Source of the DNA: Patescibacteria group bacterium
Lineage (GTDB): Bacteria; Patescibacteriota; Minisyncoccia; Phycocordibacterales; UBA918
Assembly (NCBI GenBank): GCA_019752815.1
Contig: JAIELQ010000007.1
Coordinates: forward strand, 40,922 to 104,921
Direction of reading: 5' to 3'
DNA length: 64,000 nt
Positions within the stretch are counted from its first letter, which is position 1, and each line of letters opens with the position of its first letter. This document shows, piece after piece, positions 1 to 64,000 of the stretch. Both the position numbers and the translations under genes were made by a program. Under the pieces are notes generated by a model, which searched no databases, had not been told where the DNA came from, and saw only the letters and a list, made by a program, of their open reading frames with translations.

Positions 1-1
1 T

Positions 2-1747
2 ACGACACTGTCTGTTGATGAGCGTATTGAAGATTTGCTTGCGCAAATGACCATGGCAGAAAAGATTGGGCAGATGGCGCTGGTGGAGAAAAATAGTCTG
101 TCTGATGTGGGCGATATTGCAACCTATGGACTAGGAGCAGTGTTAAGTGGTGCGGGAGCAAAGCCAGAAGATAATACGGTTGAAGGTTGGAGTGAGATGA
201 TTGCCGGGTTCCAAACCGAAGCAAAAAAATCACGATTGCAAATCCCTTTGCTCTATGGGGTAGATGCCGTTCATGGTCATGCCATGATTCCAAATGCCAC
301 TGTGTTCCCGCACCAGATTGGTCTCGGGGCAACGGGGGATGCGGATTTGGTGCAGGCGATAGGTGAAGCAACTGCCAAAGATTTGGTGACGTCGGGAGTG
401 AATTGGAACTATGCTCCCAATCTCGATTTGCCCATCGATATTCGCTGGGGGCGAATGTATGAAGCGTTTTCTGATGACCCTTTACTGACTGCTCGGTTAG
501 GAGCGGCGTACGTTCGCGGATTGCAGGCGACATCAACTACAGGAAAAATTCCAGTACTGGCAACCTTGAAACATTTCACCGGCGTTGGTTCGATGCAATG
601 GAATAGTTCTCTCAATAAAAATTATAAACTGGATCAGGGGGTCACCGAAGCCGACGCAAAATTACTCCAGTCAACTTATTTACCGCCGTTTAAAGCGGCG
701 ATTGATGCAGGTGCTCTGTCTGTGATGATTGGGTTACATATGTGGGGTGACGGTAAAATGATCGCCAACAAAGATATCATCACCGGAGAATTAAAAAATA
801 ATTTAGGCTTTACCGGATTTGTTGTATCAGACTGGTACGGACTGTATGAAAATGCAGGCAACAAATTTATGGCTACTGTCCGGGGTATCAATGCTGGGGT
901 TGATATGGTGATGTTACCGTTTGATTATCGAACCTTTATTCGCCATATGACCTGGGCTAATCGATTGGGGTTGATTTCGGATAGTCGCATTGATGATGCG
1001 ACAAGACGAATCTTGCGCGCTAAGTTCACGCTCGGATTATTTGATGGTGATATGACGGTGTCACCGGTATTAGCGCAACATCGAGAATTGTCACGCCAAG
1101 CCGTAGCACAGTCTCTCGTATTGCTTAAGAACGATGTAAAGGTGTTGCCACTACAGCCAACCGTTTCGCATATACGCGTGGCTGGAAGTGCTGCTGACAA
1201 TATTGGGTTGCAGTCGGGAGCCTGGACTGTAGAGTGGCAGGGGGTTGATGGTAACTGGCTCCCGGGTGCCACCTCGATTCTGGACGGTATTAAAAAACAG
1301 GTATCACTAAACACAAATGTTGAATACAGTCTTACGGGAGAGTTTATAACGGCGGTTAAAAAAGTACCCCTGGGGATTGCGGTTGTGGGTGAAACACCAT
1401 ATGCCGAAGGTTGGGGTGATAGAGAGTATCCGATTTTATCAAATGAGGATTTAACAGCGATAAAAAATCTACAAGCGTCCTGTGATAACGTCGTGGTAGT
1501 GATTGTGTCTGGGCGCCCACTATTAATTGCCAATGAAGTAGGCAGTTGGGATACGTTGGTCGCTGCGTGGCTACCTGGAACTGAAGGCATTGGTGTGGCT
1601 GATGTATTGTTCGGAAAGAAACAATTTATGGGCACATTGCCAGTACCGTGGCCAGCTTCCTCCGAGCAATTACCTATGACTCATACCGGAGAAACGGCTG
1701 ATGGTACGCCCGTGCTGTTTCCTCGATACACGGGGCTCGCATATTAA
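2..1747 (+). CDS. Glycoside hydrolase family 3 beta-glucosidase (BglX-like), 5'-partial; reading frame is open to the window start
   Basis: The frame is open from nt 2 (TTLSVDERIEDLLAQMTMAEKIGQM...). GH3 hallmarks are present: KHF.G, the GFVVSDW catalytic Asp region, and a C-terminal beta-sandwich domain. About 570 aa are visible. Confidence 0.85.
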   Translation, partial: TTLSVDERIEDLLAQMTMAEKIGQMALVEKNSLSDVGDIATYGLGAVLSGAGAKPEDNTVEGWSEMIAGFQTEAKKSRLQIPLLYGVDAVHGHAMIPNATVFPHQIGLGATGDADLVQAIGEATAKDLVTSGVNWNYAPNLDLPIDIRWGRMYEAFSDDPLLTARLGAAYVRGLQATSTTGKIPVLATLKHFTGVGSMQWNSSLNKNYKLDQGVTEADAKLLQSTYLPPFKAAIDAGALSVMIGLHMWGDGKMIANKDIITGELKNNLGFTGFVVSDWYGLYENAGNKFMATVRGINAGVDMVMLPFDYRTFIRHMTWANRLGLISDSRIDDATRRILRAKFTLGLFDGDMTVSPVLAQHRELSRQAVAQSLVLLKNDVKVLPLQPTVSHIRVAGSAADNIGLQSGAWTVEWQGVDGNWLPGATSILDGIKKQVSLNTNVEYSLTGEFITAVKKVPLGIAVVGETPYAEGWGDREYPILSNEDLTAIKNLQASCDNVVVVIVSGRPLLIANEVGSWDTLVAAWLPGTEGIGVADVLFGKKQFMGTLPVPWPASSEQLPMTHTGETADGTPVLFPRYTGLAY

Positions 1748-1751
1748 TGTT

Positions 1752-3005
1752 ATGCCTAAACTAACAAAGTCCACATCAATATGGGACGTAACCGTCATTG
1801 GTGGCGGTCCGGCGGGAATGATGGCTGCCATTGAAGCCGGAGCACGTGGCAAGCGGGTTCTATTGATTGAGAAAAATGCTGGGTTAGGTAAGAAGCTGTT
1901 GATTACCGGTGGTGGTCGGTGTAATGTCACCAATAATAAACCAGTGGTGCGGGAGATGTTGAGTCAGTATAAAGAGGCCGGTAAATTTTTGTTCTCAACG
2001 TTTATGCAGTACGGAGTCAAAGAGACAATTGATTTTTTTGCACGTTATAATTTACCGTTTATCGAAGAAAATGAAGGACGTTTGTTTCCGAACACACAAA
2101 AAGCTGAATCAGTTTTTAATGTACTACAGCAAGCTTTGCAAGAGCATGCAGTTACGATTCAGACAGGTAAGAAAGTGGCAGTAATTAAAAAAGCAGGCAC
2201 CCAGTTTAGTGTGGAGTTGTCAGATGGTGAACAAGTACTAACTCAGGCTGTGGTGGTAGCAACCGGCGGCACCGCGAGGCCTGAAACTGGATCAACTGGT
2301 GAGGGATTTCAGTGGTTGGCAGAATTGGGTCACACCATACACGCGGGCAGTACCTCACTAGTTCCGATAACGGTTGCAGAAGACTGGGTAGCAGTGCTCG
2401 GTGGTGTCAGTCTGCCTGAGGCAACACTCAGTATCTACTGTAATGGTACTAAACGACATAAAGCCACTGGGAAATTACTGTTCACACATATTGGTTTGTC
2501 TGGTCCCTTGATTTTAAATCAAAGTAAATTGATTGGTGATTTGTTGGTAGAGGGAGATGTGGTAATAAAAATAGATATCACACCAACGATTGATGCCAGT
2601 GTTATCCAGGCGGAATTACTCGCACTGTTTACCGCTACACCAAATAAAAAACTTAAAAATGTGCTGGGTGAAATAATTAAACCAGCACTCGTGACACCGC
2701 TCTTGCAGTCGCTTATGCTCGATGGAGATGTTCCAGTACACAGCATTACTGCAGCCAATCGTAAACGAATTGGAGTCGTGCTTAAGGCACTGCCTCTCTC
2801 TGTTACGGGTTTGCTTGGTCCTGATAAAGCGGTTGCTACCGCCGGTGGTGTAGATTTGACTGAGGTTGATTTTAAAACGATGGAGTCCAAAATTATACCA
2901 GGGTTGTATATCATTGGAGATGTTCTTGATATCAATCGACCATCAGGGGGATATAGTCTCCAATTAACTTGGTCCACCGGTGCTGTTGCTGGTAGACATG
3001 TCTAA
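1752..3005 (+). CDS. HI0933/BaiN-family FAD/NAD(P)-binding flavoprotein (aminoacetone oxidase-like)
   Basis: N-terminal Rossmann motif DVTVIGGGPAGMMAAIEAGARGKRVLLIEKN followed by GGGRCNVTN, which is typical of the HI0933 family. The ATG at 1752 sits 4 nt after the GH3 stop. Confidence 0.8.
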   Translation: MPKLTKSTSIWDVTVIGGGPAGMMAAIEAGARGKRVLLIEKNAGLGKKLLITGGGRCNVTNNKPVVREMLSQYKEAGKFLFSTFMQYGVKETIDFFARYNLPFIEENEGRLFPNTQKAESVFNVLQQALQEHAVTIQTGKKVAVIKKAGTQFSVELSDGEQVLTQAVVVATGGTARPETGSTGEGFQWLAELGHTIHAGSTSLVPITVAEDWVAVLGGVSLPEATLSIYCNGTKRHKATGKLLFTHIGLSGPLILNQSKLIGDLLVEGDVVIKIDITPTIDASVIQAELLALFTATPNKKLKNVLGEIIKPALVTPLLQSLMLDGDVPVHSITAANRKRIGVVLKALPLSVTGLLGPDKAVATAGGVDLTEVDFKTMESKIIPGLYIIGDVLDINRPSGGYSLQLTWSTGAVAGRHV

Positions 3006-3035
3006 AAAATAGAGGTGACATCTAAAACTGGTAAG

Positions 3036-3140
3036 CTTCGTTGTTGTCTTTCAAAAAATAAATTTCAACGTACAATAAGTACGTCTCAAATTATTTTTCT
3101 CAGTCGCCTAGAATCTTACTCAGTTTTAAACGTCAAACTA
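3036..3140 (+). repeat. Family-B intergenic MITE/REP-like element (copy 1), with the cgtac-N-gtacg core hairpin
   Basis: About 75% identical to the elements at 14753-14866, 22709-22820 and 47328-47442. Shares cgttgttg...caacgtacaataagtacgtctc...gtcgcctagaatcttactc. Confidence 0.6.
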
Positions 3141-3151
3141 ACATTCAAACC

Positions 3152-3385
3152 ATGACAGAACAACCAAAAAATCCCCTACACGGAATAACTCTTAAAATGA
3201 TTTTGGAGACTCTCATTTCCGAGTATGGATTTCCAACATTAGGTACTAAAATCAACATCAAATGTTTTCAAGAAAAACCAAGTCTTAATTCGAGTCTAGT
3301 CTTTTTGCGCAAAACACCATGGGCACGGGCGAAGGTAGAAAAGCTTTATTTACAGACAGTTAAACGGAAAAAGACTGGTCAGTAG
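3152..3385 (+). CDS. VF530/DUF2132-family small protein
   Basis: 77 aa. The motifs PLHGITLKMILETL...KINIKCF...PSLNSSLVFLRKTPWARAKVE match the conserved DUF2132 pattern. Confidence 0.6.
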   Translation: MTEQPKNPLHGITLKMILETLISEYGFPTLGTKINIKCFQEKPSLNSSLVFLRKTPWARAKVEKLYLQTVKRKKTGQ

Positions 3386-3433
3386 TGTATTGTTTTCAAT
3401 AATACTACCTATTTCGTTGTATACTATAGACAT

Positions 3434-3700
3434 ATGAAATTAATCATCATTATCCAAACGCTGATTATTATTGCCGGTGCGTATTACGTATATTTACTGA
3501 GCAATCCAAAAGAAGTCATTGTTGAACCTGTGCCTGAAGCGAGTGTGCCGGTGATTGAATCTGATTCTGTTCGTGAAGGCTACACTCCACCAACCGTAAA
3601 CCCGCCCGCTGATCCCGCTACCCTCAATAGTGAAGTGACAGGGCATAGTGACGTAGGAATGGAGTACCCAATTCCTGACGAAGAAATCCAGGTTCGGTAA
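3434..3700 (+). CDS. Small N-terminally membrane-anchored hypothetical protein
   Basis: 88 aa with a hydrophobic N-terminus and a Pro/acidic tail. Followed immediately by a terminator. Confidence 0.4.
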   Translation: MKLIIIIQTLIIIAGAYYVYLLSNPKEVIVEPVPEASVPVIESDSVREGYTPPTVNPPADPATLNSEVTGHSDVGMEYPIPDEEIQVR

Positions 3701-3716
3701 TCATCCAAGTTACAAA

Positions 3717-3755
3717 CTAAAAGCACGAGACATTGTCTCGTGCTTTTAGTTTTTA
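3717..3755 (+). terminator. Rho-independent terminator
   Basis: Perfect inverted repeat aaaagcacgagaca/tgtctcgtgctttt followed by a T-run. Confidence 0.7.
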
Positions 3756-3790
3756 GTAAACGCAATGATTCTTCTAGTAAGAATTGATTA

Positions 3791-3890
3791 AAATAGAGTC
3801 AGTCCTAGGCGCACAAGGAATTTAGGTCGAGGCGTACATCTGTACGATGAGGCATAAATTTCCGCAGTGCAACAACGGAATGAACTATTT
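3791..3890 (-). repeat. Family-B MITE/REP-like element (copy 2, inverted relative to copy 1)
   Basis: The reverse complement reads ttccgttgttgcactgcggaaattt...catcgtacagatgtacgcctc...ccttgtgcgcctaggactgactc, which is collinear with the 14753-14866 copy. Confidence 0.6.
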
Positions 3891-4628
3891 TTATCGATTC
3901 GTGTAGTCTTTTTCTACGTATATAGAAACTGTCCTGCGCTTTCGGGCCTTGCCTTTCAGTACATGTTTATGTGACTTGTAAATTTTATGGACGATAAATT
4001 TTTCTGATAAAAATTCAGTGAGCGCTTCAAGTGAGTAGACGTACTCATCTACACCAATGACGGGGTGGACGTACGAACCAGTTTCCTTGCCGGGGAAGTC
4101 ACGTAATAGTCGGCGGGTATGTAAATCTTCATCTGCCAAAAAAGTCTTCATGAATAAAAATCCACCTGGAACGAGCACGCGATAAATTTCATCACGGAGG
4201 GTCTGTCGTTCCTTTTGATTTAAAAAGTGTGACGTCATCATGTCGAGCACTAATGTTTGTGAGTTGTCAGGTACATCAAGAGGTCCCGCAATACTGCGCG
4301 CGGTGTAATCTATTGCGTAGTCGGCTGAAGCTGCTTTGGCTTGGTCAATCGCAGAAACAGAAATATCATAGCCAATACCCTTCATGCCAAATTCTCGGGC
4401 GAGGAAAATTATGTTACGTCCATTGCCACACCCTACATCGAGGACAGAGGCGGTTTGCGCTAATATATCACCACGTTTTTGACGAATAATGTAGCGAGTG
4501 AATTTCTCCAAGTCTTCACTATGGTCTGACGATAGTTTTAAGTGGCTAGCTTCTTTATACTCCTTATCCCAAAAGGTAGTACCATGTGTCTTCTTTTTCT
4601 GTTTGCGTATAAAGGGTCGTTTTGCCAT
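3891..4628 (-). CDS. Class I SAM-dependent methyltransferase
   Basis: VLDVGCGNGRNIIFLA is SAM-binding motif I; LVPGGFLF is the post-II region. The likely start is MAKRPFIRKQ at 4628. Confidence 0.8.
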   Translation of the reverse strand: MAKRPFIRKQKKKTHGTTFWDKEYKEASHLKLSSDHSEDLEKFTRYIIRQKRGDILAQTASVLDVGCGNGRNIIFLAREFGMKGIGYDISVSAIDQAKAASADYAIDYTARSIAGPLDVPDNSQTLVLDMMTSHFLNQKERQTLRDEIYRVLVPGGFLFMKTFLADEDLHTRRLLRDFPGKETGSYVHPVIGVDEYVYSLEALTEFLSEKFIVHKIYKSHKHVLKGKARKRRTVSIYVEKDYTNR

Positions 4629-4725
4629 CGGGATTTTATGAAATCTTATTACATCATAAAAAGTTGTAACTTGCAAGGTTAATAGCATTAGAATACGCTA
4701 TTTAATTTGCTATACTAGGCGGTAT

Positions 4726-5451
4726 ATGAAAAATCCTTGGGTAATAATCGGAGTTTTGATGGTGGTGCTTATTGGTGGTTCAGTCTGGTACTCAAATAGT
4801 GTCTCTGCAACCTACAATGAAGGGGTCGAAGTCAAAGCACATATTAAAGGTGGTGAAAACGCCGCTGTGACGTTGGTTGAATACAGTGACTTTCAATGTC
4901 CTGCTTGTGGAGCATTTCAGCCCGTTCTGAATGAGGTGTTGGCACAATACGGAGACAAAATTAAATTTGAATACAAACACTACCCGCTCGTGCAAATTCA
5001 CCCGTTTGCCGAACCAGCCGCGCGCGCCGCAGAAGCGGCTGCCCAGCAAGGTAAATTCTTTGAATTTGCTGATATGTTGTTCGAGAAACAAGCTGAGTGG
5101 AGTAAGGGTAGTAACCCTACCGGTTTCTTTACCCGATATGCGACTGAACTCGGTCTTGATATGGAGTTATTCGCCAAGCACCAGAAATCGAGCCTATTAA
5201 GTGATAACGTGCGTGCCCATATGGCGGAAGCGCGTGGTTTAGGACTAACCGGCACACCGTCGTTTTATCTCAATGGTGTAAAAATGGAAAATTCCACCTT
5301 TGAAGACTTTAAAGCGCAAATTGAAGCAGCGGTGAATCCGCAAGTAGATTTCAATCTTCCAAGTGAAGAACTACGAATGATTCCAGTAGAAGGGGAAGCG
5401 AGTACTACCGCAGAAGCGACTGCCACTCCCGCAGTACAGTTTGGGATTTAA
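4726..5451 (+). CDS. DsbA-family thiol:disulfide oxidoreductase, membrane-anchored
   Basis: N-terminal TM segment, a CPAC active site (EYSDFQCPACGAF), and a thioredoxin-like fold with an Ala-rich C-tail. Confidence 0.8.
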   Translation: MKNPWVIIGVLMVVLIGGSVWYSNSVSATYNEGVEVKAHIKGGENAAVTLVEYSDFQCPACGAFQPVLNEVLAQYGDKIKFEYKHYPLVQIHPFAEPAARAAEAAAQQGKFFEFADMLFEKQAEWSKGSNPTGFFTRYATELGLDMELFAKHQKSSLLSDNVRAHMAEARGLGLTGTPSFYLNGVKMENSTFEDFKAQIEAAVNPQVDFNLPSEELRMIPVEGEASTTAEATATPAVQFGI

Positions 5452-5453
5452 GT

Positions 5454-6176
5454 ATGGAGCGAGCGCCTCAAGAGTTTGATACTGAAGCGTTTGATGAATA
5501 TATCTACCCACAGTTTTCACGAGCTAAGGTCTCAGTGTTGAGTGACGTGAAGCCCGATAAAAAATGTTTAACAGAAGTGAAGACAGATTTTATCGCGGGG
5601 AAAATTGAAGAACCAGTTTTGACGTACGAAAAAAATAAAGACACTTGGTACGACGAGCCAGAAATTATCCTGTTAGATTTAAAGAACGAACTTATAGTGC
5701 GTGGAGATATTCCTGAATTTATTCGAGAGCAATATATTTGGGCAATTAATGAGAAGATTGCAAAAATCCGTATGCTGCGCGAGACTCAGGCAGTTACAAA
5801 AGGCGGTGATGTGGAATATCACATGAAGCGCTTTCAACGGTATGCTGACTTTATGTACGGTCAACCAGACCCAAAAATTTTTAATGGGGTAATGCAGCGG
5901 ATTGAACATGAGATTACTGTCACCAAAAATCAAGAAAACGAATCTTCGGAAATTGCTGCAGCAAGAAAAAAACTTTTAGAAATTATTGAGAGTTACAAAG
6001 CTGATAATCCGTACCTAGATTCGCTACAAAATATTAATATTGAGGGTCCCAAAACTGACGAGGAAATTGTAACTGATGCGGAAGTCTTAAAAAAATATTC
6101 GAAGAGGCTCTCATTTCGTACGGCTTGGATGATTGGAAAGTGGTTATTGACAAAAGTGGAACGAGGACAGCCATAG
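5454..6176 (+). CDS. DUF1704 / QEGLA-motif family protein, N-terminal portion of a gene split by an apparent frameshift
   Basis: Frame 0 ends shortly after an A7 run at 6089-6095. The -1 frame continues with ...EEALISYGLDDWKVV, which is characteristic of DUF1704. Confidence 0.55.
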   Translation: MERAPQEFDTEAFDEYIYPQFSRAKVSVLSDVKPDKKCLTEVKTDFIAGKIEEPVLTYEKNKDTWYDEPEIILLDLKNELIVRGDIPEFIREQYIWAINEKIAKIRMLRETQAVTKGGDVEYHMKRFQRYADFMYGQPDPKIFNGVMQRIEHEITVTKNQENESSEIAAARKKLLEIIESYKADNPYLDSLQNINIEGPKTDEEIVTDAEVLKKYSKRLSFRTAWMIGKWLLTKVERGQP

Positions 6177-6811
6177 CCGTTTCCGGAGATGGGAAAAAAG
6201 TCTTATTGCCAACATCTGAAAAGCTAGCGCTTCGAAGTAAGAAGCGACAATTGTCAATGTCTATGATCAAAGGTCTTATTGCTCATGAAATTGGTACGCA
6301 TGGACTCCGAAAAAAGAACGGCCAACAGTCCAAAGTACTACTCTTGAGCTCAGGATTAGATAGATATGAACAAGGCGAGGAAGGTCTCGCTACATTTAGG
6401 GAACAAGCTGAAACACCGACAGCAGATTATGCTGGTTTAGAGGCATACTTTGCTATTGGAATAGCAAAAGGCATGGATGGTGGGTCAAAGCGTAATTTTG
6501 CGCAAGTATTTGAAATTTTAACAAATTATTATCTTATCTCAGAGAACACTGATACTGCTCGTGCTAAAGAATTAGCTTGGAGTCGTTGCGAGCGTATTTT
6601 TCGGGGCACAACTGGAACTGTGCCGGGAGTAGTTTTCTCAAAAGACCTCATGTATCGTGAGGGTAATATATCTCACTGGAAAGCAGTAGCTAATGGTGCG
6701 TTAGATGGCCTTGATTTAGATTCTGGAAAATTTGACCCAACTAATCCACGGCATGTTAATTTTCTCAATAATCTTAAGGAATTGAATCAGAAAGTGGATC
6801 AGCTGCAATAA
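6125..6811 (+). CDS. DUF1704 / QEGLA-motif family protein, C-terminal portion (HEIGTH metal-binding motif, EEGLA motif)
   Basis: LIAHEIGTHGLR is an HExxxH motif, and YEQGEEGLATFREQAE matches the TIGR02421-type QEGLA motif. This part continues the upstream ORF in another frame. Confidence 0.55.
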   Translation: MDDWKVVIDKSGTRTAIAVSGDGKKVLLPTSEKLALRSKKRQLSMSMIKGLIAHEIGTHGLRKKNGQQSKVLLLSSGLDRYEQGEEGLATFREQAETPTADYAGLEAYFAIGIAKGMDGGSKRNFAQVFEILTNYYLISENTDTARAKELAWSRCERIFRGTTGTVPGVVFSKDLMYREGNISHWKAVANGALDGLDLDSGKFDPTNPRHVNFLNNLKELNQKVDQLQ

Positions 6812-6867
6812 ATACACTTTGTGGAAGGTTTTTTACAAAAGTATTTGATTGTTATTCGTATAAGATT

Positions 6868-7734
6868 TTATGAGACTTCAATTATTTTAGCTATTGTAGA
6901 AAATACAAAGTCTTTACCATAAATAGATTCGAATCCGTTTATCTGAGGAGATTTATTGACTTCGAGTACAATAGGTCCGTTTTCGGTATGAATAAAATCT
7001 ACACCGCCAAAATCTATGCCGGTTGCTTTGCAGGCAGCAATGGCAATTGCGGCCTCACTTTCGGTTAGTGTGTACGGTTCAACCAGGGCGCCTTTAGCTA
7101 CGTTGTTGTGAAAGGCTCCGTTTTGGGCAATGCGTTTGATAGTGCCCAGAATTTTTCCGTTAAAGACCAAGGTGCGGGTGTCAAAGGTATTAGGGATGAC
7201 ACGTTGGATTAGACATAGTCTGTGAGTCGGTTTTTCAGAAATGAGGTCGTCAAGTTCTGTGCGGTTTTGTACCAGCACCACATTCCTGCCTTGGCTACCA
7301 TCAGTTTTAAACACACAGGGGAAAAATAGTTTCGATCGTAGGTATTCTTCATTGCTTACAAAAGAGTCTTCCTGAAAAATAACTGTTTCGGGAATTTTTA
7401 TGTTTGCACGTGCTAGAGCAGCCATTTGGGTAATTTTTTCTTCAGCATGCACAAATTTTTGGTTCACCGGATCGTTCATTTTGACTCCCAGTGAGTCCAA
7501 GTGTTCAAAAAGAATTCCGCAGAAATGTTGATCATGTGCCCGCAGTCGAGTAAATAAATAATCAATATTAAAATCGCAGACTTCGTTTTTATGGACAAAG
7601 GTAATTAATCCGGTGTCATCAATATGCAGCAGCATATTTTTTGAACGATAGAATACAAGTGAGGAAGTATCTACTCCCAGAGCAAAGGCGGCTCGAGTTT
7701 TACTACCGGCGTTTAATAAGGCAATTTTTTGCAT
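6868..7734 (-). CDS. RimK-like ATP-grasp ligase (alpha-L-glutamate ligase-related)
   Basis: ATP-grasp motifs are present (FPCVFKTDGSQGRNVVLV, GGVDFIHTENGPIVLEVNKSPQ). It is convergent with and adjacent to the DUF1704 gene. Confidence 0.75.
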   Translation of the reverse strand: MQKIALLNAGSKTRAAFALGVDTSSLVFYRSKNMLLHIDDTGLITFVHKNEVCDFNIDYLFTRLRAHDQHFCGILFEHLDSLGVKMNDPVNQKFVHAEEKITQMAALARANIKIPETVIFQEDSFVSNEEYLRSKLFFPCVFKTDGSQGRNVVLVQNRTELDDLISEKPTHRLCLIQRVIPNTFDTRTLVFNGKILGTIKRIAQNGAFHNNVAKGALVEPYTLTESEAAIAIAACKATGIDFGGVDFIHTENGPIVLEVNKSPQINGFESIYGKDFVFSTIAKIIEVS

Positions 7735-7839
7735 AGGATTAACAGTCTAGCATGCCTCAGTAAAAAAGATAGACGGGTGATTGTATCTGTGCTATAATCA
7801 TGGCATCTAACATTCTCCTTGTTGCCAGCAACAATATTT

Positions 7840-9114
7840 CCTATGTCTAAAAAAGCAGAAAAAAACATTATTGCTTTTGTGGCTAATTTGCCGCAATCGT
7901 CTGTTGAGAGTATTCATGCGTATGGGAAAAAGACCGGTCAAAAGTTCCGTATTATGTTGATTTTAGATAAGAAGCATACTGAACTCAAGAGAGAGCCACA
8001 ATGTGATATTTTGCTCAAAATTGATTTTTCTAAGTCAGAAAAAATTACAGAAGCCCTGTTACCATATGAGAACCAGTTACTTGCGATTACCTGTCGGAGT
8101 GAAGCTAATATTGCTCGGTTTGCCAAAATTATCCCCTGTGTTCCGTATTTACGAACTCCAACAAGTGAATCATTGTCGTGGGCCACTGATAAGTATGAAA
8201 TGCGGAAACGCTTTAAGCTGTATGACCCAAAGATCACTCCCAAGTTTACGCTTGTAAAAGATACCTCTGTCGCTGAATCAAAACGACTAATTGAAAAAAT
8301 TGGTTTTCCTATGATTATTAAACCGGCCAACTTGGCGGCGAGTTTGTTTGTGACTATTTGTTATCACGAAGATGAGCTTAAAACTGCTCTCGCTACCTGT
8401 TTCCGCAAAATCCGTAAAGCGTACGAAAACGATAAACGGTTAGAGGAACCAAAAGTTATTGCTGAAGAGTACATGGAAGGTGACATCTATTCCATTGATA
8501 GTTACGTAAATTCGCGTGGTACGGTCTATCACTTGCCGATGGTCCGGGTGAAAACTGGTAAAGACATTGGTCACCATGACTTTTATGGGTATACCCAGAT
8601 GACACCAACAATTCTCAAACGCGACACTATTAAGCGTGCTGAAGCAGTAGCTGAGACTGCTATTCATGCGCTCGGGTTACGCAGCTCAACTGCTCATACA
8701 GAACTGATGAAAATTGACGGAGAGTTTAAGGTCATTGAACTGGGACCTCGTATGGGCGGGGCGCGGGATAAGCTCTATAACCTCAGCTGTAACATTGACC
8801 ACCCTCTGAACGATGTTCTCATTCGTATTCCAAAAAAACCAAAAATTCCAAAAAAATGTAATGGTAATGCCGTCTACATGAAATGGTTCTTACCTAAAGA
8901 AGGCATCATCACGTCGCTCGCTGGTATCAAGAAAATTGAACAATTGGAATCATTTTACAAAATTGAAGTGAATAAAAAAATCGGTGATCGGGCTACATTT
9001 GCCCGTAGTGGAGGACGATCAGTCTTTAATTTGTATCTCTATAATGCCGATCGGGCAAAATTGTTGGCAGATATTCGGCGGGTGGAGCAATTGGTGAAGA
9101 TTAAGCTACGGTAA
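7840..9114 (+). CDS. ATP-grasp domain ligase (L-amino-acid/carboxylate-amine ligase-like) with an N-terminal accessory domain
   Basis: FPMIIKPANLAAS, EEYMEGDIYSIDSY and HTELMKIDGEFKVIELGPRMGG match ATP-grasp B/C-loop patterns. A TATAAT -10 box lies at 7791-7796. The ATG at 7840 is preferred over the TTG at 7819. Confidence 0.6.
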   Translation, partial: PMSKKAEKNIIAFVANLPQSSVESIHAYGKKTGQKFRIMLILDKKHTELKREPQCDILLKIDFSKSEKITEALLPYENQLLAITCRSEANIARFAKIIPCVPYLRTPTSESLSWATDKYEMRKRFKLYDPKITPKFTLVKDTSVAESKRLIEKIGFPMIIKPANLAASLFVTICYHEDELKTALATCFRKIRKAYENDKRLEEPKVIAEEYMEGDIYSIDSYVNSRGTVYHLPMVRVKTGKDIGHHDFYGYTQMTPTILKRDTIKRAEAVAETAIHALGLRSSTAHTELMKIDGEFKVIELGPRMGGARDKLYNLSCNIDHPLNDVLIRIPKKPKIPKKCNGNAVYMKWFLPKEGIITSLAGIKKIEQLESFYKIEVNKKIGDRATFARSGGRSVFNLYLYNADRAKLLADIRRVEQLVKIKLR

Positions 9115-9120
9115 GGGGAT

Positions 9121-9150
9121 ACACAAGCGAGCGTAGCTCGCTTGTGTTTG
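9121..9150 (+). terminator. Rho-independent terminator
   Basis: acacaagcgagc-gta-gctcgcttgtgt followed by ttgg. Confidence 0.6.
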
Positions 9151-9163
9151 GTATGATGAATGT

Positions 9164-9943
9164 ATGATACGGACCCGAAACTTTTTTCTCTTTGTGTTGC
9201 TAGTGGCGTTTTTAATTGGGGGTATTTTGTTGACGCTTTGGTTTAGTGCATCAACGGTCCAGCAGGAGCAGTATGCAGACATGATATTTGGTGGTGACAA
9301 CACCGCTACTATGACTGCCGAGGTGGTGACTCCAGAAGATACTCGACAAAGTCGTTTAGCCAGTTTGCGTGCCAAGCTTGCTAAATACACTGATGTAGCG
9401 ATGGCACCAAGTGTCGAGGAGGTGTCTGTTGAAACTACTAACAGTGAGAATGCGACGACAACAGATGAAGCTCCAGGCAAAGCAACAGCAGATGTATGTG
9501 CAAATTATGGTGCGACTGCTGTCCCAGCCCTCAATGGACAGTTAACGTACGGGGAAAGCGGGGGGCAGCGAACGTTTGGTACAGTGGGCACGACTGAACC
9601 GACTGGCTCATCAACCGTCCCGGCAACTACGGTAGCTACAGTGTTTGTATTGCCACTGCGGACCACTGCCTTGCCGTCACCGTCATGTATTGCGAGTGAC
9701 ATAGTGGCGGTTACACCAACGGGCTCACCAATCAGAAATACTGATTATGCAAAATATCGAGGCGTGGGCGAAGCAACCTTAATTGGATATACGATTGATG
9801 GTTTCGAACTATATGGAGCGAGTAGTAACCTGCAAACTGATGCCTGTGGTGGAACAACTGTTTCGGGAGTCTATCGCTACTATCTCTCAAGCGAACGAGA
9901 CACCGTTCTCAATTGTTTTGCAGCGATACCCGTAGCCTTGTAA
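9164..9943 (+). CDS. Hypothetical membrane-anchored secreted protein (Thr/Gly-rich)
   Basis: N-terminal TM helix. No recognisable catalytic motif. Confidence 0.4.
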   Translation: MIRTRNFFLFVLLVAFLIGGILLTLWFSASTVQQEQYADMIFGGDNTATMTAEVVTPEDTRQSRLASLRAKLAKYTDVAMAPSVEEVSVETTNSENATTTDEAPGKATADVCANYGATAVPALNGQLTYGESGGQRTFGTVGTTEPTGSSTVPATTVATVFVLPLRTTALPSPSCIASDIVAVTPTGSPIRNTDYAKYRGVGEATLIGYTIDGFELYGASSNLQTDACGGTTVSGVYRYYLSSERDTVLNCFAAIPVAL

Positions 9944-9962
9944 CGATTGCCAAGTCACTACC

Positions 9963-10694
9963 ATGCGTACCCTCATCTTTGATATCGAAACAGTAGGGGA
10001 AGTATGGGAAGATTTTGATGAGGTAACACAACGTGTGTTAACCAGATGGATTGATCGTTCAGTAAAAAATAATGAGGAACGTGATTTGCAACTCAAGGAT
10101 TTGCGTGAGGGCTTAGGTTTCTCACCATTGACTGGTCACATAGTTGCAATTGGGGTTTATGATTTAGAGAGATCGCAAGGTGCGGTGTATTACGTTGGTA
10201 ACGGTAATGAAGTCGACGATGAGGTGGGAGATTTTATCTACAAGAAGCGAACCGAAGCAGAAATGCTGCAAGAGTTCTGGGACGGTGCACGTGAATACGA
10301 CACATTTGTCACATTTAATGGTCGATCGTTTGATATCCCGTTTATTAACCACCGCAGTGTAGTCCATCGGATTACACCCAGTCGGGAACTAATGAAATAT
10401 CGGTACCTTTCTCAACAATCGGCACCATATCATATTGATTTACAAGATGAGCTCACCTGGTATGGGGCGATGATCAAGCGCCCAAGCCTGCATTTATTTT
10501 GCCGTGCCTATGGTATCACGAGTCCTAAAGGTGACGGTATTAGTGGTGATGATGTTGCAGGATTGTTTGCTCAAAAAAAGTTCCGCGAGATTGCGCAGTA
10601 TAATACCCGTGATGTAGTTGCGACTAAGGAGTTGTATGAGTTATGGTTCAAAAATTTAGCTCCCACGAGTTTTCTTAATATGCTTGATTTTTAA
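9963..10694 (+). CDS. RNase H-like 3'-5' exonuclease domain protein (YprB/PolB-exo-like)
   Basis: MRTLIFDIETVGE is exo motif I with DxE. FNGRSFDIPF is motif II, and there is a C-terminal Y...D region. Confidence 0.6.
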   Translation: MRTLIFDIETVGEVWEDFDEVTQRVLTRWIDRSVKNNEERDLQLKDLREGLGFSPLTGHIVAIGVYDLERSQGAVYYVGNGNEVDDEVGDFIYKKRTEAEMLQEFWDGAREYDTFVTFNGRSFDIPFINHRSVVHRITPSRELMKYRYLSQQSAPYHIDLQDELTWYGAMIKRPSLHLFCRAYGITSPKGDGISGDDVAGLFAQKKFREIAQYNTRDVVATKELYELWFKNLAPTSFLNMLDF

Positions 10695-10740
10695 CAAAAA
10701 ATGTAGTTCAATCAACACAGAAACATTGTGGGAGATTTCA

Positions 10741-11145
10741 ATGGGAGTTTGGTGGCAAGATGTCAGTGTGCGTGTGCCTAAGCAGGTCGTTCGGTTTGAG
10801 GGCGATACATCAGCGATTTCAAAACGATTGCCTGTATTCTGGCGGTTTGGTCAAGATTGGCATTGTCTGAGTGTGTCTGGTGATTACGAGTCTGGCTACC
10901 GTCTCTATTTTTCAACTGGTCATCATCAGATGTCGCACAGGGCACTCATCAGAGCCAGGTTTGTGATGGTTCGAGAAGGTAGAGAGCCTGTTGTATTTTG
11001 GGCGGAAGATGAGTACGGTAAGCAGCTTGAGTTGCTCAAAACTGGACGCATGGTTCCAGCTCATTGGCACAGACCTGACCGTTCAAGTCCAGATGCAACT
11101 CGCATGTCTCTGCTCAAAGAAATGGGTGACATTACTTGGGTCTGA
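10741..11145 (+). CDS. Hypothetical protein
   Basis: ORF with an ATG start (MGVWWQDV...). No family recognised. Confidence 0.35.
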   Translation: MGVWWQDVSVRVPKQVVRFEGDTSAISKRLPVFWRFGQDWHCLSVSGDYESGYRLYFSTGHHQMSHRALIRARFVMVREGREPVVFWAEDEYGKQLELLKTGRMVPAHWHRPDRSSPDATRMSLLKEMGDITWV

Positions 11146-11155
11146 GTTATTAAGT

Positions 11156-11185
11156 AAAGGCGCGCCCACAAGCGCGCCTTTTGTT
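11156..11185 (+). terminator. Rho-independent terminator
   Basis: aggcgcgc-ccacaa-gcgcgcct followed by tttt. Confidence 0.65.
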
Positions 11186-11196
11186 ATACTTTCAAT

Positions 11197-11757
11197 ATGA
11201 AAATACTCGCCATAGCCGACCGACCGCCGAAAAAAGCAATTAGTGAAATCGTTTTGGAAGAAAAGATTGACCTCATTATTACCTTGGGAGACCTTGAGTA
11301 TACTGAAATTGCTGAATTAGAGTATATAAAAGATATTCCTAAAATTGGCGTATACGGTAACCACAGCACGCCCGGTTATATGGAGCTATTAGGTATCACT
11401 AATCTTCATCTGGCAACAACTGAAATCAATAGAGTTACTTTTGGTGGTTTTGAGGGTTCACATAAGTACAAAAAAGATGAATTTGCAAAAATGTATACCC
11501 AAGATGAGGCGTTAGGGCTCATGAGTGAATTTCCCTACGTTGATGTATTTATTGCTCACTCACCGCCAGCGGGAATCAATGATGAAGATGATCCGGCGCA
11601 TCAGGGATTGTTGGCATTACGGCAGTATCTAGATAGGAATAAACCCAGATATTTTTTACATGGACACACCTACCCAACTCAAGCAAACATTGTTACTGAA
11701 TACAATGGCACTCAAATAATATACGTGACCGCAGATCAAGTAATGACTTTAATCTAA
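11197..11757 (+). CDS. Calcineurin-like metallophosphoesterase (YfcE-like)
   Basis: MKILAIAD, LIITLGDLEY, GNHS and LHGHTY are the classic phosphoesterase metal-ligand motifs. Confidence 0.7.
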   Translation: MKILAIADRPPKKAISEIVLEEKIDLIITLGDLEYTEIAELEYIKDIPKIGVYGNHSTPGYMELLGITNLHLATTEINRVTFGGFEGSHKYKKDEFAKMYTQDEALGLMSEFPYVDVFIAHSPPAGINDEDDPAHQGLLALRQYLDRNKPRYFLHGHTYPTQANIVTEYNGTQIIYVTADQVMTLI

Positions 11758-11811
11758 AATATTTAAATCGGTTATAGCTTCAAGTGCATTACGTCTGATA
11801 CAATTATAAAT

Positions 11812-12444
11812 ATGAAATCAATCCTGGCGTTATTGGCAGATTTTGCAAATGGAATTTTTGCGGTATTGATTGCCTGTGCAGTCTACGACATATCACCTCA
11901 ATGGTGGTATTTTTTAATCGGGTTGCCACTGGCGATGTTGCCAGACATTGATGCGATTCCAGAGTTGTTAAAACGGGGGAGAGTTAGTAGTGATGCAAGC
12001 TATACACGTGATCATAGAACATTTTTACATTACCCAATTATCTCTGTCGTTATCTTCACACCGGTATTTTTATATGGTGGTTTTTGGGGTTTGGTGGTGG
12101 TACTGGCTGTGTTGCTCCATCTACTCAACGATTTGTACGGGACAGGCTGGGGGTTGCAGCTTCTATGGCCGCTATCTACCCGACACTACAAATTTTTTGG
12201 TCGTCGGGCCAATCGATTGCGGTCAATGTTGGCTGACGGTGGGTATTTGCAGGAGCTTCCTATAGAAGAAACAAAATTACGTTTTATGGTGTCATGGTCA
12301 AAAGCCGAATTGGCAGATTATATTACCCGATTTGGGGTGGATAATTGGATTATTCATTGGTATTTGCGACCTAATTGGGTGTCTGTGGTAGAGTATTCAT
12401 TATTCCTGATAGCCACAACGCTGATGATTGTAAGTCTTGTTTAA
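11812..12444 (+). CDS. Membrane-bound metal-dependent hydrolase (DUF457/YdjM-like)
   Basis: Polytopic protein with HRTFLHYP and LLHLLNDLYGTGWGLQLLWPLS, as in the DUF457 family. Confidence 0.5.
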   Translation: MKSILALLADFANGIFAVLIACAVYDISPQWWYFLIGLPLAMLPDIDAIPELLKRGRVSSDASYTRDHRTFLHYPIISVVIFTPVFLYGGFWGLVVVLAVLLHLLNDLYGTGWGLQLLWPLSTRHYKFFGRRANRLRSMLADGGYLQELPIEETKLRFMVSWSKAELADYITRFGVDNWIIHWYLRPNWVSVVEYSLFLIATTLMIVSLV

Positions 12445-12446
12445 CT

Positions 12447-12578
12447 ATGAAAAAAACATTTCCCGAAGGATTTTATTGGGGTGAGAAAGTGCATAGGTAC
12501 TTTCGCAAGACCTTGCCTAGTATTTTTGTAAAAAATACTGACAAGGTGTACAGCTTCTGTAAGAAGGGCCACTTTTAA
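12447..12578 (+). pseudogene. Duplicated 5' end of the GH1 gene. The first 12 codons (MKKTFPEGFYWG) are fused to element-derived sequence, giving a 43-aa ORF.
   Basis: The 35-nt string atgaaaaaaacatttcccgaaggattttaYtgggg occurs at both 12447 and 12582. The family-A repeat sits between the two copies. Confidence 0.5.
12481..12570 (+). repeat. Family-A structured intergenic repeat (copy A1)
   Basis: gtgagaaagt-hairpin-ctttcgcaaga-hairpin(tttttgtaaaaaa)-tgtacagcttctgtaagaag. Collinear with the copies at 49763-49844 and 52072-52157. Confidence 0.65.
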
Positions 12579-12581
12579 CAT

Positions 12582-13808
12582 ATGAAAAAAACATTTCCCG
12601 AAGGATTTTACTGGGGATCGGCTACGGCAAGTTACCAAGTCGAAGGAGGTATTGAAAACACTGATTGGGCCCAAGCTGCCCGTGAAGGTCGCGTGCCAGA
12701 ATGTGGCGTTGCCTGTGAACACTTCACCCGTTATGAAGCCGATTTTGATTTAGCCAAGGAATTGGGACACACTGCCCATCGGTTGTCGGTTGAGTGGGCG
12801 CGCATTGAACCAGTGCCGGGTGAATTTGATTCGCAAGCAATTGCACACTATAGGCGGGTACTCGAGGCGCTACATGCTCGTAAACTAAAACCCTATGTAA
12901 CAATTTGGCATTTCACCCAGCCGTTATGGTTTAGTGAGAAAGGTGGTTTTGAACAAAAAAATGCCCCGCAAATTTTTGCTCGGTACAGTGCGCATGTGGT
13001 ACGAGAATTGGGGGATTTATGTGACCATTTTTCGACCATGAACGAACCAAATGTGTTTGCAAGTAATGGCTGGCTCCGCGGTTCATGGCCACCATTTAAA
13101 CGGTTTGCGATTACCGACATGGTGTCGATTACTAATTCCGGCAAGATGCTTGATTCCAAGGCTAGTAAAGGATTTAAACCACTTTTTTTGTACTTCCGGG
13201 TGATGAAGAATTTAGCTCTGGCGCACAATGCGGCCTACCACGCAATTAAAAAAGTGTCTCCACAGACAGAAGTTAGTTTTGTGCATCATGTGATTGTATT
13301 TGATGCGAATTGGAATCCTTTTAATAAAATAAAAGCTTGGATTGCAAATTATATGTGGACGTATAAGTTTTTGAATCGCACAAAAAACTGCTGTGACTCC
13401 TTGGGACTTAACTACTATTTTTATACCCAATTTGGCGACAAGCGGGTGTGGCGCAAGACGGACATGGATTGGAACTTTGCGCCAGAAAAAATTGAGGTGG
13501 CGCTGTTGATGTTGGCCAAAACAAAGCTACCGTTGTTTGTCAGCGAAGGGGGTGTAGCTGATGCGGTCGATAGTATGCGGGCTGAGTATATCAAGCTTCA
13601 AGTTCTCGGTACCTGGCGCGCCATCCAACAAGGAGCTGATGTGCGGGGACATATGTACTGGTCCTTGTTGGATAACTACGAATGGGCGTTGGGGTTTGGG
13701 ATGCGCTTTGGATTGATTGCGGTTGATTATGAAAATCAAGTACGGACACCACGACCGTCTGCTTACGTGTATAAACAAATTTGTGAAAGCAATGCTGTAG
13801 TAGAATAA
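12582..13808 (+). CDS. Glycoside hydrolase family 1 beta-glucosidase
   Basis: FPEGFYWGSATASYQVEGG is the GH1 N-terminal signature. TMNEPN carries the acid/base Glu and FVSEGG the nucleophile Glu. Confidence 0.9.
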   Translation: MKKTFPEGFYWGSATASYQVEGGIENTDWAQAAREGRVPECGVACEHFTRYEADFDLAKELGHTAHRLSVEWARIEPVPGEFDSQAIAHYRRVLEALHARKLKPYVTIWHFTQPLWFSEKGGFEQKNAPQIFARYSAHVVRELGDLCDHFSTMNEPNVFASNGWLRGSWPPFKRFAITDMVSITNSGKMLDSKASKGFKPLFLYFRVMKNLALAHNAAYHAIKKVSPQTEVSFVHHVIVFDANWNPFNKIKAWIANYMWTYKFLNRTKNCCDSLGLNYYFYTQFGDKRVWRKTDMDWNFAPEKIEVALLMLAKTKLPLFVSEGGVADAVDSMRAEYIKLQVLGTWRAIQQGADVRGHMYWSLLDNYEWALGFGMRFGLIAVDYENQVRTPRPSAYVYKQICESNAVVE

Positions 13809-13815
13809 GGGTGTA

Positions 13816-14748
13816 ATGGCGTGGATACTACTGGCGACCCTGGGACAGTTCCTCAATGCTCTGGTGGCGTTTTTGGATAAGTACATAGTTTCTGACGAAG
13901 CGGCCCTGCCGAAGCCGTTTGTGTACGCATTTTATTCGTGCATATTAACCGGCGGTTGGGCAATTATCTATTTCCTCGGTTTTATTCCTGGATTGAGTGA
14001 AATTGGTTTTCCCCATTTTGAAAATGTACAGGCGCCGACTATTCAAGTAGTGGCGATGTCGTTTTTTGCGGCGTATACGTTTTTTATGGCGCTGGTGTCA
14101 ATGTATTCGGCACTGCGTAACGCCGAAGCGGTAAATGTAATGCCAGTAATTGGTGCGGTATCAGCTATTTCATCGTTTGGACTGGTGTATCTATTCCTTG
14201 ATGTAGCATTCTCACCAAATTTTATGTGGGGGGTAGTGGTACTGTCGCTGGGGACGCTTTTGGTAGCACAAACTATTCCAAAAATGGAAGATGTCATCCA
14301 TGTATTTCATAGTGGTATTTTCTTTGCGCTGCACTTTATTACGATGAAGGGGTTGTTCCTTGAGACCAACTTTGATGATGGATTCTTTTGGTCACGTATT
14401 TGTTTTGTATTGTTTGCGCTTTCATTGCTCTTGGTGCCAACCTATTATAAAAAAATTCGGGAACAAACGGGAGCTACTACTAAAAAAACTGGAGTTCTCG
14501 TTATTGCTACTAAAATCTTAGCTGGGGTAGCAGCGTTTATGTTACTCAAAGCGACCGATATGGGAGATGTGGCAGTTGTGCAGGCACTTGATGGCGTAAA
14601 GTTTGTGTTTATTCTTTTGATTACAATCATTTTTGCTTCGCTATTGCCTGACACGGTGGCCGTCCACGAACCAAAACCACGTGAGGTGATGCGACGGGTA
14701 TTGTATGTGATGGTGATTGCAGTAGGATATTTCATTCTCTTCACCTGA
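13816..14748 (+). CDS. Polytopic membrane protein, possibly a DMT/EamA-like transporter
   Basis: About 10 predicted TM segments. Starts 8 nt after the GH1 stop, so it is likely cotranscribed. Confidence 0.4.
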   Translation: MAWILLATLGQFLNALVAFLDKYIVSDEAALPKPFVYAFYSCILTGGWAIIYFLGFIPGLSEIGFPHFENVQAPTIQVVAMSFFAAYTFFMALVSMYSALRNAEAVNVMPVIGAVSAISSFGLVYLFLDVAFSPNFMWGVVVLSLGTLLVAQTIPKMEDVIHVFHSGIFFALHFITMKGLFLETNFDDGFFWSRICFVLFALSLLLVPTYYKKIREQTGATTKKTGVLVIATKILAGVAAFMLLKATDMGDVAVVQALDGVKFVFILLITIIFASLLPDTVAVHEPKPREVMRRVLYVMVIAVGYFILFT

Positions 14749-14752
14749 TAAG

Positions 14753-14866
14753 GCCTGAAAACGGCGTATTTCGTTGTTGCACTGCGTAAAATTTTGTTCA
14801 CCGTACGAAAAGTACGGCTCACGAAAATTTTACTTGTGCGCCTAGAACTACACTCGTTTTAAGGAC
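14753..14866 (+). repeat. Family-B MITE/REP-like element (copy 3)
   Basis: ctgaaaacggcg...cgttgttgcactgcgtaaaatttt...ccgtacgaaaagtacgg...aaaattttacttgtgcgcctagaactacactcgttttaagg. Both the terminal and the internal inverted repeats are present. Confidence 0.65.
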
Positions 14867-14927
14867 TTATCCAAAATTTAAAAAATACTATAAACCAGCC
14901 TGATATAATAATTATTAATAAAGATAT

Positions 14928-15959
14928 ATGAAATTAGCTCACGGGATGAAATGGCTTAAACGAATTTTAATAACACTTCTGGTGCTAACGGCTGTTGTTG
15001 CTGGGCTGTTGCTTTGGCTCGCGCAAAAATCGATACCAGAAACTATTACGTATGGGATGTCGTTTAACACTATGTATGCTCGTGAGTTGGGTCTTGACTG
15101 GCAGGAGACATACGATGCTATTTTAGACGAGTTAGGAGTGCGGCATTTGCGGTTAGCGGCTCACTGGCCAATGATCGAACCCGTACCCGGTACCTATAAT
15201 TTTGAGGAGCTTGATTACCAGATTGAAAAAGCTGAGGCGGTAGGAGCGACCGTGATTTTAGCAGTGGGACGACGATTGCCCCGTTGGCCGGAATGTCATG
15301 TGCCTGAATGGGCGCGTGACCAGTCATGGGAAGCTCAAAAAGCAGAGCTGGTAGATTATATTACGGCGGTGGTCACACGGTATAAGGATAGTCCAGCCGT
15401 CACAGTTTGGCAGGTTGAAAATGAGCCATATCTTAGTTTATTTGCTTTTGAACACTGTGGTCCGCTCGATGAAGAATTTTTGAAGCAAGAAATTGCTTTG
15501 GTAAAATCTCTTGATGGCACGCGGCCAATATTGGTAACTGATAGTGGGAATTTAGGAACGTGGAAAGGTGCATATAGAAATGGTGATATGTTTGGCACGA
15601 GTGTGTACGTGCATTTTTGGAATCCGGAACTGGGGCAATTTCGTACATTTCTACCGCCCTGGTTCTATCGGGTAAAAGAAAATGTGGTAGCACTATTCTA
15701 TGGCGAAAAACCGACGTACCTGATTGAACTCTCTGCTGAGCCCTGGCTTGTGGCACCAGTCGTAGAGGTTGATCTTGCGACCCAATTTACCCGGATGGAT
15801 ATTGATAAATTTAATGATATCTTAGCGTACGCTAAAGCTACACGGTACGACAAACAGTATTTATGGGGCGCAGAATGGTGGTATTGGCTTTTACTACAAA
15901 ACGAGCCTGCCATGTGGGAACGGGGTAAAGAGTTGTATGCAAACGGTGTAGTTGAATAA
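14928..15959 (+). CDS. Clan GH-A (GH5-like) glycoside hydrolase, membrane-anchored
   Basis: N-terminal TM segment; HLRLAAHWPMIEPVPGTYNF; WQVENEP carries the NEP acid/base Glu. TIM-barrel cellulase-like pattern. Confidence 0.6.
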   Translation: MKLAHGMKWLKRILITLLVLTAVVAGLLLWLAQKSIPETITYGMSFNTMYARELGLDWQETYDAILDELGVRHLRLAAHWPMIEPVPGTYNFEELDYQIEKAEAVGATVILAVGRRLPRWPECHVPEWARDQSWEAQKAELVDYITAVVTRYKDSPAVTVWQVENEPYLSLFAFEHCGPLDEEFLKQEIALVKSLDGTRPILVTDSGNLGTWKGAYRNGDMFGTSVYVHFWNPELGQFRTFLPPWFYRVKENVVALFYGEKPTYLIELSAEPWLVAPVVEVDLATQFTRMDIDKFNDILAYAKATRYDKQYLWGAEWWYWLLLQNEPAMWERGKELYANGVVE

Positions 15960-15964
15960 CGTGT

Positions 15965-16291
15965 ATGATTAAAAAAATAAACGACAACAAAACGCAGATT
16001 TTGCAATCAAGTAAACGGTTGACAGAAACTGCACTCAATACGGTTGACGGTGTAGTTACCAAAGCCACTACCGAAGTAGATACGTACATTAGCCCCATTC
16101 GGAGTTCTGTACTGCGTCGGTTCCCAGTTTTATTTTCCCTCCTGACAACACTCGGTGTAGCAACGACGTTCCTGGGCTTTGAAAAAATAGTTTCAACTAT
16201 TCCAGTACTTGATAAAAATCCAGTTATTATGTTGATACTTGGGATTATCATATTGGCGGCAACTGGTACACTGTATAAGAAATTATCGTAA
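15965..16291 (+). CDS. Hypothetical small membrane protein
   Basis: 108-aa ORF with a C-terminal hydrophobic segment. Confidence 0.35.
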   Translation: MIKKINDNKTQILQSSKRLTETALNTVDGVVTKATTEVDTYISPIRSSVLRRFPVLFSLLTTLGVATTFLGFEKIVSTIPVLDKNPVIMLILGIIILAATGTLYKKLS

Positions 16292-16604
16292 CGTATGAGT
16301 TTTTGGCATTTTGTATTTTCTTTTTTATATGTCCGTAATTGGCATACGGGTGAAAAAGAGCTCTCTCGCCCACGGGTGGCACTGTTTGCTGCCGGTGTTT
16401 TTTTGGTGCTGTTGTCGCTTTCACTCATTAGTTTTTTACAAACTCCGACAGTGTATGTGCCCTAGCTAATGTGTAGTATGTCAAAGATTTTTCTAGGGCT
16501 TCTTATCGTTGCGGTATGTACGGTGATCGTAGTCTTTACTTTGGTGCAGTTATCGATAAATTAATGTTGAGTTTTAGGAAAAAATAAGCAATACTAGGTA
16601 TATC

Positions 16605-17705
16605 ATGAAATATTTCTTGCTTGTTGCGTTGCTGGTTTTAATGCCGCTTGAGGGGTTGCTCGCAAATACGGTAGTACGTTCAGGCGAAACGGTCACGTTG
16701 ACTGCCAATCAATCAATTGATGGTAGTTTCTATGTGGTCGGAGGAACAGTGGCTCTATCGGGCAAAGTAGCTGGAGATACAACTATTATCGGCGGTAATG
16801 TTACGGTCGGGGGAGAATTAACTGAAGATCTGGCAATTTTAGCCGGGACGGTTAGTTTGCAGTCTCCAGTGACAGAAGATGTGCGCATTGTGGCTGGGCA
16901 AGTAACTATAACCGAAGATGTGGGCGGTAACTTGGTGGTGGTAGCAGGGAAATTAACTATTTCATCTGAAGCAAAAATTACCGGTGATGTTCTGTTTTAT
17001 GGTGGAGAGCTGGTGGTGGAGGGATCAATTGGTGGCAAGCTCTTGGGTGGTGCGGAAAATGTGCGGGTTGATACCGATGTGTTGGGTGGAATTGACATGA
17101 AGGCACGACAGTTAACATTGGGTGAGCAAGCTAATATAACTGGGAACGTTGAATATACCAGTGATGCTGATTTGGTGCGGGCGCCCGGAGCAGTAGTGAC
17201 GGGAGATGTGGTTAAAAATGCGCTGGTAACTGATGATGTGCAGGAAACCAATACTCGTTCTATTGCCATTATGTTTTTGGTGTCGTTATTTGCTACCCTC
17301 AGTTTGTACCTACTATTTAGACGACGGGTAGAATCGTTTGCTCAGTCCGTGCGCGCGGGGCTTTTGGTAAAAACGGTTGTTGGGTTTGTAACCGTATTCA
17401 TGGCTCCCTTATTAATTATAATTTTGATTGTCAGTATTCTGGGGTCATTAGTAGGATTAATTGCGTTATCCTTGTTTGCTCTACTACTCGCACTGAGTGT
17501 GCCACTTGTGGCGGTGACAGCCGGATCTCTTTTGGCTTCAATGATTGACGCAAAAAGTAAAATTACGGTACCGTACATTTTGCTTGGAGCGGTAGCGGTT
17601 CATATTAGTCTCCTCGTGCCGATATTTGGTGCAGTAGTAGTGATGTTCTTGTTCTTGGCAACAATCGGTTCACTCGTTGATCAGATCTATAAACGCGCAC
17701 GATAA
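16605..17705 (+). CDS. Secreted beta-helical repeat protein (bactofilin/DUF4097-like repeats) with a C-terminal multi-TM region
   Basis: Signal peptide; tandem G(D/N)V.V.G repeats (GGNVTVGGELTEDLAILAGTVSL...); four C-terminal TM helices. Confidence 0.5.
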   Translation: MKYFLLVALLVLMPLEGLLANTVVRSGETVTLTANQSIDGSFYVVGGTVALSGKVAGDTTIIGGNVTVGGELTEDLAILAGTVSLQSPVTEDVRIVAGQVTITEDVGGNLVVVAGKLTISSEAKITGDVLFYGGELVVEGSIGGKLLGGAENVRVDTDVLGGIDMKARQLTLGEQANITGNVEYTSDADLVRAPGAVVTGDVVKNALVTDDVQETNTRSIAIMFLVSLFATLSLYLLFRRRVESFAQSVRAGLLVKTVVGFVTVFMAPLLIIILIVSILGSLVGLIALSLFALLLALSVPLVAVTAGSLLASMIDAKSKITVPYILLGAVAVHISLLVPIFGAVVVMFLFLATIGSLVDQIYKRAR

Positions 17706-17721
17706 TAGTCATAGTGCCTTG

Positions 17722-17747
17722 AAAATAGCCCTTCACGGGCTTTTTTT
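17722..17747 (+). terminator. Rho-independent terminator
   Basis: agccc-ttca-cgggct followed by ttttttt. Confidence 0.65.
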
Positions 17748-17782
17748 CATGCGGTCCTAAAAATGCTATACTGAGGGTACAT

Positions 17783-18727
17783 ATGTGGAATAATTTCTGT
17801 GCGGTTGTCCTCGACTTGTTTTGGTTTGCACTTGGTGTCCGTCATAAACAAGAGATTTTTGTGTATGGAAATGCGGGGGAACAAGGTCTGTTTTCTCAGT
17901 ATAAACTCGCCGCTAACAATAGAGTAGAGCTGACGGCACCGGACAGCCCTATGTTCCTTGCCGCACCAACTACTCCACCCTTACTACCAATCAAAACAAT
18001 AGAATCAACTCATGCACAAACAACAGTGTCACACACAAAAGAAACAGAAGCCGTTGTTTCTGATTCAGCAATTCTGCACGCGCCGGTCGTGATGTATGTC
18101 TGCACTCACTCAGGGACGCCGTGTGTGCATGCACCGCAAATGGATTTTGATTCTGTAATTGAAATTCTGCCGTACGGTACTGCGGTGACGGTAATTGGGT
18201 ATCAAGGTCGCTTTGCCAGTGTGAATCGTTCTAACATTACAGGCTGGATAGACAAAGACGCCCTCACACCTCAGAAAAATACTGTATGGCCTTCATTTGT
18301 GTCTGGGGTGACGTATGGTGTCGATGCGCCAGAGACCATAATGACGCGTACGATTATTTCAGATATGTTTGGCGCTCATGAGCTTGGGCTACCGCTTCAA
18401 GCGGGTGAGTACATCACCGTGCGTTTAAAATCAGAACACCGCAGTATTTCCTGGAGTCGTAAACGGCCGCGTACAGCTGGTTCATGGGCGACGCTTTTGC
18501 GTGGGACTCTAGGTATCCATATTGGTGTAACGCCAAAGACAGATACAATTATGGAATGGCAAACCGAAGGAGGTGAAGGAAGACTGGGGTATGTCGAAGC
18601 GGTTGCTCCGGATCTCACGATTACCATCAGTGCTGTGGGGGTTGAAGAAGCAGGACGGTATACCGTAAAAACAATGACAGAGGAAATTTGGCGCGAATTA
18701 CGACCGGTTTTTATTGAGGTGGCGTAA
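17783..18727 (+). CDS. Hypothetical protein with an SH3b-like domain
   Basis: YGTAVTVIGYQGRFASVNRSNITGWIDKDAL resembles a bacterial SH3 domain. The start codon is uncertain. Confidence 0.4.
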   Translation: MWNNFCAVVLDLFWFALGVRHKQEIFVYGNAGEQGLFSQYKLAANNRVELTAPDSPMFLAAPTTPPLLPIKTIESTHAQTTVSHTKETEAVVSDSAILHAPVVMYVCTHSGTPCVHAPQMDFDSVIEILPYGTAVTVIGYQGRFASVNRSNITGWIDKDALTPQKNTVWPSFVSGVTYGVDAPETIMTRTIISDMFGAHELGLPLQAGEYITVRLKSEHRSISWSRKRPRTAGSWATLLRGTLGIHIGVTPKTDTIMEWQTEGGEGRLGYVEAVAPDLTITISAVGVEEAGRYTVKTMTEEIWRELRPVFIEVA

Positions 18728-18767
18728 CATTCTAGTAGATTTTTTTGTAACACGATATACTAGATAC

Positions 18768-19457
18768 ATGCAACAATCAGTAGCTTTCTTTGATATCGAC
18801 GGCACCATTTTCCGGTCTAGTTTATTGATTGAGCTGGTAGAAGCATTGATTAAAGATGGTGTTTTCCCGGCTGAAGTTACCGATATGTATCGAACTGAAT
18901 ACACCGCCTGGCGTAATCGAGAGGGGACATACGATGAGTATATCGGCGCCATTATTGATGCCTACTTATCTCATATTAAAGGAGTTCACTATGGAGTCTT
19001 TGCGGATGTAGGCAGGCGAGTGGTATCTCTTCACCGTAAACGGGTTTATCGGTATACTCGTGATTTGGTTGCCGAGCTAAAGAGCAAGGGCTACTACGTT
19101 ATTGCTATTTCTCAATCACCCAAAACTGTTCTGGACGCGTTTTGTAAGGAGTATGGGTTTGATAAGGTATACGGGCGAATCTATGAAATCGGGCCGCAAG
19201 ATCAGTTTACGGGAAATGTTACCGACGAACACTTGATTGAAAATAAAGCCAACATCGTAAAACGAGTATTTGAACATCATCCAGAGTTAACGCGGACAGG
19301 CTCAATTGCAGTGGGTGACACAGATGGCGATATTCCGTTGCTTGAATCAGTAGAAACTGCCATTTGTTTTAATCCTAATGAAACACTGTATAAGTATGCC
19401 AAGCGGATGGGATGGAAGATTGTAGTGGAACGAAAAGACGTTATTTATCACTTGTAA
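18768..19457 (+). CDS. HAD-superfamily hydrolase (subfamily IB, phosphoserine-phosphatase-like)
   Basis: FFDIDGTIF is motif I (DxDGT), and GDTDGDIPLL is motif IV. Confidence 0.75.
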   Translation: MQQSVAFFDIDGTIFRSSLLIELVEALIKDGVFPAEVTDMYRTEYTAWRNREGTYDEYIGAIIDAYLSHIKGVHYGVFADVGRRVVSLHRKRVYRYTRDLVAELKSKGYYVIAISQSPKTVLDAFCKEYGFDKVYGRIYEIGPQDQFTGNVTDEHLIENKANIVKRVFEHHPELTRTGSIAVGDTDGDIPLLESVETAICFNPNETLYKYAKRMGWKIVVERKDVIYHL

Positions 19458-19468
19458 ACTAAACAATT

Positions 19469-19693
19469 ATGACCACAAAACGAGTGTATCGAGATCAAGA
19501 AACTGCTGTAGTTGCTGGTGTATTATCAGGCCTCGCGCAATATTTTAAACAAGACCCGGTTGTATTCAGACTCGTGGCAATCATTCTCCTTATTCTTACT
19601 GGAGTGTTCCCGGGAGTGTTATTTTACATCGTTGCGTGGCTGATTGTTCCGCGTAAACCAAAAATGGAAGCCGACTACACTATTGTTGAGTAA
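19469..19693 (+). CDS. PspC-domain membrane protein
   Basis: RVYRDQETAVVAGVLSGLAQYF followed by a TM helix matches the PspC N-terminal domain consensus. Confidence 0.75.
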   Translation: MTTKRVYRDQETAVVAGVLSGLAQYFKQDPVVFRLVAIILLILTGVFPGVLFYIVAWLIVPRKPKMEADYTIVE

Positions 19694-19705
19694 TTAATCG
19701 GGATG

Positions 19706-19756
19706 TAACCAATCTGACCTTTCAGCTAACTGAAAGGTCAGATTGGTTAGTGTATT
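19706..19756 (+). terminator. Rho-independent terminator (20-bp perfect stem)
   Basis: taaccaatctgacctttcag-ctaa-ctgaaaggtcagattggtta. Confidence 0.7.
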
Positions 19757-19762
19757 TAGAAA

Positions 19763-20584
19763 ATGAATCTGAAACAAAAAGCGTTTGTAACAACAATCAA
19801 AAAATTTTACACGACCAACGGTCGGCATGATTTACCGTGGCGACACACTCATGACCCGTACCGTATTTTGGTCTCAGAAATTATGTTGCAACAAACACAG
19901 GTGGCACGTGTCATTACTAAATATGATGAATTCTTGAACCGGTTCCCAACGGTACAATCGCTCGCTACAGCCCCGCTTGGTGCCGTTTTAACGCTCTGGC
20001 AGGGTCTTGGGTACAATAGGAGAGCCAAGATGCTCCACGAATGTGCCAAGACGATTGTAAATGAGTATAACGGGGTGTGGCCAAGAGACATCGCCACCTT
20101 GCGATCTCTCCCGGGAATTGGTCCGTACACCGCTGGTGCTGTAGCAGCGTTTGCGTTTAATGTGTCGTCAACCATTATTGAAACTAATATCCGCACGGTG
20201 TATCTTCATCATTTTTTTCCGCAGGGAACTGATGTGCCTGATGCAGCGTTACTGCCAATTATTACCGCGACCCTCGATAACACTGACCCGCGGTCCTGGT
20301 ACTACGCCTTGATGGATTATGGCAGTCACCTTAAACAAACAATTGGTAACAAAAACACCCAGAGCAAACACTACTCCAAACAATCAAAATTTTTTGGTAG
20401 TGATCGCCAAATTCGCGGCGCAATCATTCGCGCTTTGAGTTCAAAAAACACGAGCATAACATTTTCAAATATCTTAAAAGAAATTTCTTCTGCTGATCAG
20501 GAGCGTCTGAGAGTGCAACTTACTAAATTGATATCCGAAAAGATGGTAGAAAAAGTTGGTGCTCGATACCAGCTTCCGCAATAA
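19763..20584 (+). CDS. HhH-GPD DNA glycosylase of the MutY/Nth family (short MutY-like, no Fe-S cysteines visible)
   Basis: LWQGLGYNRRAKMLHECAKTI; helix-hairpin-helix LPGIGPYTAGAVAAFAF. There is no C-x6-C-x2-C-x5-C cluster and no NUDIX domain. Confidence 0.7.
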   Translation: MNLKQKAFVTTIKKFYTTNGRHDLPWRHTHDPYRILVSEIMLQQTQVARVITKYDEFLNRFPTVQSLATAPLGAVLTLWQGLGYNRRAKMLHECAKTIVNEYNGVWPRDIATLRSLPGIGPYTAGAVAAFAFNVSSTIIETNIRTVYLHHFFPQGTDVPDAALLPIITATLDNTDPRSWYYALMDYGSHLKQTIGNKNTQSKHYSKQSKFFGSDRQIRGAIIRALSSKNTSITFSNILKEISSADQERLRVQLTKLISEKMVEKVGARYQLPQ

Positions 20585-20585
20585 A

Positions 20586-20612
20586 AACCAGGGGTACCCT
20601 GGGTAACTTTTT
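20586..20612. terminator. Bidirectional terminator hairpin between convergent genes
   Basis: ccaggg-gtac-cctggg followed by taacttttt. Confidence 0.5.
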
Positions 20613-20645
20613 ATATCTTTAATCTTCTCTTTTCTATATTCAATA

Positions 20646-21845
20646 TTATCTGGTGTCCTCAATCCCTAAGGCTAAGAAAATACCAATGACCATCACAAAT
20701 CCGAGCACAATAAACGCGAGGTGAAACGGCATAATAGCAAGGCAAATGCTCCCCAAGAGCGAGCCAGCCAAAACCGCCAGCGGTCTCGTGAGTCTGAAAA
20801 CACTCATCAAATTTGCATCCTGCCCGTCAACTTTTTTAAAGAAATAACTTTCGGTGGTGACTTCAGTTAGGCTGGCGCCGATACGACTGATAAACGCGAG
20901 TATCATCCAAGGGAGTATGCTGGTAGCTGTCATAAATGAAATGCTGGAAACAGTCAGTGCTAAAATCAAGAATCCGATCGCCATCATTTCTTTTTCACCA
21001 AAATAATCATCCGCTAAAATACCTATCGGGTATTCAAATAGCACGTAGGCCAGCAACCCCGAAGCAATAATGGCGCCGATTGATGACCAGGGTAAGTTAA
21101 GTACGCTCGCCAGATAGAGAGGAATATAGACAACGGTCCAGGTAAAAAATACTTGCACTAAAAAGTGAGCAGATAGTACCAGCTTGAGTGCCTTGCTCTC
21201 CCAGCACTGTTTTAAAAGCGGGCGAAACTGTACGCGGTGGTAGAGCGGATCCACAAAGCCCCTAAATGCCAATATGACAATCAAGCTAAACACCACCCCA
21301 ACACCAATCGCAATAAAATACAGTTGCGCTAAATTATCACCGTCACCGACTAAATAGCTAATGGTGAGTGGGGCACAGAGCGCAGCCAGACTCATGAGTG
21401 ACAACGTCATCCCCCTAACATGCCCCGTTGCTCCTTCGTTTTTACCAATCAACGTTTCCGAGAAAATATCCATCGACAGGTACATCAGAGGGTTAATGAT
21501 AAGAAACAGTATGAGTCCAATCACTACTGATGGTGAAGATAGGGCTACTCCCATCATAGCCAGTGTTCCAATGGAAATAACCATAAGTCCTAATGTCACC
21601 AGTACATTACCAAACCGTTGTAATACTGAAGGCAGGAGGATAAATAGGAGCAATGATCCAATGGAACCGATCGAATACAGTAGTCCAATATGCTTGAGGT
21701 CTATAAAATTTCCGAGGTAGGTAGGGCTAGTGTACGACACAAGTAGTGTGTGAAAGTTAAAAACAACCGCCAGGAGATAGACAAACCAGAATTTAATTTT
21801 GTGTTTCGGAACAGAGTTTGGTTCGGGTCGCCGGTAAAAGTACAT
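20646..21845 (-). CDS. MFS transporter
   Basis: 12 TM-type hydrophobic segments. The likely start is MYFYRRPEP. Confidence 0.7.
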   Translation of the reverse strand: MYFYRRPEPNSVPKHKIKFWFVYLLAVVFNFHTLLVSYTSPTYLGNFIDLKHIGLLYSIGSIGSLLLFILLPSVLQRFGNVLVTLGLMVISIGTLAMMGVALSSPSVVIGLILFLIINPLMYLSMDIFSETLIGKNEGATGHVRGMTLSLMSLAALCAPLTISYLVGDGDNLAQLYFIAIGVGVVFSLIVILAFRGFVDPLYHRVQFRPLLKQCWESKALKLVLSAHFLVQVFFTWTVVYIPLYLASVLNLPWSSIGAIIASGLLAYVLFEYPIGILADDYFGEKEMMAIGFLILALTVSSISFMTATSILPWMILAFISRIGASLTEVTTESYFFKKVDGQDANLMSVFRLTRPLAVLAGSLLGSICLAIMPFHLAFIVLGFVMVIGIFLALGIEDTR

Positions 21846-21934
21846 ATTGTATAAGTGTACTAGAGGGTGGGGTAATATTGAATCTGGATTAGTGAATAGA
21901 GAAAATGATGATTCGTATGTGATAAAATTCAACT

Positions 21935-22201
21935 ATGGGTATTCTCTCCCGCTATAAAAAAGTATTAATTGACACTGAACTTCAGTATAAGAGTATCGGC
22001 TCGATAGCTTGTCCGTACTTCAAGAAAGCGGTTGTTTTTAATTCTGACGGATTCCACCATCTGCGGTATAAGGTTGCAGGGAGTGAGAGGGAAAAATCAG
22101 CACAGCTATATAAGTTTAGTTTACTTGTAAGTGCGATAGAAATTATAGGTGCTTCAGGCATGCTCCAGCAATACAGAAAACAGTGGGGCAGTCGGTCGTA
22201 A
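21935..22201 (+). CDS. Hypothetical protein (may be fused with the next ORF)
   Basis: 88-aa ORF. It overlaps the following ORF in another frame. Confidence 0.3.
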   Translation: MGILSRYKKVLIDTELQYKSIGSIACPYFKKAVVFNSDGFHHLRYKVAGSEREKSAQLYKFSLLVSAIEIIGASGMLQQYRKQWGSRS

Positions 22202-22226
22202 AAAGAATACTGATGGATCACGCGTT

Positions 22227-22412
22227 ATGAAAGAAATGGAGCACTTTGCTTTTGAGGGGATATTAGGCAAAGGTTCGTCAATGATGAGAATTAAGGCTAT
22301 TGTGCGCAAAGTCGGCAATGGTGAACCGCATTTTTGGAGTGTGATGTCTGATGCTGATCTGAAAAGAAAATCATCATATAAATTAGCCTCTGATGATGTG
22401 CTAGATCAGTAG
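22227..22412 (+). CDS. Hypothetical small protein
   Basis: ATG-initiated 61-aa ORF followed by a strong terminator. Confidence 0.25.
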   Translation: MKEMEHFAFEGILGKGSSMMRIKAIVRKVGNGEPHFWSVMSDADLKRKSSYKLASDDVLDQ

Positions 22413-22419
22413 GTACAAA

Positions 22420-22448
22420 AATACCCCTCGCAAGAGGGGTGTTTTTGT
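22420..22448 (+). terminator. Rho-independent terminator
   Basis: acccctc-gcaa-gaggggt followed by gtttttgt. Confidence 0.7.
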
Positions 22449-22641
22449 ATGCCTGCCTTCAGCTTACAGAATATGTTGGCTGAACGGGGCTTTCGCCCAC
22501 AGGCACTAAAATATATTACTTTAATACCGCAAAAGATCAAGCTCGTATTTAGCTTTAAATTCTTTGCTTTCTAAATAAAAATAACACCTGTAACGTCGAT
22601 ATTTTTGATATTTCTATATTAAGAGTTGTATCTAACGGTTT

Positions 22642-22681
22642 AAACAAAACACCGCAAACGAAGTTTGCGGTGTTTTGTTTT
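22642..22681. terminator. Bidirectional terminator hairpin, downstream of rnj on the - strand
   Basis: aaacaaaacaccgcaaac-gaag-tttgcggtgttttgttt, with A/T runs on both sides. Confidence 0.65.
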
Positions 22682-22708
22682 CTTTAACTTTAAAAAGTGA
22701 TCGATGGA

Positions 22709-22820
22709 CTTTCAGAAATGAGTGCAGTGCTAGGAGTGCAAGAAAATTTTATGGAGACGTACTGCTTGTACGGCGGAATAAAATTTTCGCAGCAACGACA
22801 ACGCAATGTGCCGTTTCTGG
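22709..22820 (-). repeat. Family-B MITE/REP-like element (copy 4, inverted)
   Basis: Nearly identical to the reverse complement of the 47328-47442 copy: ttcagaaatgagtgcagtgctaggagtgcaag...gacgtactgcttgtacggcgg...cgcagcaacgacaacgcaatgtgccgtttctgg. Confidence 0.7.
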
Positions 22821-22829
22821 AAGTTCACG

Positions 22830-24881
22830 TTAGATACCAATCAAAACCGGAATAACCATCGGTGATTTTTGAGTTCGTTGCATCAAGAAACTCTGGACGG
22901 TCTCAGTCAATTCATCTTTAACGTAATCCAAATCAATCGGATTCATCCGTTCAGTGTGCTTTTCGATAGTCTTTTTAATCAAGACTCGCGCTTCAGACAA
23001 TAGTTGTTGGTTTTCACGGAGGTAGACGAAACCACGAGAGATAATGTCTGGTGATTTGCGGAGTTTACCGGTTTTGCCGTTTACGGTCGCGATAATCACA
23101 AACATACCGTCTTCGGCGAGGGACATACGGTCACGCAACACTACTTCTTGACGCGTACCAACGGTGAATCCATCAACCAGTACTTGCTCGTTAGGAATCT
23201 TTACCTTGTGACGAATGAGCTCAGTACCGTTCTTAATATCAATAATGGTTCCATTGTCAGGGACCACGATATTTTCGCGGGGGAAGCCATTTTCAGCGGC
23301 TACAAACATGTGTGTCTTTAAGTGGTAGTGGTGTCCGTGTACCGGAATAAGGAAACGTGGCTTAACCGCTTTGTTTACCCAAATCAATTCACCCGAGTTA
23401 CCGTGACCAGAGGCGTGCACGTGTGAACCTTGGAAGTTCATCACCCGTACGTTTTGACGGTAAATATTGTCTTTTAGTTTCTGCACGGCGATTTCGTTAC
23501 CGGGAATAACTGATGAAGACAATACAATGGTGTCACGTTCAGTCAGCACAATTTGTTTATGTTTACCGGTCGCCATTCGCATAAGGGCGGCAAACTCTTC
23601 ACCCTGGGCACCGGTTGAGAGTACGACAATTTTATCAGCCGGGTAATTAGGAATGTCGTTTGCTGAAATAAAGGTATCTGGTTTTACTTCAATCAATTTT
23701 GCGGTAATGGCGATATCAATATTAGTTTTGATACTGCGCCCTTCCATGACCACTTTTTTGCCCATGGTTTCACAACTTTGAATCACTGATACCAATCGGT
23801 CAAACTGTGACGCGAACGTACCAATAATCAATCGTCCACGAGTAGTGCGAATGATTTCATCCAGGGTCTTGTATACCTTGGCCTCAGCGACTGAATAGCC
23901 GGCGCGGTCGGCGTTGGTGGAGTCACACAACAGAGCAATGTTGTTGTGGGTACCAACTTCTTCCCAGACTTCTTTTTCTTCGATAACGATATTGTTATTG
24001 TCGTCAGTGACAACCTTGATGTCGCCCGTAATAACAATGTCACCGTGTTTGGTTTCAACAGCGAGACCCATCGCATCAGGAATCGAGTGCGTAACCGGGA
24101 AGGTGCGAATGCGCAATTTACCCACGGTAAAGGCCTCGCCTTCTTTGACGATATGCATGTCAATTGGTGCAATGTGTGGAAATTCTTCCTGACGTTTGAG
24201 GATCATCAGTGACGTGAGATACTGTGTGTACATTGGTGGGTTACCAATACGCTCGTAGAGGAAGGGAATACCACCGATGTGGTCGAGGTGACCATGGGTA
24301 ATAACCATCGCGCGAATTTTGTCTTTTCGTTCCTCAAGATACTGTGTGTTTGGGAGAATGTATTGAATTCCAGGGGCGTTACTTTCTTCAGATACGAACC
24401 CAAAGCCGGCATCAATCACGATGATGTCGTCTTTAGTCTCAATAATGTTCATGTTGCGTCCAATTTCTTCTACACCGGATACGGTAATGATGCGGACAGT
24501 GTCTTCGTCAGTAATTTCAGGAAGAATCGGATTCTTTTCGTCTGTGACCGTCATACGGTGAGTCAGCGCCGGACTGGTCATTGGACGGCGGTTGTTGCCA
24601 CCACTACGTCGTTTGTTATTGCGGCCTGACTTTTTAGCGCCAGCTGTGCCCGTATGGTTACTGCGTCCACCACTGTGTGGTCGGGAGCCAGTATGTGCTC
24701 CAGCCGGGCGCGGGTGAGTAGCTGTTGCTGGTTGTGCACCGGTCGCACCGGTAGCGACTGCTGGCCGCGGGCCACGATTTTGAGACCGGTTGAAATAGCG
24801 GCGGGCGGGGCGGGCTCCTCCCGTAGTACCTGGGGTACTTGGGCGTGGGGTTGGGTTGTTGTTTGATTGTTCGTTGTTCAT
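22830..24881 (-). CDS. rnj: Ribonuclease J (metallo-beta-lactamase/beta-CASP) with a ~130-aa R/G/P-rich low-complexity N-terminal extension
   Basis: ITHGHLDHIGG is the HxHxDH motif; beta-CASP motifs; C-terminal domain. The N-terminus (NNEQSNNNPTPRPSTPGTTGGARPARR...) is low-complexity and basic. Confidence 0.9.
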   Translation of the reverse strand: MNNEQSNNNPTPRPSTPGTTGGARPARRYFNRSQNRGPRPAVATGATGAQPATATHPRPAGAHTGSRPHSGGRSNHTGTAGAKKSGRNNKRRSGGNNRRPMTSPALTHRMTVTDEKNPILPEITDEDTVRIITVSGVEEIGRNMNIIETKDDIIVIDAGFGFVSEESNAPGIQYILPNTQYLEERKDKIRAMVITHGHLDHIGGIPFLYERIGNPPMYTQYLTSLMILKRQEEFPHIAPIDMHIVKEGEAFTVGKLRIRTFPVTHSIPDAMGLAVETKHGDIVITGDIKVVTDDNNNIVIEEKEVWEEVGTHNNIALLCDSTNADRAGYSVAEAKVYKTLDEIIRTTRGRLIIGTFASQFDRLVSVIQSCETMGKKVVMEGRSIKTNIDIAITAKLIEVKPDTFISANDIPNYPADKIVVLSTGAQGEEFAALMRMATGKHKQIVLTERDTIVLSSSVIPGNEIAVQKLKDNIYRQNVRVMNFQGSHVHASGHGNSGELIWVNKAVKPRFLIPVHGHHYHLKTHMFVAAENGFPRENIVVPDNGTIIDIKNGTELIRHKVKIPNEQVLVDGFTVGTRQEVVLRDRMSLAEDGMFVIIATVNGKTGKLRKSPDIISRGFVYLRENQQLLSEARVLIKKTIEKHTERMNPIDLDYVKDELTETVQSFLMQRTQKSPMVIPVLIGI

Positions 24882-24902
24882 AAATGTTTTGTTAATTATT
24901 CA

Positions 24903-26640
24903 TTATTTAAAAATTGGCCAAATTGTGTCCGTTTCGGTATTCCACTCATTTGCATTCATGAACCTATCGTGCGGTCTGCTCAATCGTTTCATTGGCGGAA
25001 TATTGATATCGCGATCAAGGACGTAGGTAAGATTAGGTACATAGAGGAAGGCGGCCGGTGTTTCGCGCGCAATGATCTGGAGTGCTCCTAGGGTAGCAGT
25101 GTTTTGGGCTTCGGTACTGGTAGCTACACGTGCTCGTTCGAGCAATCGGTCTACTTCAATGTTGGCGTATTGTGAAATATTCAAGCCTGGGTCTTCGCGT
25201 TGTGAGGAGTGCCAAAATGGATAGAGATCCACTGCTCGGTTCATATCAAGTCCAAATAACAGACTTTCAAAATCTCGGGGGCGAATAACTGCTTGTAAGA
25301 GGTCACTTTGTTCGAATTCTTCGATCTGTACGGTCACACCAAGGTCACGCCACGCGCGGGCAATTACTTCGGTGGTGGCTTCAAACGCTGGGGTATTGGC
25401 GGTTTTAAGCGTGAGCGTCAAGGGTACCACCTCACCATCAATTCGTTTTTCCCAGGCCCCAGTGTTGTTTTTGACCCAACCGGCGCGCGATAAGATTGAT
25501 TCGGCGCGACTTTGCGGGGTACTGGTGCCACTTGGTTCAACGGTTTGGCTCGGTGATTGGAGTGCGGGGTGATTTGGTGGTACGGGGTTATTGGTGGGGA
25601 TACCAAATCCTGACAAGGCAGTATCTACCAAAACATCGCGATCAATAGCGGTGGTGAGAGCTAAACGAACCGCCGTGTCTCGCAACGCGGGAGAACGATT
25701 TTGGTTAAAAAATACAGCAAAAACTCGTGGTAGTGGCTCGGTCACTACCTGGTAGTCACTTGAATCGACAATTGTAGCCACAAAGGCGCTTGGTAATTGT
25801 GCTGAACTGGTGATTTCTTTGGCGTCAAACGCTTGCTGCAACTCATCTTCATTTTGATAAAAATGGACACGTATCTCACTTAAAATCACCGATTCGTTGT
25901 CGGTAAATTTTTTGAGTTCATAGACCGAAATCAAACCGGCTTCATCACGAGTTATGTCATCAATTTGGAACGGACCAGAACCAATTGGTTCGGTATTGAA
26001 CATACTAAACGGCACTTGTTCAACCGGTATAGTGCTCCAAATGTGTTTCGGTAAAATACCAAGGGTAAAGTTTTCAATAAACGGGGTGTAGGCCTGGTTG
26101 AGTAAAATGTTTAACTCGTACTCACCAATTTCTTCGACAGTCACATCAGACCAGTTACCACGGAGCGGACTCTTTAAGTCAGCATTTTGAATTAACCCAA
26201 TCGTGAATGCTACATCACGAGCAGTGAGTGGGGTTCCGTCATGGAAACGTATATTGTTACGAATGATCACGTTGTACGTTTTGCCGTCATCAGAAACGGT
26301 GATGCTTTCCGCCATGTCAGGCACGAGGTTGCCTTCGGGGTCAATTCTCATCAAGCCACTGTACAGCAGTGCCGTCATATCAAGGTCAGCGCGCGTGACC
26401 GCAAGTGCTGGGTTCACAAAGCGGGGAATTCCAATGACTCCTTCGGAGATTGTGCCACCAGCGACCGGAGCTTCCTGGCTAATGGCCGTACTGTACAAAA
26501 TAGCCGCCGAGACCAATGATCCAATAAAGGTAAAGAATAGAATTCGAAGAATAAGCCGATCACTCGGTCGGGTGTTCTCAATCGTGCCGATAAGATGGCC
26601 AAATAGACTTATTTTTGGGTGCGGAAAACGCAATTTCATA
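24903..26640 (-). CDS. ABC transporter substrate-binding protein, family 5 (OppA/DppA-like), membrane-anchored
   Basis: SBP_bac_5-like pattern (GGTISEGVIGIPRFVNPA...YNVIIRNNIRFHDGTPLTARDVAFTI) with an N-terminal TM segment. The likely start is MKLRFPH. Confidence 0.8.
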
Positions 26641-26735
26641 CTCAATAGATACTCAAAGCAAAAAGCAGACTCGGGCGACTTACCAATAGGTACTTTGTGT
26701 AGTGGCACGTATTATACCGTGCTCATCTTCGTTTA

Positions 26736-26975
26736 TTAGACGAGGATGTTTAAAAGTGCAGATAGGACAAAGAGAATCGCAATACCAACAGAAAACTTGA
26801 ACAAGAAAAGCTCGGCGCCACGGCGCTTGTGAAAAGCAGAACTGAAGTTGTCACCTCCAAAGGCTCCACCTAAACTCGATCCTCGTTGTTGCAGTAATAT
26901 AGCGGCAATCAGTAGGACAGAGAGAATTATCTGTACGAATGGGAGTGCCGGTTGCACTGTTTGTATGATTTCCAT
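26736..26975 (-). CDS. secG: Preprotein translocase subunit SecG
   Basis: 79 aa; LLQQRGSSLGGAFGG...FHKRRGAELFLFKFSV matches the SecG consensus, with two TM helices. Confidence 0.7.
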   Translation of the reverse strand: MEIIQTVQPALPFVQIILSVLLIAAILLQQRGSSLGGAFGGDNFSSAFHKRRGAELFLFKFSVGIAILFVLSALLNILV

Positions 26976-27115
26976 GTGAGAACTATCATAGCATAAATAT
27001 GTTTAGAGTAAATAGGGGAGTCGGTAAATAGTAGCAACTGAGCTGATTTGATTTTATAAGGAATTATTGTACTATTTTAATTAGGTGCAATGAGGTAATC
27101 AAAAAGGAGTTCATA

Positions 27116-27724
27116 ATGAATGCGCAAAACGCTGACGTCGTTTTGAGTCAGTCCAAGTATCCGCACTCGGCCCAAGTAGCCTTTGTGGAGTCTGTGCTTG
27201 GCAGTAGTCATATTTCCCCCTTCGAAGTGAGCGCTCATTTCGGGTGGAGCTACACGCAACAGCAAATAGACGACCTGTATGCAGTGCTGAATAAGGATGA
27301 AACTCCGTTTTGGCTTTCGGCCAATCAGTGTGTCCTTATCCCGCTGCCACCAACACCCATGGATATTCGTGAAGTATTACATCTTGCTAGTCCGGCATCA
27401 GGCTCTAAGCCACTAGATTTTGCAGAACCCGTCGCTCCCATTTACGGTGGGTGGTTGGTCATTCGGTACGGAGATGTTGCGTCAGTCAGCGAAATGTCTC
27501 GGTCTGCTGAGCGGATGCTAAATATAGCTGAAGTTGTCTACGGTGTTACCTTGTATCATAAGTTACGAGGCGTCAATCTACTGGAAGCCAGTTATGCTCT
27601 GACGGCAACTCGACTTGGTGACGGGAAATGGGCTCATGTCGCGTATCCCGGAGCGGAACACTTTGTTGTCAAAGGAATCTGGGCGAATGATCGTTGGGAG
27701 TATATAAGCGGTCTCACGCTCTAA
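27116..27724 (+). CDS. Hypothetical protein
   Basis: 202-aa ORF; no family recognised. Confidence 0.35.
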   Translation: MNAQNADVVLSQSKYPHSAQVAFVESVLGSSHISPFEVSAHFGWSYTQQQIDDLYAVLNKDETPFWLSANQCVLIPLPPTPMDIREVLHLASPASGSKPLDFAEPVAPIYGGWLVIRYGDVASVSEMSRSAERMLNIAEVVYGVTLYHKLRGVNLLEASYALTATRLGDGKWAHVAYPGAEHFVVKGIWANDRWEYISGLTL

Positions 27725-27749
27725 TGTAACCAGTTGATCAAAAACAGCA

Positions 27750-27782
27750 AACCCTGCCACCCCACGTGTGGCAGGGATTTTA
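27750..27782 (+). terminator. Rho-independent terminator
   Basis: ccctgccac-cccacg-tgtggcaggg followed by atttt. Confidence 0.7.
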
Positions 27783-27858
27783 CATCTAGACAAAATCAAA
27801 ATCCCATCGTATAGCCTTGCAATTTTGAATAATAGGTATACTATTCATATTAAGAAGC

Positions 27859-29544
27859 TTGGGTGGGAGGAGTTTTATTACTTTTAGTCACATTATTATG
27901 TATATATCAGAAGTTCAAAGTTCAAAAACTGTCAAATTAGTGACACTTTTGACTCTTTTTGCCGTTATTATTAGCTTGTTACCTGTTTCAGCATTTGCGC
28001 AGGTGACTGAACCTGTTACCGATACAGAAGTAACTGTCGACGGAGAGAGTACATCAACTACTCCGGCAGAGCCTGTTGAACCAGTGTCATTAGTGCTCGA
28101 CCCTGAAGAAGTAGTATCTGAACCAGAAGCGACAGTAGTTGTCGAAGAAGAACCTGTTCTGAGTGCTCGGATCGCAGAGTCTATTGCTGTTGCTGATAAT
28201 GGTGAAGATCGGCCTATGAAATGTCTGGACGCTAATCTTCTAACTAATGGTTCATTTGAAGAACCAACAGTTGAGGGAGAATGGACGATCTTTGGAAGCG
28301 TCCTCGGATGGTTGTCTTCTGCTAGTGAGTTAGAAATTTGGAAGAATTTTAATGGAAATGGTGTTGATTCAGCTGCTGATGGTCAGCAAAATGCTGAATT
28401 AGATGGAAATGCACCCACAACTATTTCACAAACTTTGTCAGTAGTTCCGGGTAGTAAATACCAAGTATCTTTTGCTTTCTCACCTCGAGTCGGTCGAGAT
28501 ATGGCTGATAATGCAGTAAAAGTTAAATGGGATGGTGCAACACAAGGAACAGTGTCAGCAGATGGTTCTAGTAATAGTGGAAACGTTTGGACAAATCACT
28601 ACTTTACCGTAACTGCTGATGATGCTTCTGCGGTCGTTGAGCTTGAAGATATCGGTTCAGCGACTTCATACGGAACACTTATTGATGACGTGGAGGTATG
28701 TCTTGTAGAGCGCGCAGTGGTTGAAAAAGTAGAGGAAACAATCATTGTTACTGAAAATACAACTAATTTTGAAAACACAAACGGCTGGATGTTCAATCGC
28801 GACCTTACAACCGCTACTCCGTTTGAATTTAACACAAACGAAGCAGTGATTGGTGCTGGTGCCCTTAATGTTCTTCCAATCGGTGCTAATGCAGCTGATA
28901 AGTTTATTGCTGAATATTTCGTACTCGATAAAATCGATAACGTTATTTCATTCTCATACGACTTTAAAATTGGTGCCAGTGGTGATGATACAGATGAAGA
29001 ACAGTTCTACATGAATGTGTACGCTAACTTCGGTGAATCTAGTGCAACTAAATTCTATGACTGTCGTTACAATGTGGTGCCTACTGTTGGATCAATTGCT
29101 GGATTTACAACCGTAACGTTTGACCCAACTCAAGCATATCCAGTTACTACCCGTGGTGGTGCCAGTGCCTCCCCGTACCCTTGTCCAGCTGTGCCTGCTG
29201 ACATGAATGACCTCAGTCCGAATTCAACTTTCCGTGCTTTTGCAATTAACCTAGGAGACACATCTGCATCAGATGTTGGACTAGATGGATACTTCGATAA
29301 CGTGGTACTTGATACACCAACAAAAATCACTACCTTTGATTTCGAACCTAAGAAAATCTCTGGGAATAACCTCATTAGTGGCTGTAAATTCAACGACGCT
29401 AACGCTAACGGACTTAAAGATGAAGGTGAAGTAAATCTTTCAGGATGGGAAATTGTTCTTACTCAAGAAGACTCAGACCCACAGTACGCTGTTACTGATA
29501 AAAACGGATGTTACTCATTTGAGGTTGGATATGGTTCATACTAA
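27859..29544 (+). CDS. Secreted surface protein, N-terminal part: signal peptide, CBM4/9-like (NGSFEEP...W) beta-sandwich domain, Cna-B/SdrD-B-like domain. Ends at an in-frame TAA.
   Basis: Signal peptide, NGSFEEPTVEGEWTIFGSVLGW...AELDGN, then GCKFNDANANGLKDEGEV...CYSFEVGYGSY*. The same frame continues open into 29677..30573. Confidence 0.6.
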   Translation: MGGRSFITFSHIIMYISEVQSSKTVKLVTLLTLFAVIISLLPVSAFAQVTEPVTDTEVTVDGESTSTTPAEPVEPVSLVLDPEEVVSEPEATVVVEEEPVLSARIAESIAVADNGEDRPMKCLDANLLTNGSFEEPTVEGEWTIFGSVLGWLSSASELEIWKNFNGNGVDSAADGQQNAELDGNAPTTISQTLSVVPGSKYQVSFAFSPRVGRDMADNAVKVKWDGATQGTVSADGSSNSGNVWTNHYFTVTADDASAVVELEDIGSATSYGTLIDDVEVCLVERAVVEKVEETIIVTENTTNFENTNGWMFNRDLTTATPFEFNTNEAVIGAGALNVLPIGANAADKFIAEYFVLDKIDNVISFSYDFKIGASGDDTDEEQFYMNVYANFGESSATKFYDCRYNVVPTVGSIAGFTTVTFDPTQAYPVTTRGGASASPYPCPAVPADMNDLSPNSTFRAFAINLGDTSASDVGLDGYFDNVVLDTPTKITTFDFEPKKISGNNLISGCKFNDANANGLKDEGEVNLSGWEIVLTQEDSDPQYAVTDKNGCYSFEVGYGSY

Positions 29545-29676
29545 GTTGCTGAGACTCAACAAAAAGGTTGGGAGCAAACAGCTACCATTGGAGATGGCGC
29601 TGACGGAAACATTTGTTACATCAATTTCTACACTGAAATTGCCGCACGAAGTGCGGTTGTAGCTGAAGGTGAATCA

Positions 29677-30573
29677 ATGTACAGCGATACTGCTACGTGT
29701 GACTTTGGTAATCACGAAGTTGAAATTAACGAATGTACCTACTCAGAAAATCTCCTCGCTAATGGTAGTTTTGAAACACCATTAGTTGATCCAGAAAGTG
29801 ATGGTTGGGACATCTTTGATTCAGTAGTAGGCGGGTTGGCTTGGGTAGTTACTTGGATTAATCCAGCAGCCGAAGCTCCAGCAGTACCAAAACTAGAATT
29901 ACAAGATGGACGTCCAGCCAGTGATGGTAATCAATACGCTGAACTAGACTCAAACTATACTCAGCCAGGTGCCCCACAAATTCTTGGAGACGCACGCGTT
30001 AAAATCGCGCAAACAGTACCAACAGTAATTGGTGAAGAATATACCTTTACATTCGACCTGTCAGCTATTCCTGGTCGTCGTGGTGGTCCGGGTAATAACA
30101 AGGTAGACGTTATCATTGGTGGAGTAGTAATTGATACCAAAACTGCTGATGGACGACTTGCAACAACTACTAACTGGTCAACCTACTCATACACATTTAC
30201 TGCAACAACCTCAGCTACTGAAGTTGCTCTGGCAGATGCAGGACGATCAAATACATTCGGTACGTTTGTAGATAATGTATCTCTTGCAGGTTGTGTGCCA
30301 CAAAATGATGGTGGAGATGATGAGGGAGATGGTGGAGGAGATAATGAAACACCAACACGCCGTGGTGGTGGAGGTGGAACTCGTATTGACCGAACACCAG
30401 CTGGTGAGGTGTTGGGTGCACAAGCCACCGCTCCAACTGGAATGGTGCTTGGAGAAGCCACCTCAACCCTTCCAGTGGGCGCTCCTAATACTGGAGCCGG
30501 AGGGACTGCACAAGTCACTATTCAACTACCATCTGTAGTTGCAGTGTTGCCAAAAACACAAAAGATAAAATAA
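29677..30573 (+). CDS. Secreted surface protein, C-terminal part: second CBM4/9-like domain, Gly/Asp-rich linker, and a C-terminal sortase sorting signal (APNTG + hydrophobic + KTQKIK)
   Basis: NGSFETPLVDPESDGWDIF...AELDSN, then ...LPVGAPNTGAGGTAQVTIQLPSVVAVLPKTQKIK*. In the same frame as the upstream ORF. Confidence 0.55.
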   Translation: MYSDTATCDFGNHEVEINECTYSENLLANGSFETPLVDPESDGWDIFDSVVGGLAWVVTWINPAAEAPAVPKLELQDGRPASDGNQYAELDSNYTQPGAPQILGDARVKIAQTVPTVIGEEYTFTFDLSAIPGRRGGPGNNKVDVIIGGVVIDTKTADGRLATTTNWSTYSYTFTATTSATEVALADAGRSNTFGTFVDNVSLAGCVPQNDGGDDEGDGGGDNETPTRRGGGGGTRIDRTPAGEVLGAQATAPTGMVLGEATSTLPVGAPNTGAGGTAQVTIQLPSVVAVLPKTQKIK

Positions 30574-30575
30574 GT

Positions 30576-31211
30576 ATGTTTACTGGTTTCCAAAAAACCA
30601 GAGCATATAGCAAACGTCATTACGTTCTCGTAATGGCGTTTGCCATTGTGCTTGTTGTTGTGTGGGTTGCAGTACCCTATATCGATCGGTATGTAAATGA
30701 TGTAAATCAAGAGGTGGCAACTGAAACTATTGAGCCGGTGGTCCATAATGGTGAATTTGCCCGTTCCGCTCCTGTACGATTAGTAATTCCGTCACTTGGT
30801 ATGGATACAACGTTTGTCCAACCGCTAGGATTATTACCTGATCAAACAATTGGAGTGCCAAATAGTTATACCGAAGTCGGTTGGTACAGTGGGGGGGTGA
30901 GTCCAGGTGAGGTAGGCCCGTCGGTAATATTAGGACACGTTGATTCAGTTGACGGTCCAGCAATTTTTTATTCGTTAGGTCAGATGGAAGTGGGGGATGA
31001 AATTGAGGTAACTCGTGCTGATGGAACCATCGCAAAATTTGCCGTTACCAGAATGGAGCGTCACCCACAGTCAGATTTTCCAACCATGGATGTCTATGGA
31101 CCTACTGATACAGCCGCCTTACGCCTCGTTACCTGTTCTGGAAGTTTTGATAAAGGTGCACAACGGTATAGTCATAATTTGATTGTTTTTGCCGAGCTAA
31201 TAAAGAGTTAA
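30576..31211 (+). CDS. Sortase (class E/F-like transpeptidase)
   Basis: N-terminal TM segment, VILGHVDS (active-site His region), LRLVTCSG (TLxTC catalytic Cys) and a C-terminal Arg. The ATG lies 2 nt after the substrate gene stop. Confidence 0.75.
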   Translation: MFTGFQKTRAYSKRHYVLVMAFAIVLVVVWVAVPYIDRYVNDVNQEVATETIEPVVHNGEFARSAPVRLVIPSLGMDTTFVQPLGLLPDQTIGVPNSYTEVGWYSGGVSPGEVGPSVILGHVDSVDGPAIFYSLGQMEVGDEIEVTRADGTIAKFAVTRMERHPQSDFPTMDVYGPTDTAALRLVTCSGSFDKGAQRYSHNLIVFAELIKS

Positions 31212-31214
31212 TAC

Positions 31215-32618
31215 ATGCCCTCTTTATTAGTTTCACAACGCCAATTTTGGGAGAGTAATTTCATTTATTACACTTCAATTGTAGTCCCGGTATCATTTAA
31301 CCTGCTAGTATTTTACTTTTTGTTTTACGAAGTAGAGGGTAATCAAATTAATAGTTCGGCTGAGCTCGCTTTGTTTATTGCCAAGCTCTTTTGGCTGACG
31401 GGAGCCGTAGTTGCAGTAAGTAATATTATTGGGTTGGTGGTATTTGGAAACCCTCGTCACAATAACAATCAAGCAGTCGAGTCATTTGTTAGTAGTGGCT
31501 GGCCAAAGGCACGTCTTATTGTTGTATATGTGTCACGTGGTGATAATGCGCAGGCACTGGCTCGATCAATAGCTTCAACAGAGATACTTCTTCAAAAAAT
31601 GAATGTGCATCACCGTATTGATGTAGTAACTGACATGCCGGTAGCCGAGTTTATTTCTGGACCAGATTCTGCTGTTCGGTTCCATCTTGTGCCGGAGGGG
31701 TATGTCACACTTAATCAAGCTAAATGGAAGGCTCGGGCTCTCCATTATGTTGTAGAGCAGCATCAGCAAGATGATGATTTGTTTGATACCGATCACACAT
31801 GGGTACTACATCTCGATGAAGAGTCACAAATGACTGAAAGTGTTGTTGCTGGTATTGGTGAATTTATCAGTAATCCTGAAAATCAGAATAAAATTGGGCA
31901 GGGAGAAATTAAGTATAATGCGCACCAATATGGGTCGCACCTTTTGATTACGTGGGCGGATTCAATTCGTAGTGGGGATGATCTAGGGCGATTTAGATTC
32001 CAGTACAGTCTCTTTCGTCGTCCATTATTTGGAATGCATGGTTCGTTTATTCTCGCCCCGTTACGGATTGAGCAGCAATTTGGTTTTGATTTAGGTGGGA
32101 AAGGAAGCGTAACGGAAGACGCCTATTTTGCTCTCAAGTGTGCTGAACAAGGGGTGAAATTTGGCTGGGTAAATGGCTACATTCGTGAACAGTCACCCTA
32201 TACTATTCTGGCGTTACTTAAACAACGTCGAAGATGGTTCTCGGGTTTATTAATGTTGTCTTTTGACCGTACCATCGCTTTTAAGACTCGTTTACCATTG
32301 CTTCTCAATACAGTATTATGGTCAGTAGCTTGGATTGGACCATCAGTTACGCTCATAACTTTGTTTTTTGGTGGATATTTTCCTGTTCTGTTACTTTTAT
32401 TTGCAGGATTATTGCAAGGGTTTTATACGGCTACGTATATGGTTGGAGCAGCGCGCAATCTTGCTGATTCAGATGTTACAATGTCGTTTTCTCGCCAAGC
32501 GGTCATTTATCTAGGTTCTCTCGTCAGTGTTCAGGTTGTAAATGTTATTGAAGGATGCGCTGTATTATACGCACTCATCAGTCCGGTTAAAACATTCGAT
32601 GTAGTTAATAAAAATTAA
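31215..32618 (+). CDS. Processive family-2 glycosyltransferase (cellulose/chitin/hyaluronan synthase-like), integral membrane
   Basis: D...D, TEDAYFA (TED motif) and KQRRRWFSG (QxxRW motif), flanked by TM helices. Confidence 0.7.
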   Translation: MPSLLVSQRQFWESNFIYYTSIVVPVSFNLLVFYFLFYEVEGNQINSSAELALFIAKLFWLTGAVVAVSNIIGLVVFGNPRHNNNQAVESFVSSGWPKARLIVVYVSRGDNAQALARSIASTEILLQKMNVHHRIDVVTDMPVAEFISGPDSAVRFHLVPEGYVTLNQAKWKARALHYVVEQHQQDDDLFDTDHTWVLHLDEESQMTESVVAGIGEFISNPENQNKIGQGEIKYNAHQYGSHLLITWADSIRSGDDLGRFRFQYSLFRRPLFGMHGSFILAPLRIEQQFGFDLGGKGSVTEDAYFALKCAEQGVKFGWVNGYIREQSPYTILALLKQRRRWFSGLLMLSFDRTIAFKTRLPLLLNTVLWSVAWIGPSVTLITLFFGGYFPVLLLLFAGLLQGFYTATYMVGAARNLADSDVTMSFSRQAVIYLGSLVSVQVVNVIEGCAVLYALISPVKTFDVVNKN

Positions 32619-32641
32619 CTTGGTTTAAATGAAGATACTAG

Positions 32642-33832
32642 TTAGAACCATTGATTGCCACCAAGATGCCATACAGATACCGAAGTTATTCCTAAACTGG
32701 CCACCAAGTCTCTTTTTTGTTTTAGACTTTGTGCATCTTGATAGAAATAAACAGTCGTCCCACTTCTCCAAGTCATTTCTCCCGAACGTACATCACGTAC
32801 GGCGGTAGGATATCCTACTTTTTTTCTAATTTGTTCATGGGTGAGGATGGTCATTCGGTATGAGCCAACAGTTCCTTGGTATCCGTAAGACGGTAAACCA
32901 ATGGTTAATTTTTCTTTTGGATATTTAGTACTTGTCCAATTCACAACATTCCTAATCCAATCTAACGGAGCTACAGGCGATCCGGCTCCATAGTCATATT
33001 GGTAGTCATACGCCATAATTACCATATGATCAACTGGTAGGTTAACGAAATCATTATATCGCCATAAAAACCATTTTTCTTCAGTGGCGTTTGATACGGC
33101 TGGGCCGTCTAACATTAATTTTTTGCCTTGAGCATGAAGAGCATCGCCCAATGTTTGTACAAACATTTTGTAATTGGTGTAGGCTACTGGTGTCCAGCTA
33201 CTGAAATCCTCGAAATCTAGCTCGATACCGGTAATACCGTTGTTTACCGTAAAATCTACCAGAGTCTTTATTTCTGAGCTAGAAGCATTAAGAGCAGTTG
33301 CAAAAAATGTCTCCATGTCATTCACGCTCGCTGACGAAACAGTTGCATATTGTTCAGTTGAGTATTGTTTGAGCCGTGCGATAGTGGTGGGTGAATAGCC
33401 GTTACAACGGGTGTTTGTTGAGTCAAGTAATGTCAGGAAGCCACCGCTAATAGTAAAGAATTCAGCTTTTAGAGTATGAATTTTACGTCCATCCGCCATT
33501 TCCGTATTGGCTCCACAGGCAGGATTGCCTGGATATATCCAGGCCATAGTGCGAACTTCGTTTATTTGAGCAGCCGACGCTTGGGGGATAAATTGTGCCA
33601 GGGGACTTGTTGTAGCAGCTTGTTGTTGGTTCTTTTTGTTTCGAATCACAGCCGCTTCTTGTTCACCAATTGTTTCAGACGTGGTAGTCTCGTTTTGGAC
33701 TAATGTAATTGGAAGATCACTCTCCAGAGTAGAAACGATAGCTATTTTTGTATGAGTCACTGAGAGTATAGTCATGATAAGGAGTGCGAACGCACCAGTA
33801 GCTAATCCAGCTAATAAAATTTTTGTATGCAT
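32642..33832 (-). CDS. GH18-family glycoside hydrolase (chitinase / SleL-YaaH-like), membrane-anchored
   Basis: GITGIELDFEDF is a variant of the DxxDxDxE motif with the catalytic Glu retained. MAYDYQYD is the MxYD motif. N-terminal TM segment; likely start MHTKILL. Confidence 0.6.
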   Translation of the reverse strand: MHTKILLAGLATGAFALLIMTILSVTHTKIAIVSTLESDLPITLVQNETTTSETIGEQEAAVIRNKKNQQQAATTSPLAQFIPQASAAQINEVRTMAWIYPGNPACGANTEMADGRKIHTLKAEFFTISGGFLTLLDSTNTRCNGYSPTTIARLKQYSTEQYATVSSASVNDMETFFATALNASSSEIKTLVDFTVNNGITGIELDFEDFSSWTPVAYTNYKMFVQTLGDALHAQGKKLMLDGPAVSNATEEKWFLWRYNDFVNLPVDHMVIMAYDYQYDYGAGSPVAPLDWIRNVVNWTSTKYPKEKLTIGLPSYGYQGTVGSYRMTILTHEQIRKKVGYPTAVRDVRSGEMTWRSGTTVYFYQDAQSLKQKRDLVASLGITSVSVWHLGGNQWF

Positions 33833-33854
33833 ACCCTCACTATACACTTTTTTA

Positions 33855-35228
33855 CTACTTTTGTTCAATAAATACCCCTTTGCGCTCCCATTTTTGCCAG
33901 ACGAGCTCTTGTTTTCTGATGTATCCCCATAATGCTTTAAATAAAGCATTAGTTTCAACAAATGTACTCACATAGAACAATAACCAACCAATCGGAGCTA
34001 GGAGTAAGAAGGGAAGAGTTGCTTCTCGGTGTTTATCAAATGCAACCTGAACCAAGAACATTGAACTTACAACCACGATGCCGGAAATAAATGAGGTGAA
34101 GTCACCAGTCATAAATGAGAAGATATAAAGGAATGTCAGGAACAAAATCTCTAATGACAGTTGAAGTTCTCCAATAATAGCTAACGGTAATATAAACCAC
34201 GAAAGTAATTTATTATGTTCTTTTTTAAAACTACAAAACATACCACGGTGTTCAGCAAAGGTTTCAAATCGGCCTCGTTTCCAGCGCAACCGTTGTTTCA
34301 TGAGGCCGCTCAGTGTAACAGCACCTTCTGTATAGACTAAAGCGTCAGGAGCATAGGCAATACGCATGCCGTGAGCCTGTATACGAACAGATAACTCAAT
34401 ATCCTCGGTGATGTTAGTGGTGCTATAAGGACCAATTTTATCAAAAATCTCACGCCGAAATGCTCCCGCTGCACCGCCAATGATGTAGATAGTATTTACC
34501 AATGATTCTGCTTTTTTAAAGTAAAAAGAAAATAAAAACTCTAAATACTGCACGACTCCAATTATAGTGTCGGTATTACCAATCCGAACGTTGCCAACGG
34601 CTGCCATAACGGTAGGATCTTGGAAATACTTAACAAAATTTCCAACAGTTTCTGGCGGGACGTAACAATCGGTATCAATTGATAGAATGATGTCCCCAGT
34701 AGCTAAATTGAGTCCATTATTTAACGCGTGACCTTTGCCCTGAGCTCCTTCATAGCTATAGATAACATCAATGGTCTGCTTAAGTGATCGGTCACGAGTT
34801 AGTTCATATCTTTCAATTAGGTCACGCACGTTCTTACCCGTATTATCTTTTGAGGCATTATCTATTACCAATATTTCCATATTAGTATAGGTGCTTTTTA
34901 ACAGGGCTTCGACAGTCGTGATGATGCCGTTTTCTTCATTCCAAGCCGGAACAATGACGCTCACACGAGGATTATAGAGGCTCCCTTGTCTGGCTTTTTT
35001 TAGTATACGATTACGATGAGCAACGCGGATTTCATTCCACGGACTTAACATCATGTATATAAAGTATTTAGTGAGAAGAATAGAGGCAAATATTATGATT
35101 ATTGACCGTAAAACGGCAAAATTTTCTGTTTCTTGGCGTTCAACTAAAAATACAGAACTTAAAATAGCCCCTAAAATTATATATAAAGCAGTGTAGACTA
35201 ATATTTTGTTGCTAGGAAAAAATTTCAT
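33855..35228 (-). CDS. Processive family-2 glycosyltransferase (PgaC/IcaA/NodC-like N-acetylglucosaminyltransferase)
   Basis: SVIVPAWNEE, DNASKD, SIDTDCY, GAAGAFRREIF, TEDIELSVR and KQRLRWKRG (QxxRW), with N- and C-terminal TM helices. Confidence 0.8.
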   Translation of the reverse strand: MKFFPSNKILVYTALYIILGAILSSVFLVERQETENFAVLRSIIIIFASILLTKYFIYMMLSPWNEIRVAHRNRILKKARQGSLYNPRVSVIVPAWNEENGIITTVEALLKSTYTNMEILVIDNASKDNTGKNVRDLIERYELTRDRSLKQTIDVIYSYEGAQGKGHALNNGLNLATGDIILSIDTDCYVPPETVGNFVKYFQDPTVMAAVGNVRIGNTDTIIGVVQYLEFLFSFYFKKAESLVNTIYIIGGAAGAFRREIFDKIGPYSTTNITEDIELSVRIQAHGMRIAYAPDALVYTEGAVTLSGLMKQRLRWKRGRFETFAEHRGMFCSFKKEHNKLLSWFILPLAIIGELQLSLEILFLTFLYIFSFMTGDFTSFISGIVVVSSMFLVQVAFDKHREATLPFLLLAPIGWLLFYVSTFVETNALFKALWGYIRKQELVWQKWERKGVFIEQK

Positions 35229-35416
35229 AGAGGGTCTTTAAATATGTGCATTGTGAATAGTTTGGCAAAACAGTTCGAAAGTATGATCAAGCATATAAAT
35301 AACGTCACAATATCGTATGTTCGAGCATCAAAAAAATTCCAGAGCGTAATGCCGATAGCAATTGTGAGGCCGCTCAGTAATAGATAGGCCGTTGTAGCGA
35401 TGACTTGATGTCTCAT
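35225..35416 (-). CDS. Small two-TM membrane protein, translationally coupled (ATGA overlap) to the GT2 synthase
   Basis: 63 aa, hydrophobic; its stop overlaps the GT2 start. Confidence 0.4.
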   Translation of the reverse strand: MRHQVIATTAYLLLSGLTIAIGITLWNFFDARTYDIVTLFICLIILSNCFAKLFTMHIFKDPL

Positions 35417-35537
35417 TGCCGGTACTATATCATAAAATAATTAAAAAGTCAACTATTCCTACCATGCTTTTAACGTGGTTTATATTAGCTGAGTGACTAT
35501 CTTTCACCTCTTGAGATGAATTTTAGGTAATGAAAAA

Positions 35538-35566
35538 GACGCCCAAAGTGCGGGCGCCAGGTTTTT
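35538..35566. terminator. Terminator-like hairpin
   Basis: gacgccc-aaagtg-cgggcgcc followed by aggttttt. On the minus strand it is followed by ttttt. Confidence 0.45.
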
Positions 35567-35575
35567 CTGAGGTTT

Positions 35576-35773
35576 TTACTCAGCGGCGAATCTGAGTTCG
35601 GCCGGTGGATTATCTTCGAGCGGTGGCAAGTAGTCCAGTCCCTCAGCTATACTCCAAGCCAAGGCTCGTTCCTGTCGGAACAGTTCTTCACTGGCAAAAA
35701 TTCGTTCTGTTCGGTCGTCTTCATCAGTACGGGGAGGTTCAATTTGATCTCCAAAATGCGGTTCATATCCCAT
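35576..35773 (-). CDS. Small acidic hypothetical protein
   Basis: 65-aa ORF. Confidence 0.3.
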   Translation of the reverse strand: MGYEPHFGDQIEPPRTDEDDRTERIFASEELFRQERALAWSIAEGLDYLPPLEDNPPAELRFAAE

Positions 35774-35971
35774 TGGTTCCTCGTTCGTTGATTATGGTTA
35801 AGGAGCTGGTGAACTGTCAGGCTCGCTTTATATCATACATTTTACTTAATAGCAATAGTGAGTTGTATTGTTATTTAAAAGTAGAGGTATATCATTTATA
35901 TAGTCCATGGTGGGCTGAGCTTCTGGTTTGTATTAATGGAGAGATACTTATTATCGTAAGTCGTAATTTTT

Positions 35972-37432
35972 ATGAATATATTTAGCGTAGAGGGAGGTTC
36001 AGTAGGGAGACTGGTGACAGGCTTGAGTTTATTAGCTTTGATTATGAGTGCTTTTCCGGTGTCTTTTGCTACGGCGGAAGGTGAAGAAGTTGCTCCAGTT
36101 ACTGATACGTCAGTCGTTAGTAGTTTGGTAGAAGAGACTGAGCCAGGAGATTTGTGTGACAACATGCTAGGTGTTCAATTGGAGGTGCCAACAGGTTGGA
36201 TGGCAGATGGAAGTTCATGTTATCTGGTTGAACCATCAGAGCCTACACTAGAAACAATCGAAGTTTGCAAATATACCTATGGGGAGGGGGAATCATATAT
36301 TCCTGTTGCCGGATGGATAATGTTTGTCACAAATATTGATCCAAATGAAATTATTGCTGCTGGTCCAGATGATGTGCCTGAGGGGTATATCTATGAAGTT
36401 GTCACTGATGATACAGGTTGTGTGACCCAGTCTGTTAATTCTGAAAATGGTCCGTGGTATGTATTTGAGGATATTGAAGACGGTTGGTACCAATCAGATG
36501 TTGATGTGGTAGGTGGTTACGCAACTGAAAGTGAGGGAGATAATTTCTGTGTCTTTTTTGATGATGAGATAATTTCTTCTGAATTGTCGCGCAGTGGTGA
36601 ATATAGTTATAGTTGTGATTTTTATAATGTGGATGATCGCGAAGAGGTAACTGGCTATAAGTGGAATGATGAAAACAACAATGGTGTTAAAGATGATTCA
36701 GAAGTAGGGGTTCAAGGTTGGACTATTACAGCTTCAGATAACACTAAAGCTGGATATTCTCCAGTTTCGGCAGTAACAGATGCCAATGGGTATTATTCAA
36801 TGATGCTTCCTAGTGATGGTAATTGGGTAATTACTGAAGAGTTGCGTTCTGGTTGGACACAAACTGCGGTATATGAAAACGGTTACAAACTAACAGAGGA
36901 AACGGAAGAGGGTGGCTCAATTGCAGAATGTTCACTTAATCTACGTTCAAAATACACAAAGGTTGCAGTTTTGGATGAAGTTACAGCGCCCGAACTCTAT
37001 AATCGTTGTGATTTCCTTAATTATCAAGAGCCGCGTCGTAGTGGTGGCAGCAGTTCGGGAACTCGCGTCAGAGAGCGTGCGACCCCACAGTCGTTAGTGC
37101 TAGGAGCAGCAACTGGCACACCAGCGTGTGGAATGTACCTCCAAGACTACATGCGTATGGGTAACGCTGCCTCTACAACCCAAGTAACAAAACTCCAAGT
37201 ATTCCTTAATGCAGTGGGCATTACTGCACCATTAACTGGAATCTTTGATGCCGGGACTGACGCAGCGGTACGAGCATTTCAAATGCAGTACAAACCAGAA
37301 GTTCTTACACCGTGGTATCTTGCCAAGTTAGTGCCACATGAGAATTCAACTGGTTGGGTGTACCAATTAACACGATGGAAAATCAATAACATTGTGTGCC
37401 CAGGCAGTGAAGCGTATCCGGTTCTAAACTAA
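35972..37432 (+). CDS. Secreted protein with a Cna-B/SdrD-B-like domain and a C-terminal peptidoglycan-binding (PGBD-like) domain
   Basis: Signal peptide; YKWNDENNNGVKDDSEVGVQGWTI...DANGYYSMMLP (SdrD B-like); TQVTKLQVFLNAVGI...DAAVRAFQMQY (PG_binding_1-like). Confidence 0.6.
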   Translation: MNIFSVEGGSVGRLVTGLSLLALIMSAFPVSFATAEGEEVAPVTDTSVVSSLVEETEPGDLCDNMLGVQLEVPTGWMADGSSCYLVEPSEPTLETIEVCKYTYGEGESYIPVAGWIMFVTNIDPNEIIAAGPDDVPEGYIYEVVTDDTGCVTQSVNSENGPWYVFEDIEDGWYQSDVDVVGGYATESEGDNFCVFFDDEIISSELSRSGEYSYSCDFYNVDDREEVTGYKWNDENNNGVKDDSEVGVQGWTITASDNTKAGYSPVSAVTDANGYYSMMLPSDGNWVITEELRSGWTQTAVYENGYKLTEETEEGGSIAECSLNLRSKYTKVAVLDEVTAPELYNRCDFLNYQEPRRSGGSSSGTRVRERATPQSLVLGAATGTPACGMYLQDYMRMGNAASTTQVTKLQVFLNAVGITAPLTGIFDAGTDAAVRAFQMQYKPEVLTPWYLAKLVPHENSTGWVYQLTRWKINNIVCPGSEAYPVLN

Positions 37433-37484
37433 CGTTTGGGATTGAAAAGGAAGATTGACGATAGAATATTGAACATACAACGTA

Positions 37485-37513
37485 GCAAAAAGCACCCTGC
37501 GGGTGCTTTTTGC
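37485..37513 (+). terminator. Terminator hairpin; left copy of a direct repeat flanking the rhuM/doc-like gene
   Basis: gcaaaaagcaccc-tgc-gggtgctttttgc. Confidence 0.65.
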
Positions 37514-37541
37514 TTGTATTAAATGATAGAATAATAAAACT

Positions 37542-38522
37542 ATGCCCAAAAAGGTTTTGGAAAAAAAGAATATACCAAGTAACGTTGTGGTCTACCAGAC
37601 AAAGTCGGGTGCTTTGGAGTTGCGTGGGGATTTTAAGCATGAGATGGTTTGGGCTACGCAAGCACAGATTGCAGATGTTTTTGAAATTGATCGTACAGTT
37701 GCAACAAAGCACATTAACAACACACTTAGGTCGAGTGAAGTTGATGAAAATAACAATGTGCAAAAAATGCACATTGCTAACTCAAAAAAACCAATCAGTT
37801 TGTACTCGTTGGATATTATTTTAGCTGTTGGGTACCGTACAAACTCAGCAAAAGCGATTGAATTTCGCCAATGGGCTACTAAAACACTCAGACAACACAT
37901 TGTGTCTGGCTACACTATCAATCGGGCTCGAATAGCTAAAAACTATGATGAATTCATGGCTACAGTGGCGAAACTGCAAGCAGTTCTGCCTAATAATGCT
38001 GAAATCGATTCTAAAACCACACTTGATTTGGTTAGATTGTTTGCGGATACGTGGTTCTCACTTGATGCGTATGATAAGGAGTCATTAGCACCTTCAAAAG
38101 TTAATAAAAAGAAATTAAAACTAACGGCCAAAGAGTTGCAAGATGGTATTGTGGTTCTCAAAACTGAGTTAATGAGAAAAGGCGAAGCAACCAATAACTT
38201 TGCTCAAGAGCGCAATCATGAGGCGTTGGAAGGAATAGTTGGTAACGTGATGCAAAGTTTTGGTGGAAACGAGCTGTATCCTAGTATTCAGTCAAAAGCA
38301 GCTCACTTACTCTACTTTATAATCAAAAATCACCCGTTTGTTGATGGTAACAAACGTTCCGGTGCGTATGCGTTTGTATGGTTCTTGCAGAAAACAAAAG
38401 TGCTTAACACTAACACTCTTACCCCAACCGCCCTTACTGCTCTCACTATTCTTATTGCAGAAAGTAATCCTGTTGATAAAGAGAAAATCATAGCCTTGGT
38501 CACTACTTTGATTTCAGGATAA
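37542..38522 (+). CDS. RhuM-family protein with a C-terminal Fic/Doc domain (Doc-type HPFxDGNKR motif)
   Basis: N-terminal KSGALELRGDFKHEMVWATQAQIADVFEIDRTVATKHI matches the Virulence_RhuM pattern. C-terminal NHPFVDGNKRSGAYAF is the Doc/Fic active-site motif. Confidence 0.75.
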   Translation: MPKKVLEKKNIPSNVVVYQTKSGALELRGDFKHEMVWATQAQIADVFEIDRTVATKHINNTLRSSEVDENNNVQKMHIANSKKPISLYSLDIILAVGYRTNSAKAIEFRQWATKTLRQHIVSGYTINRARIAKNYDEFMATVAKLQAVLPNNAEIDSKTTLDLVRLFADTWFSLDAYDKESLAPSKVNKKKLKLTAKELQDGIVVLKTELMRKGEATNNFAQERNHEALEGIVGNVMQSFGGNELYPSIQSKAAHLLYFIIKNHPFVDGNKRSGAYAFVWFLQKTKVLNTNTLTPTALTALTILIAESNPVDKEKIIALVTTLISG

Positions 38523-38524
38523 AT

Positions 38525-38560
38525 CACCCAAAAAGCACCCGCCAGGGTGCTTTTTGGGTG
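38525..38560 (+). terminator. Terminator hairpin (16-bp perfect stem); right copy of the direct repeat
   Basis: cacccaaaaagcaccc-gcca-gggtgctttttgggtg. Confidence 0.7.
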
Positions 38561-38617
38561 GTTGTCAGATCACAGAGCGAATAACAGAAGGGTTAATGGA
38601 CTACATTTGCTATACTA

Positions 38618-39847
38618 GTGGTACGTATGGATACACTTCATGACTTTTTGCATTCGTTGATTAATCATATTGTTCCGCATGAGGGGAATGATTACCGCCC
38701 GCATTTATTGCAACGGGGAGCGATGATATTGATGCTGATTTTGATTTTATTGTCATTTTTGGCGGCTAATTTCCAGGCGCTGTTGTGGCAATCGTCTGAT
38801 TGGTTGGTGGGAGCAGTGTTGCCGGCAGTCGTGGTTGATCTGACCAATACCGAGCGGGCAGATTTATCGTTGCCAAAATTAACCCGTAATCCGGTGCTCG
38901 ATGAGGCGGCCACGTTAAAGGCACAAGACATGGCCCGCAATAGCTATTTCTCACACGACAGTCCGACGGGAGTGACACCGTGGCACTGGTTTAAAGAAGC
39001 GGGATACACATTTGCCCATGCGGGTGAAAATTTGGCGGTGTATTTTAGTGATTCGAGTGAAGTGGTTGAAGCCTGGATGAATTCGCCAACCCACCGGGCC
39101 AATATTGTGGGGAGTCAGTATCGAGAAATTGGTGTAGGGGTAGCTCGTGGCACCTATGATGGGTTTGATACCGTGTTTGTGGTGCAAATGTTTGGTACGC
39201 CAGCCGCTATGCCAGTAGCTCGTGAGGTGGTAGCTGAAACTCCTCCTACCGTGATTACCGTTCCCGTTCCGCTCGCTATTGCGACTGAACAAACAAATTT
39301 GGCTACTGTAGAAACCGAAAGCTCTCCAACAGAGCCGTTAGTTGCCGGACAAACAAGTGATATACCAGAGCTAGATATGGTGGTTGTAAAAAACGTATCA
39401 GAAACTGAGACGGTGGCTGCTCAAACTGCCGCTGCAACTGAACCAATGGCAGTAGATGAATCAATTACCCAAATGAATACTGCTACTACGCCGGCGGCCT
39501 TTGCCGAAGAGGCCAAGACGGTGATGGGTGCGGCAGAAGCCATTAGTTTGTATTCAGGAATGGCTGCATCTTCGAGTAATCTCACTCCAGCGCCGTACAC
39601 CACTGTTGATTTAGAAGCTGAAGCCGCTCCAAAGGTAGCGGTCCTCGCCACCGAACCAAGTAAGCTGCTGCAGCTCATTTATCTAGTGCTGGGAGGGATC
39701 ACAGCGTTTGTACTACTGTTGTCCGTGATGCTCGAGTGGCGACATCATCGACCGATCCAGACTGCCTACGGTATTGTATTGCTTATGATTATGGCCGGAT
39801 TGTTCTATGTGCACACCACAATTGTGGCCGGTGCGATTATTCAGTAG
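38618..39847 (+). CDS. CAP/SCP/PR-1-domain protein (YkwD-like), TM-anchored, with an Ala/Thr-rich linker and a C-terminal TM segment
   Basis: LKAQDMARNSYFSHDSPTG...HAGENLAV...EAWMNSPTHRANI matches CAP-domain motifs. Confidence 0.7.
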   Translation: MVRMDTLHDFLHSLINHIVPHEGNDYRPHLLQRGAMILMLILILLSFLAANFQALLWQSSDWLVGAVLPAVVVDLTNTERADLSLPKLTRNPVLDEAATLKAQDMARNSYFSHDSPTGVTPWHWFKEAGYTFAHAGENLAVYFSDSSEVVEAWMNSPTHRANIVGSQYREIGVGVARGTYDGFDTVFVVQMFGTPAAMPVAREVVAETPPTVITVPVPLAIATEQTNLATVETESSPTEPLVAGQTSDIPELDMVVVKNVSETETVAAQTAAATEPMAVDESITQMNTATTPAAFAEEAKTVMGAAEAISLYSGMAASSSNLTPAPYTTVDLEAEAAPKVAVLATEPSKLLQLIYLVLGGITAFVLLLSVMLEWRHHRPIQTAYGIVLLMIMAGLFYVHTTIVAGAIIQ

Positions 39848-39853
39848 TTGAGT

Positions 39854-40294
39854 ATGGCACAAACAAGTATTACGACAATTTATAAAAGTGACACCAGTAA
39901 CACGGGAGCGACCCTCACTCCTTTGTATACCTCTGCGCCAGCAGCGGGCTTTCCGGCACCGGGGGATGATATGGTAGAAAAGTCACTGAATGTTCATGAG
40001 TATCTGGTAAAACATCCGGTATCGACGTTTTTTGTCCGGGTGGAAGGAGATTCGATGGAAGGGGCGGGGATTTTCTCGGGTGATATTTTAGTGGTTGATA
40101 GAAGTGTGGAGGCAAAAGCCGGTCGCATCGTGGTAGCTGCCGTTGGCGGTGGGTTGGTGGTTAAACGCCTCGCCCTGCTCGCGGGGAATATGGTTCTCAT
40201 GTCTGAAAATGAAGCCTATGCACCAATAACAGTGACAGGGGATGAGGAGTGTTTTGTGTGGGGTGTAGTAACCGGCAGCGTCCGCCACTTCTAG
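39854..40294 (+). CDS. umuD: UmuD-like S24 self-cleaving peptidase (LexA C-terminal-domain homologue without an HTH)
   Basis: PAAG|FPAP is an Ala-Gly cleavage-site motif. VRVEGDSMEGAGI carries the Ser nucleophile and LVVKRL the Lys. The protein is 147 aa with no DNA-binding domain. Confidence 0.7.
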   Translation: MAQTSITTIYKSDTSNTGATLTPLYTSAPAAGFPAPGDDMVEKSLNVHEYLVKHPVSTFFVRVEGDSMEGAGIFSGDILVVDRSVEAKAGRIVVAAVGGGLVVKRLALLAGNMVLMSENEAYAPITVTGDEECFVWGVVTGSVRHF

Positions 40295-40477
40295 GAGAAT
40301 CCGAAAAACTACCTCATCTACTGCGTTGCCTGCGTCGGAAAATTTCTCACCGTATATTGAATACGGCTCGCAATTTTTCTCCTTGTCGCCTTGTATCTAA
40401 GGCAGTTTATCGAATTCTCTAATCCAATCACTCTGTTTTTGAAGTTTTCCACCTCCTTACGGATTCTAATTAAAAAA

Positions 40478-40506
40478 ACAGGCGCCCAAGTTATTGGACG
40501 CCTTTT
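40478..40506 (-). terminator. Weak terminator hairpin downstream of the small minus-strand gene
   Basis: aggcg-N14-cgcct followed by a T-run on the minus strand. Confidence 0.35.
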
Positions 40507-40509
40507 CGT

Positions 40510-40704
40510 TTATTCGCCGTCGCCGGTCGCCGGTCGACCAAAATCTTTTGTGTCAATCTGGTCTGGATTGTACGTAATGACTGCATCTGCAGTATTTGCA
40601 ACTGGAGCTGGGTTGAAGATTGGGTCATACGGCTTTGTGGCCGGCTGACGTTCATAAGCGGGCATATTGTGTTCGAGAACACGGTCTACCGGGTCACGGG
40701 CCAT
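40510..40704 (-). CDS. Small hypothetical protein (64 aa) with a strong RBS
   Basis: AGGAGG lies 7 nt upstream of the ATG (MARDPVDRVLEHNMPAYERQ...). It sits inside the 625-bp spacer between the umuD-like gene and the GH18 gene. Confidence 0.4.
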   Translation of the reverse strand: MARDPVDRVLEHNMPAYERQPATKPYDPIFNPAPVANTADAVITYNPDQIDTKDFGRPATGDGE

Positions 40705-40920
40705 GGTGTTTCCTCCTTCTGACTGTCCCACGATTGTAACTACATCAGTCAATAAAAAGTAACCGCCCGACACATGAGACGGTAGAGGGGTGGTCCCTAT
40801 AGTCAAGGATTTATTTTTTGGTGATTGGCGATATTTCCCGTATGATGAGTAGAGTAATCATGACAGAGTATCCGCAGATTATATAGGTAAGAAAAGGCCG
40901 TTTAAGTCGTCTTAAAAATT

Positions 40921-42162
40921 ATGACAACCACTACAATAATCTATCCAAAAACGCTTATTAATTCATGTGTTACGAGCATCATTCTGGCGAGTCTGTTATT
41001 GTCAGCCTACCCAGCTTCTGCTGCGACCAGTAGATCATCGTCAAATGATGATTTTAAGGGTGAAGTGGCGGGTTGGATTCCGTGGTGGCAAGATACCGCG
41101 GGTCTCAAAAGCGCTACTAAAAACATTAAAAAAATTGATACCGTCTACCCGTTTGCCTTTGAAGTGGATGCTTACGGAAATATTACGGACAAAGCTGGCT
41201 TAAACGAAAAACAATGGCGTGATTTTATCAAGCTAGCCAAGAAAAATAAGGTTGAAATCATTCCGTCCGTGGCTTGGTTTGATGGTGATCAAATTGGCGC
41301 GATGTTGAGTGACCGCAACCGTCGCGAGGTGCATATAAATCAAATCGTAAATATCGTTAAAAAAGGGAAGTATGATGGCATTAATATCGACTACGAGGGA
41401 AAGAACGCTGAAAATATTAATGATTTCTCGAGATTCCTCGAAGAATTAAATAAAGCGCTCGGTAGTAAACTCCTCACCTGTGCGATTGAAGCCCGAACTC
41501 CAGCTGTAGATCTATACAAGGTAGTGCCTAATCCCCTCACGTACGCCAACGACTACAAAGAAATCGCGAAACATTGTGACCGGATTGAACTGATGACGTA
41601 CGACCAGCAACGGGCGGACCTGACCCTAAACGCCAAACGAGCCGGTTTGCCGTATACACCAGTAGCTGACAAAGAATGGGTAGAGAAGGTAATTAAGCTA
41701 GCCTTGGAAGATTTTCCTGAAGATAAAGTAATGGTCGGAGTAGCCACCTACGGACGCGCCTGGGACGTTACCGTGGCTCCTGGATGGTATCGTGACTATG
41801 TGCGTGTTGCTACCCTAAACGAACCACGTATTCTTGAGTTATCAAAAGAAATCTACAAAACACCAATTGGGTACAGTACGGGTGGCGAAGCGGTGATGAG
41901 TTACTTCCCTGAAGATTCACCATACAAAGTTCTCACCGCCCTCCCAGTCCCTAACGGAACGCCAAAGGGATATGAAAATGCCGCCCGCGCTCTGTTGTTT
42001 GCTGATTTAGCCAAGACCGAGGTAAAAGTACGATTTATTACGTACAACGATGCCGTTTCAGCCAAAGACAAGTTGGAACTGATTGAGAAATATGATTTGC
42101 GCGGTGTAGCCTTCTTCAAAATTGATGGTGAAGAAGATCCAGATATTTGGAAGTTGTTTTAA
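40921..42162 (+). CDS. GH18-family glycoside hydrolase (SleL/YdhD-chitinase-like), secreted
   Basis: Signal peptide; [11 protein letters not shown] is a DGxNxDxE variant of the GH18 catalytic motif. Overall GH18 TIM-barrel pattern. Confidence 0.7.
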
Positions 42163-42181
42163 GAAGTTAATCAACATATCA

Positions 42182-42217
42182 AAAAAGCCTTAAGGATTTA
42201 ATCCTTAAGGCTTTTTG
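42182..42217 (+). terminator. Rho-independent terminator
   Basis: aaaaaagccttaaggattt-aatccttaaggcttttt, a perfect 14-bp stem. Confidence 0.7.
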
Positions 42218-42258
42218 TCACCATTGGATATACTCAATGCTATAATTGAAATATTATT

Positions 42259-42984
42259 ATGACACATGAGGATATTTCCACGGAGGCATATGAATGGGTT
42301 AAGGATAATCCAGCAGTCCTGATTGAGGCTATTGCTGGTAGGTATAAAGATTTAGAAGAGGGTCGTGTAGCAGTTTTTATGGCTGGTGCACCAGGCGCTG
42401 GAAAGACCGAATTTTCACGATGTCTTATTCGAGACACGTTCGGTCCAGACACAACACTAATCGTAAGAATTGACCCGGATGAAATTAGGATGCTAATCCC
42501 TACATATATAAAAGGTAAAGCAGAGTTGTTTAATCGAGCAACTACAAAAGGGGTTGAGATACTAGTTGATCATTGCTATGACAGAAATTTAGATAAAAGT
42601 TTCTTGTTGGATGGCACATTAAGTAACTGTGAAGTTGCAAGAAGAAATATCGAAAGAGCTTTAGATCGGGGTAGAAAAGTACTAATCTATTTTGTGTATA
42701 AAGATCCGGTAGTTGCGTGGGATTTTACTCAAAAGAGAGAGAAAATCGAAGGACGTAATATTCCTAAAGAGAGTTTTATTAATCAGTATTTCGGTTCAAT
42801 TGAGACTATTAATCAATTAAAAAAAGAATATGGAAACAGAATACAAATCGATTTAGTGCAGCTTGCTGTGCCAAATTTACAAAAGCCTCTTATTACTGAC
42901 TATAAATTTGAGTTCAATATTAGCAGTGTTGACGGGTATTTAAATACAAGGTATTCTAAAGATACATTAAGTGAACTGCTATGA
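42259..42984 (+). CDS. Zeta-toxin family P-loop kinase (PezT/zeta-like)
   Basis: VFMAGAPGAGKTEF is the Walker A motif. IVRIDPDEIRMLIPTY matches the zeta/PezT GGQSGAGKT...IDGDSFRSQHPHY pattern. Confidence 0.65.
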   Translation: MTHEDISTEAYEWVKDNPAVLIEAIAGRYKDLEEGRVAVFMAGAPGAGKTEFSRCLIRDTFGPDTTLIVRIDPDEIRMLIPTYIKGKAELFNRATTKGVEILVDHCYDRNLDKSFLLDGTLSNCEVARRNIERALDRGRKVLIYFVYKDPVVAWDFTQKREKIEGRNIPKESFINQYFGSIETINQLKKEYGNRIQIDLVQLAVPNLQKPLITDYKFEFNISSVDGYLNTRYSKDTLSELL

Positions 42985-43175
42985 AGTATATCCTTAAATT
43001 TCTTGGAAGAGAGGGAAAAAAACGTTCGGGTATTAAAAGCCCCGTCTACGTCTTTTTTGCAGAAGCGGACGCAACTGTAAAAACAAAAGCCTATAGAAAA
43101 GCACTTCGAAGTGCTTCAGAAGATCAAATGTCTATTTTATCAAAGTATGATAAAGAGTTTGCACAGATGAATTAA
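42981..43175 (+). CDS. Small basic hypothetical protein, translationally coupled (ATGA) to the zeta-like gene
   Basis: 64 aa. The start overlaps the upstream stop, and a terminator follows. Confidence 0.35.
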   Translation: MKYILKFLGREGKKRSGIKSPVYVFFAEADATVKTKAYRKALRSASEDQMSILSKYDKEFAQMN

Positions 43176-43198
43176 AAATCCCTTGAAAGGGATTTTTT
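43174..43198 (+). terminator. Rho-independent terminator
   Basis: aaaaatccc-ttgaaa-gggattttt. Confidence 0.7.
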
Positions 43199-43261
43199 AC
43201 TACGATGCCTTTTGTGGCCGAATAGGGATGACTGCACAATTGTGTATTGTATACTGATTCT

Positions 43262-44515
43262 ATGAACTACATTGGGGTGATTGATTGTAATAATTTTTTT
43301 GTGTCGTGTGAGCGGCTATTTCGGCCGGATTTGGTGGGGAAACCGGTGGTCGTTTTGTCATCAAATGATGGGTGTGTGGTAGCGCGCTCGCAAGAAGTAA
43401 AGGACATGGGGGTCCCGATGGGGGTACCTATCTTTCAGATAAAAGACATGATAAAGGACAAAGGAATTATAACGTTTTCTTCACACTTTGCGCTGTATCG
43501 CGATATTTCCAGTCGGGTTTTTACCGTGGTTAAAACACTTCTGCCCACGCGCGAGATATACTCAATTGATGAAGCGTTCTTTACTATAAGCGCACATTCT
43601 AAAGCGGAGTTAGAGGCGACGTTACGCGCCATGAAAATTGAGATTGAACGGCAGGTGGGTATCCCGGTATCCTTGGCGGTGGCGGCTACCAAAACTCAGG
43701 CTAAATATGCCAATCGGCTGGCGAAGAAATCAGGTGGTGTGACTGTCCTTGATCCGGCAGATTGGGAGGCGCTTACGCCCATGATACCGCTACAGAATAT
43801 TTGGGGAGTGGGCGGGAAGTTGGAGATGCGGTATAAAAACGCCGGACTAGTAACCGTAGCTGATTTGATTGCGTGTCCCAAATCGCGGATTGCCAGTATG
43901 TTTGGGATTGTGGGGGTGCGGCTGCAAGCTGAACTCGCCGGTATGCCGATGTATGCCGTATCGGAAGTGCATGCGCCGCAAAAAAGTATTATGAGTTCTC
44001 GGTCATTTGAAAAGAATGTGACCGAGATAGCGGTGGTAAAAGATGCGGTAGCGTACCACCTGCGCCAAGTGGTAGCCGAGCTACGTCATTTACGTCTCAA
44101 AACCAAGAATCTATCAATATTTTTAGGTACCAGTCGCCACGGTGATTATCTGCTACGTGGCGGTTCACTCGGGGTCGAAAACATGACGCCAACGGATGAC
44201 ATAGTTTTTTTACTGAAGCAGGCGTTTGCCCTGGTTGACAGGCTGTATGATGCGGAAGTGCCGTACAAAAAGGCCGGGGTCTACATCAGTGGTTTTAGTC
44301 CCAAAACGGTCATCCAGCAGTCGTTATTTACTGATACTGACGAAGTAACCTATAGCCCGATCAATGACCTTCTTGATGGTTTTAATGCGCGCTACGGGGC
44401 TGATATGGTAACGATCGGCACGCATACCAAAGAACGGAAATGGCAATCAAAATCAGAACAAAAATCTCCGGCCTATACGACGCGCTGGAGTGATCTCGCG
44501 GTGGTAAAGACATAA
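43262..44515 (+). CDS. umuC: Y-family DNA polymerase (UmuC/DinB-like translesion polymerase)
   Basis: GVIDCNNFFVSCERL matches the Y-family motif I (DxxxFFxxxE). SNDGCVVARS; GIGPV-like HhH region; little-finger domain. Confidence 0.8.
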   Translation: MNYIGVIDCNNFFVSCERLFRPDLVGKPVVVLSSNDGCVVARSQEVKDMGVPMGVPIFQIKDMIKDKGIITFSSHFALYRDISSRVFTVVKTLLPTREIYSIDEAFFTISAHSKAELEATLRAMKIEIERQVGIPVSLAVAATKTQAKYANRLAKKSGGVTVLDPADWEALTPMIPLQNIWGVGGKLEMRYKNAGLVTVADLIACPKSRIASMFGIVGVRLQAELAGMPMYAVSEVHAPQKSIMSSRSFEKNVTEIAVVKDAVAYHLRQVVAELRHLRLKTKNLSIFLGTSRHGDYLLRGGSLGVENMTPTDDIVFLLKQAFALVDRLYDAEVPYKKAGVYISGFSPKTVIQQSLFTDTDEVTYSPINDLLDGFNARYGADMVTIGTHTKERKWQSKSEQKSPAYTTRWSDLAVVKT

Positions 44516-44831
44516 CGAAATGTAGTAATCGACACGTGTACTTGATGTCTTGAAGTAGAAAAATGTTCAATGTCGAAACTAAAACTATATAAATAACCAT
44601 TTGCTATCGGTACTCACCTCAGGACAAAAAGGTTATACACACGGGGTACAGAGACAGGTATCAAGAACATTTATATACTGTTGGTAGATCGATTGCATTA
44701 GGTGCGTACGTACAGGCTGAATTTTTTTCACTAAGTACATACAAGCCGCTCCACAAACATGCAGTCGAGAAGTGTTCATTGCAACGCAAGTTGTGACTAC
44801 ACAAAGTTATTTAATAAAATAAAAAATAAAT

Positions 44832-45965
44832 ATGTTCAAACATTCAACTATTACTGTTGAATCTTTGCACCGAGTGGTCGCGATGCTCGTTGCAACAGCT
44901 GTATTGGCTATGTCGGTTGGGTTCTTCAATAATGCCCAAGCTGCTAACCTTGCAGTGATCAGCAACACTTTATCAGACTCAGATCGAAGTGCGCTCTCGA
45001 ATCATACGATTCAGTTCACGATTCCTACCAGTTCACCTGGTGTACTTGCTACACAAACAATCGTTGTGACATTCCCTACTGGATTCAACATGGGATCAGT
45101 TGCGTTCGGAGACATTGACTTCGCAATTAACGGCGTTGAACAAACTCTTGCAGCAACACAATCAGGTGCTACTTGGGGAGCTACCGTGTCAGGTCAAAAC
45201 CTCACACTTACCTCAGGTACTGGAGTTGTAACTGCTGGACAAGTAGTTCGGATTCGAGTTGGAACAAATGCGGTAACGGGAGGAACTGGTACAAACCGAG
45301 TCACCAATCCTGGTACAACAGACTCATATGAGTTTATAGTTACCGCGGGGGCTGCTGACTCAGGTCGCACTAGAGTCGCAATTCTCGATAACGTAGATGT
45401 TACTGCAATTGTAAATACATCATTCACATTTACTGTTGCCGGACTCGCTACATCAACTGCTGTAAACGGAACTTCAACTACAGGTTCAACTACAGCGACA
45501 GCTATTCCATTCGGAGTACTTACTGCCGGACAAATTAAAACAATGGCACAACGACTTAATGTCACTACAAACGCCCGAAACGGATTCGTAGTAACCGTTG
45601 AGCAAGATCAAAACTTGCAATCATCAACTGGTGCCGACATTGATGGATTTATTGACGGAGCCTACACAAATACTCCAACTTCATGGGTAGCTCCAACTAA
45701 CAACATTGGAAATGAAAACACCTGGGGTCACTGGGGTCTCACGTCTGATGACTCAGACCTAAACTCCAACGAGTTCGGTACAGCACTCTTCGTAGCTGCA
45801 AGTACCACACCACGCCAGATTTTCGCTCACAACGGACCGGCCGATGGTATCGCCAACGATATCGGTTCAACAACTGTAGGGTATCAAATCCAAATCAGTC
45901 CACTCCAGGAAGCGGGAGATGACTACAATACTGTACTTACCTACATCGCAACCCCTACATTTTAG
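44832..45965 (+). CDS. Secreted Thr/Gly-rich surface protein; N-terminal domain paralogous to the dockerin protein at 50042; possible WxL-like C-terminus
   Basis: Signal peptide; ISNTLSDSDRSALSNHTIQFTIP aligns with ISNSGPEQPSNHTLSFTLT of the 50042 protein. The C-terminus carries WGHWGLT and LTYIATP. Confidence 0.45.
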   Translation: MFKHSTITVESLHRVVAMLVATAVLAMSVGFFNNAQAANLAVISNTLSDSDRSALSNHTIQFTIPTSSPGVLATQTIVVTFPTGFNMGSVAFGDIDFAINGVEQTLAATQSGATWGATVSGQNLTLTSGTGVVTAGQVVRIRVGTNAVTGGTGTNRVTNPGTTDSYEFIVTAGAADSGRTRVAILDNVDVTAIVNTSFTFTVAGLATSTAVNGTSTTGSTTATAIPFGVLTAGQIKTMAQRLNVTTNARNGFVVTVEQDQNLQSSTGADIDGFIDGAYTNTPTSWVAPTNNIGNENTWGHWGLTSDDSDLNSNEFGTALFVAASTTPRQIFAHNGPADGIANDIGSTTVGYQIQISPLQEAGDDYNTVLTYIATPTF

Positions 45966-46120
45966 TTCCAAAATTCATTCATTAGCTTCGTTGCCCTCAG
46001 CATTTTAAATCCTCATCGTACAAGAAGTACGACTCGGATCTAAAAGCTTCAGTGCCTCGCTTCTAAATAAATTTGTGAAACTAAAATACTATTCTTAAAA
46101 CGTATCATTAGAGTAGTTGG

Positions 46121-46174
46121 CACGCACAAAACAACAAAACCTCCTCTATGGAGGTTTTGTTGTTTTGTGCGTGA
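46121..46174. terminator. Very long (25-bp stem) perfect hairpin, probable bidirectional terminator
   Basis: gcacgcacaaaacaacaaaacctcc-tcta-ggaggttttgttgttttgtgcgtg. Confidence 0.6.
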
Positions 46175-46256
46175 GGTGATGTTTCTGTTTATAAAATTAC
46201 GAAGGCCGATGATTTTAAATGCTATGATAGATTCATTAATCTTTAAGTTTGTTTGC

Positions 46257-47315
46257 ATGATTCGCACCCTTTTTACTGCTCTGTTGTTTGCTTTTGTTTT
46301 GTTGCCGTCCCTTTCATTTGCGCAAAGTGATGCTGGGATTGGTCTTAAGCCAGCGAACATTGCTGAAAATATGGAGCCGGGTGAAGTGCGTCAATTTACG
46401 GTGCTTGTAGAAAACGTCAGTGGTCAGGATCAAAATTATTATATCTTCAAGCGAGATATTTCTGGAGTGCGAGACGGAGGGGTGCCAATTTTTGCTGATA
46501 ATAATTTGGATACCGGTGGATTTGCGTTAAGTGATTGGATACAACTTGAATCAGACAGACTCGAAGTAAAAGCTGGTGAGGAACGTGCCATGTCATTTAT
46601 TATGTCAGTGCCGCAAGATGCATCACCGTGTGATCACTTTGGCGGGATTTTTGTCTCGGCTGAACCCCCAGAATTAGAAGCGAGTGGTGCTGCTATCGGC
46701 TACCAAGTTGCCAACATTGTTAGTATTAGAGTAGCGGGTGAGTGTATTGAAAAAGCCCAGATTAGACAATTCTCAACCGACAATTATTTCTACGGTTCTT
46801 CAAATGTAGATTTTAATCTTAAGTTTGAAAATAGTGGTAACACACTCTTGCGACCAACTGGTCCCCTGACCATCACCAACATGTTTGGAAAACAGGTTGC
46901 CAATTTGACCTTTAACGAAGAGCAGGCAGGAGTATTTCCAGGTGTGACACGTGAGTTCTTGTTTAGTTGGACGAGTGACCAAACCGGCTTTGGACGGTAT
47001 GAAGCGATGGTGAGCCCGAGTTATGGAGAGGAAGGTTTCAAGCAAACCGCCTTTAGTACCGCAACGTTCTGGATCCTGCCGATGAATATTATTCTGCCGG
47101 CCGCAGGAGTGTTAGCCGCACTGCTTTTGATTGCCTATATCAGTATTCGTGTGTATGTGAAGCGACAGCTGGCGTACTACGGAGCAACCTCAGGAACTCG
47201 AAAACTAGTTCGTCGACACACCAACAATAGTTCAACACCGCTCTTGTTAATTCTAGTAGTGATGGTGTCGGTGACGGCTTTGTTCCTGCTCATCCTCCTA
47301 GCCCTATTCGCCTAG
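46257..47315 (+). CDS. DUF916/DUF3324-like (CscA-like) cell-surface protein with a C-terminal TM anchor
   Basis: Signal peptide MIRTLFTALLFAFVLLPSLSFAQS; two beta-sandwich-like domains (GIGLKPANIAENMEPGEVRQFTVLVENVSGQDQNYYIF...); C-terminal TM segment followed by a basic stretch. Confidence 0.45.
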   Translation: MIRTLFTALLFAFVLLPSLSFAQSDAGIGLKPANIAENMEPGEVRQFTVLVENVSGQDQNYYIFKRDISGVRDGGVPIFADNNLDTGGFALSDWIQLESDRLEVKAGEERAMSFIMSVPQDASPCDHFGGIFVSAEPPELEASGAAIGYQVANIVSIRVAGECIEKAQIRQFSTDNYFYGSSNVDFNLKFENSGNTLLRPTGPLTITNMFGKQVANLTFNEEQAGVFPGVTREFLFSWTSDQTGFGRYEAMVSPSYGEEGFKQTAFSTATFWILPMNIILPAAGVLAALLLIAYISIRVYVKRQLAYYGATSGTRKLVRRHTNNSSTPLLLILVVMVSVTALFLLILLALFA

Positions 47316-47327
47316 ACCTCCAGAAAT

Positions 47328-47442
47328 GGCACATTGCGTTGTCGCTGCCGCGGTACTTTTTCTTCCGCCGTACAGCGGTACGTCTACAGGAAAAGTCCTT
47401 GCGACTCCTAGCACTGCACTCATTTCTGAAGGTCTAGTTTGG
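47328..47442 (+). repeat. Family-B MITE/REP-like element (copy 5) with terminal inverted repeats cagaaatg/catttctg
   Basis: ccagaaatggcacattgcgttgtcgctgc...ccgtacagcggtacg...cttgcgactcctagcactgcactcatttctgaagg. Confidence 0.7.
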
Positions 47443-47491
47443 GTGAATTAACCTGAGTAAGTTACTTATGAAAGATGTATAATACATATAT

Positions 47492-47917
47492 ATGATGGAA
47501 TTTACTTTGTATCACAAATTGTTGCGCGTAAGTTCGGTAGTGTTGGCCGTGGCTCTGTTATTTCAGGCCGGGCTCGTTTCTACTACTACGGCTATCATGG
47601 CTTCGCAGACCCAGTCGTACCTCGCTAATGCTGTTGGAGTATTTGTAGGTGTCGAACCAACAGAATTAAATACTATTACTGCGGGACTCACCGAGCAAAA
47701 GTTGGCGCTTGATGCACGAGAGAATGAATTACGTCAGCGGGAAATTGCCGTTGGGATTGACCAAGGTGGAGCCACGCGTGATATGACAACCTTTGTCATG
47801 GGGCTGGTGTTATTCATTGTGGTATTACTTCTTGTTCTCAATTACTCCCTTGATTATTTGCGGTATCGTGAAATGAAAATGAGGCAGGTTGCGGGTCAGA
47901 CAATGGTGCGAGGATAG
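47492..47917 (+). CDS. Small membrane protein with a coiled-coil segment
   Basis: 141 aa; N-terminal and C-terminal TM helices. Confidence 0.4.
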   Translation: MMEFTLYHKLLRVSSVVLAVALLFQAGLVSTTTAIMASQTQSYLANAVGVFVGVEPTELNTITAGLTEQKLALDARENELRQREIAVGIDQGGATRDMTTFVMGLVLFIVVLLLVLNYSLDYLRYREMKMRQVAGQTMVRG

Positions 47918-47982
47918 GCTGGTTTTAATGGCGGGAAAGTGGTTAGTTATGTGCGGATATGGTACCGTACGGCTGTATTAAT

Positions 47983-49509
47983 ATGGATAAGCAAAAAACT
48001 CTACAAAATATTCTAGTGCCTGCCACTCCGGCAGCATTTTTGTGGTTTATTACTAAACCATACATGTGGGGAGCCGCATTTACGGTACTTTTTACTATTG
48101 GATCTGCCGCAATGTCACAATCGCTAACACTATTTTTTAAATGGATTGTGGAAGCAATTGAAGCGCAAGATGTGAATTCTGCGTTGTGGTACGGTCTTAT
48201 GTTTCCAGTAGCGGTTTTTTTAGCACAAGTTTTAATGCGTCTGAGTAGTGTTATAGCGGCAATATATTGGTTTCCTTCCTCACGAAAATTTGCTAATGAC
48301 ACGTTGGTAAGCTATACCTTAAACCATAGTCATACGTACTTCTCAAACCGATTTAGTGGTTCATTGTTAACAAAGGTGAACAATGTTATCGGAGCGGTTG
48401 AGAGTTTGCTACACGATATTGTTTGGTCATATTTAAGTCTGGCTGTTTCACTCCTGCTGTCGTTTTATTTTATATGGACAGTTGACGTCATTGCAGCAAG
48501 TATTTTTGTTGTACTTATATTGTTCATAGTATTGGTAAATAAGATAATGTTACCAAAAAAGCGAATGTTATCTCGACAAACTGCTGCTGCCGGAAGTAAA
48601 ATGCGCGGGGCAATAGTGGATGTATTCGGAAATATGTCAGCTGTTAGACAATATTCTGCTCAAAGTGAAGAACGCAGTCAGTTGGCAAAGCTCAGTAACG
48701 ATTGGACAGTCCTTCAAAGAAAGAACTGGCTCTATACAGACCTTACCCAAGCTATCAATGCTGTTATTCTTTTTATCTGTGCAGGTACGATGTTTTACTG
48801 GTTGGTTTTGCGTTGGGAAGGAAATGAAATTACCTCCGCAGAATTCATTTTTGTACTTGCAATTATTGCTCAATTAACCGGGAATTTAATTTTTATTGGG
48901 AGAATGATGGTAAATGCTGCTCGTGTGGCTGGTGAAATGGAAGAGGGGTTAAAGGAACTTATTGTTCCGTATGAAATTACTGATTCAGAAGCAGCGTCAA
49001 AACTTATTGTGCAAAATGGCAGAATAAACGTACGCGACGTTTCGTTTGAGTATGAAAATAATAAAGTATTTACTGATTTTAATCTCAACATTGAATCAGG
49101 GCAACGGGTGGGTCTGGTCGGCGCTTCGGGGGCGGGGAAGTCGACATTTGTGTCGCTCTTATTACGGCAACATGATGTAACGACGGGGGCCATTATGATT
49201 GATGGGCAAAATATTGCTGAAGTGACCCAGGACTCGTTACGCAATGCCATTGCAGTCGTGCCGCAAGAGCCAGCGTTATTCCACCGTTCAATTCGAGAAA
49301 ATATAGCCTACGGGAAACCAGACGCTACTCAAGAAGAGATAGAAGCGGTGGCGCGTAAGGCCCAGGCACATGATTTTATTGTCACGTTACCTCAAGGGTA
49401 CGATACGTTGGTGGGTGAGCGGGGAGTAAAGTTATCAGGTGGTCAAAAAACAACGAGTAGCAATTGCGCGAGCAATGCTAAAAGATGCTCCGATTCTGGT
49501 ATTGGATGA
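47983..49509 (+). CDS. ABC exporter (MsbA-like fused permease-ATPase), N-terminal 5/6 of a gene split by a frameshift
   Basis: Six-TM permease domain followed by an NBD: Walker [13 protein letters not shown] and signature LSGGQK. The frame then breaks in an A6 run at 49445-49450. Confidence 0.8.
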
Positions 49510-49756
49510 AGCTACTTCAGCGCTTGATAGTGAAAGTGAGGTTGAAATCCAAAAGGCGCTTCATATATTAATGAATGGCAAAACGGTAATTGCAGTAGCT
49601 CATCGCCTGTCGACATTGCGGGAGATGGATCGAATTATTGTGTTGGAAAATGGGAAAATTATCGAAGACGGCACCCACGAGACCTTAAAAGATGCTGGTG
49701 GTACGTATTCCAAGCTATGGAGTCATCAGGCAGGCGGGTTTATCAATGAAAAATGA
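49439..49756 (+). CDS. ABC exporter, C-terminal NBD fragment (Walker B / D-loop / H-loop)
   Basis: [26 protein letters not shown], then AHRLST. This continues the LSGGQK of the upstream ORF in another frame. Confidence 0.75.
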
Positions 49757-49762
49757 GCTACA

Positions 49763-49844
49763 GAGTGAGAAAGTCTGCGAGACTTTCGTAAGAGGTTGCC
49801 AGCTTTTTTTGTAAAAAACGATAACCTGAACCGTTTCTGTAAGA
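49763..49844 (+). repeat. Family-A structured intergenic repeat (copy A2)
   Basis: gtgagaaagtctgcgagactttcgtaagaggttgccagctttttttgtaaaaaacgataacc...gtttctgtaagaag. Confidence 0.7.
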
Positions 49845-49903
49845 AGTAGCGACAATGGCGAATTTTGTTCCGAGTTTACCCCTTCATAGGGTAAACTCCT
49901 GGA
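49845..49903 (+). repeat. M2 hairpin module (copy a), followed by a degenerate partial copy at about 49953-49974
   Basis: tagcgacaatggcgaattttgttccgagtttaccccttcatagggtaaactcctggaac. Confidence 0.7.
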
Positions 49904-50041
49904 ACTTGTACTTGTGCTGATTTTATACCACTTCACCATCTAACTGAACTATTAACGACAATGGTGAATTATGTTCCAAAACTGCATATATATGTACACA
50001 AGAATGAAAAATTGAGGTCAGTACACGGTACAATATAGGTA

Positions 50042-51955
50042 ATGAGCGCTTTTCCGTATGCGTGGTTTCTCAGAGCCAGTCTAGTGTTGGTTGTTATTTT
50101 TTGTGCGATTATGGTAGTGCCTGATTTGTCGTGGGCCCGCAATATCCAGGAGTACAAAAACACGATTTCTAATTCAGGTCCGGAGCAGCCGAGTAACCAC
50201 ACGTTATCGTTTACGTTAACTACAGCAGTTAGCCCTGGTGCCTATATGGAATTCATTCCGCCTGCCGGATTTGAAACATTAAATTCACCTAATTTTAGCG
50301 AACGGAATGTTGAGTTGATTATAAACGGTGTGTCTCGTTCGGCTGGTGCAGTTCAAACTGCTACGGACGATATGGTAGAAATTTTCCCTGGTGCACCAGG
50401 GATGGTACGGTACACATTAAACACCAGTACCGGTATTTCATCGGGGTCTTCAATACAGTTTAAAGTTGGAAATCATACAACTGATGCGGTACCACTCGTG
50501 TTCACGTTTTCGCCAGGTTTTGGAACTTCATCATCCCCGCTTGATATTAAGCCTATAAAAAATAGTGCAGATACTGGTACACATTCAGTTGATTTTAAAA
50601 TCTATGATGGAGGAGTGGTGGCTGATGCTGGTTTTGTAATTGCGATTGTTGATGGCGTGGGTGTGGGGCCGGCAGATACCACTGAGGAAGTACCGCCACA
50701 ACGTTTTAATGGAGCACCGGCAAATTTTGTTGGTGGTACGACCCAGTCAGTTGAAGTTTCTTTAGAGACCGATGAGTTTGCTGTTTGTAAATTTTCTTCT
50801 TCAACCGGTGTTGACTACAGCGCGATGACGAGTACGTTTACCAATACCGGTACGATTTTCCATACGCGAATTGTTCCAGTTAATCCACAAACTACCTACA
50901 GCTTTAATGTGCGCTGTATTGACGATGAAGGAAACTTTAACATTGACGATTATCTTATTGAATTTTTGGTTGGTGCTATTCCAACCGGTACACCAACAAC
51001 GACTGGTTCCACTACCGCTGCCGGATCGGGTTCGGGTACTGGTACCGGCGGTTCTGGTTCAGGGTCGGGTTCTGGTAATACTACAAGTGGATCAAACGGT
51101 TCAGGTGGAACACCAGGTAGTCAAACTGGTAGTGGCGGTACGGGCGGCGGTGGCGGTGGCGGTTCTGGTGGCGGTTCGGGCGGCGGTGGCGGCGGTGGTT
51201 TTGAAAGTACCGATGGCCCGTACCGGAGTGGAGATGGACAGGTAACTATTACCGGATTTACAGCACCCCGCAGTGCAGTAGCTTTTTTGGTTGACGGAAA
51301 AATTGCTAAAACCGCTACTGCTGGTGGTAACGGTGAATATACGGTTGTGCTTGATTTAATAGCGCGCGGTGCGTACACGTTCGGGGTGTATTCAACTGAT
51401 GCTGCCCGAGTTAAAACATCTACGTTTAGTACTTCGTTTACGGTTACCGGTGCTCGGGCATCAAACCTCTCGAACATTATGATACCGCCTTCAATTCTTG
51501 TTAGTCCCGATCCGGCGACACCTGGTTCTCCGATTACTATTTCTGGGTACACACTCCCTAATGCTACGGTCACTCTTGAAAACGAAAAAGACGGTAGTGC
51601 TGCGTCACGAAAAGTATTTACCGGGACCTCTAATGCTAGTGGTGCTTATAGTATTTCTGTTGACAGTAATGGTTTTACAAATGGCACTTACAAGGTACGC
51701 GCAAAAGCTGTGCAGGCGTCGGGGCTACAGACAAACTTTTCCAACTACACACTGTATGGTGTAGGCGAAGCTGCTAACCGAGCATTAAACACTGATCTTA
51801 ATCGAGATGGAAAAGTGAACCTTGTCGACTTTTCGATTTTGCTTTTCTGGTGGGGAACAGCTGGCGGAGATTCAAACCCTCCAGCAGATATTAACAGTGA
51901 TACGAGAGTTAACTTGACGGACTTTTCTATCCTGCTCTTTAACTGGACCGGATAA
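50042..51955 (+). CDS. Secreted multidomain protein with a Gly/Ser/Thr-rich linker, Ig-like repeats and a C-terminal type-I dockerin repeat pair
   Basis: Signal peptide/TM segment. The N-terminal domain is shared with the 44832 protein. The (GSGT)n linker is low-complexity. DLNRDGKVNLVDFSILLF and DINSDTRVNLTDFSILLF are dockerin DxNxDGxVNxxD Ca-binding repeats. Confidence 0.7.
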   Translation: MSAFPYAWFLRASLVLVVIFCAIMVVPDLSWARNIQEYKNTISNSGPEQPSNHTLSFTLTTAVSPGAYMEFIPPAGFETLNSPNFSERNVELIINGVSRSAGAVQTATDDMVEIFPGAPGMVRYTLNTSTGISSGSSIQFKVGNHTTDAVPLVFTFSPGFGTSSSPLDIKPIKNSADTGTHSVDFKIYDGGVVADAGFVIAIVDGVGVGPADTTEEVPPQRFNGAPANFVGGTTQSVEVSLETDEFAVCKFSSSTGVDYSAMTSTFTNTGTIFHTRIVPVNPQTTYSFNVRCIDDEGNFNIDDYLIEFLVGAIPTGTPTTTGSTTAAGSGSGTGTGGSGSGSGSGNTTSGSNGSGGTPGSQTGSGGTGGGGGGGSGGGSGGGGGGGFESTDGPYRSGDGQVTITGFTAPRSAVAFLVDGKIAKTATAGGNGEYTVVLDLIARGAYTFGVYSTDAARVKTSTFSTSFTVTGARASNLSNIMIPPSILVSPDPATPGSPITISGYTLPNATVTLENEKDGSAASRKVFTGTSNASGAYSISVDSNGFTNGTYKVRAKAVQASGLQTNFSNYTLYGVGEAANRALNTDLNRDGKVNLVDFSILLFWWGTAGGDSNPPADINSDTRVNLTDFSILLFNWTG

Positions 51956-51973
51956 AAAATGAGCCACAGAGCG

Positions 51974-52023
51974 TAGCGACAATGGCGAATTTTGTTCCGA
52001 GTTTGCTCCTTTCCTAGAGCAAA
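51974..52023 (+). repeat. M2 hairpin module (copy b) with compensatory stem changes relative to copy a
   Basis: tagcgacaatggcgaattttgttccgagtttgctcctttcctagagcaaactcctggaac. The stem acccc/ggggt of copy a is replaced by gctc/gagc here. Confidence 0.7.
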
Positions 52024-52071
52024 CTCCTGGAACCTGTACTCGTTGAGATGATATCTATTGATGTTTGAATT

Positions 52072-52157
52072 TTTCCTTGACCTTCTTACAGAAGCTGTGC
52101 ACTCATTGGATATTTTTACAAAATCTCTCAATGAGTCTTGCGAAGTGACATCGAGTC
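52072..52157 (-). repeat. Family-A structured intergenic repeat (copy A3, inverted)
   Basis: The reverse complement reads gtgagaagtgactcgatgtcacttcgcaagactcattgagagattttgtaaaaatatccaatgagtgcacagcttctgtaagaagg. Confidence 0.7.
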
Positions 52158-52324
52158 ACTTCTCACCTCGAATAGCACTCGTTTTAGAAACAATTACTAA
52201 CAAATTTAAACTGAGCTAAATATTTAAAACTAAAGAAGCGAAAAGATAAATTTTGTTTAGTTAAGTCTAAAGTTGTGGGTAACAGCAAGGTCATACATAT
52301 ATATGTACTATAATAATTAAAAGT

Positions 52325-52789
52325 ATGTCATTTTTACAACGTCTCAAAGGTCGTGGCGTTAAGTCAGACGAGGCACTACAATCGAGTGAAGAAGAAACGG
52401 CAGTTGATAAAGTTGCCCAGCTCGATGTTGATGTGTTCCAAACTGAACGCACGATTATTATATACGCACAAGCGGCTGGAGCCGATATGAATGACGTGCA
52501 CGTGTCTATTGAGGGCGATGCTGACATTGTGTTAATCGAAGGGCGTCGCATCCGTCCAGAGTTCATTGTCTTCCCGAAGAGTAAACCGCATGGTGCCTAT
52601 TTTACAGAGGAATGTATCTGGGGAGATTTTTATCGTCGCATTATTTTGCCGGAGAGTGTGGAAATTGAAAAAGCTGAAGCTAAAATTAAAAATGGAGTAT
52701 TGATTTTGATTTTACCGTTACTCAAACCAGAAGAGAAAGAAAAAGTTAAATTAAAAATAACTCCCGATCGTAAGCGATCACGATTGTAG
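52325..52789 (+). CDS. Hsp20/alpha-crystallin family small heat-shock protein
   Basis: VDVFQTERTIIIYAQAAG...FYRRIILPESVEIEKAEAKIKNGVLILILP matches the ACD-domain pattern. Confidence 0.8.
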   Translation: MSFLQRLKGRGVKSDEALQSSEEETAVDKVAQLDVDVFQTERTIIIYAQAAGADMNDVHVSIEGDADIVLIEGRRIRPEFIVFPKSKPHGAYFTEECIWGDFYRRIILPESVEIEKAEAKIKNGVLILILPLLKPEEKEKVKLKITPDRKRSRL

Positions 52790-52799
52790 ATGTATCGGT

Positions 52800-54374
52800 A
52801 TGCAGCAAAATCAAATTCGTAAAAATGTTCCTATGTTCTCAATCTCATACAAAGTAATAACAAAATTCCTATTCGCACTTGTGTTTGGTTTTTTTGCGTT
52901 TGCCACACCCTCATTTGCCGCCGATCTTTTGATGTCACCGGCGACTGGTAATTTTTCAGTTGGTCAAACATTTACCGTTAATGTACTCGTGTCACCAGCC
53001 GGTTCAAGTGTAAATGCTGTGGAGGCAGGACTAAAGTTTAACCCTGCAGTTTTGTCGGTAGTGAGTTTTAGCAAGGCCTCAACATTTTCTTTGTGGACGA
53101 CCGAACCAACATTTTCTAATACCGCCGGAACATTTACGTTTGGTGGTGGTAGTCCGGCTCCATTTACTGCTCAGTCAAATATTTTAACGATTACGTTTCG
53201 AACGATTGCTGCCGGGTCAGGATCTCTCACCGTTGCGAACGCTTCTATCTTGGCTGCAGACGGGCGCGGAACAGACGTATATAAAAATGGTTCACCGGGA
53301 ACATATACTGTAGCTGCCGGCACAGTTCCTCCACCACCAACCCCGACACCAACCCCGACACCAACTCCTACTCCGGCCACCCCAACCCCAGCTGCTGATG
53401 AAGACGATGAAGAAGCTATTGTGTTCGGAGATCCACCACGTGCTCCAGAAGTAGGTTCACCATCGTTCTTGGATCCAGAGTTGTGGTATAAAAATACCGA
53501 AGGAGCATTCTCCTGGACACTACCATTTGACGTAAACGTAGTGGCAGTCGAACTTTCAACGAGTTCAGAAAACCAGCCTGACCTTAACAAAGATGCGGTC
53601 TACGATCCACCAATAGATGAGTTCAAAGTAAGTAGAGAGAATCTGATTGATGGTATACAGTACTTGAGTATTAAGTACAAAAATCAGGTAGGTTGGGGAG
53701 CAGTATTAAACCGAAAGATTCAAATCGATACCACTGCACCGGAAGCTTTCGTGATTGATGTTCGCGCTGCTAACTCTACTACTGGCTTCCCGCAATTAAA
53801 CTTCGAAGCCAAAGATGCTACGTCTGGTATTGATTACTATGAAATGACAATTGCCGATAAAGAACCATTCAAAGTTACCCCAGATGAAGCAAAGATTGGA
53901 TACCTACTTAAAGAACTTGAAGATGGAACCTATACCATTAAAGTAGTTGCCTACGACAAAGCTGGTAATTCACGTGAAAGTACCGTAGCAGTACTTATTA
54001 CCGCCGGGTGGATCAAGCCAGCAGAAGTGATTGAAGAAAAGACCCTGTTTGACTTCCTCACAGCAACAAACCTATTTATTCTGTTCCTCCTCACTGTTAT
54101 CGGAATGATGCTTGGATATCTCTGGTACGATCGCAAACAAAATAAAATTAAAGAAGAGAAATTGCGTCGAGAAACAAGAGAGATTCAAGATCAAATGGAA
54201 AAAATCTTCTCTGCCTTGCGCGATGAAATCTATGATCAGATCAACTTGATAACGAAGAGGCCACGTCTATCGCAGAAAGAAAAAGAGGCAGTGGAGGGAC
54301 TCAACCAAGCACTCGAAGTATCAGAGACCTTGATTGAAAAAGAAATCAATGATGTAAAAACAATTTTGAAGTAA
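52800..54374 (+). CDS. Membrane-anchored cohesin-like domain protein: cohesin-like beta-sandwich, PT linker, second beta-sandwich, TM helix, cytoplasmic coiled-coil tail
   Basis: Signal peptide; SPATGNFSVGQTFTVNVLVSPAGSSVNAVEAGLKFNPAVLSVVSF...GSGSLTVANASI (cohesin-like); (PT)n linker; TM LFILFLLTVIGMMLGYLWY; KEEKLRRE coiled coil. Confidence 0.55.
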   Translation: MQQNQIRKNVPMFSISYKVITKFLFALVFGFFAFATPSFAADLLMSPATGNFSVGQTFTVNVLVSPAGSSVNAVEAGLKFNPAVLSVVSFSKASTFSLWTTEPTFSNTAGTFTFGGGSPAPFTAQSNILTITFRTIAAGSGSLTVANASILAADGRGTDVYKNGSPGTYTVAAGTVPPPPTPTPTPTPTPTPATPTPAADEDDEEAIVFGDPPRAPEVGSPSFLDPELWYKNTEGAFSWTLPFDVNVVAVELSTSSENQPDLNKDAVYDPPIDEFKVSRENLIDGIQYLSIKYKNQVGWGAVLNRKIQIDTTAPEAFVIDVRAANSTTGFPQLNFEAKDATSGIDYYEMTIADKEPFKVTPDEAKIGYLLKELEDGTYTIKVVAYDKAGNSRESTVAVLITAGWIKPAEVIEEKTLFDFLTATNLFILFLLTVIGMMLGYLWYDRKQNKIKEEKLRRETREIQDQMEKIFSALRDEIYDQINLITKRPRLSQKEKEAVEGLNQALEVSETLIEKEINDVKTILK

Positions 54375-54406
54375 ATTTGCTCATCAATCCCCAGAGTTTG
54401 ATGATA

Positions 54407-54440
54407 TAACGCCCAGGCTTAACTGCCTGGGCGTTATACT
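54407..54440 (+). terminator. Rho-independent terminator
   Basis: tataacgcccagg-cttaact-gcctgggcgttata. Confidence 0.7.
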
Positions 54441-54482
54441 ATAATGAGCCCCGTTTTCTATGTGCGTGGGTTTTAAAAAGTC

Positions 54483-57400
54483 GTGATACGTCCGTTTAAG
54501 TTACTAAAGAAATCGACCTTTGGAGCACTACTAACAATTACTGTTATTAGTGGTTTTGTCGTGTACGGAGCTTATATTGATCGGACAGTGTACACCACCG
54601 AACAACTAGTCATTATCCCTGGTAAAGTAACGTCAGATTCGTGGCTTGGTTTGGAATCAGTGTTAGTGCAAGATATTTCTGAATACTCTCTCTATCAAGA
54701 CTTTACACAAAAAAATTCAGCCTATATTTCAGAACTAGGATTGTTTTCAGCACAAGAGAGTGAGGATGCTCCAACACCGGATGAGCCAAATGAAGTGTCT
54801 ATTGATGGCGACTCTGCTTCAAGCAGTGACGAAGTTCCAAGTACTGACAGTGAGTCAGGTGGTTCAGAGAATGGTGACAATGAGTCGTCTGAGACTGATG
54901 CACCTACTGCTGAAACATCACAACCAGAACCAGAGTCTGAACCTGAACCACAACCAGAACCATCTTCTGAATCTGAGTCAGTATCATCAATTACAAATCC
55001 AGGAGATCCAGTATGGGGTGTATTTACGAAAACCAATAACCGCTTTTTGTTGGCGCAGGCGATTGTGACTGAAGAAGCTTCTGAACCTGAACCTGCTTCT
55101 TCACCAGAACCTGAACCAGCGGTCGTGACTACAGAAGAGTCAGGTACCGAAGAGACTGCTGTAGTGGACAATGTGCCAGTAGCTGAAGAGACTCTTGAAA
55201 CTGCTGTCACTGAAGAATCAGTGGAGACTACACCGGAAGGTAGTGGGGCAACTAATGAAGGTGAAGAAGCAGAAATTCCTGTCAGCGAATCAATTGAGGG
55301 TCAATCTGAGGCAGAGCCTGCAACAGAAGAAGATACAAGTAACGATTACGTGATGGCACCGTGCGATCCTGCAAGTGGATGTGCAACCCATAGTATGTTG
55401 TTCTCTGATTTCTTGATGCCGGATTTTGACGGTGGTACTGTTCTAGATTCAATTCAACTGCGGTTATCACTGGCCGCACAAACAAAACAAAATCGTGGAG
55501 AAGGGCCACAACGTTTTTTGGTTGAGTACACATACGACACTAGTACAACGTCTACCGACTGGATTACTGCTTCTGTACTAGATATTGATGATGAAATCAG
55601 TAACAGTATTAACGGCGGATATTACCTGCTCTCATTACAGCCGCCAAAAACTGCAGGTGAGATTGCTAACTTACAAATTAAAGTTTCCTATCAAGGGAAT
55701 GTGAGCGATTTGGAAACAGCCTACGTTGAAGGCATGTGGCTCGAAGTTACTTCAGGTAAGTTTTTTGAAGAGGGAGCTGGTGAAGCGTATAGTGATGAAG
55801 TAACCTACGGTCGTGATTTGTTGGCGCCAGAGCTTAACACATTAAACAACGCTGATCTCGATCCAACATTGGGGACGTTGCCACAATTTACACTCTCCTA
55901 TGATCCGCAACAAGGATTCTTTAACCGTATTTTTAGAACACTATTTTCAGAGAACACATTTGTTGTCGAGCGTATCAATTTAACAGATAGTAATGGTGAT
56001 GCTATTGAAGTGCCATTTGGAATTGAGTATCACGACAATGAAACATGGACTATGAAGGCGCAACAAATGCCTCATAAATTACGACCGGGTAAATACCTAG
56101 TGACTGTTGATATTCTAGAAAATGAAGAACGATATACTGATACGTTTGAATTTTACTGGGGGGTATTGGCAGTCAATACCAAGAAAAGTATGTATTTCCC
56201 CAATGAGGAAGTCCAACTCAATCTCGCAGCCTTAACTGACAAGGGCGATACTATTTGTAACGCTAATTTGGAACTTAAGATTATCGATCCCAAAGGAACT
56301 ATTACTGAAGTACCTGTCAATCAGTCAGGTGCATGTGGGCCAAATAACGTCACCGATATCCCAGACTACATTGCTGAATTCTCCAATACTGGAGAATGGG
56401 GTGCATACACTATTCAATTGCAGCATAAAAATGCCTCAGGAGAAGTTGTGCATAAAATTTCTGATAGTTTTGAAGTTCGTGATTACATTCCATATGATAT
56501 TGAGCGCACTGCACCAACACGTATTTATCCACCTGCCCCCTACGATGTAACGCTAAAAGTAAAAGCATATCGTGATTTTACGGGTGATGTTACCGAGCGT
56601 GTCCCGCGTGGGTTTGTAATTGAAGGTCTTGAAGGAGCTTTGGTCAGTACCTTGCCGGAGTACACATTAATTACCTGGCCGGATGTGACAATGATGGAAG
56701 GTGATGAGCGAACCTTCTCATATAATTTTGATGCCCCTGACATCAGTCCGTACATGTATCTCCTGGGGCCACTTGATATGGATGGGTTTAGTGAATTGCG
56801 TCAATGGCAGGTGGCTTCTGATGCGTTAAATAACATCGGCTGGTTTACCGGTACACGCACGGTAGCTAGTTCCAGTTTAAATACCGCTCCGAGCCCAATG
56901 CAGTGGTCAACCAGTTCAATTGATAATTATTACTACACTCACTCTACCTCTTCTGATTCGCAACGAGTGACTTTACGACAAAGTGGTGATTATTTAGTGT
57001 CAGTTAACCTCCCGCAACAGCGAGCCGATATTAATGTTAGTCGCACTCGGGCTGCTATTGAAGTTCGAAAAAACGGTGTTGCCGTTCCGGAAGGTTTAGG
57101 TCGCAGTGGTTACATTACGGGAGGTAACGGCGCAGTGCACTCGGAGTCATCCTCCAACGTTTCGTTTTTGATGACGGGAGTTACCGCTAACGATTATATT
57201 GAGATATTTGTTGAGAATCTCACTACAATTGATGCGGGGGATGTGATTAATGTCAGTGGATTAGCTTCAATGTATATTGAGTATTTGCGACCTACGGAAA
57301 CAGTGTTTGCCGCTACCACTACCAGAACAACAAACTCTACAAATTTTAACCAAGTTACCGCTTTTCCTCTTGAGTGGATTGAAACACGTCAAGATGCTGG

Positions 57401-60400
57401 ATTCTCTCACTCAAATACCATAACACCACAAAATATCACCCTGACTGCAACAGGTACGTACATGGTTCATGTAAACCTGCCGTTACAACATACAAATGCC
57501 CAACAAAACATTGCCGGGCGCATCTTGCTTGATGGTGCAGTTGTAAGTGGCGGTCATTTTGGTCAGGGATTTTCGGACGGGAATGCAAACGAAAGTGATG
57601 GGGACTCCAGTATTCATTTCTCGGGTGTTATCATCGCTACGTCAACTAATCAAGTCCTTACAGTAACAGCTGCGCGCGAGGGTAATACTGGAACAACAAC
57701 TGTGCCTGCAGGGTTTACTGGTTCGATAGTTATTCAAAAATTACCAACCTCAGGTGTTATTGCGTTGCGGGGACGGGATTTGGTAGGTGGTACAAACTGG
57801 AACTCAGCTGTTGCTTCATCAACCAGGTTCAATACACAATTAGCATACGACAATAGTGTTTTTACTCATTCAACAACTACTAATAATCACCAGATTACTG
57901 TTAACCAGAGTGGAGATTATATTTTGAATTTCACTGACGCTGTTACCTCAGCGACACAATTCGTAAACAATAGAATTACTGTCTCAGTAGGAAGTACAAC
58001 TGTTACCGGTGCACAATCCAAATCAAACTTCTTGCGTAACTTAAATGCTGCCAATGAAGCGTCCACCAACCTGGTTTTCCTCCTGGAGAATGTGACAGCT
58101 GGTCAAATAATTACGGTAAATTCACAACAAGAAGGAGCTGCCGGCACTATCAGTACAACGACTGATGCCACGTTATTGTTGTGGAAAAAAGCAGATTTAA
58201 ACTTCCGGGCAATAGCACCAACAATGTTTGCAACTCCGTTTGATAATGCGCGCTTTGCATCCACTACTCCTTGGTTTGATTTTCAAAGTAACGATCCTGA
58301 TGGTTCGTCTGATATAGAATATGAATTTTCGATTTCAACATCGTCTGATTTTGCAACTGCGACTATTCGAGTTTCGGGTACTGATGCCGGCTTCTCAAAT
58401 ACAGCCTCAACTTCGGATACGTCACCATTTGTAGAGGCTAATCGCGTACGGTTCCAACTTCAGCCTGCAGATACACTGACTGACCTTACAACGTATTACT
58501 GGCGTGTTCGAGCACGAGATGTGAGTGGTTCTGGTGAGTTTGGGGACTATTCTACAACCCAAAGTTTCTCTATTAATACCGGAGATACGGTACCGAATTG
58601 GTATCAAACGCTTTCAGGTCAATTCCAAACCAACTCGTTGTTTGGCGCTATTTCAAATGATCTGGAAAATAACGTTAGAGTAAACTCAACAGTTAGTTCA
58701 GAAATAATGGTGGCGTACGGCGATAGTACTAGTGCAACACCAAAGTACCGATTGTGGGGTGGTACGAGTTGGGGGATTGAACAGTCTGCGATCAGTGTTT
58801 CGGGTACGATTAACTGGGTACGGTTGGCTTCTGGTGTGAAGCGAGATGAATATATGCTCGTAACGCTAGATCAAAGTAATGACACCTTTGCGCAGGTATA
58901 CAATGCCACGTCTTCAACGTGGGGCAGCAGAACATTGCTCGCTGACAACGTGGCTGATGTAACTCGTCGCGGTATTGCTGTTGGGTATGAGAGTGTCTCG
59001 GGAGACGCAATGGTTGTATCTTGTGATAACACAAAAAATCCGGTATATCGTATTTGGAATGGTAGTACTTGGTCTGCAACTACCAGTATTACAACGGTCG
59101 TCACTGGAGTGTGTAACTTCCTTGAGTTAGCTTCTGACCCAGCATCAGATGAGATGATTTTGGTGGTGCGCGATAGTGGAGCAGCGATTGGAAACAACTA
59201 CGAAGCGTTGGTCTGGGACGGAAACGCGTGGGGTAATAGTCGTGTGTTTGGTTCGGTTCAGGCTGGGCAACTGTTGCGGGCTGGTATCGGTCTAAAATAT
59301 GAGTCGTCTGGTGACCAGGCGATGGTGGCGGTTACTAACGGTGGTAATAACAACTTTATTTATACAACCTGGACTGGTACTGGATGGACCAGTAATGCCA
59401 CTCAGCCACTCTTTAACGATTTCGAGTTCGGTACTCTGGTGTCTGATCCAAACTCGGACAAATTGACCCTTTGTTACATTAATGATAGTGCGCGTGTAGG
59501 TGCGGTACGGTGGGACGGTGGAGTTTGGTCGACATTTGTTGATTTATCAAACACCGGTAACTCTCAAGCGGGACGACCGATTGATTGTGAGTTTGAAACA
59601 ACTGCTGGCCGTTCAGGAAATATTTTAGCTACCTATTCGGATACTACCAATTTGCGCTACCAAGTATATGCAACCTCATCCTGGGGTGGGCAGCAAACAG
59701 TCACCGGAGTAGGTTCTGGGGCCGGGTTATTCTGGGTGCAAACCGAGCGGGCAGGGGATGGGACAATTGTAGCGCTCTCTCATGACGATGCGGTTGCCGG
59801 TGACGAGCTTGAGTCATCGTATTGGAACGGTACAAGTTGGTCTACCAAACAAGTAATTGCGCCTAATCCATCTTCAATTATCGGTGCTCCGTATGAGACT
59901 TTTGAAATGGCGGCCAAACGGTATCAATTTACTCAAGGAATTGTTACAACACAACCAATAACATTTACAAGTGTTTCAGGTCAGCCAACGTGGGGTGATT
60001 TGACGTTTAGTTCAACTGAACCATTCGGGACTGATGTGACAGTGCGCTTAAAATACACGAGCACGACAACATGTGATACCTATATCCCTAATGGTGTTTT
60101 GGCGGGTAATGGCACTGGTTTTGATACTGCGTCGCTACCGGTAAACTTAACTGCTCTTTCAACTACAACCTATAGTCAAATTTGTCTTGAGGCCACTTTG
60201 ACAACTTTTGGTTCGGCGAGTGCGTCTCTCGACGACTGGTCATTGTCATGGGTACGTAAACCAAAACTTACTCAAAATGCATTTCGCTGGTATGGTAACG
60301 GTAGTTTCCTGACTCCAACCGACCCGTGGCCACTTGGGGTACTTGATGTGCTCGAAAACACCGCACTTACCGCCAATGAGTCGGTAAATCTCAATGATGT

Positions 60401-63400
60401 TATTCGACTGCGAATGTCCCTTCAGTCTGCTAACGTGGCGTTACCAACATCAACTGCAGCCTTTAAATTACAGTATGCTGCTGGGTTGTCTTGTAATCTC
60501 CTGAGTGGGTGGCAGGATGTAGCGAGTACTAGTAGTAGTACAGCAGCATGGAGAGGGTTTGCTAACTCCATTGTTGGCAGTGATTGGCTATCAGCCTCGT
60601 GGGTCAGGCGAACTAAAATAACTGTCGATAGAACCTTGGTCAGTGCGCCCGTGACTGATTTCCCAGTGTACGTGAACTTAGCGAATCTTCCGACCAGCTT
60701 TTTCAATAACGTAAAGGCGGATGGAGGTGATATACGAATCACGGGAAGCGATGGTTTGACTGAACTACCATTTGAACTCGTATCAATTAACACTACTACC
60801 CGGGTGGGCGAGCTTCACTTTAAGGCCAACCTGGCTACGACAACCAACAGTGAGTTCTATATTTATTATGGCAATCCTAGTGCGAGCGGGTATGCGGTGA
60901 CCGCACCGTTTGGTCGCAATAACGTATGGACTAATGGGTATGAAGCGGTATATCACTTGGATTCAAATCCGGCGAGCAACATGATTGACAGTACCGCTAA
61001 TGGTCGAACGTTAACAACTAACGGTGGTATGACAGCTACCAATAGTACCAGTAGTGTCATGGGTAACGGTGTGAACTTTGATGGTGTAAATGACCGTCTT
61101 ACGAATGCCGGTTGGTCTTGGACAGCTACACCGGTTACCGTCACAGCTTGGAATAATGTTGCTACAGCCGAAGTGCAAAGCTCAAACCTGTTTGGGTTTA
61201 CGGCTGTTGGTAATGAACGGTTAGCGACCCATGCGCCATGGAGCGATAACACTATCTATTGGGATTATGGTACCTGTTGTGCCGCACCAGGTCGGTTACT
61301 CACCAACTACACTGCCTACCGCAATAAATGGACACACATCGGTTTAGTGTCACAAGGTACACCGGGATCCTTCATGGGTATCTACCTTGATGGTACAGCG
61401 ATTGCAACCAGTAGTACTTCGGACGATCCAAATGTTACTTTGACTGGCTTCTCGCTCGGTAGTGATAATCCAAGTGGTGGTAATCATCACCGAGGTCGAA
61501 TTGACGAGTATCGAATTGCGTCTGTTGCCCGTACCGGAGGTTGGATTGCAACTGAACGAAATAATCAATCTAATCCGACAGGATTTTATGCTCTCTCCGC
61601 TGAAGAGCTCATTGGAGATGGTCGGACTATACCAAGTACGGTACTTGCTAGTTCAACGTTCCCAGAAACATATGAGGAACAAAATCCAACCCAAAATAAT
61701 CGTTTCGGATTACAAGTCGGACAAAATGCCGAATGGGATTTTGTATTACAAAATAACGCAGCTACAGCTGACACCAACTACTGTTTCCGAATGGTAAATG
61801 CTGATGGCTCGGTCCTCAATAGTTACGCAAATTATCCGAGGTTAATTACCAATGCGCCCCCGCTTGCTCCGGTGTTGACTGCGCCATTTGATAATCGCAT
61901 GTTGGCTTCCACCTCTCCTTCATTTGAATTTGCAGCTGTCGATCAAGCTGACGACGTGGTGTCATATGAAATCATGGTTGATAACGACGTAGATTTTACA
62001 TCGCCTACTTTTACACGAGAATCAAACGCCAACTTCTCGTTGTTCACTAACCTCGCTGCGCCATCGGAACGTGGTCAATATACATCAGGGCAAACGATTC
62101 AGTTCATTCCAAACGTAGCTCTTTCAAACGGAGTGACGTATTGGTGGCGAGTACGGGCAAAAGATGATACTGGCTCAGGTGCATTTGGTAATTGGTCTGA
62201 ACCAAAAAGCTTTACTATAAATACGGCTACCGTACTCACTACGTGGCATCAAACAACGGGAGATCAGTTTAGTACTAACAGTCTAACTGATGCGATTACC
62301 AGTACGTCTACCAATGATGTAGGAATAAACATCGGATTTACCGTGGCTACCACCACCTCGACAGCGGTTGATTATGATGAGCGTGAAATTGGTAATGCCT
62401 GGGGAAGTGTTACCTTTACCCAAAATGTTACTTCAGGTTCAATTCGACACTTCGTTGAGTACGAGGTTACTACTAATGCCTTTGAACTTGTACCGGACTC
62501 AGTGTTACCTGGTAACAGTGCTGGTTTTACGACGTCACCAATTAACTTAGCGTCGCTTGATACTACCGTGTATAACGTCTTGCGTGTTACTTCGGTTTTG
62601 TCTGGTTCGCCGACGTTACCTCGACTCCAGGATATGACAATTGTGTGGAGTCAAAAAATTGAACCGCCAACACTTGTGTCCTTGTTTGATAATGCTAAAT
62701 CGAACTCGACTCTCCCGGCCTTAACCTTTACGACAGCTGACCCGCAGCTTGATGATTTGCAATACGAAGTACAGCTCTCGACTGCGTACAATTTTGCAGC
62801 CTCCTCTACCTTTTTGTCTGGTGTTGATGCTGGATTTTCTAATGTCACTACTCCGGCCGATACGTCTCCGTACAATTCAGGTAATACAATTCGTTACCAG
62901 ACACAAACGGCGCTCACTAATAATCTCACCTACTGGTGGCGTGCTCGTGCTCGTGACCCTGGCGGTAGTAATAGTTGGTCAAATTATTCAGAACCCAAAA
63001 GCTTTACTATCGATACGGGGGTAAATACTTCAGTTTGGTTCCAAACAATTGGTGAGCAGTTTGCAACTAACGAGAACGTTAACATAGAAACAAATGCTGG
63101 CGGTGCTCAGGTGGCCACGGTGGTAAATGGGGTAATGGCAGCGTATGGTGAGGGAACAGGGCAGGCGCCACAGTACAGATTGTGGAATGGAACAGCCTGG
63201 AGTACCCCGGCGTCAGCCGATACGGTGGGAGCACAGATTAGATGGACCAGATTAAAGGCTGCTCCAACACGACCAGAGTACGCACTTGCTACGCAAGGTA
63301 CTGATCTTGATGTAAATATCCAAATTTACGATTCGGTGACTGAGTCATGGAGTAACATGTTTAAAATTCATGATAACGCCACCAACGTAGTCTATCGAAC

Positions 63401-64000
63401 ATATGATATTGGATACGAAACCGTCTCTGGTAGATTGATGGCCATTGCCTGTGTCGGCAATAACGCTGTGTATAGTTTATGGGATGGTGGTAGTTGGTCT
63501 GCAACAACCAGTATTGCATTAGCTAACGGTAGTGCTTGCCAGTGGGTTACCATGGCTTCAGATCCGGTATCGAATGAAATTATTGCGGTATTTCGTCACA
63601 ATAACGGAACTACCCCTGATTATGAAGCTCTGGTATGGAACGGTAGTAGTTGGGGTAACTCCAATAGATTTGGTGACGTTAACACCGTAGGAAATGAAGC
63701 GATGGCGCTACAGTATGAAGAGTCTGGCAATCAGGCAGTATTAGTGGTGCCCAATGGAGGCGTAGCTAATCAGTTATGGAAGAGTTGGAACGGATCGACG
63801 TGGTCAGCTACAGGGACACTGGCACTGGGGATTAACATGACATGGGGTTCAATCAAGCGTGATGTGGGTAGCGATCGAATGATGCTCTGTTATACAGATG
63901 CTGAGGGTACGCTTGGTGACTTGGGGGTTGTGCCATGGACTGGTTCGGCCTGGGGAACATTTACAGAAATGACACAAAGTGGCGGTGCTAATAACGGTGG
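54483..64000 (+). CDS. Giant surface protein (>3170 aa, 3'-partial). N-terminal TM anchor, acidic Pro/Glu/Ser-rich linker, two duplicated FN3-like + seven-bladed (W-x-G-x-x-W-S) beta-propeller modules, DUF2341 domain, LamG/concanavalin-like domain, and a third FN3-like module.
   Basis: Uninterrupted frame from the GTG at 54483 to the window end (translated manually, no stop). VSAPVTDFPVYVNL...GGDIRITGSDG...YYGNPSA is the DUF2341 pattern. GNGVNFDGVNDRL...GRIDEYRIASVARTGGW is LamG-like. Repeated YRLWxGxxWS blades. Confidence 0.8.
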   Translation, partial: MIRPFKLLKKSTFGALLTITVISGFVVYGAYIDRTVYTTEQLVIIPGKVTSDSWLGLESVLVQDISEYSLYQDFTQKNSAYISELGLFSAQESEDAPTPDEPNEVSIDGDSASSSDEVPSTDSESGGSENGDNESSETDAPTAETSQPEPESEPEPQPEPSSESESVSSITNPGDPVWGVFTKTNNRFLLAQAIVTEEASEPEPASSPEPEPAVVTTEESGTEETAVVDNVPVAEETLETAVTEESVETTPEGSGATNEGEEAEIPVSESIEGQSEAEPATEEDTSNDYVMAPCDPASGCATHSMLFSDFLMPDFDGGTVLDSIQLRLSLAAQTKQNRGEGPQRFLVEYTYDTSTTSTDWITASVLDIDDEISNSINGGYYLLSLQPPKTAGEIANLQIKVSYQGNVSDLETAYVEGMWLEVTSGKFFEEGAGEAYSDEVTYGRDLLAPELNTLNNADLDPTLGTLPQFTLSYDPQQGFFNRIFRTLFSENTFVVERINLTDSNGDAIEVPFGIEYHDNETWTMKAQQMPHKLRPGKYLVTVDILENEERYTDTFEFYWGVLAVNTKKSMYFPNEEVQLNLAALTDKGDTICNANLELKIIDPKGTITEVPVNQSGACGPNNVTDIPDYIAEFSNTGEWGAYTIQLQHKNASGEVVHKISDSFEVRDYIPYDIERTAPTRIYPPAPYDVTLKVKAYRDFTGDVTERVPRGFVIEGLEGALVSTLPEYTLITWPDVTMMEGDERTFSYNFDAPDISPYMYLLGPLDMDGFSELRQWQVASDALNNIGWFTGTRTVASSSLNTAPSPMQWSTSSIDNYYYTHSTSSDSQRVTLRQSGDYLVSVNLPQQRADINVSRTRAAIEVRKNGVAVPEGLGRSGYITGGNGAVHSESSSNVSFLMTGVTANDYIEIFVENLTTIDAGDVINVSGLASMYIEYLRPTETVFAATTTRTTNSTNFNQVTAFPLEWIETRQDAGFSHSNTITPQNITLTATGTYMVHVNLPLQHTNAQQNIAGRILLDGAVVSGGHFGQGFSDGNANESDGDSSIHFSGVIIATSTNQVLTVTAAREGNTGTTTVPAGFTGSIVIQKLPTSGVIALRGRDLVGGTNWNSAVASSTRFNTQLAYDNSVFTHSTTTNNHQITVNQSGDYILNFTDAVTSATQFVNNRITVSVGSTTVTGAQSKSNFLRNLNAANEASTNLVFLLENVTAGQIITVNSQQEGAAGTISTTTDATLLLWKKADLNFRAIAPTMFATPFDNARFASTTPWFDFQSNDPDGSSDIEYEFSISTSSDFATATIRVSGTDAGFSNTASTSDTSPFVEANRVRFQLQPADTLTDLTTYYWRVRARDVSGSGEFGDYSTTQSFSINTGDTVPNWYQTLSGQFQTNSLFGAISNDLENNVRVNSTVSSEIMVAYGDSTSATPKYRLWGGTSWGIEQSAISVSGTINWVRLASGVKRDEYMLVTLDQSNDTFAQVYNATSSTWGSRTLLADNVADVTRRGIAVGYESVSGDAMVVSCDNTKNPVYRIWNGSTWSATTSITTVVTGVCNFLELASDPASDEMILVVRDSGAAIGNNYEALVWDGNAWGNSRVFGSVQAGQLLRAGIGLKYESSGDQAMVAVTNGGNNNFIYTTWTGTGWTSNATQPLFNDFEFGTLVSDPNSDKLTLCYINDSARVGAVRWDGGVWSTFVDLSNTGNSQAGRPIDCEFETTAGRSGNILATYSDTTNLRYQVYATSSWGGQQTVTGVGSGAGLFWVQTERAGDGTIVALSHDDAVAGDELESSYWNGTSWSTKQVIAPNPSSIIGAPYETFEMAAKRYQFTQGIVTTQPITFTSVSGQPTWGDLTFSSTEPFGTDVTVRLKYTSTTTCDTYIPNGVLAGNGTGFDTASLPVNLTALSTTTYSQICLEATLTTFGSASASLDDWSLSWVRKPKLTQNAFRWYGNGSFLTPTDPWPLGVLDVLENTALTANESVNLNDVIRLRMSLQSANVALPTSTAAFKLQYAAGLSCNLLSGWQDVASTSSSTAAWRGFANSIVGSDWLSASWVRRTKITVDRTLVSAPVTDFPVYVNLANLPTSFFNNVKADGGDIRITGSDGLTELPFELVSINTTTRVGELHFKANLATTTNSEFYIYYGNPSASGYAVTAPFGRNNVWTNGYEAVYHLDSNPASNMIDSTANGRTLTTNGGMTATNSTSSVMGNGVNFDGVNDRLTNAGWSWTATPVTVTAWNNVATAEVQSSNLFGFTAVGNERLATHAPWSDNTIYWDYGTCCAAPGRLLTNYTAYRNKWTHIGLVSQGTPGSFMGIYLDGTAIATSSTSDDPNVTLTGFSLGSDNPSGGNHHRGRIDEYRIASVARTGGWIATERNNQSNPTGFYALSAEELIGDGRTIPSTVLASSTFPETYEEQNPTQNNRFGLQVGQNAEWDFVLQNNAATADTNYCFRMVNADGSVLNSYANYPRLITNAPPLAPVLTAPFDNRMLASTSPSFEFAAVDQADDVVSYEIMVDNDVDFTSPTFTRESNANFSLFTNLAAPSERGQYTSGQTIQFIPNVALSNGVTYWWRVRAKDDTGSGAFGNWSEPKSFTINTATVLTTWHQTTGDQFSTNSLTDAITSTSTNDVGINIGFTVATTTSTAVDYDEREIGNAWGSVTFTQNVTSGSIRHFVEYEVTTNAFELVPDSVLPGNSAGFTTSPINLASLDTTVYNVLRVTSVLSGSPTLPRLQDMTIVWSQKIEPPTLVSLFDNAKSNSTLPALTFTTADPQLDDLQYEVQLSTAYNFAASSTFLSGVDAGFSNVTTPADTSPYNSGNTIRYQTQTALTNNLTYWWRARARDPGGSNSWSNYSEPKSFTIDTGVNTSVWFQTIGEQFATNENVNIETNAGGAQVATVVNGVMAAYGEGTGQAPQYRLWNGTAWSTPASADTVGAQIRWTRLKAAPTRPEYALATQGTDLDVNIQIYDSVTESWSNMFKIHDNATNVVYRTYDIGYETVSGRLMAIACVGNNAVYSLWDGGSWSATTSIALANGSACQWVTMASDPVSNEIIAVFRHNNGTTPDYEALVWNGSSWGNSNRFGDVNTVGNEAMALQYEESGNQAVLVVPNGGVANQLWKSWNGSTWSATGTLALGINMTWGSIKRDVGSDRMMLCYTDAEGTLGDLGVVPWTGSAWGTFTEMTQSGGANNG

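Follow-up and report, generated by a model that had tools for sequence, protein, structure and literature searches.

A hairpin-forming ~120-nt repeat behind stop codons in Patescibacteria and other bacterial phyla

The 64,000-nucleotide stretch of Patescibacteria DNA analyzed here (the window) carries seven full-length copies of a non-coding repeat, each of which folds as a single long imperfect hairpin of ~120 nt with a defined polarity and begins 0–10 nt from the stop codon of a co-oriented gene. The family to which these copies belong spans at least six phylum-level groups. The reading towards which we lean is that of a selfish, non-autonomous palindromic mobile element of 3' UTRs, similar in kind to REPIN and ERIC sequences, to which the term MITE applies only loosely.

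Five of the copies (c1–c5) had been named in a sequence-only reading of the window, and all five are present at essentially the same positions (Table 1). A covariance model built from these five copies (R1) turned up two additional full-length copies, c6 and c7, both of which look decayed under this model. The short stretch at 46003-46027 that had been taken for a core fragment is present, but it forms the apex of the full-length, diverged copy c6, while c7 had been missed, so that an earlier count of five or more becomes seven in 64 kb. A second covariance model (R2), built from 103 copies of other genomes among the matches listed, scores the seven window copies at 60.7–112 bits (E values of 6e-16 to 2e-32) and their reverse strands at no more than 15 bits, indicating strong polarity, and an R2 scan of the window found no scoring sequence besides these seven.

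In the alignment of the five named copies the mean column identity is 65% and the blocks CGTTGT, GTACG and CCTAG are invariant. Three features of the hairpin are conserved: the GTTGT/CCTA internal loop, in which GCGTTGTYGC of the 5' arm faces GCGCCTAGC to form a 5x4 loop, an apical CGTAC-N4/5-GTACG stem, and a CU bulge. Across phyla, conservation is highest in the internal unpaired motifs and lowest at the termini. The complementarity of the ends, previously interpreted as terminal inverted repeats (TIRs), is real; however, the ends form the base of one continuous imperfect hairpin of ~55 bp and are not separate elements. Single-sequence folds are far more stable than those of shuffled sequences (z scores down to -6.8), with the antisense strand folding better than the sense strand (c3, Table 1). 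The compensatory changes proposed earlier are borne out, with 19 of the 37 predicted pairs remaining paired through two-sided changes in the five-copy alignment. For 101 distinct sequences of other genomes, among the matches listed, 85.7% of the cells are pairing, 35 of the 37 pairs show double changes, and the covariation score is 0.600 versus 0.143 for shuffles and 0.07–0.12 for slid partners. Wobble pairs are rare and without a sense-strand bias (71 G.U and 174 A.C), which is not decisive for the strand; their rarity, and the excess of A.C over G.U on the sense strand, favor a constraint on folded DNA rather than on sense RNA. An apparent hypervariable middle stem was rejected as a feature of the family, since the Treponema copies simply comprise two stem subfamilies plus one recombinant, a chimera joined at the apex.

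Table 1. Repeat copies, their host genes and associated features of the window. R1 and R2, scores under the two covariance models; host-gene family names are from a Pfam search of the window ORFs.
Feature	Position	Strand	Remarks
c1 host, HI0933-like oxidoreductase	1752-3005	+	c1 10 nt past stop, 15 nt before VF530 start
c1	3016-3137	+	R2 112.4 bits; fold z -4.3
VF530/DUF2132 gene	3152-3385	+	PF09905, E 7.8e-31; resident, not cargo
88-aa protein gene	3434-3700	+	ORF with N-terminal hydrophobic segment; resident
Bidirectional intrinsic-terminator hairpin	3711-3755		22-nt arms, 95% complementary; flanking A and T runs
c2	3779-3900	-	R2 97.3 bits
c2 host, methyltransferase	3891-4688	-	its TAA inside c2 5' arm
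c3 host, no assigned protein	13816-14748	+	c3 directly past stop
c3	14749-14871	+	R2 108.4 bits; fold z -4.7 sense strand, -6.8 antisense strand
Terminator hairpin	22642-22680		18 pairs, then T run; 24 nt past c4 3' end
c4	22704-22826	-	R2 105.1 bits
c4 host, RNase J	22830-24881	-	c4 3 nt past stop
c7 host, LexA-like S24 peptidase	39848-40294	+	c7 2 nt past stop
c7	40297-40419	+	R1 28.4 bits, R2 60.7 bits
c6 host	44832-45965	+	TAG stop paired in stem base
c6	45963-46084 (45962-46085 under R1)	+	R2 71 bits; diverged
Terminator-like perfect 24-bp hairpin	46121-46173		36 nt beyond c6
c5 host	46167-47315	+	TAG stop forms first hairpin pairs (TAGACC...GGTCTA)
c5	47314-47437	+	R2 82.5 bits
Long form, second, rearranged	49757-49930	+	after ABC-transporter gene ending 49756; direct repeat D2 with 52008-52054
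Long form	51956-52195	+	multi-hairpin core and short-form-like 3' arm (CCTCGAATAGCACTCGTTTTAGAAAC); right behind stop of gene 50042-51955

The copies are intergenic, as had been noted, except that the first bases of the 5' arm often include the upstream stop codon, the arm in such cases providing the stop itself; the basal stem of c2, c5 and c6 contains the stop codon. The host genes are unrelated in function. The models find 167 copies in the listed 8-kb loci together with the window, and among these the adjoining stop codon is that of a sense-strand gene in 85 and of an antisense-strand gene in 18. Copies in tandem-gene contexts, drawn from the same 167, are oriented sense rather than antisense in a ratio of 55 to 18 (p 1.7e-5), about a quarter thus being inverted, and the preference appears to be reversed in a few deltaproteobacterial cases. 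Among the matches listed, 62 of 86 stop codons are predicted to form part of the paired stem base, and TAG is enriched in the adjacent stops (34/81 versus 175/676, p 0.0036).

Separate intrinsic terminators follow beyond c2, c4 and c6 (Table 1). The hairpin beyond c2, which lies outside the repeat, is common to the small-protein gene (+) and the methyltransferase gene (-), and in a related genome (L102) the repeat is placed after the stop codon and ahead of an intrinsic terminator that has been retained, whereas the corresponding window site has the terminator only. The possibility that the repeat is itself an intrinsic terminator was rejected because of these separate terminators; the c1 junction, which measures only 18–19 nt in relatives, and the copies within ribosomal-protein and rRNA operons argue further against it. 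Since the terminator lies beyond the repeat, the repeat would be transcribed with the preceding gene, and judged from this arrangement it appears to be a transcribed 3'-UTR insert between a stop codon and a separate terminator.

The locus containing c1 and c2 had been singled out because the two inverted copies bracket the VF530 gene and a gene for a small membrane protein. If c1 and c2 were the inverted ends of a composite transposon or mobile cassette that mobilizes the two genes, relatives without c1 should not retain both genes in place, and they do, so that the synteny refutes this explanation. A homology search with the oxidoreductase returned a 100% identical entry on a 190-kb NCBI Patescibacteria contig and relatives whose proteins are 82, 77 and 75% identical. 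The gene order GH3, HI0933-like oxidoreductase, VF530, small protein, methyltransferase(-), DsbA, MATCAP is conserved in all of these relatives, with the VF530 gene in the same position in L119, L121, L122, L123 and L124 (L numbers designate loci outside the window) and an ORF of 88–105 aa at the position equivalent to that of the 88-aa protein, for which a Pfam search gave no match. In two relatives lacking c1 (L119 and L123) a spacer of only 18–19 nt separates the oxidoreductase and VF530 genes, both small genes still being there, from which it follows that c1 was inserted in the lineage of the window; by this comparison it would be a lineage-specific insertion into an operon junction. The c2 site, on the other hand, is filled in every relative compared, and c2 is an old copy bound to the methyltransferase stop codon. 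The arrangement that suggested a cassette, two small genes enclosed by inverted copies 650 bp apart, has parallels in L050 and L061, where inverted copies likewise enclose a gene, but there the enclosed genes encode a transketolase and a lipoprotein and belong to co-linear housekeeping strings, and c1 and c2 are only 62% identical. With c1 tied to the oxidoreductase stop and c2 to the methyltransferase stop, the pair obeys the same rule as all seven copies, and it encloses VF530 only by coincidence: two convergent genes have each received an insertion behind them, one recently and the other long ago. The MATCAP-family gene of this locus is split in the window into overlapping ORFs (5454-6176 and 6125-6811), while relatives have a single 440-aa ORF (L123:7680-9002); the split may reflect a frameshift or a sequencing error.

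Gain and loss are also seen elsewhere. The copy at L072:4332 corresponds to an 11-nt spacer in the window (19458-19468) and that at L102:1742 to a 77-nt spacer (17706-17782), in each case a filled versus an empty site, and in Clostridia ribosomal-protein genes that are 12 nt apart in L033 are separated by copies in L059 and L073. Presence and absence at orthologous sites, as is asked of a MITE, is therefore found at c1 and at these three sites. The earlier view of a multi-copy, hairpin-forming and MITE-like family is in this respect confirmed, close relatives differing in the presence of copies. Other sites are retained: all six of the window sites that lie in stretches syntenic with bin016 are also filled there (proteins 75–83% identical), the c4 ortholog in L072 is 96.7% identical as compared to 82.5% for the RNase J gene itself, the c6 ortholog (L021:2155-2276) is 72.9% identical, and the c7 site is filled in L021 and L055 by copies of ~60% identity.

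At the c2 site the repeat has been repeatedly remodeled. Orthologous copies are present in L121, L122, L123 and L124. The L123 copy is short like that of the window, the arms of the two being nearly identical and their cores covaried. In bin016 (L122) the core is a different one that resembles c1 and is accompanied by a solo 3'-arm remnant. L119 and L120 have a long form here (349 nt in L119), with arms 100%/96.6% identical to those of c2 and an unrelated core, the junctions in L119 falling exactly after CGTTGT and before CCTAG, and L121 has other arms and another core than the conspecific L119, with which it shares an identical oxidoreductase. The methyltransferase C-terminus and stop codon vary with the repeat (EKDYTNR-stop versus EKDYRTDGQK-stop). 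Exchange between copies at the conserved motifs (gene conversion) explains these core swaps. Presence and absence, replacement and recombination between close relatives together indicate that the family is or was mobile. Head-to-tail groups of two or three copies in the same orientation, with no gene in between, also occur (L021:7296-7545, L028:177-585, L062:5416-5658, L083:217-465 and L007:2870-3158).

The long form is found in the window as well (Table 1), the copy at 51956-52195 being 88% identical over 122 nt to that of L122 (L122:5276-5514); others lie at L119:5908-6256 and L102:4703-4981. It measures 240–350 nt, has the basal arms of the short form, or at least the 3' arm, and is likewise placed directly behind stop codons, while a multi-hairpin core (…ACAGAGYGTAGCGAC…CTCAATGAGTCTTGCGAAGTGAC…) replaces the CGTAC apex. 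A permissive scan of the long form against Rfam gave chance-level matches only. The seven short and two long-form copies in 64 kb make up roughly 1–2% of a streamlined genome. The ABC-transporter gene that precedes the rearranged long form (47959-49756) is split into overlapping ORFs (47959-49509 and 49439-49756), which may be due to a frameshift, and its TGA stop lies within the first bases of the element.

Two other parts of the window were noted in passing. The host gene of c7 belongs to a stretch (39848-44515) that encodes the LexA-like S24 peptidase and a chitinase-like GH18 protein followed by a zeta-toxin kinase and a UmuC-like Y-family polymerase, and a Fic/RhuM protein gene (37542-38522) lies just upstream of the peptidase gene. 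Near the window end an ORF of more than 3,171 codons (54483-63998, +) runs off the end, has an internal 60-nt repeat (59034 and 63459) and shows only Laminin_G_3 and Ig-like domains.

The similarity is not confined to this contig, the earlier alternative of an assembly duplication notwithstanding. An exact pattern with 23 specified bases, searched in one genome per GTDB species, matches three times in the window (0 expected) and at more than 118 other loci among the matches listed. The carriers are Patescibacteria of several classes, Clostridia, Negativicutes and Treponema, including the complete T. vincentii genome, as well as Geobacter, Myxococcales and other Deltaproteobacteria, Nitrospira and Gemmatimonadota; one gammaproteobacterial copy has 71% GC, at the upper end of a range of 26–71%. 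In Sporomusa (five species; L012, L014, L022, L041, L089, L110 and L115) every sampled rRNA operon has one copy, located ~30 nt upstream of the 23S rRNA gene and antisense to the rRNA transcript, where it follows 5S or tRNA genes in an unusual 16S-tRNA-5S-23S arrangement. A likeness between the 3' arm and the reverse complement of the 23S 5' end extends over ~12–14 nt only and was judged to be chance. The exact 23-base pattern had 0 matches in 2.9 million viral contigs, giving no sign of a phage vehicle. Rfam 15 at gathering thresholds gave 0 matches in the window, permissive Rfam scans of c3 and of a Sporomusa copy gave chance-level matches only, and a tRNA/tmRNA scan found none. We found no description of the repeat family in the literature searched, which is no proof that the family is undescribed.

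An enzyme that might mobilize the repeat was sought in several ways. Pfam searches of the ~48 window ORFs identified no transposase, a search for one with matching TIRs having been proposed earlier, and no integrase or reverse transcriptase, and clustering of 792 flanking ORFs revealed no recurrent protein family beside the copies. A parent IS was not found, the half-site search being too noisy, nor were any "empty" basal hairpins (GTTGT followed directly by CCTAG) that could serve as targets of a mobile core. TA is present at both ends of c3, c5, c6, c7 and the L102 copy and not of c1, c2 and c4, and could equally belong to the palindrome; no clear target-site duplication was found, and the spacers of filled and empty sites are too diverged to align. 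L124 differs from L123, to which it is otherwise identical, by an IS200-type insertion (L124:650-1750) that comprises a Y1 transposase gene and two small ORFs and has CCxCGTCAGCTTGCTGCGxGG hairpins on either side. Its transposase gene (L124:1256-1699), the sole PF01797 (Y1) gene seen, was rejected as a partner, since the CCCCGTCAGCTTGCTGCGGGG-type hairpins that flank it are unrelated to the ~120-nt repeat.

The hairpin, the multiple copies, gain and loss, replacement, decay, tandem duplicates and arm remnants together suggest a mobile palindrome that is non-autonomous and akin to REPINs and ERIC. The MITE label suits a hairpin family with presence and absence, but the model of TIRs derived from a parent IS is unproven, as the best-conserved parts are internal and are shared by many phyla. 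Several properties do not fit a simple selfish MITE, namely the low identity among window copies (54–82%, low for a recently active MITE), orthologous retention, strong polarity and conservation of unpaired motifs across phyla. The identity range, the sites shared with bin016, the conservation of c4 above that of its host gene and the conservation of internal motifs look more like a host-selected functional element. Such a 3'-UTR cis element would be a structured RNA or DNA cruciform that is bound by a widely conserved protein and kept by selection, its mobility being incidental; it might serve as a 3'-exonuclease barrier, as a site of RNase III cleavage or other processing, or as a termination or recycling signal. 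We regard this explanation as possible but rather unlikely. It would account for unpaired motifs conserved from Patescibacteria to Proteobacteria in copies of such different GC content, for retention at orthologous sites, for the fixed position relative to the stop codon and the biased orientation, for a structure kept despite sequence divergence, and for transcription upstream of terminators, but it is harder to reconcile with host genes that are functionally unrelated and with the many orthologous genes that do without the repeat. Also at odds with it are the inversion of about a quarter of the tandem-context copies and the antisense orientation in Sporomusa rRNA operons, sense-strand G.U pairs rarer than A.C, and the existence of decayed copies (c6 and c7 under R1), tandem duplicates and solo-arm remnants.

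The core swaps at the c2 site, exact at CGTTGT and CCTAG between arms of 97–100% identity, raise the further idea of an attC-like folded single-strand recombination site, at which a structure-specific recombinase would cut at the internal loop and swap apical modules or gene-plus-site units. The location at the 3' ends of ORFs, the unpaired central loop between conserved pairs and the better folding of the antisense strand are in keeping with it. However, the swaps could equally well have arisen by gene conversion, with the conserved motifs as anchors between copies, the genes concerned are housekeeping genes kept in synteny on both strands instead of cassette arrays, no integrase was found in the window and no empty target hairpins were found, and we judge this idea improbable. 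Identity with attC itself was rejected: the paired R''/R' boxes (RYYYAAC/GTTRRRY) are absent, GTTGT facing CCTA unpaired in the internal loop of GCGTTGTYGC and GCGCCTAGC, and in place of a co-oriented array beside intI there are syntenic housekeeping genes.

Under the mobile-palindrome reading that we favor, the repeat would spread in the form of a folded single strand and be recognized, through its conserved unpaired motifs (the GTTGT/CCTA loop, the CU bulge and the CGTAC apex), by an enzyme whose gene lies elsewhere. Insertions would survive only directly after a stop codon: a repeat starting with G or A and inserted at the TA of a stop codon would restore TAG or TAA, leaving the protein and the next promoter intact, and in the mRNA the hairpin would probably act as a 3' barrier or processing site. 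We suggest, with considerable doubt, that the unpaired motifs are the recognition and strand-exchange site of an undescribed structure-specific enzyme, or else the binding site of a near-universal host protein. If this were true the repeat would belong to a class of hairpin mobile elements or 3'-UTR signals that is new and extends across phyla, and would not be one more lineage-specific MITE, and the exact core swaps would be footprints of a structure-specific reaction.

Palindromic repeats such as REP, ERIC and Correia sequences are usually confined to a genus or family. Here the ultra-small Patescibacteria share motifs and architecture with Clostridia of the gut, with Treponema of the mouth and gut, with the rRNA operons of Sporomusa and with Myxococcales of high GC content, and such wide conservation suggests that the carriers have a partner protein or a mechanism in common, which phylogenetic profiling could reveal. 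In annotation, many of the "empty" spacers of 120–400 nt in CPR genomes are explained by this family, as are the variable C-termini and stop codons of adjoining genes, and a covariance model is now available for a family absent from Rfam.

Among known systems, the multi-copy structured intergenic repeats TD-1 and TD-2 of Treponema (Rfam) are similar in type, and the TD-2 apex is also GTAC...GTAC, but c3 does not match the TD models at a permissive threshold and the families differ. In T. vincentii a TD-2 element (L042:4802-4900) directly adjoins a copy of the repeat (L042:4910-5032); the two may be distantly related or have common insertion sites. Integron attC sites are imperfect hairpins of 57–141 nt at ORF 3' ends, with an unpaired central spacer and structure conserved above sequence, all of which the repeat resembles, but it lacks the R/L box consensus, an integrase and a cassette array, and occurs in both orientations among syntenic flanking genes. 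Correia/NEMIS, RUP and other MITEs are likewise short, non-coding and hairpin-forming, vary in presence between strains and in some cases supply stop codons, and about half of the copies inspected have the TA-flanked ends of MITEs; the differences are that we found neither a parent IS nor a proven target-site duplication, that the termini of the repeat are its least conserved part, and that intragenomic identity is only 54–82%.

REPINs are hairpin-forming, non-coding, intergenic multi-copy sequences of ~100 nt that persist for long at their sites and are mobilized in trans by RAYT transposases. The repeat matches them in scale, folding, intergenic location, copy number and longevity at its sites, but it is a single continuous 120-nt hairpin and not an inverted doublet of two REP palindromes of 20–40 nt, it has GTTGT, CCTAG and CGTAC as conserved motifs in place of a GTAG or CGTC head, and among the loci examined no RAYT is flanked by it, the sole Y1 gene (L124) having unrelated flanking hairpins; moreover REP families are not known to be conserved across phyla, whereas this repeat is. 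ERIC (IRU) sequences are long imperfect palindromes of 127 bp in transcribed intergenic or 3' regions, present in both orientations and unusually conserved between genera, for which we know of no transposase and which, to our knowledge, are confined to Enterobacteria and Vibrios. The repeat, whose sequence we take to be unrelated to that of ERIC, is similar in size, in its long imperfect palindrome, in its transcribed 3' or intergenic location, in occurring in both orientations and in its broad conservation, which differs from that of ERIC in extending to at least six phylum-level groups.

Follow-up and report, generated by a model that had tools for sequence, protein, structure and literature searches.

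What does a gene for a predicted zinc peptidase do beside genes for two ATP-grasp ligases? This arrangement occurs in the 64-kb stretch of Patescibacteria (CPR) DNA that we analyzed as a whole and refer to as the window. We favor, at a probability of roughly 0.4, the view that the region is a modular cytoplasmic locus for non-ribosomal amino-acid ligation and trimming, in which the MATCAP-like peptidase is an optional accessory. The features of the region are collected in Table 1.

Table 1. Features of the ligase and peptidase region, in window positions.
Feature	Position	Strand	Basis or remark
DsbA-like membrane-anchored thioredoxin-fold gene	4726..5451	+	Pfam Thioredoxin_4 99 bits, DSBA 62 bits
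MATCAP/DUF1704-fold gluzincin metallocarboxypeptidase-like gene, Patescibacteria type I	5454..6811	+	Split into two ORFs
A7 homopolymer, frameshift site	6089..6095	+	Frame restored by one extra A (equivalent to a -1 shift)
HEIGTH (HExxxH) zinc-binding and catalytic motif	nt 6284..6301, residues 278-283	+	Sequence reading, alignment
EEGLA motif (EEG, putative third metal ligand)	nt 6377..6391, residues 309-313	+	Alignment
RimK-family (alpha-L-glutamate-ligase-like) ATP-grasp ligase, 288 aa	6868..7734	-	Pfam RimK 116.9 bits
Candidate sigma-70-like promoter, TAGACG-17-TG-TATAAT	7770..7798	+	10/12 matches, extended -10
L-amino-acid-ligase (LAL)-type ATP-grasp enzyme, BacD-like	7843..9114	+	ATP-grasp_4 68.4 bits
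Membrane-anchored ~260-aa protein	9164..9943	+	Directly downstream of LAL

The peptidase gene is broken in the window. Two open reading frames (5454-6176 and 6125-6811, both on the plus strand) are halves of a single MATCAP-like gene, and adding one A to the A7 run yields a repaired protein of 452 aa. The DUF1704/MATCAP identity proposed in the preliminary description was confirmed by profile search. The repaired protein matches Pfam PF08014 (MATCAP) with 60.8 bits (cutoff 27, E 1.5e-16), a domain that all of its listed homologues also contain, and it has the MATCAP-like gluzincin fold. It also keeps the HExxxH and EEG motifs, whose roles in MATCAP have been described (PMC10499314). E279 and H283 do not vary among 55 MATCAP-like homologues, in which H278 reaches at least 90% conservation and EEGLA is conserved. 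No signal peptide was evident when the N-terminus was read by eye. We found no biochemically characterized bacterial MATCAP homologue in the literature that we searched.

The protein shares its superfamily, the HExxxH and (Q/E)EGLA motifs, and an adjacent RimK/GshB-superfamily ATP-grasp gene with TIGR02421 (QEGLA) proteins. It is not a member of the TIGR02421 equivalog: it scores 62.5 bits against a cutoff of 338.65 and carries EEGLA rather than QEGLA, whereas a genuine member (L143) scores 373.6. It is also shorter than the QEGLA proteins (452 aa vs ~620 aa), and its locus lacks FGase and has LAL and the RimK-like ligase in place of the GshB-like enzyme.

The frameshift is a real feature of the present sequence, and the gene lacks an intact reading frame as it stands. 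The closest intact homologue (L081/L082; 85% aa and 78% nt identity) has A8 at the exact site of the A7 run, and this is the sole indel in 1359 aligned nt. Intact homologues of 435-475 aa align with the repaired protein across the break without a gap. Either the gene has truly lost its function through the 1-nt deletion in the A8 tract, as has happened in sister lineages, or the homopolymer was miscalled. Because the stop codon of the DsbA-like gene lies 2 nt before the MATCAP-like ATG, these two genes are probably co-transcribed. In L002, L085/86, L147, L149, and L081-83, too, the MATCAP-like gene directly follows a DsbA-like gene.

The ligase encoded convergently with the peptidase and divergently from LAL is RimK-like, as had been proposed. 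Its Pfam RimK match covers the full length of the protein, and its best PDB sequence matches are structures of E. coli RimK (5ZCT/4IWX, E 5e-20). It falls under the cutoffs for both TIGR00768 (rimK_fam; 125.2 vs 143.4 bits) and the RimK equivalog PRK10446 (79.7 vs 331). ATP-grasp enzymes usually have Mg/ATP-binding residues of the form D ... E-x-N near the C-terminus, and by eye we read GVDFIHTENGPIVLEVNKSPQ in the translation as these residues. The RimK-like gene is consistently accompanied by LAL. All full-length RimK-like orthologues in LAL-centered loci (at least 32% identity) are divergent neighbors of LAL; the exception to this partnership is L003, in which the orthologue adjoins MATCAP and LAL is missing. 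No ATP-grasp genes other than the RimK-like and LAL genes were detected in the window. No rpsF was found in the window by tblastn, and a Pfam scan of nine proteins near the locus detected no retropepsin domain.

The second ATP-grasp ligase is also present as described, and it resembles L-amino-acid ligases. Its open reading frame (7819-9114, +) begins at a TTG, but the start is probably the ATG at 7843 because a 100%-identical NCBI protein (P0121) is 423 aa long. BacD is its best PDB match (E 5.6e-10). The protein scores below the cutoff for LAL_C2 (24.3 vs 29.4 bits), just below that for Ddl (PF07478, 23.5 vs 24 bits), and at 45.9 against a threshold of 850 for the BacD equivalog. It has 1481 homologues, the top 120 of which are 63-100% identical. 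This ligase had been regarded as an unusual extra. LAL is in fact the most conserved gene of the locus, and MATCAP is the variable accessory. In 39 of 44 loci, LAL is directly followed by a gene for a homologue of the ~260-aa membrane-anchored protein, and LAL and this protein form the conserved core. Pfam and NCBIfam searches identified no known domain in the ~260-aa protein. The candidate promoter, assigned by consensus match only, lies between the divergent RimK-like and LAL genes, upstream of LAL.

MATCAP genes recurrently neighbor ATP-grasp genes, in agreement with the preliminary description. Among 53 MATCAP-centered loci with full flanks, a RimK/GshB-superfamily ATP-grasp gene lies at most 4 kb away in 36, and no ATP-grasp gene lies nearby in 17. 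Up to 3 kb from MATCAP there are 1.5-2.7 ATP-grasp genes per 10 kb, vs 0.08-0.25 at 3-8 kb. The enrichment is 10-15 fold and holds across many lineages and gene orders. Order and orientation vary between lineages, and MATCAP can accompany RimK or Fem or directly adjoin LAL. The three annotated proteobacterial QEGLA loci all have the arrangement FGase - QEGLA - PRK12458, with PRK12458, a GshB-like ATP-grasp gene, directly downstream of the QEGLA gene. In Photobacterium damselae, the QEGLA gene is induced 27-fold together with the 'GshB' gene of the preceding locus tag (38-fold). The recurrence of this pairing across bacteria suggests a module that builds and trims peptides. This idea is not new: as cited in PMC3495828, Iyer et al. 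predicted "peptide tagging" operons of an ATP-grasp enzyme and a reversing peptidase in 2009. An add/remove cycle at C-termini is also better known in bacteria than had been claimed, as the RimK/RimB glutamylation cycle on RpsF has been described biochemically in Pseudomonas and E. coli (PMC11957791).

RimK and MATCAP vary in the nearest relatives, so the three-gene arrangement is not stably conserved. Relatives with a 94-95% identical LAL lack RimK, and their MATCAP is either absent or of a type that is 33-34% identical. A relative with 88% LAL identity has a type II MATCAP pseudogene with a TAA stop at the catalytic Glu. Depending on the genome, the slot between DsbA and LAL contains a type I MATCAP with RimK, a type I MATCAP with two Fem genes, a type II MATCAP alone, a type II pseudogene, or nothing. 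Of 47 loci, 24 have a RimK-like gene and 17 a gene for a FemX-like GNAT transferase immediately upstream of LAL. This transferase was previously unannotated and has no Pfam or NCBIfam model; one or two copies occupy the RimK position in other genomes. MATCAP was not seen in 41 of the 47 LAL loci, and L147 and L149 have an intact type II MATCAP beside LAL with neither RimK nor Fem. MATCAP and the ligases therefore depend on each other only loosely. The closest type I homologues (L081-83) have the same convergent MATCAP/RimK pair in intact form. Adjacency to LAL could in part be inherited as synteny within one clade.

In the ligation-and-trimming locus that we favor, the invariant core of the LAL-type ligase and its membrane-anchored partner would act with a second amino-acid-adding enzyme encoded divergently from the core. 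This enzyme would be RimK-like here and one or more FemX-like aminoacyl-tRNA-dependent transferases elsewhere. The ligases may build a short alpha-linked peptide or tail, probably containing Glu, on an acceptor; a small peptide or a precursor of the envelope is a likelier acceptor than a protein made on the ribosome. The MATCAP-fold zinc carboxypeptidase would take the C-terminal residue or residues off what the ligases make, so as to edit, turn over, or recycle it, and the 1-nt deletion would interrupt this arm in the window. We lean toward a small-molecule acceptor because LAL, GshB-like, FGase, and FemX/Sbb17-like families usually act on free amino acids, small peptides, and cell-wall precursors. 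LAL resembles the L-amino acid ligases (BacD/YwfE, BL00235) in its ATP-grasp_4 domain, its weak LAL_C2 match, and its closest solved relative, and the substitute for RimK in sister loci is a family with the FemX-like GNAT fold of FemX/Sbb17 aminoacyl-tRNA-dependent transferases. Unlike BacD/YwfE-type and FemX/Sbb17-type enzymes, the proteins of the window and sister loci score far below the equivalog thresholds.

We compared the locus to characterized ligase and peptidase systems. Human MATCAP/TMCP1 (KIAA0895L) and TMCP2 (KIAA0895) are tubulin metallocarboxypeptidases and deglutamylases (PDB 7Z5G/7Z5H/7Z6S) that take Tyr and Glu off C-termini and shorten chains of polyglutamate (PMC10499314). 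The window protein falls in the same Pfam family, its HEIGTH and EEGLA align to identical motifs in KIAA0895L, and both have ATP-grasp partners (TTL/TTLL in eukaryotes, RimK/GshB-like in bacteria). It differs in its identity of only ~19-20%, in a context that involves neither tubulin nor microtubule binding, in a further helical region at the N-terminus (~190 residues outside the Pfam match), and in the disruption of its gene. The products of RimK are Glu tails with alpha linkage and free poly-alpha-Glu (PMC11957791, PMC11957051). Like RimK/RimB (RimA), the window would combine a RimK-family ligase with a candidate peptidase able to reverse its product. The peptidase of that system is a retropepsin-like aspartic endopeptidase whereas the one here is a gluzincin, the window ligase lies below the RimK equivalog and subfamily cutoffs, and no RimB or RimA was seen near the locus. 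The P. aeruginosa RloABC operon codes for a retropepsin (RloA), a 7TM inactive transglutaminase (RloB), and an ATP-grasp enzyme (RloC) (PMC11957051). It has the same ligase and peptidase logic, and Moranbacteria loci with MATCAP (e.g., L017) carry an RloB-like 7TM gene and an RloC-like/RloA-like fusion. The partners of MATCAP in the window are instead RimK-like and LAL-type ligases, and no RloA, RloB, or TIGR02291-type RloC was found among the proteins scanned around the locus.

The foremost alternative to a ligation-and-trimming locus is reversible protein tagging. The RimK-like ligase would extend the C-terminus of a specific protein, such as S6, by Glu or a different residue, and the MATCAP-like peptidase would remove the addition. 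This cycle would parallel the (de)tyrosination and (de)glutamylation of tubulin as well as RimK/RimB, which shows that cycles of this kind exist in bacteria. The characterized activities of RimK and MATCAP on protein C-termini favor this model: among solved structures, the 288-aa ligase is closest to E. coli RimK, and all characterized MATCAP/TMCP enzymes are deglutamylases on protein C-terminal tails. The enrichment of ATP-grasp genes around MATCAP is consistent with it, as is the match of one Moranbacteria neighbor ligase to a TTL-family Pfam model (27.1 bits, cutoff 20.1). We nonetheless consider protein tagging rather unlikely. The ligase misses both RimK cutoffs, has a LAL-type enzyme as its constant partner, and swaps with FemX-like transferases, which load amines rather than C-termini. 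The partners in Proteobacteria (GshB-like, FGase) work on small molecules, no gene for an acidic-tailed candidate substrate was found in or beside the locus, and the window search for rpsF was negative. The proposed add/remove cycle survives in part. Pairing ligase with peptidase is reasonable because enzymes of the MATCAP family act as carboxypeptidases at C-termini and as deglutamylases (PMC10499314); a protein acceptor is unsupported, several partner families usually being small-molecule or cell-wall enzymes.

The interchange of ATP-grasp and FemX-like enzymes at one position would also fit a cell-envelope branch, in which LAL and the RimK-like or Fem-like enzyme load a peptidoglycan or envelope precursor and the MATCAP-like peptidase trims or recycles a stem or branch peptide. 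Gram-positive bacteria use either Fem transferases or an ATP-grasp D-Asp ligase to make their cross-bridges. The membrane-anchored extracytoplasmic partner of LAL, the DsbA-like neighbor, and the cell-shape, osmotic, and beta-lactam phenotypes of P. aeruginosa rlo mutants agree with this model. The Rlo-like operon with MATCAP in Moranbacteria, which also contains GT1 or YdjC genes, lies directly upstream of PBP1A in 23 loci, though this adjacency may be mere lineage synteny. No Mur or Ddl genes lie nearby, the LAL-Ddl match is weak, and gluzincin carboxypeptidases normally take L-residues; we regard an envelope branch as unlikely. Glutamate homeostasis, with the RimK-like enzyme polymerizing Glu and the MATCAP-like enzyme depolymerizing it to buffer the glutamate pool and osmotic state, appears improbable. 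Free poly-alpha-L-Glu is made by RimK and cleaved by RimB/RloA, TMCPs shorten Glu chains, and Rlo proteases are necessary in hypo-osmotic stress. At low salinity, the QEGLA gene, the adjacent 'GshB' gene, and RimK are among the most induced genes of P. damselae. This model leaves the LAL core, the Fem-like replacement, and the membrane-anchored partner unexplained, and poly-Glu in CPR bacteria is without evidence. Least probable of all, we think, is that there is no functional system and that the MATCAP-like gene is a decaying accessory in a hypervariable slot, incidentally adjacent to two ligases. The frameshift, the nonsense codon in a sister lineage, the variable MATCAP and missing RimK of the nearest relatives, and the many LAL loci in which MATCAP was not seen are in its favor. 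Against it stand the ATP-grasp enrichment at MATCAP in many lineages, and independently in Proteobacteria, the intact convergent pair retained in L081-83, and the presence of a single lesion across the whole aligned gene.

The window contains an interrupted MATCAP-like gene (PF08014/DUF1704) and two ATP-grasp ligase genes, as the preliminary description had observed. The ligases, one RimK-like and one resembling the BacD-type L-amino-acid ligases (LAL), are the only ATP-grasp genes we found in the 64 kb. Adding one A to the A7 run that breaks the peptidase gene yields a repaired protein with the DUF1704 match that had been expected (60.8 bits against Pfam PF08014 'MATCAP', cutoff 27, E 1.5e-16). 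The HExxxH residues are kept in the corrected gene as HEIGTH, and the metal and catalytic motif set is complete. A 16-sequence profile that includes the repaired protein (alignment A1) matches crystal structures of human KIAA0895L (MATCAP) with E 2.7e-5 and aligns HEIGTH onto HEIGTH and EEGLA onto EEGLA. E279, H283, E310 and G311 are invariant in 55 homologues, in which H278 and E309 reach at least 90% conservation. The AlphaFold model of the closest intact homologue (P0001) is confident (pLDDT 93.6, pTM 0.91). That the window protein belongs to the PF08014 superfamily is well supported, but that it belongs to the proteobacterial TIGR02421 'QEGLA' equivalog is not; the repaired protein scores 62.5 bits against this NCBIfam model, below its cutoff of 338.65. 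Among 1.84 billion representatives, the CPR profile matched 3,425 clusters (50% identity) at E <= 1e-3, of which 778 also passed E <= 1e-30. The characterized relatives TMCP1/MATCAP and TMCP2 are gluzincin-type metallocarboxypeptidases with HExxxH and EEG motifs that remove C-terminal Tyr and Glu and shorten polyglutamate chains (PMC10499314). We found no biochemical work on bacterial MATCAP homologues in the literature searched.

Features of the window discussed in the text
Feature	Position	Strand	Remarks
GH3 glycoside hydrolase gene	35-1747		
DsbA-like gene	4726-5451	+	directly upstream of MATCAP-like gene
Slot between DsbA-like gene and LAL	5452-7842		
MATCAP-like gene, two halves	5454-6176, 6125-6811	+	overlapping ORFs, one gene interrupted
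A7 run interrupting MATCAP-like gene	6089-6095	+	one A inserted gives a 452-aa protein
HEIGTH motif	6284-6301	+	MATCAP-like gene
EEGLA motif	6377-6391	+	MATCAP-like gene
RimK-like ligase gene, 288 aa	6868-7734	-	full-length Pfam RimK domain, 116.9 bits; convergent with MATCAP-like gene
Promoter-like site	7770-7798		good match; upstream of LAL
LAL ORF	7819-9114	+	ATP-grasp_4, 68.4 bits; LAL_C2 match sub-threshold
LAL gene from ATG	7843-9114	+	start set by P0121
~260-aa membrane-anchored protein gene	9164-9943	+	directly downstream of LAL
Two short overlapping open frames	40361-40719	same	95 and 82 codons
A7 run in their overlap	40472-40478		

We retrieved 169 MATCAP-like homologues from records labeled Patescibacteria, Moranbacteria, Paceibacteria, Saccharibacteria or Magasanikbacteria. 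Their NCBI names are 'tyrosine/phenylalanine carboxypeptidase domain-containing protein' or 'DUF1704 domain-containing protein'. Each full-length homologue is encoded by a single ORF of about 415-475 aa, and the repaired window protein shows no gap at the break when aligned with homologues. The gene for P0001 (loci L081/L082; 85% aa and 78% nt identity) carries an A8 exactly at the window's A7, and this is the sole indel over 1359 aligned nt. The lesion thus amounts to one base lost from a homopolymer, and may be either a miscall or a real mutation. The heptamer A_AAA_AAA stands in the register that a programmed -1 frameshift or transcriptional slippage would need. A designed feature is nonetheless unlikely and was rejected: the full-length homologues are single ORFs, and the family conserves neither the frameshift nor the A-run (L081 has an in-frame A8 and L083 a T8 nearby). 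Low-level slippage may rescue some expression at this site. Assembly-wide homopolymer error was also rejected. Only one of the 41 homopolymers in the window, this A7, clearly splits two long ORFs, which indicates that the assembly is not riddled with such errors and says nothing either way about the run itself. At another A7 run, two short open frames of the same strand overlap; these may be a second homopolymer-split gene or a chance arrangement.

In 80 genome loci encoding MATCAP relatives, we called ORFs and screened them with iterated HMMs whose seeds were the window ligases. A RimK-superfamily ATP-grasp gene, often in two or three copies, lay no more than four genes from MATCAP in 38 of 81 loci. 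Where at least 4 kb was available on both sides, an ATP-grasp gene was within 4 kb in 36/53 loci. The density of ATP-grasp genes around MATCAP was 2.7, 1.9 and 1.5 per 10 kb in kilobases 1-3 and 0.08-0.25 per 10 kb further out. Gene orders and orientations varied, which argues for functional coupling over frozen synteny. In the typical Moranbacteria operon (L017:3765-12045 and similar loci), the gene for an RloB-like 7TM protein that lacks the transglutaminase domain is followed in turn by those for a fusion of an RloC-like ligase (TIGR02291, 266.8 bits) with an RloA-like retropepsin, a second GshB/RimK-like ligase, a GT1 glycosyltransferase (other loci have a YdjC gene), MATCAP and PBP1A. PBP1A directly follows MATCAP in 23 Moranbacteria-type loci. 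A 317-aa ligase of the Moranbacteria loci matches the Pfam TTL model (27.1 bits, cutoff 20.1).

Linkage of QEGLA and ATP-grasp genes is embedded in database family descriptions, and our data back it on rhizobial and betaproteobacterial replicons. A tblastn search for proteobacterial QEGLA genes found 91 plasmid or chromid records. We examined three annotated contexts, from Mesorhizobium, Roseateles and Pararhizobium replicons, and all three had a three-gene operon in the order N-formylglutamate-amidohydrolase family gene (FGase), QEGLA, PRK12458 'glutathione synthetase' ATP-grasp. The proteobacterial QEGLA protein scores 373.6 bits against TIGR02421 and its neighbor 470 bits against PRK12458; the latter is probably misnamed as a true GshB. 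These QEGLA proteins are ~620 aa long, with an extra N-terminal region of ~250 aa. At low salinity, Photobacterium damselae induces its QEGLA gene (RS17025) 27-fold, the 'GshB' gene one locus tag earlier (RS17020) 38-fold and RimK 52-fold. These neighborhoods thus show the MATCAP/ATP-grasp association to be general. The linkage of this widespread family with RimK/GshB-superfamily, glutamate-ligase-type enzymes is statistically strong and phylogenetically broad, recurring in CPR bacteria and Proteobacteria.

The two window ligases have different relatives. The RimK-like protein falls slightly under the rimK_fam cutoff and far under the RimK equivalog cutoff, and its best solved relative is E. 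coli RimK (E 5e-20). The best solved relative of LAL is BacD. An identical 423-aa NCBI protein (P0121, 'ATP-grasp domain-containing protein [Patescibacteria group bacterium]', 100% identity) places the LAL start at ATG 7843. The second ATP-grasp gene had been singled out as the unusual part of the locus. This proved wrong: LAL is the conserved core, with 63-100% identity among the best 120 of 1481 homologues, which is unusual conservation for CPR and far above that of the peptidase. We surveyed 56 metagenomic LAL loci, plus look-ups. The ~260-aa membrane-anchored protein, which has no known domain, was encoded directly downstream of LAL in 39/44 loci, and LAL and this partner would seem to be a near-core gene pair of CPR that has escaped study (window 7843-9943; loci L084-L139). 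In the eight partners sampled, an M(I/V)RTR(D/N)F-type motif recurs directly ahead of the TM helix. MATCAP was present in only 6 of 47 LAL loci.

The gene immediately upstream of LAL, usually divergent, was RimK-like in 24/47 loci and belonged to a ~250-aa Fem-like family, in one or two copies, in 17/47. LAL thus has two alternative partners, amino-acid-adding enzymes of non-homologous kinds. All full-length RimK-like orthologues (at least 32% identity) in the LAL-centered loci are LAL neighbors; in L003, from the MATCAP-centered set, the orthologue adjoins MATCAP without LAL. Fem-like genes take the RimK-like position in L002:9325-10805(-), L094, L115-L124, L132 and L135 (alignments A3/A4). 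The Fem-like family matches no Pfam or NCBIfam model, its 92 homologues are all 'hypothetical', and tandem paralogues are frequent. The AF2 model (pLDDT 95.8) has a GNAT fold closest to FemX, Sbb17, MprF, ATE1 and L/F-transferase. These proteins are probably a new family of aminoacyl-tRNA-dependent transferases. In L103, L106 and L139, a second LAL-type paralogue (411 aa, minus strand) lies beyond the RimK-like gene, so that three ligases stand in a row, LAL(-) RimK(-) LAL(+).

We compared the slot between the DsbA-like gene and LAL among close relatives and found five different contents, which makes it a hotspot of gene replacement and loss. The window and L081-83, whose short contigs do not reach LAL, have a type I MATCAP gene and a convergent RimK gene. 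L001/L002 (LAL 79% identical to the window's) have type I MATCAP and two Fem-like genes. L147 and L149 (LAL 95% and 94%) have no second ligase but an intact MATCAP of type II, which carries HELKTH and shares 33-34% identity with that of the window. In L085/86/88 (LAL 88%), which have no RimK, type II MATCAP carries TAA at the catalytic Glu codon (LVAH*LKTH; L085:3597-4928, L086:1253-2584, also L088), identically in JGI and Logan samples. L084/87 (LAL 94%) have nothing in the slot. In genomes with 94-95% LAL identity, the flanks are 72-95% identical (MTase, DsbA and LAL 82-95%; two downstream genes 72-81%). Conserved flanks around differing contents indicate that the peptidase, with or without the second ligase, is accessory and frequently exchanged or lost. 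Real inactivation of the window gene is plausible. Joint loss of RimK and MATCAP as proof of their dependence is weakened, in that intact type II MATCAP persists in L147/L149 without RimK or Fem. The expected conservation of the neighborhood therefore held for the recurring MATCAP/ligase link but not for the slot, whose content varies among close relatives.

The idea of a ligase paired with a reversing peptidase has precedents. Iyer et al. 2009, as cited in PMC3495828, predicted such bacterial 'peptide-tagging' operons and a bacterial origin of TTL. RimK/RimB is a characterized cycle that adds and removes Glu on RpsF (PMC11957791), so the earlier statement that such cycles are essentially uncharacterized in bacteria does not stand. 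The related RloABC operon has been characterized genetically (PMC11957051). Unlike in RimK/RimB and RloABC-type systems, the putative eraser here is a MATCAP-type gluzincin and not a retropepsin or transglutaminase-like protein. We found no paper in the literature searched that names MATCAP together with ATP-grasp. What is new is a putative MATCAP-type eraser, in CPR bacteria, attached to a core of two ligases, the second of which is an ATP-grasp enzyme in some loci and a Fem-type enzyme in others. The ligase/peptidase interpretation is partly supported: the MATCAP/ligase link is real, but the concept is not new, LAL is the core, and the peptidase is broken in the window and dispensable in close relatives.

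Our preferred reading, to which we give a probability of about 0.42, is a modular ligation and trimming locus in which the peptidase would hydrolyze the C-terminal residue(s) of the ligases' product. The simplest chemistry for the RimK-like and MATCAP-like proteins would be to build and trim an alpha-peptide that contains Glu, because the RimK family attaches alpha-linked Glu and MATCAP/TMCPs release Glu or Tyr from C-termini. We lean towards a small peptide or envelope precursor as acceptor over a protein, since the usual substrates of LAL, GshB-like, FGase and FemX/Sbb17-like proteins are small peptides, wall precursors or free amino acids, and LAL has a membrane-anchored partner. An envelope peptide branch, taken as a reading of its own, is improbable. 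Protein tagging is also unlikely, though somewhat more probable than the envelope branch: RimK and MATCAP are both best known on protein tails, and the N-end taggers ATE1 and L/F-transferase are among the Fem-like fold matches. We found no rpsF or other evident acidic-tailed substrate gene in the 64-kb window. In a more specific form, MATCAP and neighboring RimK/GshB/TTL-like ligases could erase and write C-terminal (poly)glutamylation or aminoacylation on a bacterial protein, in CPR perhaps a ribosomal or cytoskeletal one, and such a pair would be a prokaryotic forerunner of the tubulin tyrosination/glutamylation cycle; we regard this as doubtful. Homeostasis of poly-Glu is very unlikely. We give least credence to an incidental or decaying peptidase gene, even though the gene is broken in the window and demonstrably dispensable in close relatives.

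If peptidase and ligase do act as an add/remove module, the carboxypeptidase should trim alpha-linked Glu, or whatever other residues its neighboring ligase attaches, which is a simple testable prediction, and the tubulin-code eraser of eukaryotes would gain an evolutionary root. The value for this window is tempered by a peptidase gene that is broken here and dispensable in close relatives. Two unstudied CPR features, the highly conserved LAL with its membrane-anchored partner and the FemX-like family that swaps with the RimK-like ligase, may bear on envelope building in minimal cells.

No tRNA genes or Rfam families (gathering threshold) were found in the whole 64-kb window, which has a GC content of ~43%. 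The genes scanned in its first ~11 kb include one for a GH3 glycoside hydrolase, and in syntenic relatives GH1 and GH42-like genes lie downstream of the locus.

Follow-up and report, generated by a model that had tools for sequence, protein, structure and literature searches.

The locus described here lies within a 64-kb stretch of Patescibacteria DNA (the window, at its full length) and comprises two protein-coding genes, for a YdjM-family membrane protein and a family-1 glycoside hydrolase (GH1), with a partial duplicate of their junction and a short structured element, designated family A, between them (Table 1). The surrounding genes are ordinary, as judged from Pfam assignments of 10 neighbouring ORFs, and a protein cluster 100% identical to the GH1 product is present at NCBI, where its homologues number in the thousands. 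The window also contains a PolB-exo/RNase-H-like gene at 9963-10694. A direct repeat of the form tATGAAAAAAACATTTCCCGAAGGATTTTA[T/C]TGGGG (repeat family D8) has one copy at 12446-12481 and another at 12581-12616, which agree at 35 of 36 positions. Local alignment adds upstream positions to give a total of 41 nt, with one indel (TTTAAC(A)TATG...), and thereby brings the YdjM stop codon (TAA, 12442-12444), located 2 nt ahead of the upstream, orphan ATG, into the repeat. The upstream copy (X1) is made up of TTTAACT, the ATG and GH1 codons 2-12, and in the 41-nt alignment its terminal G-run, TGGGG, reaches precisely the 5' boundary of the element. The downstream copy (X2) runs without break into the intact GH1 gene, and the insertion has therefore left that gene undestroyed. 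Of the 99 nt between the two repeat copies, 12481-12567 correspond to the element (86-87 nt; covariance-model E-value of about 1e-15). The insert as a whole (86-99 nt) has the read-through leader as its sole ORF, with the translation MKKTFPEGFYWGEKVHRYFRKTLPSIFVKNTDKVYSFCKKGHF, and contains no transposase, integrase or other mobile-element gene. The duplication, the element of about 90 nt between its copies, the 43-codon ORF and the intact restart of GH1 had been reported in a first-pass annotation of this DNA, and all of its coordinates and sequences are correct.

Table 1. Positions in the window of the genes, repeat copies and family-A elements discussed in the text.
Feature	Coordinates	Strand	Basis or remark
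YdjM-family membrane protein, upstream gene	11812..12444	+	ORF list; Pfam PF04307, E 9e-12
X1, upstream orphan copy of the YdjM-stop/GH1-start junction	12440..12481	+	repeat alignment
Putative relay (leader) ORF, 43 codons, orphan ATG 12447 to TAA 12576-12578	12447..12578	+	
Family-A structured element	12481..12567	+	fold, RNAalifold, covariance-model match 84.8 bits
GCCAC, possible remnant of GH1 codons 14-15 (GCY ACN), 3' of element	12568..12572	+	
X2, downstream functional copy: TTTTAACAT + ATG + GH1 codons 2-12	12573..12616	+	
Intact family-1 glycoside hydrolase (beta-glucosidase), 408 aa	12582..13808	+	Pfam PF00232, E 1e-69
Family-A copy 2	49765..49847	+	motif pattern (49785-49846), covariance model; just past ABC-transporter stop
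Family-A copy 3	52081..52166	-	motif pattern (52082-52144), covariance model 97.3 bits

The element is thus located either within a non-functional, partial duplicate of the junction or at its end; this duplicate, of some 42-56 bp (36-56 bp has also been given as its extent), comprises the YdjM stop, the GH1 ATG and codons 2-12, and possibly reaches codon 15. X1 abuts the element exactly at its 5' end; at the 3' end the element is followed by 5-14 nt that are possibly a remnant of GH1. The post-element sequences of eight loci (GCCAC, GCTAC, GGCAAC, AGCTAT, AGCAAT and others) were compared with GH1 positions +38 to +47, and the resemblance of GCCAC to codons 14-15, which spans only 5-6 nt, is suggestive only. 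If GCCAC were indeed a remnant, the pseudo-copy would span from about -11 to +47, with the element within it.

All three window copies of family A share the same layout, consisting of GTGAGAA, hairpin P1, CGCAAGA, a long hairpin P2 capped by UUUU-GUAA-AAAA, UG.ACAG and hairpin P3 (CUUC-UGUAA-GAAG). In the GH1 copy, P1 (12486-12503) is followed by CGCAAGA, P2 (12511-12546) has a GUAA apex and is followed by UGUACAG, and P3 lies at 12554-12566. Stem sequences vary among the three copies and pairing is kept. RNAalifold analysis of 16 copies recovered the three hairpins with compensatory changes in 14 of 25 pairs. Among 54 distinct copies, 96.7% of the cells are paired and 22 of the 25 pairs have changed on both sides, none of 500 shuffles being as good, and sliding the partner by 1-3 columns reduces pairing to 37-50% (<51%). 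Many of the pairs are G-U (one of them is A-U in 34 sequences and G-U in 17), and the fold is therefore specific to the given strand. The element begins with GTGAGAA and ends with CTGTAAGAAG; as read from the alignments, these ends resemble a direct repeat (GTRAGAA) and not an inverted one. Terminal inverted repeats, a fixed target duplication and a poly-A tail were not found in family A, the window and the fetched loci yielded no mobilising enzyme, nor was any promoter-like or terminator-like site detected inside the element; a terminator-like end of the 3' extension is present in two loci only, L025 and L037, the first of which is a 5S array (L numbers denote fetched loci). Searches against Rfam gave no match in the whole window at gathering thresholds, and for 12380-12680 at E<=10 the best hit (E 0.3, 17 bits against a 95-bit threshold) was at chance level. 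A group I, group II or archaeal-type intron can be discarded, since 86 nt is too small and no intron model matches. Excision at the borders of the element would not restore the host sequence either, because the element replaces 2 nt relative to empty sites.

The motif pattern of the element occurs three times in the window (at 12502-12566 on the + strand in the GH1 copy), as against none expected in 100 shuffles, and the covariance model identifies 55 copies in about 300 kb of fetched Patescibacteria loci and only 3 in the 64-kb window. The DNA examined consists of the window and of these fetched loci, each of 14.6 kb or less; they were collected by the exact motif pattern, and the sample is hence biased towards conserved copies. 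In a pattern scan of one genome per species, true copies appeared only in Patescibacteria MAGs, with Kaiserbacteria, Paceibacteria, Saccharibacteria and unclassified Patescibacteria as hosts. The pattern also matches metagenome contigs. The viral contigs scanned gave no match, and there is therefore no evidence for a phage origin. Matches in L003, L007, L012, L015, L021, L022, L033 and L038 were set aside as chance occurrences, as they lack the 5' GTGAGAA and P1. All but one of 44 copies are intergenic (43/44), their orientation with respect to neighbouring genes is near random (42 same, 33 opposite), and they are often clustered, tandem, head-to-head, nested or truncated; inverted doublets are seen in L001, L009, L025 and L028 and are not the rule. 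The occurrence of clustered, intergenic copies in either orientation points therefore to an interspersed mobile or recombinogenic repeat and not to a fixed cis-regulatory leader, and we infer that such a repeat has spread through the Patescibacteria (CPR).

The copy at 49765 has no flanking duplication and, when compared with the paralogous site at 51957-51975, which carries no element, it appears as a simple insertion in which CG has been replaced. The genes on either side of the copy at 52081-52166 both run antisense to it, and a family-D-like 5' half precedes this copy. At least one further structurally constrained repeat family is present in the window. The ABC-transporter gene next to the second copy contains a likely indel error or frameshift (49439-49509). 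Literature text searches for repeats or MITEs in CPR genomes returned no description of the family-A repeat, and a paper on group I introns in Patescibacteria tRNA genes makes no mention of such repeats or of partial duplications. Family A hence appears to be a previously uncatalogued, hairpin-rich interspersed repeat of the Patescibacteria.

The nature of the duplication at GH1 becomes apparent when orthologous loci, obtained from pattern scans, a GH1 homologue search and contig look-ups, are compared. Eight of them are filled: the window itself, L042 (GH1 95% identical to the window in amino acids), L001 from Kaiserbacteria (87%), L030 and L009 (85% each), L050 (81%), L045 (80%) and L046/L047 (79%), the last being two samples with identical structure. 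Five are empty: L048 and L049 (both 89%), L043/L044 (two assemblies, 86%), L051 (78%) and L052 (76%). Filled and empty states are thus polymorphic among close relatives. YdjM also lies upstream of GH1 in L001, L030, L042, L043, L048 and L049. In the empty YdjM-linked loci its stop is followed by 3-4 nt and then by a single ATGAAAAAAACATTTCC[C/T]GAAGGATT[T/C]TA[T/C]TGGGG, with the stop 3-4 nt before the ATG in L043, L048 and L049, and the 36-41-nt repeat of the window is present as a single copy in L043, L044, L048 and L049. It follows that the duplicated sequence is host sequence and that the window bears an insertion allele. The first-pass annotation had considered a long target-site duplication, a recombination scar and an assembly artefact. 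The first of these, a long target duplication tied to the insertion, is supported by the five orthologs, which have the sequence once and no element. The same comparison disposes of the assembly artefact, given that the layout recurs in seven other orthologous GH1 loci from independent assemblies and samples.

A spurious duplication made by the assembler would indeed have to be postulated for eight loci that come from different projects and assemblers and in which both copies bear substitutions specific to their lineage, for two samples of identical structure (L046/L047) and for L042, where two tandem units of start copy plus element precede the real gene; besides, a 36-nt repeat with copies 135 nt apart fits in a single short read. 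What can be said for an artefact is the likely indel error in the ABC transporter, elsewhere in the window; we put its probability at practically nil. Replication of the layout across assemblies, together with the lineage-specific substitutions, excludes it. The arrangement of duplicated starts at GH1 is real and reproducible.

GH1 is not the only gene whose terminus has been duplicated next to family A. Flanking direct duplications (score >=16, 120 nt upstream against 400 nt downstream) accompany 16 of the 53 copies with enough flank (about 30%), as against 3% of 600 random positions; in 11 of these 16, the element begins precisely where the upstream copy ends. A tRNA/tmRNA scan of the whole window returned none; among the fetched loci, the 5' part of a tRNA-Tyr gene (26 nt) is duplicated in L016 and that of a tRNA-Thr gene (31 nt, three copies) in L020, with the junction after GGTAGAG in both. 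In L041 the last 80 nt of a ComM/YifB-like gene are duplicated, the element is antisense and an 11-nt inverted copy of the flank lies alongside. At GH1, L016, L020, L025, L028 and L041, the orphan copy borders directly on the element's 5' end, with the intact gene on the 3' side, L029 being the exception to this layout. The duplicated part is upstream in the orientation of the element, and is therefore the 5' part of genes on the same strand (tRNA-Tyr, tRNA-Thr, GH1) and the 3' part of genes on the opposite one (the ComM-like gene, the tRNA of L028). Duplication length varies between 20 and 80 nt, and the 5' junction is G-rich, with the element starting right after TGGGG, GGTAGAG or GGAGGGGG, much as in the usual family flank, (GGGG)TGAGAA. 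On the other hand, about 70% of the copies show no duplication and the one at 49765 is a simple insertion, so that a long duplication is not obligatory for insertion.

Our explanation for the locus, which as a whole we consider on balance probable, is that a family-A element has entered the YdjM-GH1 junction with an insertion-linked duplication of the gene start, that the resulting allele has spread laterally and that translation is relayed across it. The origin of the duplication is the least certain part of this explanation. A single event, best described as an insertion with long, variable target duplication, is favoured because the 5' junction is exact and motif-specific, the repeat length is variable (20-80 nt) and L041 carries an inverted copy of the flank; we infer, then, that duplication and insertion took place together. 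The event was probably a break- or nick-primed copy or template switch at the G-run TGGGG, which matches the preferred flank, GGGG followed by TGAGAA. In the version that we favour, a 3' end at the G-run would prime the copying of another copy of the element, and synthesis would then restart upstream. Target-primed reverse transcription seems an inadequate model for this step, as there is neither a poly-A nor a consistent 3' tail. Microhomology at the 3' junction (TGTAAG, in the end of YdjM) can be discerned in the window and is not general across loci. Likewise, the notion that the upstream copy is the guide of a guide-plus-scaffold molecule, similar to omega RNA or tracrRNA, was abandoned, since the element has no nuclease gene beside it, a matching flank is missing from most copies, and flanks reach lengths of up to 80 nt.

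Elements inside decayed partial gene copies fit a pre-existing duplication equally well. In L029 an element lies inside a partial tRNA-Ser copy beside the intact gene, and in L025 two of several 5S copies in an array contain it, in both instances as simple insertions with 2 nt replaced; the GCYAC of the window possibly belongs here too. It could then be argued that a short tandem duplication of the junction, nearly neutral since a short ORF would still couple translation, came first and that the element was subsequently inserted at its preferred G-run target in the redundant upstream copy, the only place where insertion would be harmless. The element does seem to be inside a pseudo-copy, with a GCCAC/GCTAC/AGCTAT remnant like GH1 codons 14-15, the post-element sequence of L016 resembles the anticodon arm of its tRNA, and most family copies are simple insertions without duplication. 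We nonetheless regard this order of events as unlikely: it requires a pair of rare events, repeated at a multitude of genes; start duplications devoid of element are absent from the five empty GH1 orthologs, whereas all eight filled ones have the duplication; and the exact coincidence of upstream copy and element 5' end in 11 of 16 cases is what a single concerted event predicts.

The history of the element does not follow that of the gene. The elements of the window and L009 are identical at 85 of 87 positions (98%) and their GH1 coding sequences are 75% identical; for the window and L042 the respective values are 73% and 86%, and for L045 and L001 they are 94% and 73%. Element subtype is hence incongruent with the GH1 tree, which means that the allele was acquired more than once or passed laterally between lineages. 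Two loci are particularly instructive in this respect. In L046 and L050 the upstream copy has a native-looking start (ATGATTACTGACAAGAAATTTCC..., MITDKKFP[E/A]GFYWG) with a -10-like box ahead, and the spacer and downstream start belong to the MKKTFPEGFYWG/AGCAAT type, which also occurs in the YdjM-linked clade (L030-like genomes). The two start copies differ in type and were therefore not made in situ there. The idea, put forward in the first-pass annotation, that the element carries sequence able to regenerate a functional start mostly fails for the clade of the window, the duplicated start being the host's own sequence, and most family copies elsewhere have no such sequence; in L046 and L050, however, a foreign-type downstream start evidently arrived with the element by recombination. 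Natural competence has been demonstrated in Saccharibacteria and com genes are conserved across the CPR (PMC10633639). DNA uptake, followed by homologous or short-homology recombination, is the most economical vehicle for movement of the allele, which would have passed between lineages by natural transformation once the duplication had formed.

A more elaborate form of exchange would have the element, a short spacer and the copy of the GH1 start loop out as a cassette and re-integrate by recombination within the conserved 23-47-nt stretch coding for FPEGFYWG, in the same genome or, after DNA uptake, in another; the element would effectively bring a replacement gene start, as tRNA-targeting integrative elements bring a gene end. 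The mixed start types of L046 and L050, the incongruence between element and gene trees, the tandem amplification in L042 and L020 and the documented competence are all in keeping with this idea. We consider it quite unlikely, however, for it accounts for spread and not for origin, and ordinary allelic transfer by transformation yields the same pattern. Most family copies have no gene fragment, a double-stranded circle of about 140 bp is sterically hard to form, and no recombinase was found.

With regard to the expression of GH1, all eight filled loci have a leader ORF of 39-51 codons that starts at the upstream start copy and traverses the element, using the frame GGU-GAG-AAA; for L050, openness through the element was read from the sequence. 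In six single-unit loci (the window, L030, L009, L045, L046 and L001) the leader stops 2-4 nt before the GH1 ATG. The leader of the window is separated from the YdjM stop by 2 nt and from the GH1 ATG by 3 nt. L042 has one leader per unit: the first terminates 3 nt short of the second orphan ATG, the other 20 nt short of the GH1 ATG. This layout holds despite element lengths of 84, 87 and 96 nt and 36 extra nucleotides in L045. The relay frame is open in 8/8 GH1-linked copies and in 8/36 others (Fisher p=7e-5, a value that is inflated because the GH1 loci, with only about four element lineages, are not fully independent), and in 14 of 44 unique family copies, so it is not a property of the family at large. 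On the latter figure, and because compensatory changes in the stems alter the peptide, the idea of the element as a peptide-coding module was rejected.

The openness of the frame at GH1 suggests a selected translational relay. Ribosomes would start at the orphan ATG, cross the element in its only open frame, stop 3 nt before the GH1 ATG and re-initiate there, and the original stop-start coupling between YdjM and GH1 would have become a two-step relay. Such translation would unfold the hairpins and bring terminating ribosomes to the true ATG. GH1, which is intact, is thus probably still translated via the relay ORF, and presumably only those insertions that leave the relay frame open survive at this site. 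A comparable situation has been attributed to other repeats. MIRUs (mycobacterial interspersed repetitive units), reportedly described by Supply et al. in 1997, are said to lie between the genes of operons, with small ORFs that abut or overlap the flanking stop and start and so keep coupling, and RPEs (Rickettsia palindromic elements; Ogata et al., 2000) are reportedly structured repeats that are open in frame when located within coding sequence. Both figure in the review PMC3184786. A MIRU-like coupling ORF abutting the flanking stop and start is encountered in family A at the GH1 loci only. Unlike MIRUs and RPEs, family A has its frame open only where needed, as the above counts indicate, and the relay ORF starts at a duplicated gene start; in contrast to MIRUs, it shows no tandem VNTR behaviour, save for the 2-3 units of L042 and L020.

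The conservation of the leader could also be taken as a sign that the element is, above all, a functional cis-acting RNA, a leader controlling stability or translation, and that duplication and leader ORF have been kept for the regulation of GH1, with mobility as a secondary trait. Its loops and junctions are conserved, its stems covary and its fold is strand-specific, the leader ORF and the position of its stop are maintained across element subtypes of differing length, the orphan start copy changes mostly at third-codon positions, and eight of the 13 orthologs sampled have the arrangement. Yet family copies occur in either orientation, often antisense (e.g. 52081-52166); some of them are nested, truncated or arranged in tandem, and others lie within pseudo-copies of tRNA and 5S genes; five orthologs manage without the element, which has no promoter or terminator, and conservation of the encoded peptide follows trivially from that of the nucleotides. 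A primary role of this kind is in our view very doubtful, and the first-pass suggestion of a 5' regulatory insertion is left unsupported; what the data support instead is a relay ORF that would keep translational coupling.

Among known systems, the closest precedent for the insertion that we favour is provided by insertions with long target duplications, which are flanked by variable repeats longer than 30 bp, present only once in the empty allele, and which contain no mobile-element genes (PMC2853133). They have been found mostly in naturally competent species, their repeats allow tandem amplification and may overlap the ends of genes in such a way that the gene survives (e.g. 46 bp over 15 bp of a 3' end), and their mechanism is unknown (PMC2853133). 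Family A at GH1 likewise has direct repeats of more than 30 bp that are single in the empty allele, and no transposase or integrase. Nevertheless, those insertions are kb-scale, protein-coding units thought to act via DNA breakage, whereas family A is an 86-nt, non-coding, multi-copy element with a preferred G-rich 5' junction, and only about 30% of its copies are flanked by a duplication.

In size and distribution, family A is similar to the REP/BIME/REPIN, ERIC, Correia, RUP/BOX and RPE repeats (reviewed in PMC3184786), which are also short, multi-copy, intergenic, hairpin-forming and present in either orientation. Repeats of the REP/ERIC/RPE type are, again like family A, often clustered or nested and polymorphic for presence and absence, and sometimes they are co-transcribed with operons. 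Family A departs from the REP/ERIC type: it lacks terminal inverted repeats and a GTAG-type REP head, is accompanied by neither a TA nor a fixed short target duplication, and possesses three distinct hairpins with conserved GNRA-type loops and a link to partial duplicates of gene ends. It is not a REP, BIME or REPIN proper, which are built on an imperfect palindrome of ~20-40 nt with a conserved 5' tetranucleotide, often form inverted doublets and go with a RAYT gene in the genome, since its unit is of 86 nt with three different hairpins. Family A is MITE-like in being small, non-coding, multi-copy and polymorphic for presence and absence, but it is not a MITE in the strict sense: terminal inverted repeats are missing, and in place of a fixed short duplication there is either a replacement of 2 nt (49765 versus 51957, L029, L025) or a variable repeat of 20-80 nt. 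The template/variable repeat pair of a DGR was rejected as well, as the lone mismatch between the start copies is T/C, not confined to adenines, the repeat lies at the 5' end of the gene, and no RT domain is found among the 10 ORFs neighbouring GH1.

The partial gene copy on one side of family A and the reconstituted gene on the other recall tRNA-targeting integrative elements, and insertion sequences of the IS1630/IS1634 type share with it long and variable direct repeats. With 20-80 bp, the repeats of family A fall in the same range as att-core identities and as the repeats quoted for IS1630 (19-26 bp). In contrast to both integrative elements and insertion sequences, the 86-nt element has no integrase or transposase, either within it or nearby. 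Furthermore, classic integrative elements rebuild the 3' half of a tRNA gene, whereas in family A the duplicate is upstream of the element and most copies have no repeat.

In a more speculative reading, unlikely on the whole, family A is a new kind of selfish element that homes to short G-rich motifs in conserved genes, such as the FYWG codons of GH1, the GGTAGAG of the tRNA D-arm and the G-run of 5S rRNA. The host would be spared without the splicing on which introns rely and without recourse to an integrase with its att site. Instead, the broken end of the target would prime insertion on another copy of the element, and the adjacent gene terminus would be co-duplicated; the intact gene would always be regenerated 3' of the element and, in protein-coding targets, the relay ORF would restore translation. 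If this reading were true, the flanking repeats would also equip the element with an inherent means of being amplified, precisely lost and transferred by transformation.

More generally, the genomes of the ultra-small Patescibacteria measure roughly 1 Mb and are usually called streamlined and repeat-poor, and the results reported here reveal that, despite this reputation, they carry a widespread and structurally constrained repeat family. Its link to partial duplicates of tRNA genes, 5S rRNA genes and the ends of protein-coding genes provides a tractable natural system for long-target-duplication insertion in competent bacteria, and family A accounts for pseudo-starts, tRNA fragments and odd short ORFs that muddle the annotation of Patescibacteria genomes. 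The covariance model can be used directly for a census of the family and for the search for a mobilising enzyme. Finally, the relay ORF at GH1 may illustrate how an operon can take in a highly structured insertion and still keep the translational coupling of its genes.

A second structured-repeat family, designated family D, with a unit of about 120 nt, is present in the window in more copies than family A, the three-hairpin repeat found at the duplicated GH1 start, and one of its copies lies just downstream of the YdjM-GH1 operon that contains this start. The closing stem of family D (GACYTTCAGAAAYG ... CGTTTCTGGAAGTY) covaries, and the unit is further defined by the conserved motif GAGTGCAGTGCTAGG(A/C)G..CAAG, by an inner hairpin around GTAC....GTAC and by the sequence GCAG(C/T)(G/A)ACAACG(C/A)AAT. 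No match to family D was obtained in the covariance-model scan of the whole window with Rfam at gathering thresholds.

Structured-repeat features in the window and in fetched loci bearing family-A copies
Feature	Positions	Strand	Location
Family D copy	14753-14870	-	window
Family D copy	22707-22826	+	window
Family D copy	47315-47434	-	window
Family D partial copy	3800-3885	+	window
Family D partial copy	about 45990-46090	-	window
Module B	49846-49926		window
Module B	49952-49990		window
Module B	51973-52054		window
Family-D-like 5' half, upstream of family A	52167-52195	-	window
Family-D-like 5' half, upstream of family A			L002, L008, L010, L027

A third type of repeat in the window, module B (TAGCGACAATGGCGAATTTTGTTCCGAGTTT.C.CC...GG.AAACTCCTGGAAC), has an inner hairpin that covaries. 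The modules are ordered [x][A][B] at 49749-49926 and [x][B] at 51957-52054, a paralogous site that lacks family A. The open reading frame at 50042-51955 encodes a secreted-looking product of 637 aa with a dockerin-like C-terminal repeat, and a GGC/GGT repeat of 12-nt period within it (51132-51203) encodes a long Gly/Ser-rich linker. An ABC-transporter gene (47959-49756) is broken into two overlapping frames (47959-49509 and 49439-49756) by a frameshift within the conserved LSGGQ-Walker B region; the break marks a pseudogene or, alternatively, an indel introduced by sequencing. Further on, a single frame that stays open over 9.5 kb or more (at least 3174 codons) runs from 54477 (+) to the window edge at 64000 and beyond; it carries internal repeats (59034/63459 and 62190/62982) and presumably encodes a giant surface protein.

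A search of the whole 64-kb window for tRNA genes found none, unlike the fetched loci, where family-A copies cluster near tRNA and 5S genes. At positions 1-520 of L025, copies of the 5S rRNA gene form a degenerate array: one is intact, another is broken in its loop B/helix III region, where a family-A element interrupts it, and a third is reduced to a 16-nt fragment adjoining another family-A copy. In L016, a tRNA-Tyr(GTA) gene at about 200-330 (-), absent from the ARAGORN output, bears a long insert after the anticodon loop CTGTAAA, which is consistent with recent work describing group I introns in tRNA genes of Patescibacteria (PMC13011429).

Upstream of family-A copies there is often a family-D-like 5' half (CAGAAA[C/T]GAGTGCA.T.C.AG), and in L027 the matching 3' half is found further downstream. 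Family A thus seems to have inserted into family D, which yields composite or nested elements.

Follow-up and report, generated by a model that had tools for sequence, protein, structure and literature searches.

The region examined here, part of a window of 64,000 nucleotides (the whole stretch of DNA analysed), is probably best explained as a two-gene surface-display operon of a Patescibacteria (CPR) bacterium, combining a class-wide sorting signal, a nonsense change in the substrate gene and an RNA hairpin. The first gene would encode a Sec-secreted protein of about 890 aa that combines an SdrD-B stalk with three lectin-like domains, two of them DUF642 and the third CBM-like and specific to CPR, and the second a membrane-anchored class F sortase. 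A covarying hairpin at the start of the sortase ORF is new in this analysis. The coordinates of the features are collected in Table 1.

Table 1. Features of the substrate and sortase genes, with positions counted from the first letter of the window
Feature	Position	Strand	Evidence
Substrate gene, surface protein, 891 codons, one stop inside	27898..30573	+	Full-length orthologues P0001, P0002
Predicted Sec signal peptide, aa 1-34, ...SAFA/Q	27898..27999	+	Read from sequence; kept in orthologues
First DUF642 / choice-of-anchor-C-like lectin domain, aa 114-267	28237..28698	+	PF04862 61 bits over two stretches; TIGR04362 59.4 bits
Middle domain, predicted CBM-like beta-jelly roll, aa 278-487	28729..29358	+	Coverage profile, AF2 model, PDB matches
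SdrD B-like (CnaB-type) stalk domain, cut by stop	29389..29586	+	Pfam, 36.9 bits with Gln
Premature TAA, codon 549	29542..29544	+	Orthologous codon CAA (Gln) in both full-length relatives; single C-to-T change
Second DUF642 / choice-of-anchor-C-like domain	29749..30282	+	TIGR04362 57.3 bits; PF04862 33.3 bits in fragment
Sorting motif P-V-G-A-P-N-T-G-A-G-G (APNTG, 30481-30495)	30472..30504	+	Invariant in three orthologues; family consensus
Hydrophobic segment TAQVTIQLPSVVAVLP, then basic tail KTQKIK	30505..30570	+	Hydropathy, basic-residue count
Class F sortase, 211 aa, N-terminal membrane helix	30576..31211	+	NF033748; Pfam Sortase; alignment; AF2 model
Conserved RNA hairpin, sortase codons 9-27	30601..30654	+	Fold, positional conservation, covariation, covariance-model searches, synonymous-codon control

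The frame from 27859 to 30573 (+), described in an earlier sequence-only reading as continuous save for one TAA, was confirmed in the window DNA to be open throughout except at 29542-29544. ATG 27898 is likely the true start of the substrate gene, as it matches both orthologues and MBY0538333.1, and from this start a signal peptide, MYISEVQSSKTVKLVTLLTLFAVIISLLPVSAFA/Q, is predicted by reading of the residues. At full length, the two orthologues, P0001 (881 aa) and P0002 (878 aa), match the substrate from one end to the other, with 76% and 75% identity, respectively. The NCBI annotation splits the gene into MBY0538333.1 (548 aa) and MBY0538334.1 (298 aa, from ATG 29677). The terminal stop of the substrate (TAA, 30571-30573) and the ATG of the sortase (30576) are separated by 2 nt, the spacing first reported for this pair, and this junction, together with the invariant motif, is common to the three orthologous loci.

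Analysis of the substrate domains revealed two copies of DUF642 (PF04862, 61 bits for a cut-off of 27), also matched by the choice-of-anchor C model TIGR04362 at 59.4 and 57.3 bits, under its cut-off of 120. The NGSFE...W domains had been described as CBM4/9-like, a description that stands at the fold level, with sub-threshold matches to CBM_4_9, but the Pfam family itself is DUF642. The middle domain is covered by no model in Pfam or NCBIfam and recurs at about 60-70% identity in over 100 further surface proteins of Patescibacteria. Its AF2 model (pLDDT 94.8) found its best PDB matches in CBM4-2, CBM16 and CBM11 (E about 3e-5, TM 0.4-0.5), and a CBM-like fold is predicted. The presence of three lectin-like domains and an SdrD-B stalk suggests an adhesin. 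The passengers change from locus to locus (DUF642, SdrD_B, SpaA-like, LTD), but tail and sortase do not.

The premature stop falls, as had been proposed, within the Cna-B/SdrD-B-like domain. With the stop in place the SdrD_B match ends there, at 28.7 bits and under the 29.7 cut-off; with Gln restored it reaches 36.9 bits over residues 498-563, residue 549 lying inside. The TAA occupies the position of a sense codon in the intact orthologues, and homology runs on beyond it, with 81% identity over 330 codons. Past the stop, dN/dS is 0.10-0.12, against 0.104 between the intact orthologues, and by this measure the 342 downstream codons show no decay, although dS between the orthologues exceeds 1, so that a short spell of relaxed selection would escape the test. 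The lack of decay downstream makes the CAA-to-TAA change look recent or artefactual. Stop-codon reassignment or recoding was rejected, as TAA ends 30 of the 38 long ORFs in the window and internal stops are absent from the other conserved genes. Besides TAA, TAG and TGA serve as terminators, and the TAA at 29542 is the sole gene-internal stop within the 64 kb. The codon is best read as the product of a C-to-T change, either a nonsense mutation or an error in the consensus, the two options that had been put first from the sequence, and not as recoding.

Of these two, the error could have come from sequencing or assembly, or from the MAG consensus picking a minority allele, and the substrate gene would then be intact in the population. 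This is possible, at less than even odds: the stop is one C-to-T difference away from the CAA of both orthologues, the codons past it evolve like those of the intact pair, and no other broken gene was seen in 64 kb. However, the deposited NCBI assembly has the stop, PGAP called two separate proteins from it, and natural populations often carry nonsense alleles of surface-protein genes. The sequence-only reading had also raised the idea of a regulated truncated secreted form. That the stop is functional, through such an isoform or through programmed read-through, is hardly credible, even though the N-terminal fragment retains the signal peptide and two lectin-like domains, and an SD-like AAGGTG lies 5 nt ahead of ATG 29677. 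Neither orthologue is interrupted, both having CAA here, the cut goes through the interior of a beta-sandwich domain, UAA is in general the bacterial stop with the least read-through and is the normal one in this window, and no conserved recoding signal was found. A real nonsense mutation would make the cell produce a secreted, unanchored fragment of 548 aa and may also yield a cytoplasmic, unsortable C-terminal fragment of 298 aa. The second half of the substrate, if re-initiated at ATG 29677, has no signal peptide.

The sortase had been described as class E/F-like. Assignment to class F stood, with 175.2 bits against NF033748 (cut-off 166, E 6.8e-52), while class E did not: its model gave 20.9 bits, and the next best class models (GN, D, E) all gave at most 22 bits. 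Pfam Sortase matched at 83.2 bits. His121 (30936-30938, in LGHVD) and Cys187 (31134-31136, in LRLVTCSG) are invariant in an alignment of 31 homologues. The expected catalytic Arg, at Cys+10, is Arg in only 84/120 homologues, Lys in 22/120 and another residue in 14/120. Cys-4 (LRLxTC), by comparison, is occupied by Arg in 119 of 120, and Y-S-H-N does not vary. The AF2 model (pLDDT 81.8) has a sortase fold and matches class E, C, A and D structures with a match probability of 1.0; among solved structures, sortases of classes E and C come closest (18-25% identity).

The C-terminal tail of the substrate, ...LPVGAPNTGAGGTAQVTIQLPSVVAVLPKTQKIK, has the tripartite organization that had been read from it, PVGAPNTGAGG being followed by TAQVTIQLPSVVAVLP, KTQKIK and the stop, with the motif carried by the stretch ...STLPVGAPNTGAGGT.... 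It is the only tail of this motif type in the 64-kb window, which contains no LPXTG or LAXTG tail. That the signal is neither LPxTG nor LAxTG proved correct: position 1 is Ala, and the LPXTG model TIGR01167 gave no match to the tail even at E up to 10. NF058571 (GVDTG_CTERM) gave 17.6 bits (E 0.0035), below its cut-off of 29, in an alignment covering the motif part only (profile positions 2-18 of 44).

We compared 146 related loci of Patescibacteria and Actinomycetota. In nearly all of them, the gene directly 5' of the class F sortase has at its end P-x-G-[A/G]-[P/A]-x-[T/A]-G-x-G-G, a hydrophobic stretch and a basic tail, and in none is the ending LPXTG. In 80 genome loci, the motif was found within the last 60 aa of 85 of the 1974 ORFs of at least 150 aa, and 61 of these 85 lie immediately upstream of the sortase. 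Independent metagenome loci gave the strict motif in 52 of 66 evaluable cases, most of the others being near-matches, and LPXTG was absent from the approximately 130 class-F-adjacent tails examined. The adjacency of motif and sortase, often with abutting or overlapping reading frames, extends over more than 110 independent loci in two phyla. Together with the single internal stop and the single tail of this type in the window, this recurrence goes beyond chance. The earlier description of a sortase beside its substrate was supported, and the substrate is taken as dedicated to that sortase.

The earlier reading had taken the signal as evidence of a lineage-specific sortase. A specificity peculiar to this lineage is unlikely. 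Patescibacterial tails do have a flavour of their own: they mostly read A-P-N, have Ala in place of Thr in 9/29 (about a third), a VLGEQVSVVP linker in front and shorter hydrophobic segments. Most of them also fall under the NF058571 cut-off; four actinomycete tails passed it with 41.3, 41.0, 33.5 and 31.8 bits, as did one Patescibacterial tail with 32.3, and further related tails gave 27.6, 26.8, 24.3, 22.9 and 16.3 bits. Nevertheless, in dozens of Actinomycetota loci the class F sortase is preceded by a tail built in the same way, with the core P-x-G-[A/G]-[P/A]-x-T-G-x-G-[G/S], and an HMM built from actinomycete tails only recognises the Patescibacterial ones: its top 23 hits among 667 ORF tails are all Patescibacterial tails upstream of sortases, with the window's own at rank 8 (21.0 bits, E 8.6e-6). 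Because the same tail type precedes class F sortases in both phyla and is already modelled as NF058571, the specificity appears to belong to the sortase class, and the window's signal to be the Patescibacterial form of a general class F signal (NCBIfam 'GVDTG') rather than a local oddity. A literature search found no publication describing a GVDTG-type signal.

Position 2 of the motif is P in 19/29 and A in 9/29 class F tails. Since Thr is replaced by Ala in 9 of the 29, the T/G cleavage register is not secure, and the invariant upstream P-x-G could be the recognised element instead. The G-x-G-G ahead of the hydrophobic segment is as conserved as T-G, and some actinomycete proteins carry the motif at their very C-terminus without a hydrophobic segment. 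Both features would fit a tail that is no sortase substrate and either simply anchors the C-terminus in the membrane or is processed at G-x-G-G by another system, such as a GlyGly-CTERM/rhombosortase-like protease. We nevertheless consider such a tail very unlikely in view of the tight, repeated adjacency to a class F sortase gene across the two phyla, and no other conserved candidate processing enzyme was found in the neighbourhoods.

The RNA hairpin lies in the 5'-most 70 nt of the sortase ORF and, with a stem of 10-15 bp, is kept across Patescibacteria. In the window, 30610-30624 pairs with 30629-30643 around a UUCU loop (-30.2 kcal/mol, z -8), and the covarying core of 10 bp joins 30615-30624 to 30629-30638. 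Covariation reached 0.40-0.43 against 0.20-0.22 in shuffles, a level attained in 0/500 shuffles, for both the training and the independent sets. The core shows AU/GC/CG/UA swaps, and 157 of the 160 core cells of the independent set are paired. The covariance model scored 54.7 bits on the plus strand versus 36.2 on the minus strand, and Rfam gave no match to the hairpin. The 3' flank is U-rich (UUUGCCGUUUUUGG type) and interrupted, and a simple terminator scan flags the hairpin. At loci with an intergenic spacer, the hairpin is found in the spacer after the substrate stop, in the form of canonical U-tract terminators.

The stem might instead be a by-product of coding, in which basic and then hydrophobic residues use complementary codons, with no RNA element under selection. 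Randomising synonymous codons still leaves fairly good folds (mean -14 to -20 kcal/mol), so the amino-acid pattern does contribute to the structure. However, the native sequence folds better than its synonymous variants in 25/25 genes (z -1.9 to -6.0), and paired non-synonymous changes, such as RHY/VMA to RRY/VAT, preserve the stem. With the covariation far above that of shuffles, and a hairpin in the spacer instead where a spacer exists, a mere coding by-product is quite unlikely. The hairpin is probably an attenuator setting the substrate-to-sortase ratio.

In the mechanism that we propose for the operon, by analogy with other sortases, the hydrophobic segment and basic tail would hold the exported precursor in the membrane, where Cys187 of the sortase would cleave within the motif, most likely after the Thr of APNT/G. 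The acyl-enzyme would then be resolved by the amine of a peptidoglycan precursor, so that the lectin-rich substrate would be fixed to the wall as an adhesin. Starting about 40 nt past the substrate stop, the hairpin would most likely act as a leaky terminator or 3'-end stabiliser, and far more substrate than sortase would be made. More broadly, and at slightly less than even confidence, class F sortases as a group may recognise a signal, P-x-G-[A/G]-[P/A]-x-[T/A]-G-x-G-G, unlike the biochemically defined motifs, with Thr dispensable in Patescibacteria, and their operons may be tuned by an undescribed covarying RNA within the opening 25 codons of the sortase gene, whose stem, under selection, dictates the conserved residues 'RHY..VMAFA' of the membrane anchor and not the other way round.

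Among known systems, the closest is that of Actinomycetota, in which NF058571 GVDTG_CTERM proteins accompany NF033748 sortases. It shares with the window the core G-[A/G]-[P/A/V]-x-T-G-x-G-G, the hydrophobic stretch, the basic tail and a tail encoded directly upstream of the class F sortase. The actinomycete examples pass the model, whereas the window's tail does not, and the Patescibacterial tails differ by the preferences, shorter segments and linker given above. The only 'class F' sortase known to have been studied biochemically is SrtF from Cutibacterium (Propionibacterium) acnes, for which LPXTG is reported, and which is described as a housekeeping enzyme (Di Girolamo et al. 2019, cited in PMC8225981 and PMC13251363). 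On these accounts, SrtF resembles the window's sortase in its literature class, membrane anchoring and Cys/His transpeptidase chemistry, but the latter is paired one-to-one with an adjacent non-LPXTG substrate, and the reported LPXTG use (PMC8225981) counts against the pairing of sortase and motif in our preferred explanation.

The class E sortases SrtE1/SrtE2 of Streptomyces coelicolor and SrtE of Thermobifida fusca, which use LAXTG, provide the structures closest to the model (9m4u, 9iok, 5cuw) and tolerate Ala for Pro at motif position 2, as class F tails do. Unlike class E signals, class F tails have Ala/Gly rather than Leu at position 1, a conserved G-x-G-G after the motif and an invariant P-x-G before it; the class E model also scores low on the window's sortase. 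Clostridioides difficile SrtB, a class B sortase, recognises (S/P)PXTG signals, which also lack Leu at position 1 and keep x-P-x-T-G, but are not known to have the P-x-G and G-x-G-G flanks or a one-to-one operon. Regarding the hairpin, intercistronic stem-loops such as those of Rhodobacter puf and E. coli malEFG act as leaky terminators or 3'-end stabilisers and lead to differential expression. Like them, the window's hairpin is stable and placed after a highly expressed structural gene and before an enzyme gene, and spacer-bearing relatives show classic terminator-like hairpins at the same place, as in intra-operon stem-loops. Unlike them, it lies inside the downstream coding sequence, at sortase codons 12-22, where both arms encode conserved amino acids.

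The plus-strand frame of the substrate, a surface protein, is indeed open apart from one TAA, and its gene ends 2 nt before the ATG of a 211-aa sortase, as had been read from the window sequence. The 190-kb contig carrying the window is labelled 'Patescibacteria group bacterium' at NCBI, and the two DUF642 proteins of its public annotation are halves of a single interrupted gene. Coordinates are collected in the table.

Features of the sortase-substrate locus and of related loci
Feature	Position	Strand	Accession or loci	Description
GC-rich palindrome	27752-27776			CCCTGCCAC...GTGGCAGGG, perfect, 9 bp
Open frame	27859-30573	+		
Shine-Dalgarno	27866-27873	+		GGGAGGAG
In-frame ATT	27877	+		
Substrate gene	27898-30573	+		stop codon 30571-30573
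N-terminal half			MBY0538333.1	548 aa; 'DUF642 domain-containing protein'
210-aa domain	28729-29358	+		aa 278-487
In-frame stop	29542-29544	+		TAA
C-terminal half	from ATG 29677	+	MBY0538334.1	298 aa; 'DUF642 domain-containing protein'
Sorting motif	30481-30495	+		APNTG within PVGAPNTGAGG; sorting-motif peptide STLPVGAPNTGAGGTA
Sortase	30576-31211	+	MBY0538335.1	'class F sortase'
Hairpin	30601-30654	+		sortase codons 9-27; arms encode conserved K-R-H-Y and V-M-A-F-A
Hairpin stem	30610-30643	+		15 bp; codons 12-22
Glycan genes	31215-35228			GT2; GH18 (-); GT2/chitin-synthase-like (-)
SdrD_B protein	35972-37432	+		
RhuM/Fic protein	37542-38522	+		
Orthologous neighbours	3465-6358; 3416-6312		L081; L082	polysaccharide deacetylase, GH18
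Hairpin equivalents			L001-L021, L030, L032, L039, L083-L102	Patescibacterial class F sortase genes
LPVGGSQTGGGSTATWRR tails			L040, L046, L058, L064, L066, L077, L112-L115, L123-L128, L134-L138, L143, L149, L152, L155, L158, L159, L162	ORF upstream of sortase
(E/Q)VLG(E/D/A)			P0011, P0012, P0028, P0108	tails; also most Patescibacterial class F tails

The search for similar tails beside sortases elsewhere, proposed in the sequence-only reading, was run on two sets of 80 loci baited with the sortase, one taken from reference genomes and the other from metagenome contigs, with sortases and N-termini located by tblastn-anchored and looser scans. The genome set holds 1974 ORFs of 150 aa or longer, and 85 of them have the motif in their last 60 residues; 61 of these 85 end immediately upstream of the sortase, the remainder being mostly further neighbours in actinomycete clusters. 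The independent metagenome set gave the strict motif in 52 of 66 evaluable loci and near-matches in most of the other 14, with no LPXTG among the upstream ORFs of these 66 loci. This adjacency in both sets bears out the proposed pairing of substrate and sortase. The Patescibacterial consensus is [S/T]-[V/I]-[V/M/L]-P-x-G-A-[P19/A9]-[N20/D4]-[T19/A9]-G-A-G-G and that of Actinomycetota P-x-G-[A/G]-[P/A/V]-x-T-G-x-G-[G/S]; in both phyla a hydrophobic stretch comes next, then a tail of Arg/Lys.

The NCBIfam GVDTG_CTERM sorting-domain model NF058571 (cut-off 29) recognized actinomycete tails at 41.3, 41.0, 33.5 and 31.8 bits and one Patescibacterial tail at 32.3; the window tail, at 17.6 bits, falls below this cut-off, which misses most Patescibacterial tails. 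An HMM built from actinomycete tails alone provided a test independent of the motif regular expression. Of 667 six-frame ORF tails, the 23 that it scored highest were those of Patescibacterial ORFs standing upstream of a sortase, and the window tail came 8th (E 8.6e-6). This tail matched no LPXTG, LAXTG or Pfam model, and no other PNTG-type tail was found within the 64-kb window. Since the actinomycete-only HMM picks out the window tail and a consensus is shared beside class F sortases, these profiles identify APNTG as a local spelling of a predicted class-wide class F signal. The lineage-specific sortase specificity first suggested for it is unsupported, the same signal type standing upstream of class F sortases in Actinomycetota.

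Two other tail features were observed. In one actinomycete protein subfamily (~450-550 aa; ...DAYA..DY..A...Y..M... conserved), the C-terminus is ...LPVGGSQTGGGSTATWRR and the motif is followed by no hydrophobic segment; such a tail would be a sortase-type signal lacking the helix for membrane retention. In Patescibacteria, (E/Q)VLG(E/D/A), often repeated, precedes LPxTG-type and GAPNTG-type motifs alike by a few residues and may be a conserved linker or processing element common to both anchor types.

The sortase scored 175.2 bits with the NCBIfam class F model NF033748 (cut-off 166) and at most 22 bits with the class D, E and GN models. Its many homologues occur in Patescibacteria (Kaiserbacteria, Paceibacteria, Saccharibacteria-labelled MAGs) and Actinomycetota, and His121 (LGHVD) and Cys187 (LRLVTCSG) are invariant in the alignment. 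In the AlphaFold model (pLDDT 81.8), the sortase barrel is accompanied by an N-terminal helix at residues 3-42. The nearest solved structures are class C enzymes and, at 24-25% identity, class E enzymes that include T. fusca 9m4u; the PDB contains no class F structure, and a PDB sequence search returned just C. perfringens SrtD (E 0.001). Among 120 homologues (P0121-P0240), the position of the expected catalytic Arg, Cys+10, is occupied by Arg in 84, Lys in 22 and other residues in 14, while Arg is present at Cys-4 (LRLxTC) in 119 and an invariant Y-S-H-N follows the Cys. The layout of the active site may differ from that in class A-E sortases. One locus labelled 'Candidatus Woesearchaeota archaeon' (L020, PWWA01000121.1) encodes a Patescibacteria-type class F sortase and a GGAATGAGG-tail protein followed by a 15-bp hairpin; this label is probably a binning error.

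Regarding the in-frame stop, both full-length orthologues, found in other metagenomes (P0001, 881 aa; P0002, 878 aa; 76% and 75% identity over a whole-length alignment), have Gln in this column, encoded by CAA versus TAA in the window, a single C-to-T transition. Recoding of TAA was ruled out, as TAA is what ordinarily closes genes here (30 of 38 long ORFs in the window, against 5 TAG and 3 TGA), the orthologues have CAA, and no further conserved gene in the 64-kb window has an internal stop. A second interrupted gene, considered at TAG 39845, was also dismissed, its flanks being an unrelated CAP-domain protein and an S24 peptidase. The stop lies within the SdrD-B/CnaB-type domain, where the Pfam SdrD-B match ends at the stop with a sub-threshold 28.7 bits, rising to 36.9 bits (residues 498-563) once Gln is restored. 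Over the 330 codons past the stop, dN/dS is 0.10-0.12, equal to that between the intact orthologues (0.104), which argues for a lesion that is recent or not real, although at dS >1 brief neutral drift would go unseen. We read the stop as a true nonsense allele or a consensus error, in line with the first two of the explanations advanced earlier; regulated expression of a truncated form, the third, finds no support, given the CAA of the orthologues.

A real stop would leave a 548-aa fragment that is secreted but not anchored and that breaks off halfway through a beta-sandwich; the product of the 298-aa downstream ORF, lacking a signal peptide, would not get to the sortase. No Shine-Dalgarno sequence precedes the sortase ATG (AAAAGATAAAATAAGTATG), and sortase translation probably depends on coupling to the substrate gene, so that the stop may also reduce sortase synthesis. 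The system would then carry an ordinary gene-inactivating stop.

The probable substrate start is ATG 27898, favored by a typical signal peptide and by the agreement of the N-termini of the orthologues and the NCBI protein. A strong Shine-Dalgarno lies 24 nt ahead of this ATG but ~5 nt ahead of an in-frame ATT, and this non-canonical codon may be the real start. The palindrome in the intergenic gap upstream of the substrate gene is terminator-like by scan on either strand.

A coding-region hairpin and an unmodelled, putatively lectin-like CPR domain were less expected by-products of the analysis. A terminator scan revealed the stem within the sortase gene; the 56-nt hairpin region has a folding energy of -30.2 kcal/mol (z -8) and is near-identical in nucleotides across the two orthologous loci, whereas dS of the adjacent gene exceeds 1. 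Of 27 Patescibacterial loci, 21 have a hairpin in this same place, ~310-335 nt ahead of the LGH codon, where it ranks 1st-12th of 2200-4200 windows per locus. Despite sequence differences, compensatory changes preserve the stem, and some are paired non-synonymous ones (RHY/VMA, RRY/VAT, RHH/VVA). Covariation reached 0.396 in the training set and 0.426 in 16 independent sequences, where 157 of 160 core cells are paired; shuffles gave 0.20-0.22 (observed level reached in 0/500) and slid partners at most 0.18. The outer 5 bp, 39-54% paired, gain no support from ungapped alignments owing to register shifts, which limits the claim to a 10-15 bp core. Synonymous-codon randomisation weakened the fold in 25 of 25 genes (z -1.9 to -6.0).

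Matches to R1, a covariance model of the hairpin, are confined to sortase 5' ends in low-GC loci, with plus-strand scores well over those of the minus strand and G-U pairs on the sense strand. R1 had no matches in Actinomycetota loci, weak evidence of absence as the model carries coding-sequence signal, and Rfam gave nothing at gathering thresholds and noise up to E 10. The core starts 28-59 nt past the substrate stop and 36-45 nt past the sortase ATG, and a U-rich stretch follows. For low-GC loci without an R1 match, a top-ranked hairpin lies 0-45 nt past the substrate stop in 10 of 15, several being classic terminators in the intergenic spacer. We conclude that these operons generally have a predicted hairpin directly past the substrate gene and that, where the genes abut, it appears to have been incorporated into the coding sequence of the sortase. 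Its role would most likely be partial termination or 3'-end stabilisation, favoring substrate over enzyme. The hairpin offers a clean case of RNA structure constraining protein sequence and a candidate entry for RNA family databases.

After its signal peptide, the substrate comprises a DUF642 domain, the 210-aa domain, SdrD-B, a second DUF642 and a Gly/Asp-rich linker with two VLG repeats ahead of the sorting signal. The 210-aa domain, for which Pfam and NCBIfam hold no model, recurs at 58-73% identity across >100 other CPR surface proteins with various C-terminal anchors; its AF2 model (pLDDT 94.8) is a CBM-like jelly roll with weak likeness to CBM4-2, CBM16 and CBM11, the nearest folds (TM 0.4-0.5). 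The substrate is most economically read as a carbohydrate-binding, wall-anchored adhesin. Upstream of other Patescibacterial class F sortases, the passengers vary (SpaA-like, LTD, InlB-repeat) and the tail is constant. Related passengers also carry canonical LPxTG tails (P0011, P0012, P0028), a PG_binding_1 module or a WWW-type transmembrane anchor, which fits the 'choice-of-anchor' behavior of DUF642 proteins. The neighboring SdrD_B protein has PG_binding_1 at its end, together with a conserved ...TGWVYQLTRWKINNIVCPGSEAYP module. Many proteins sharing the 210-aa domain close with the same module, which apparently provides these passenger domains with a non-covalent alternative for wall anchoring. 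The polysaccharide genes past the sortase, in the window and at the orthologous loci, may make up a module for surface glycans that is linked with the lectin-like substrate. Just past the surface-protein cluster is a gene for a RhuM/Fic-domain protein.

According to reviews, the function of class F sortases is still unclear, and a quadruple knock-out in Actinoplanes had no phenotype (PMC11231552, PMC8225981, PMC13251363); LPXTG use is reported for a single enzyme, that of C. acnes (Di Girolamo 2019, as cited in PMC8225981). Sortase is present in more than half of CPR genomes (PMC6744442). Literature searches on 'GVDTG' returned irrelevant items only and no paper describing such a signal, and those on CPR or Patescibacteria with sortase gave passing mentions, with no description of what is sorted. 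The gene neighborhoods supply a concrete, testable cognate signal for class F sortases and show a one-enzyme, one-substrate arrangement in two phyla, CPR included, where wall-anchored lectin-rich proteins are plausible host-attachment factors of these episymbiotic bacteria. Set beside the known models, the window system is, by its predicted domains, a sub-threshold member of the class F sortase and GVDTG-type signal pairing.
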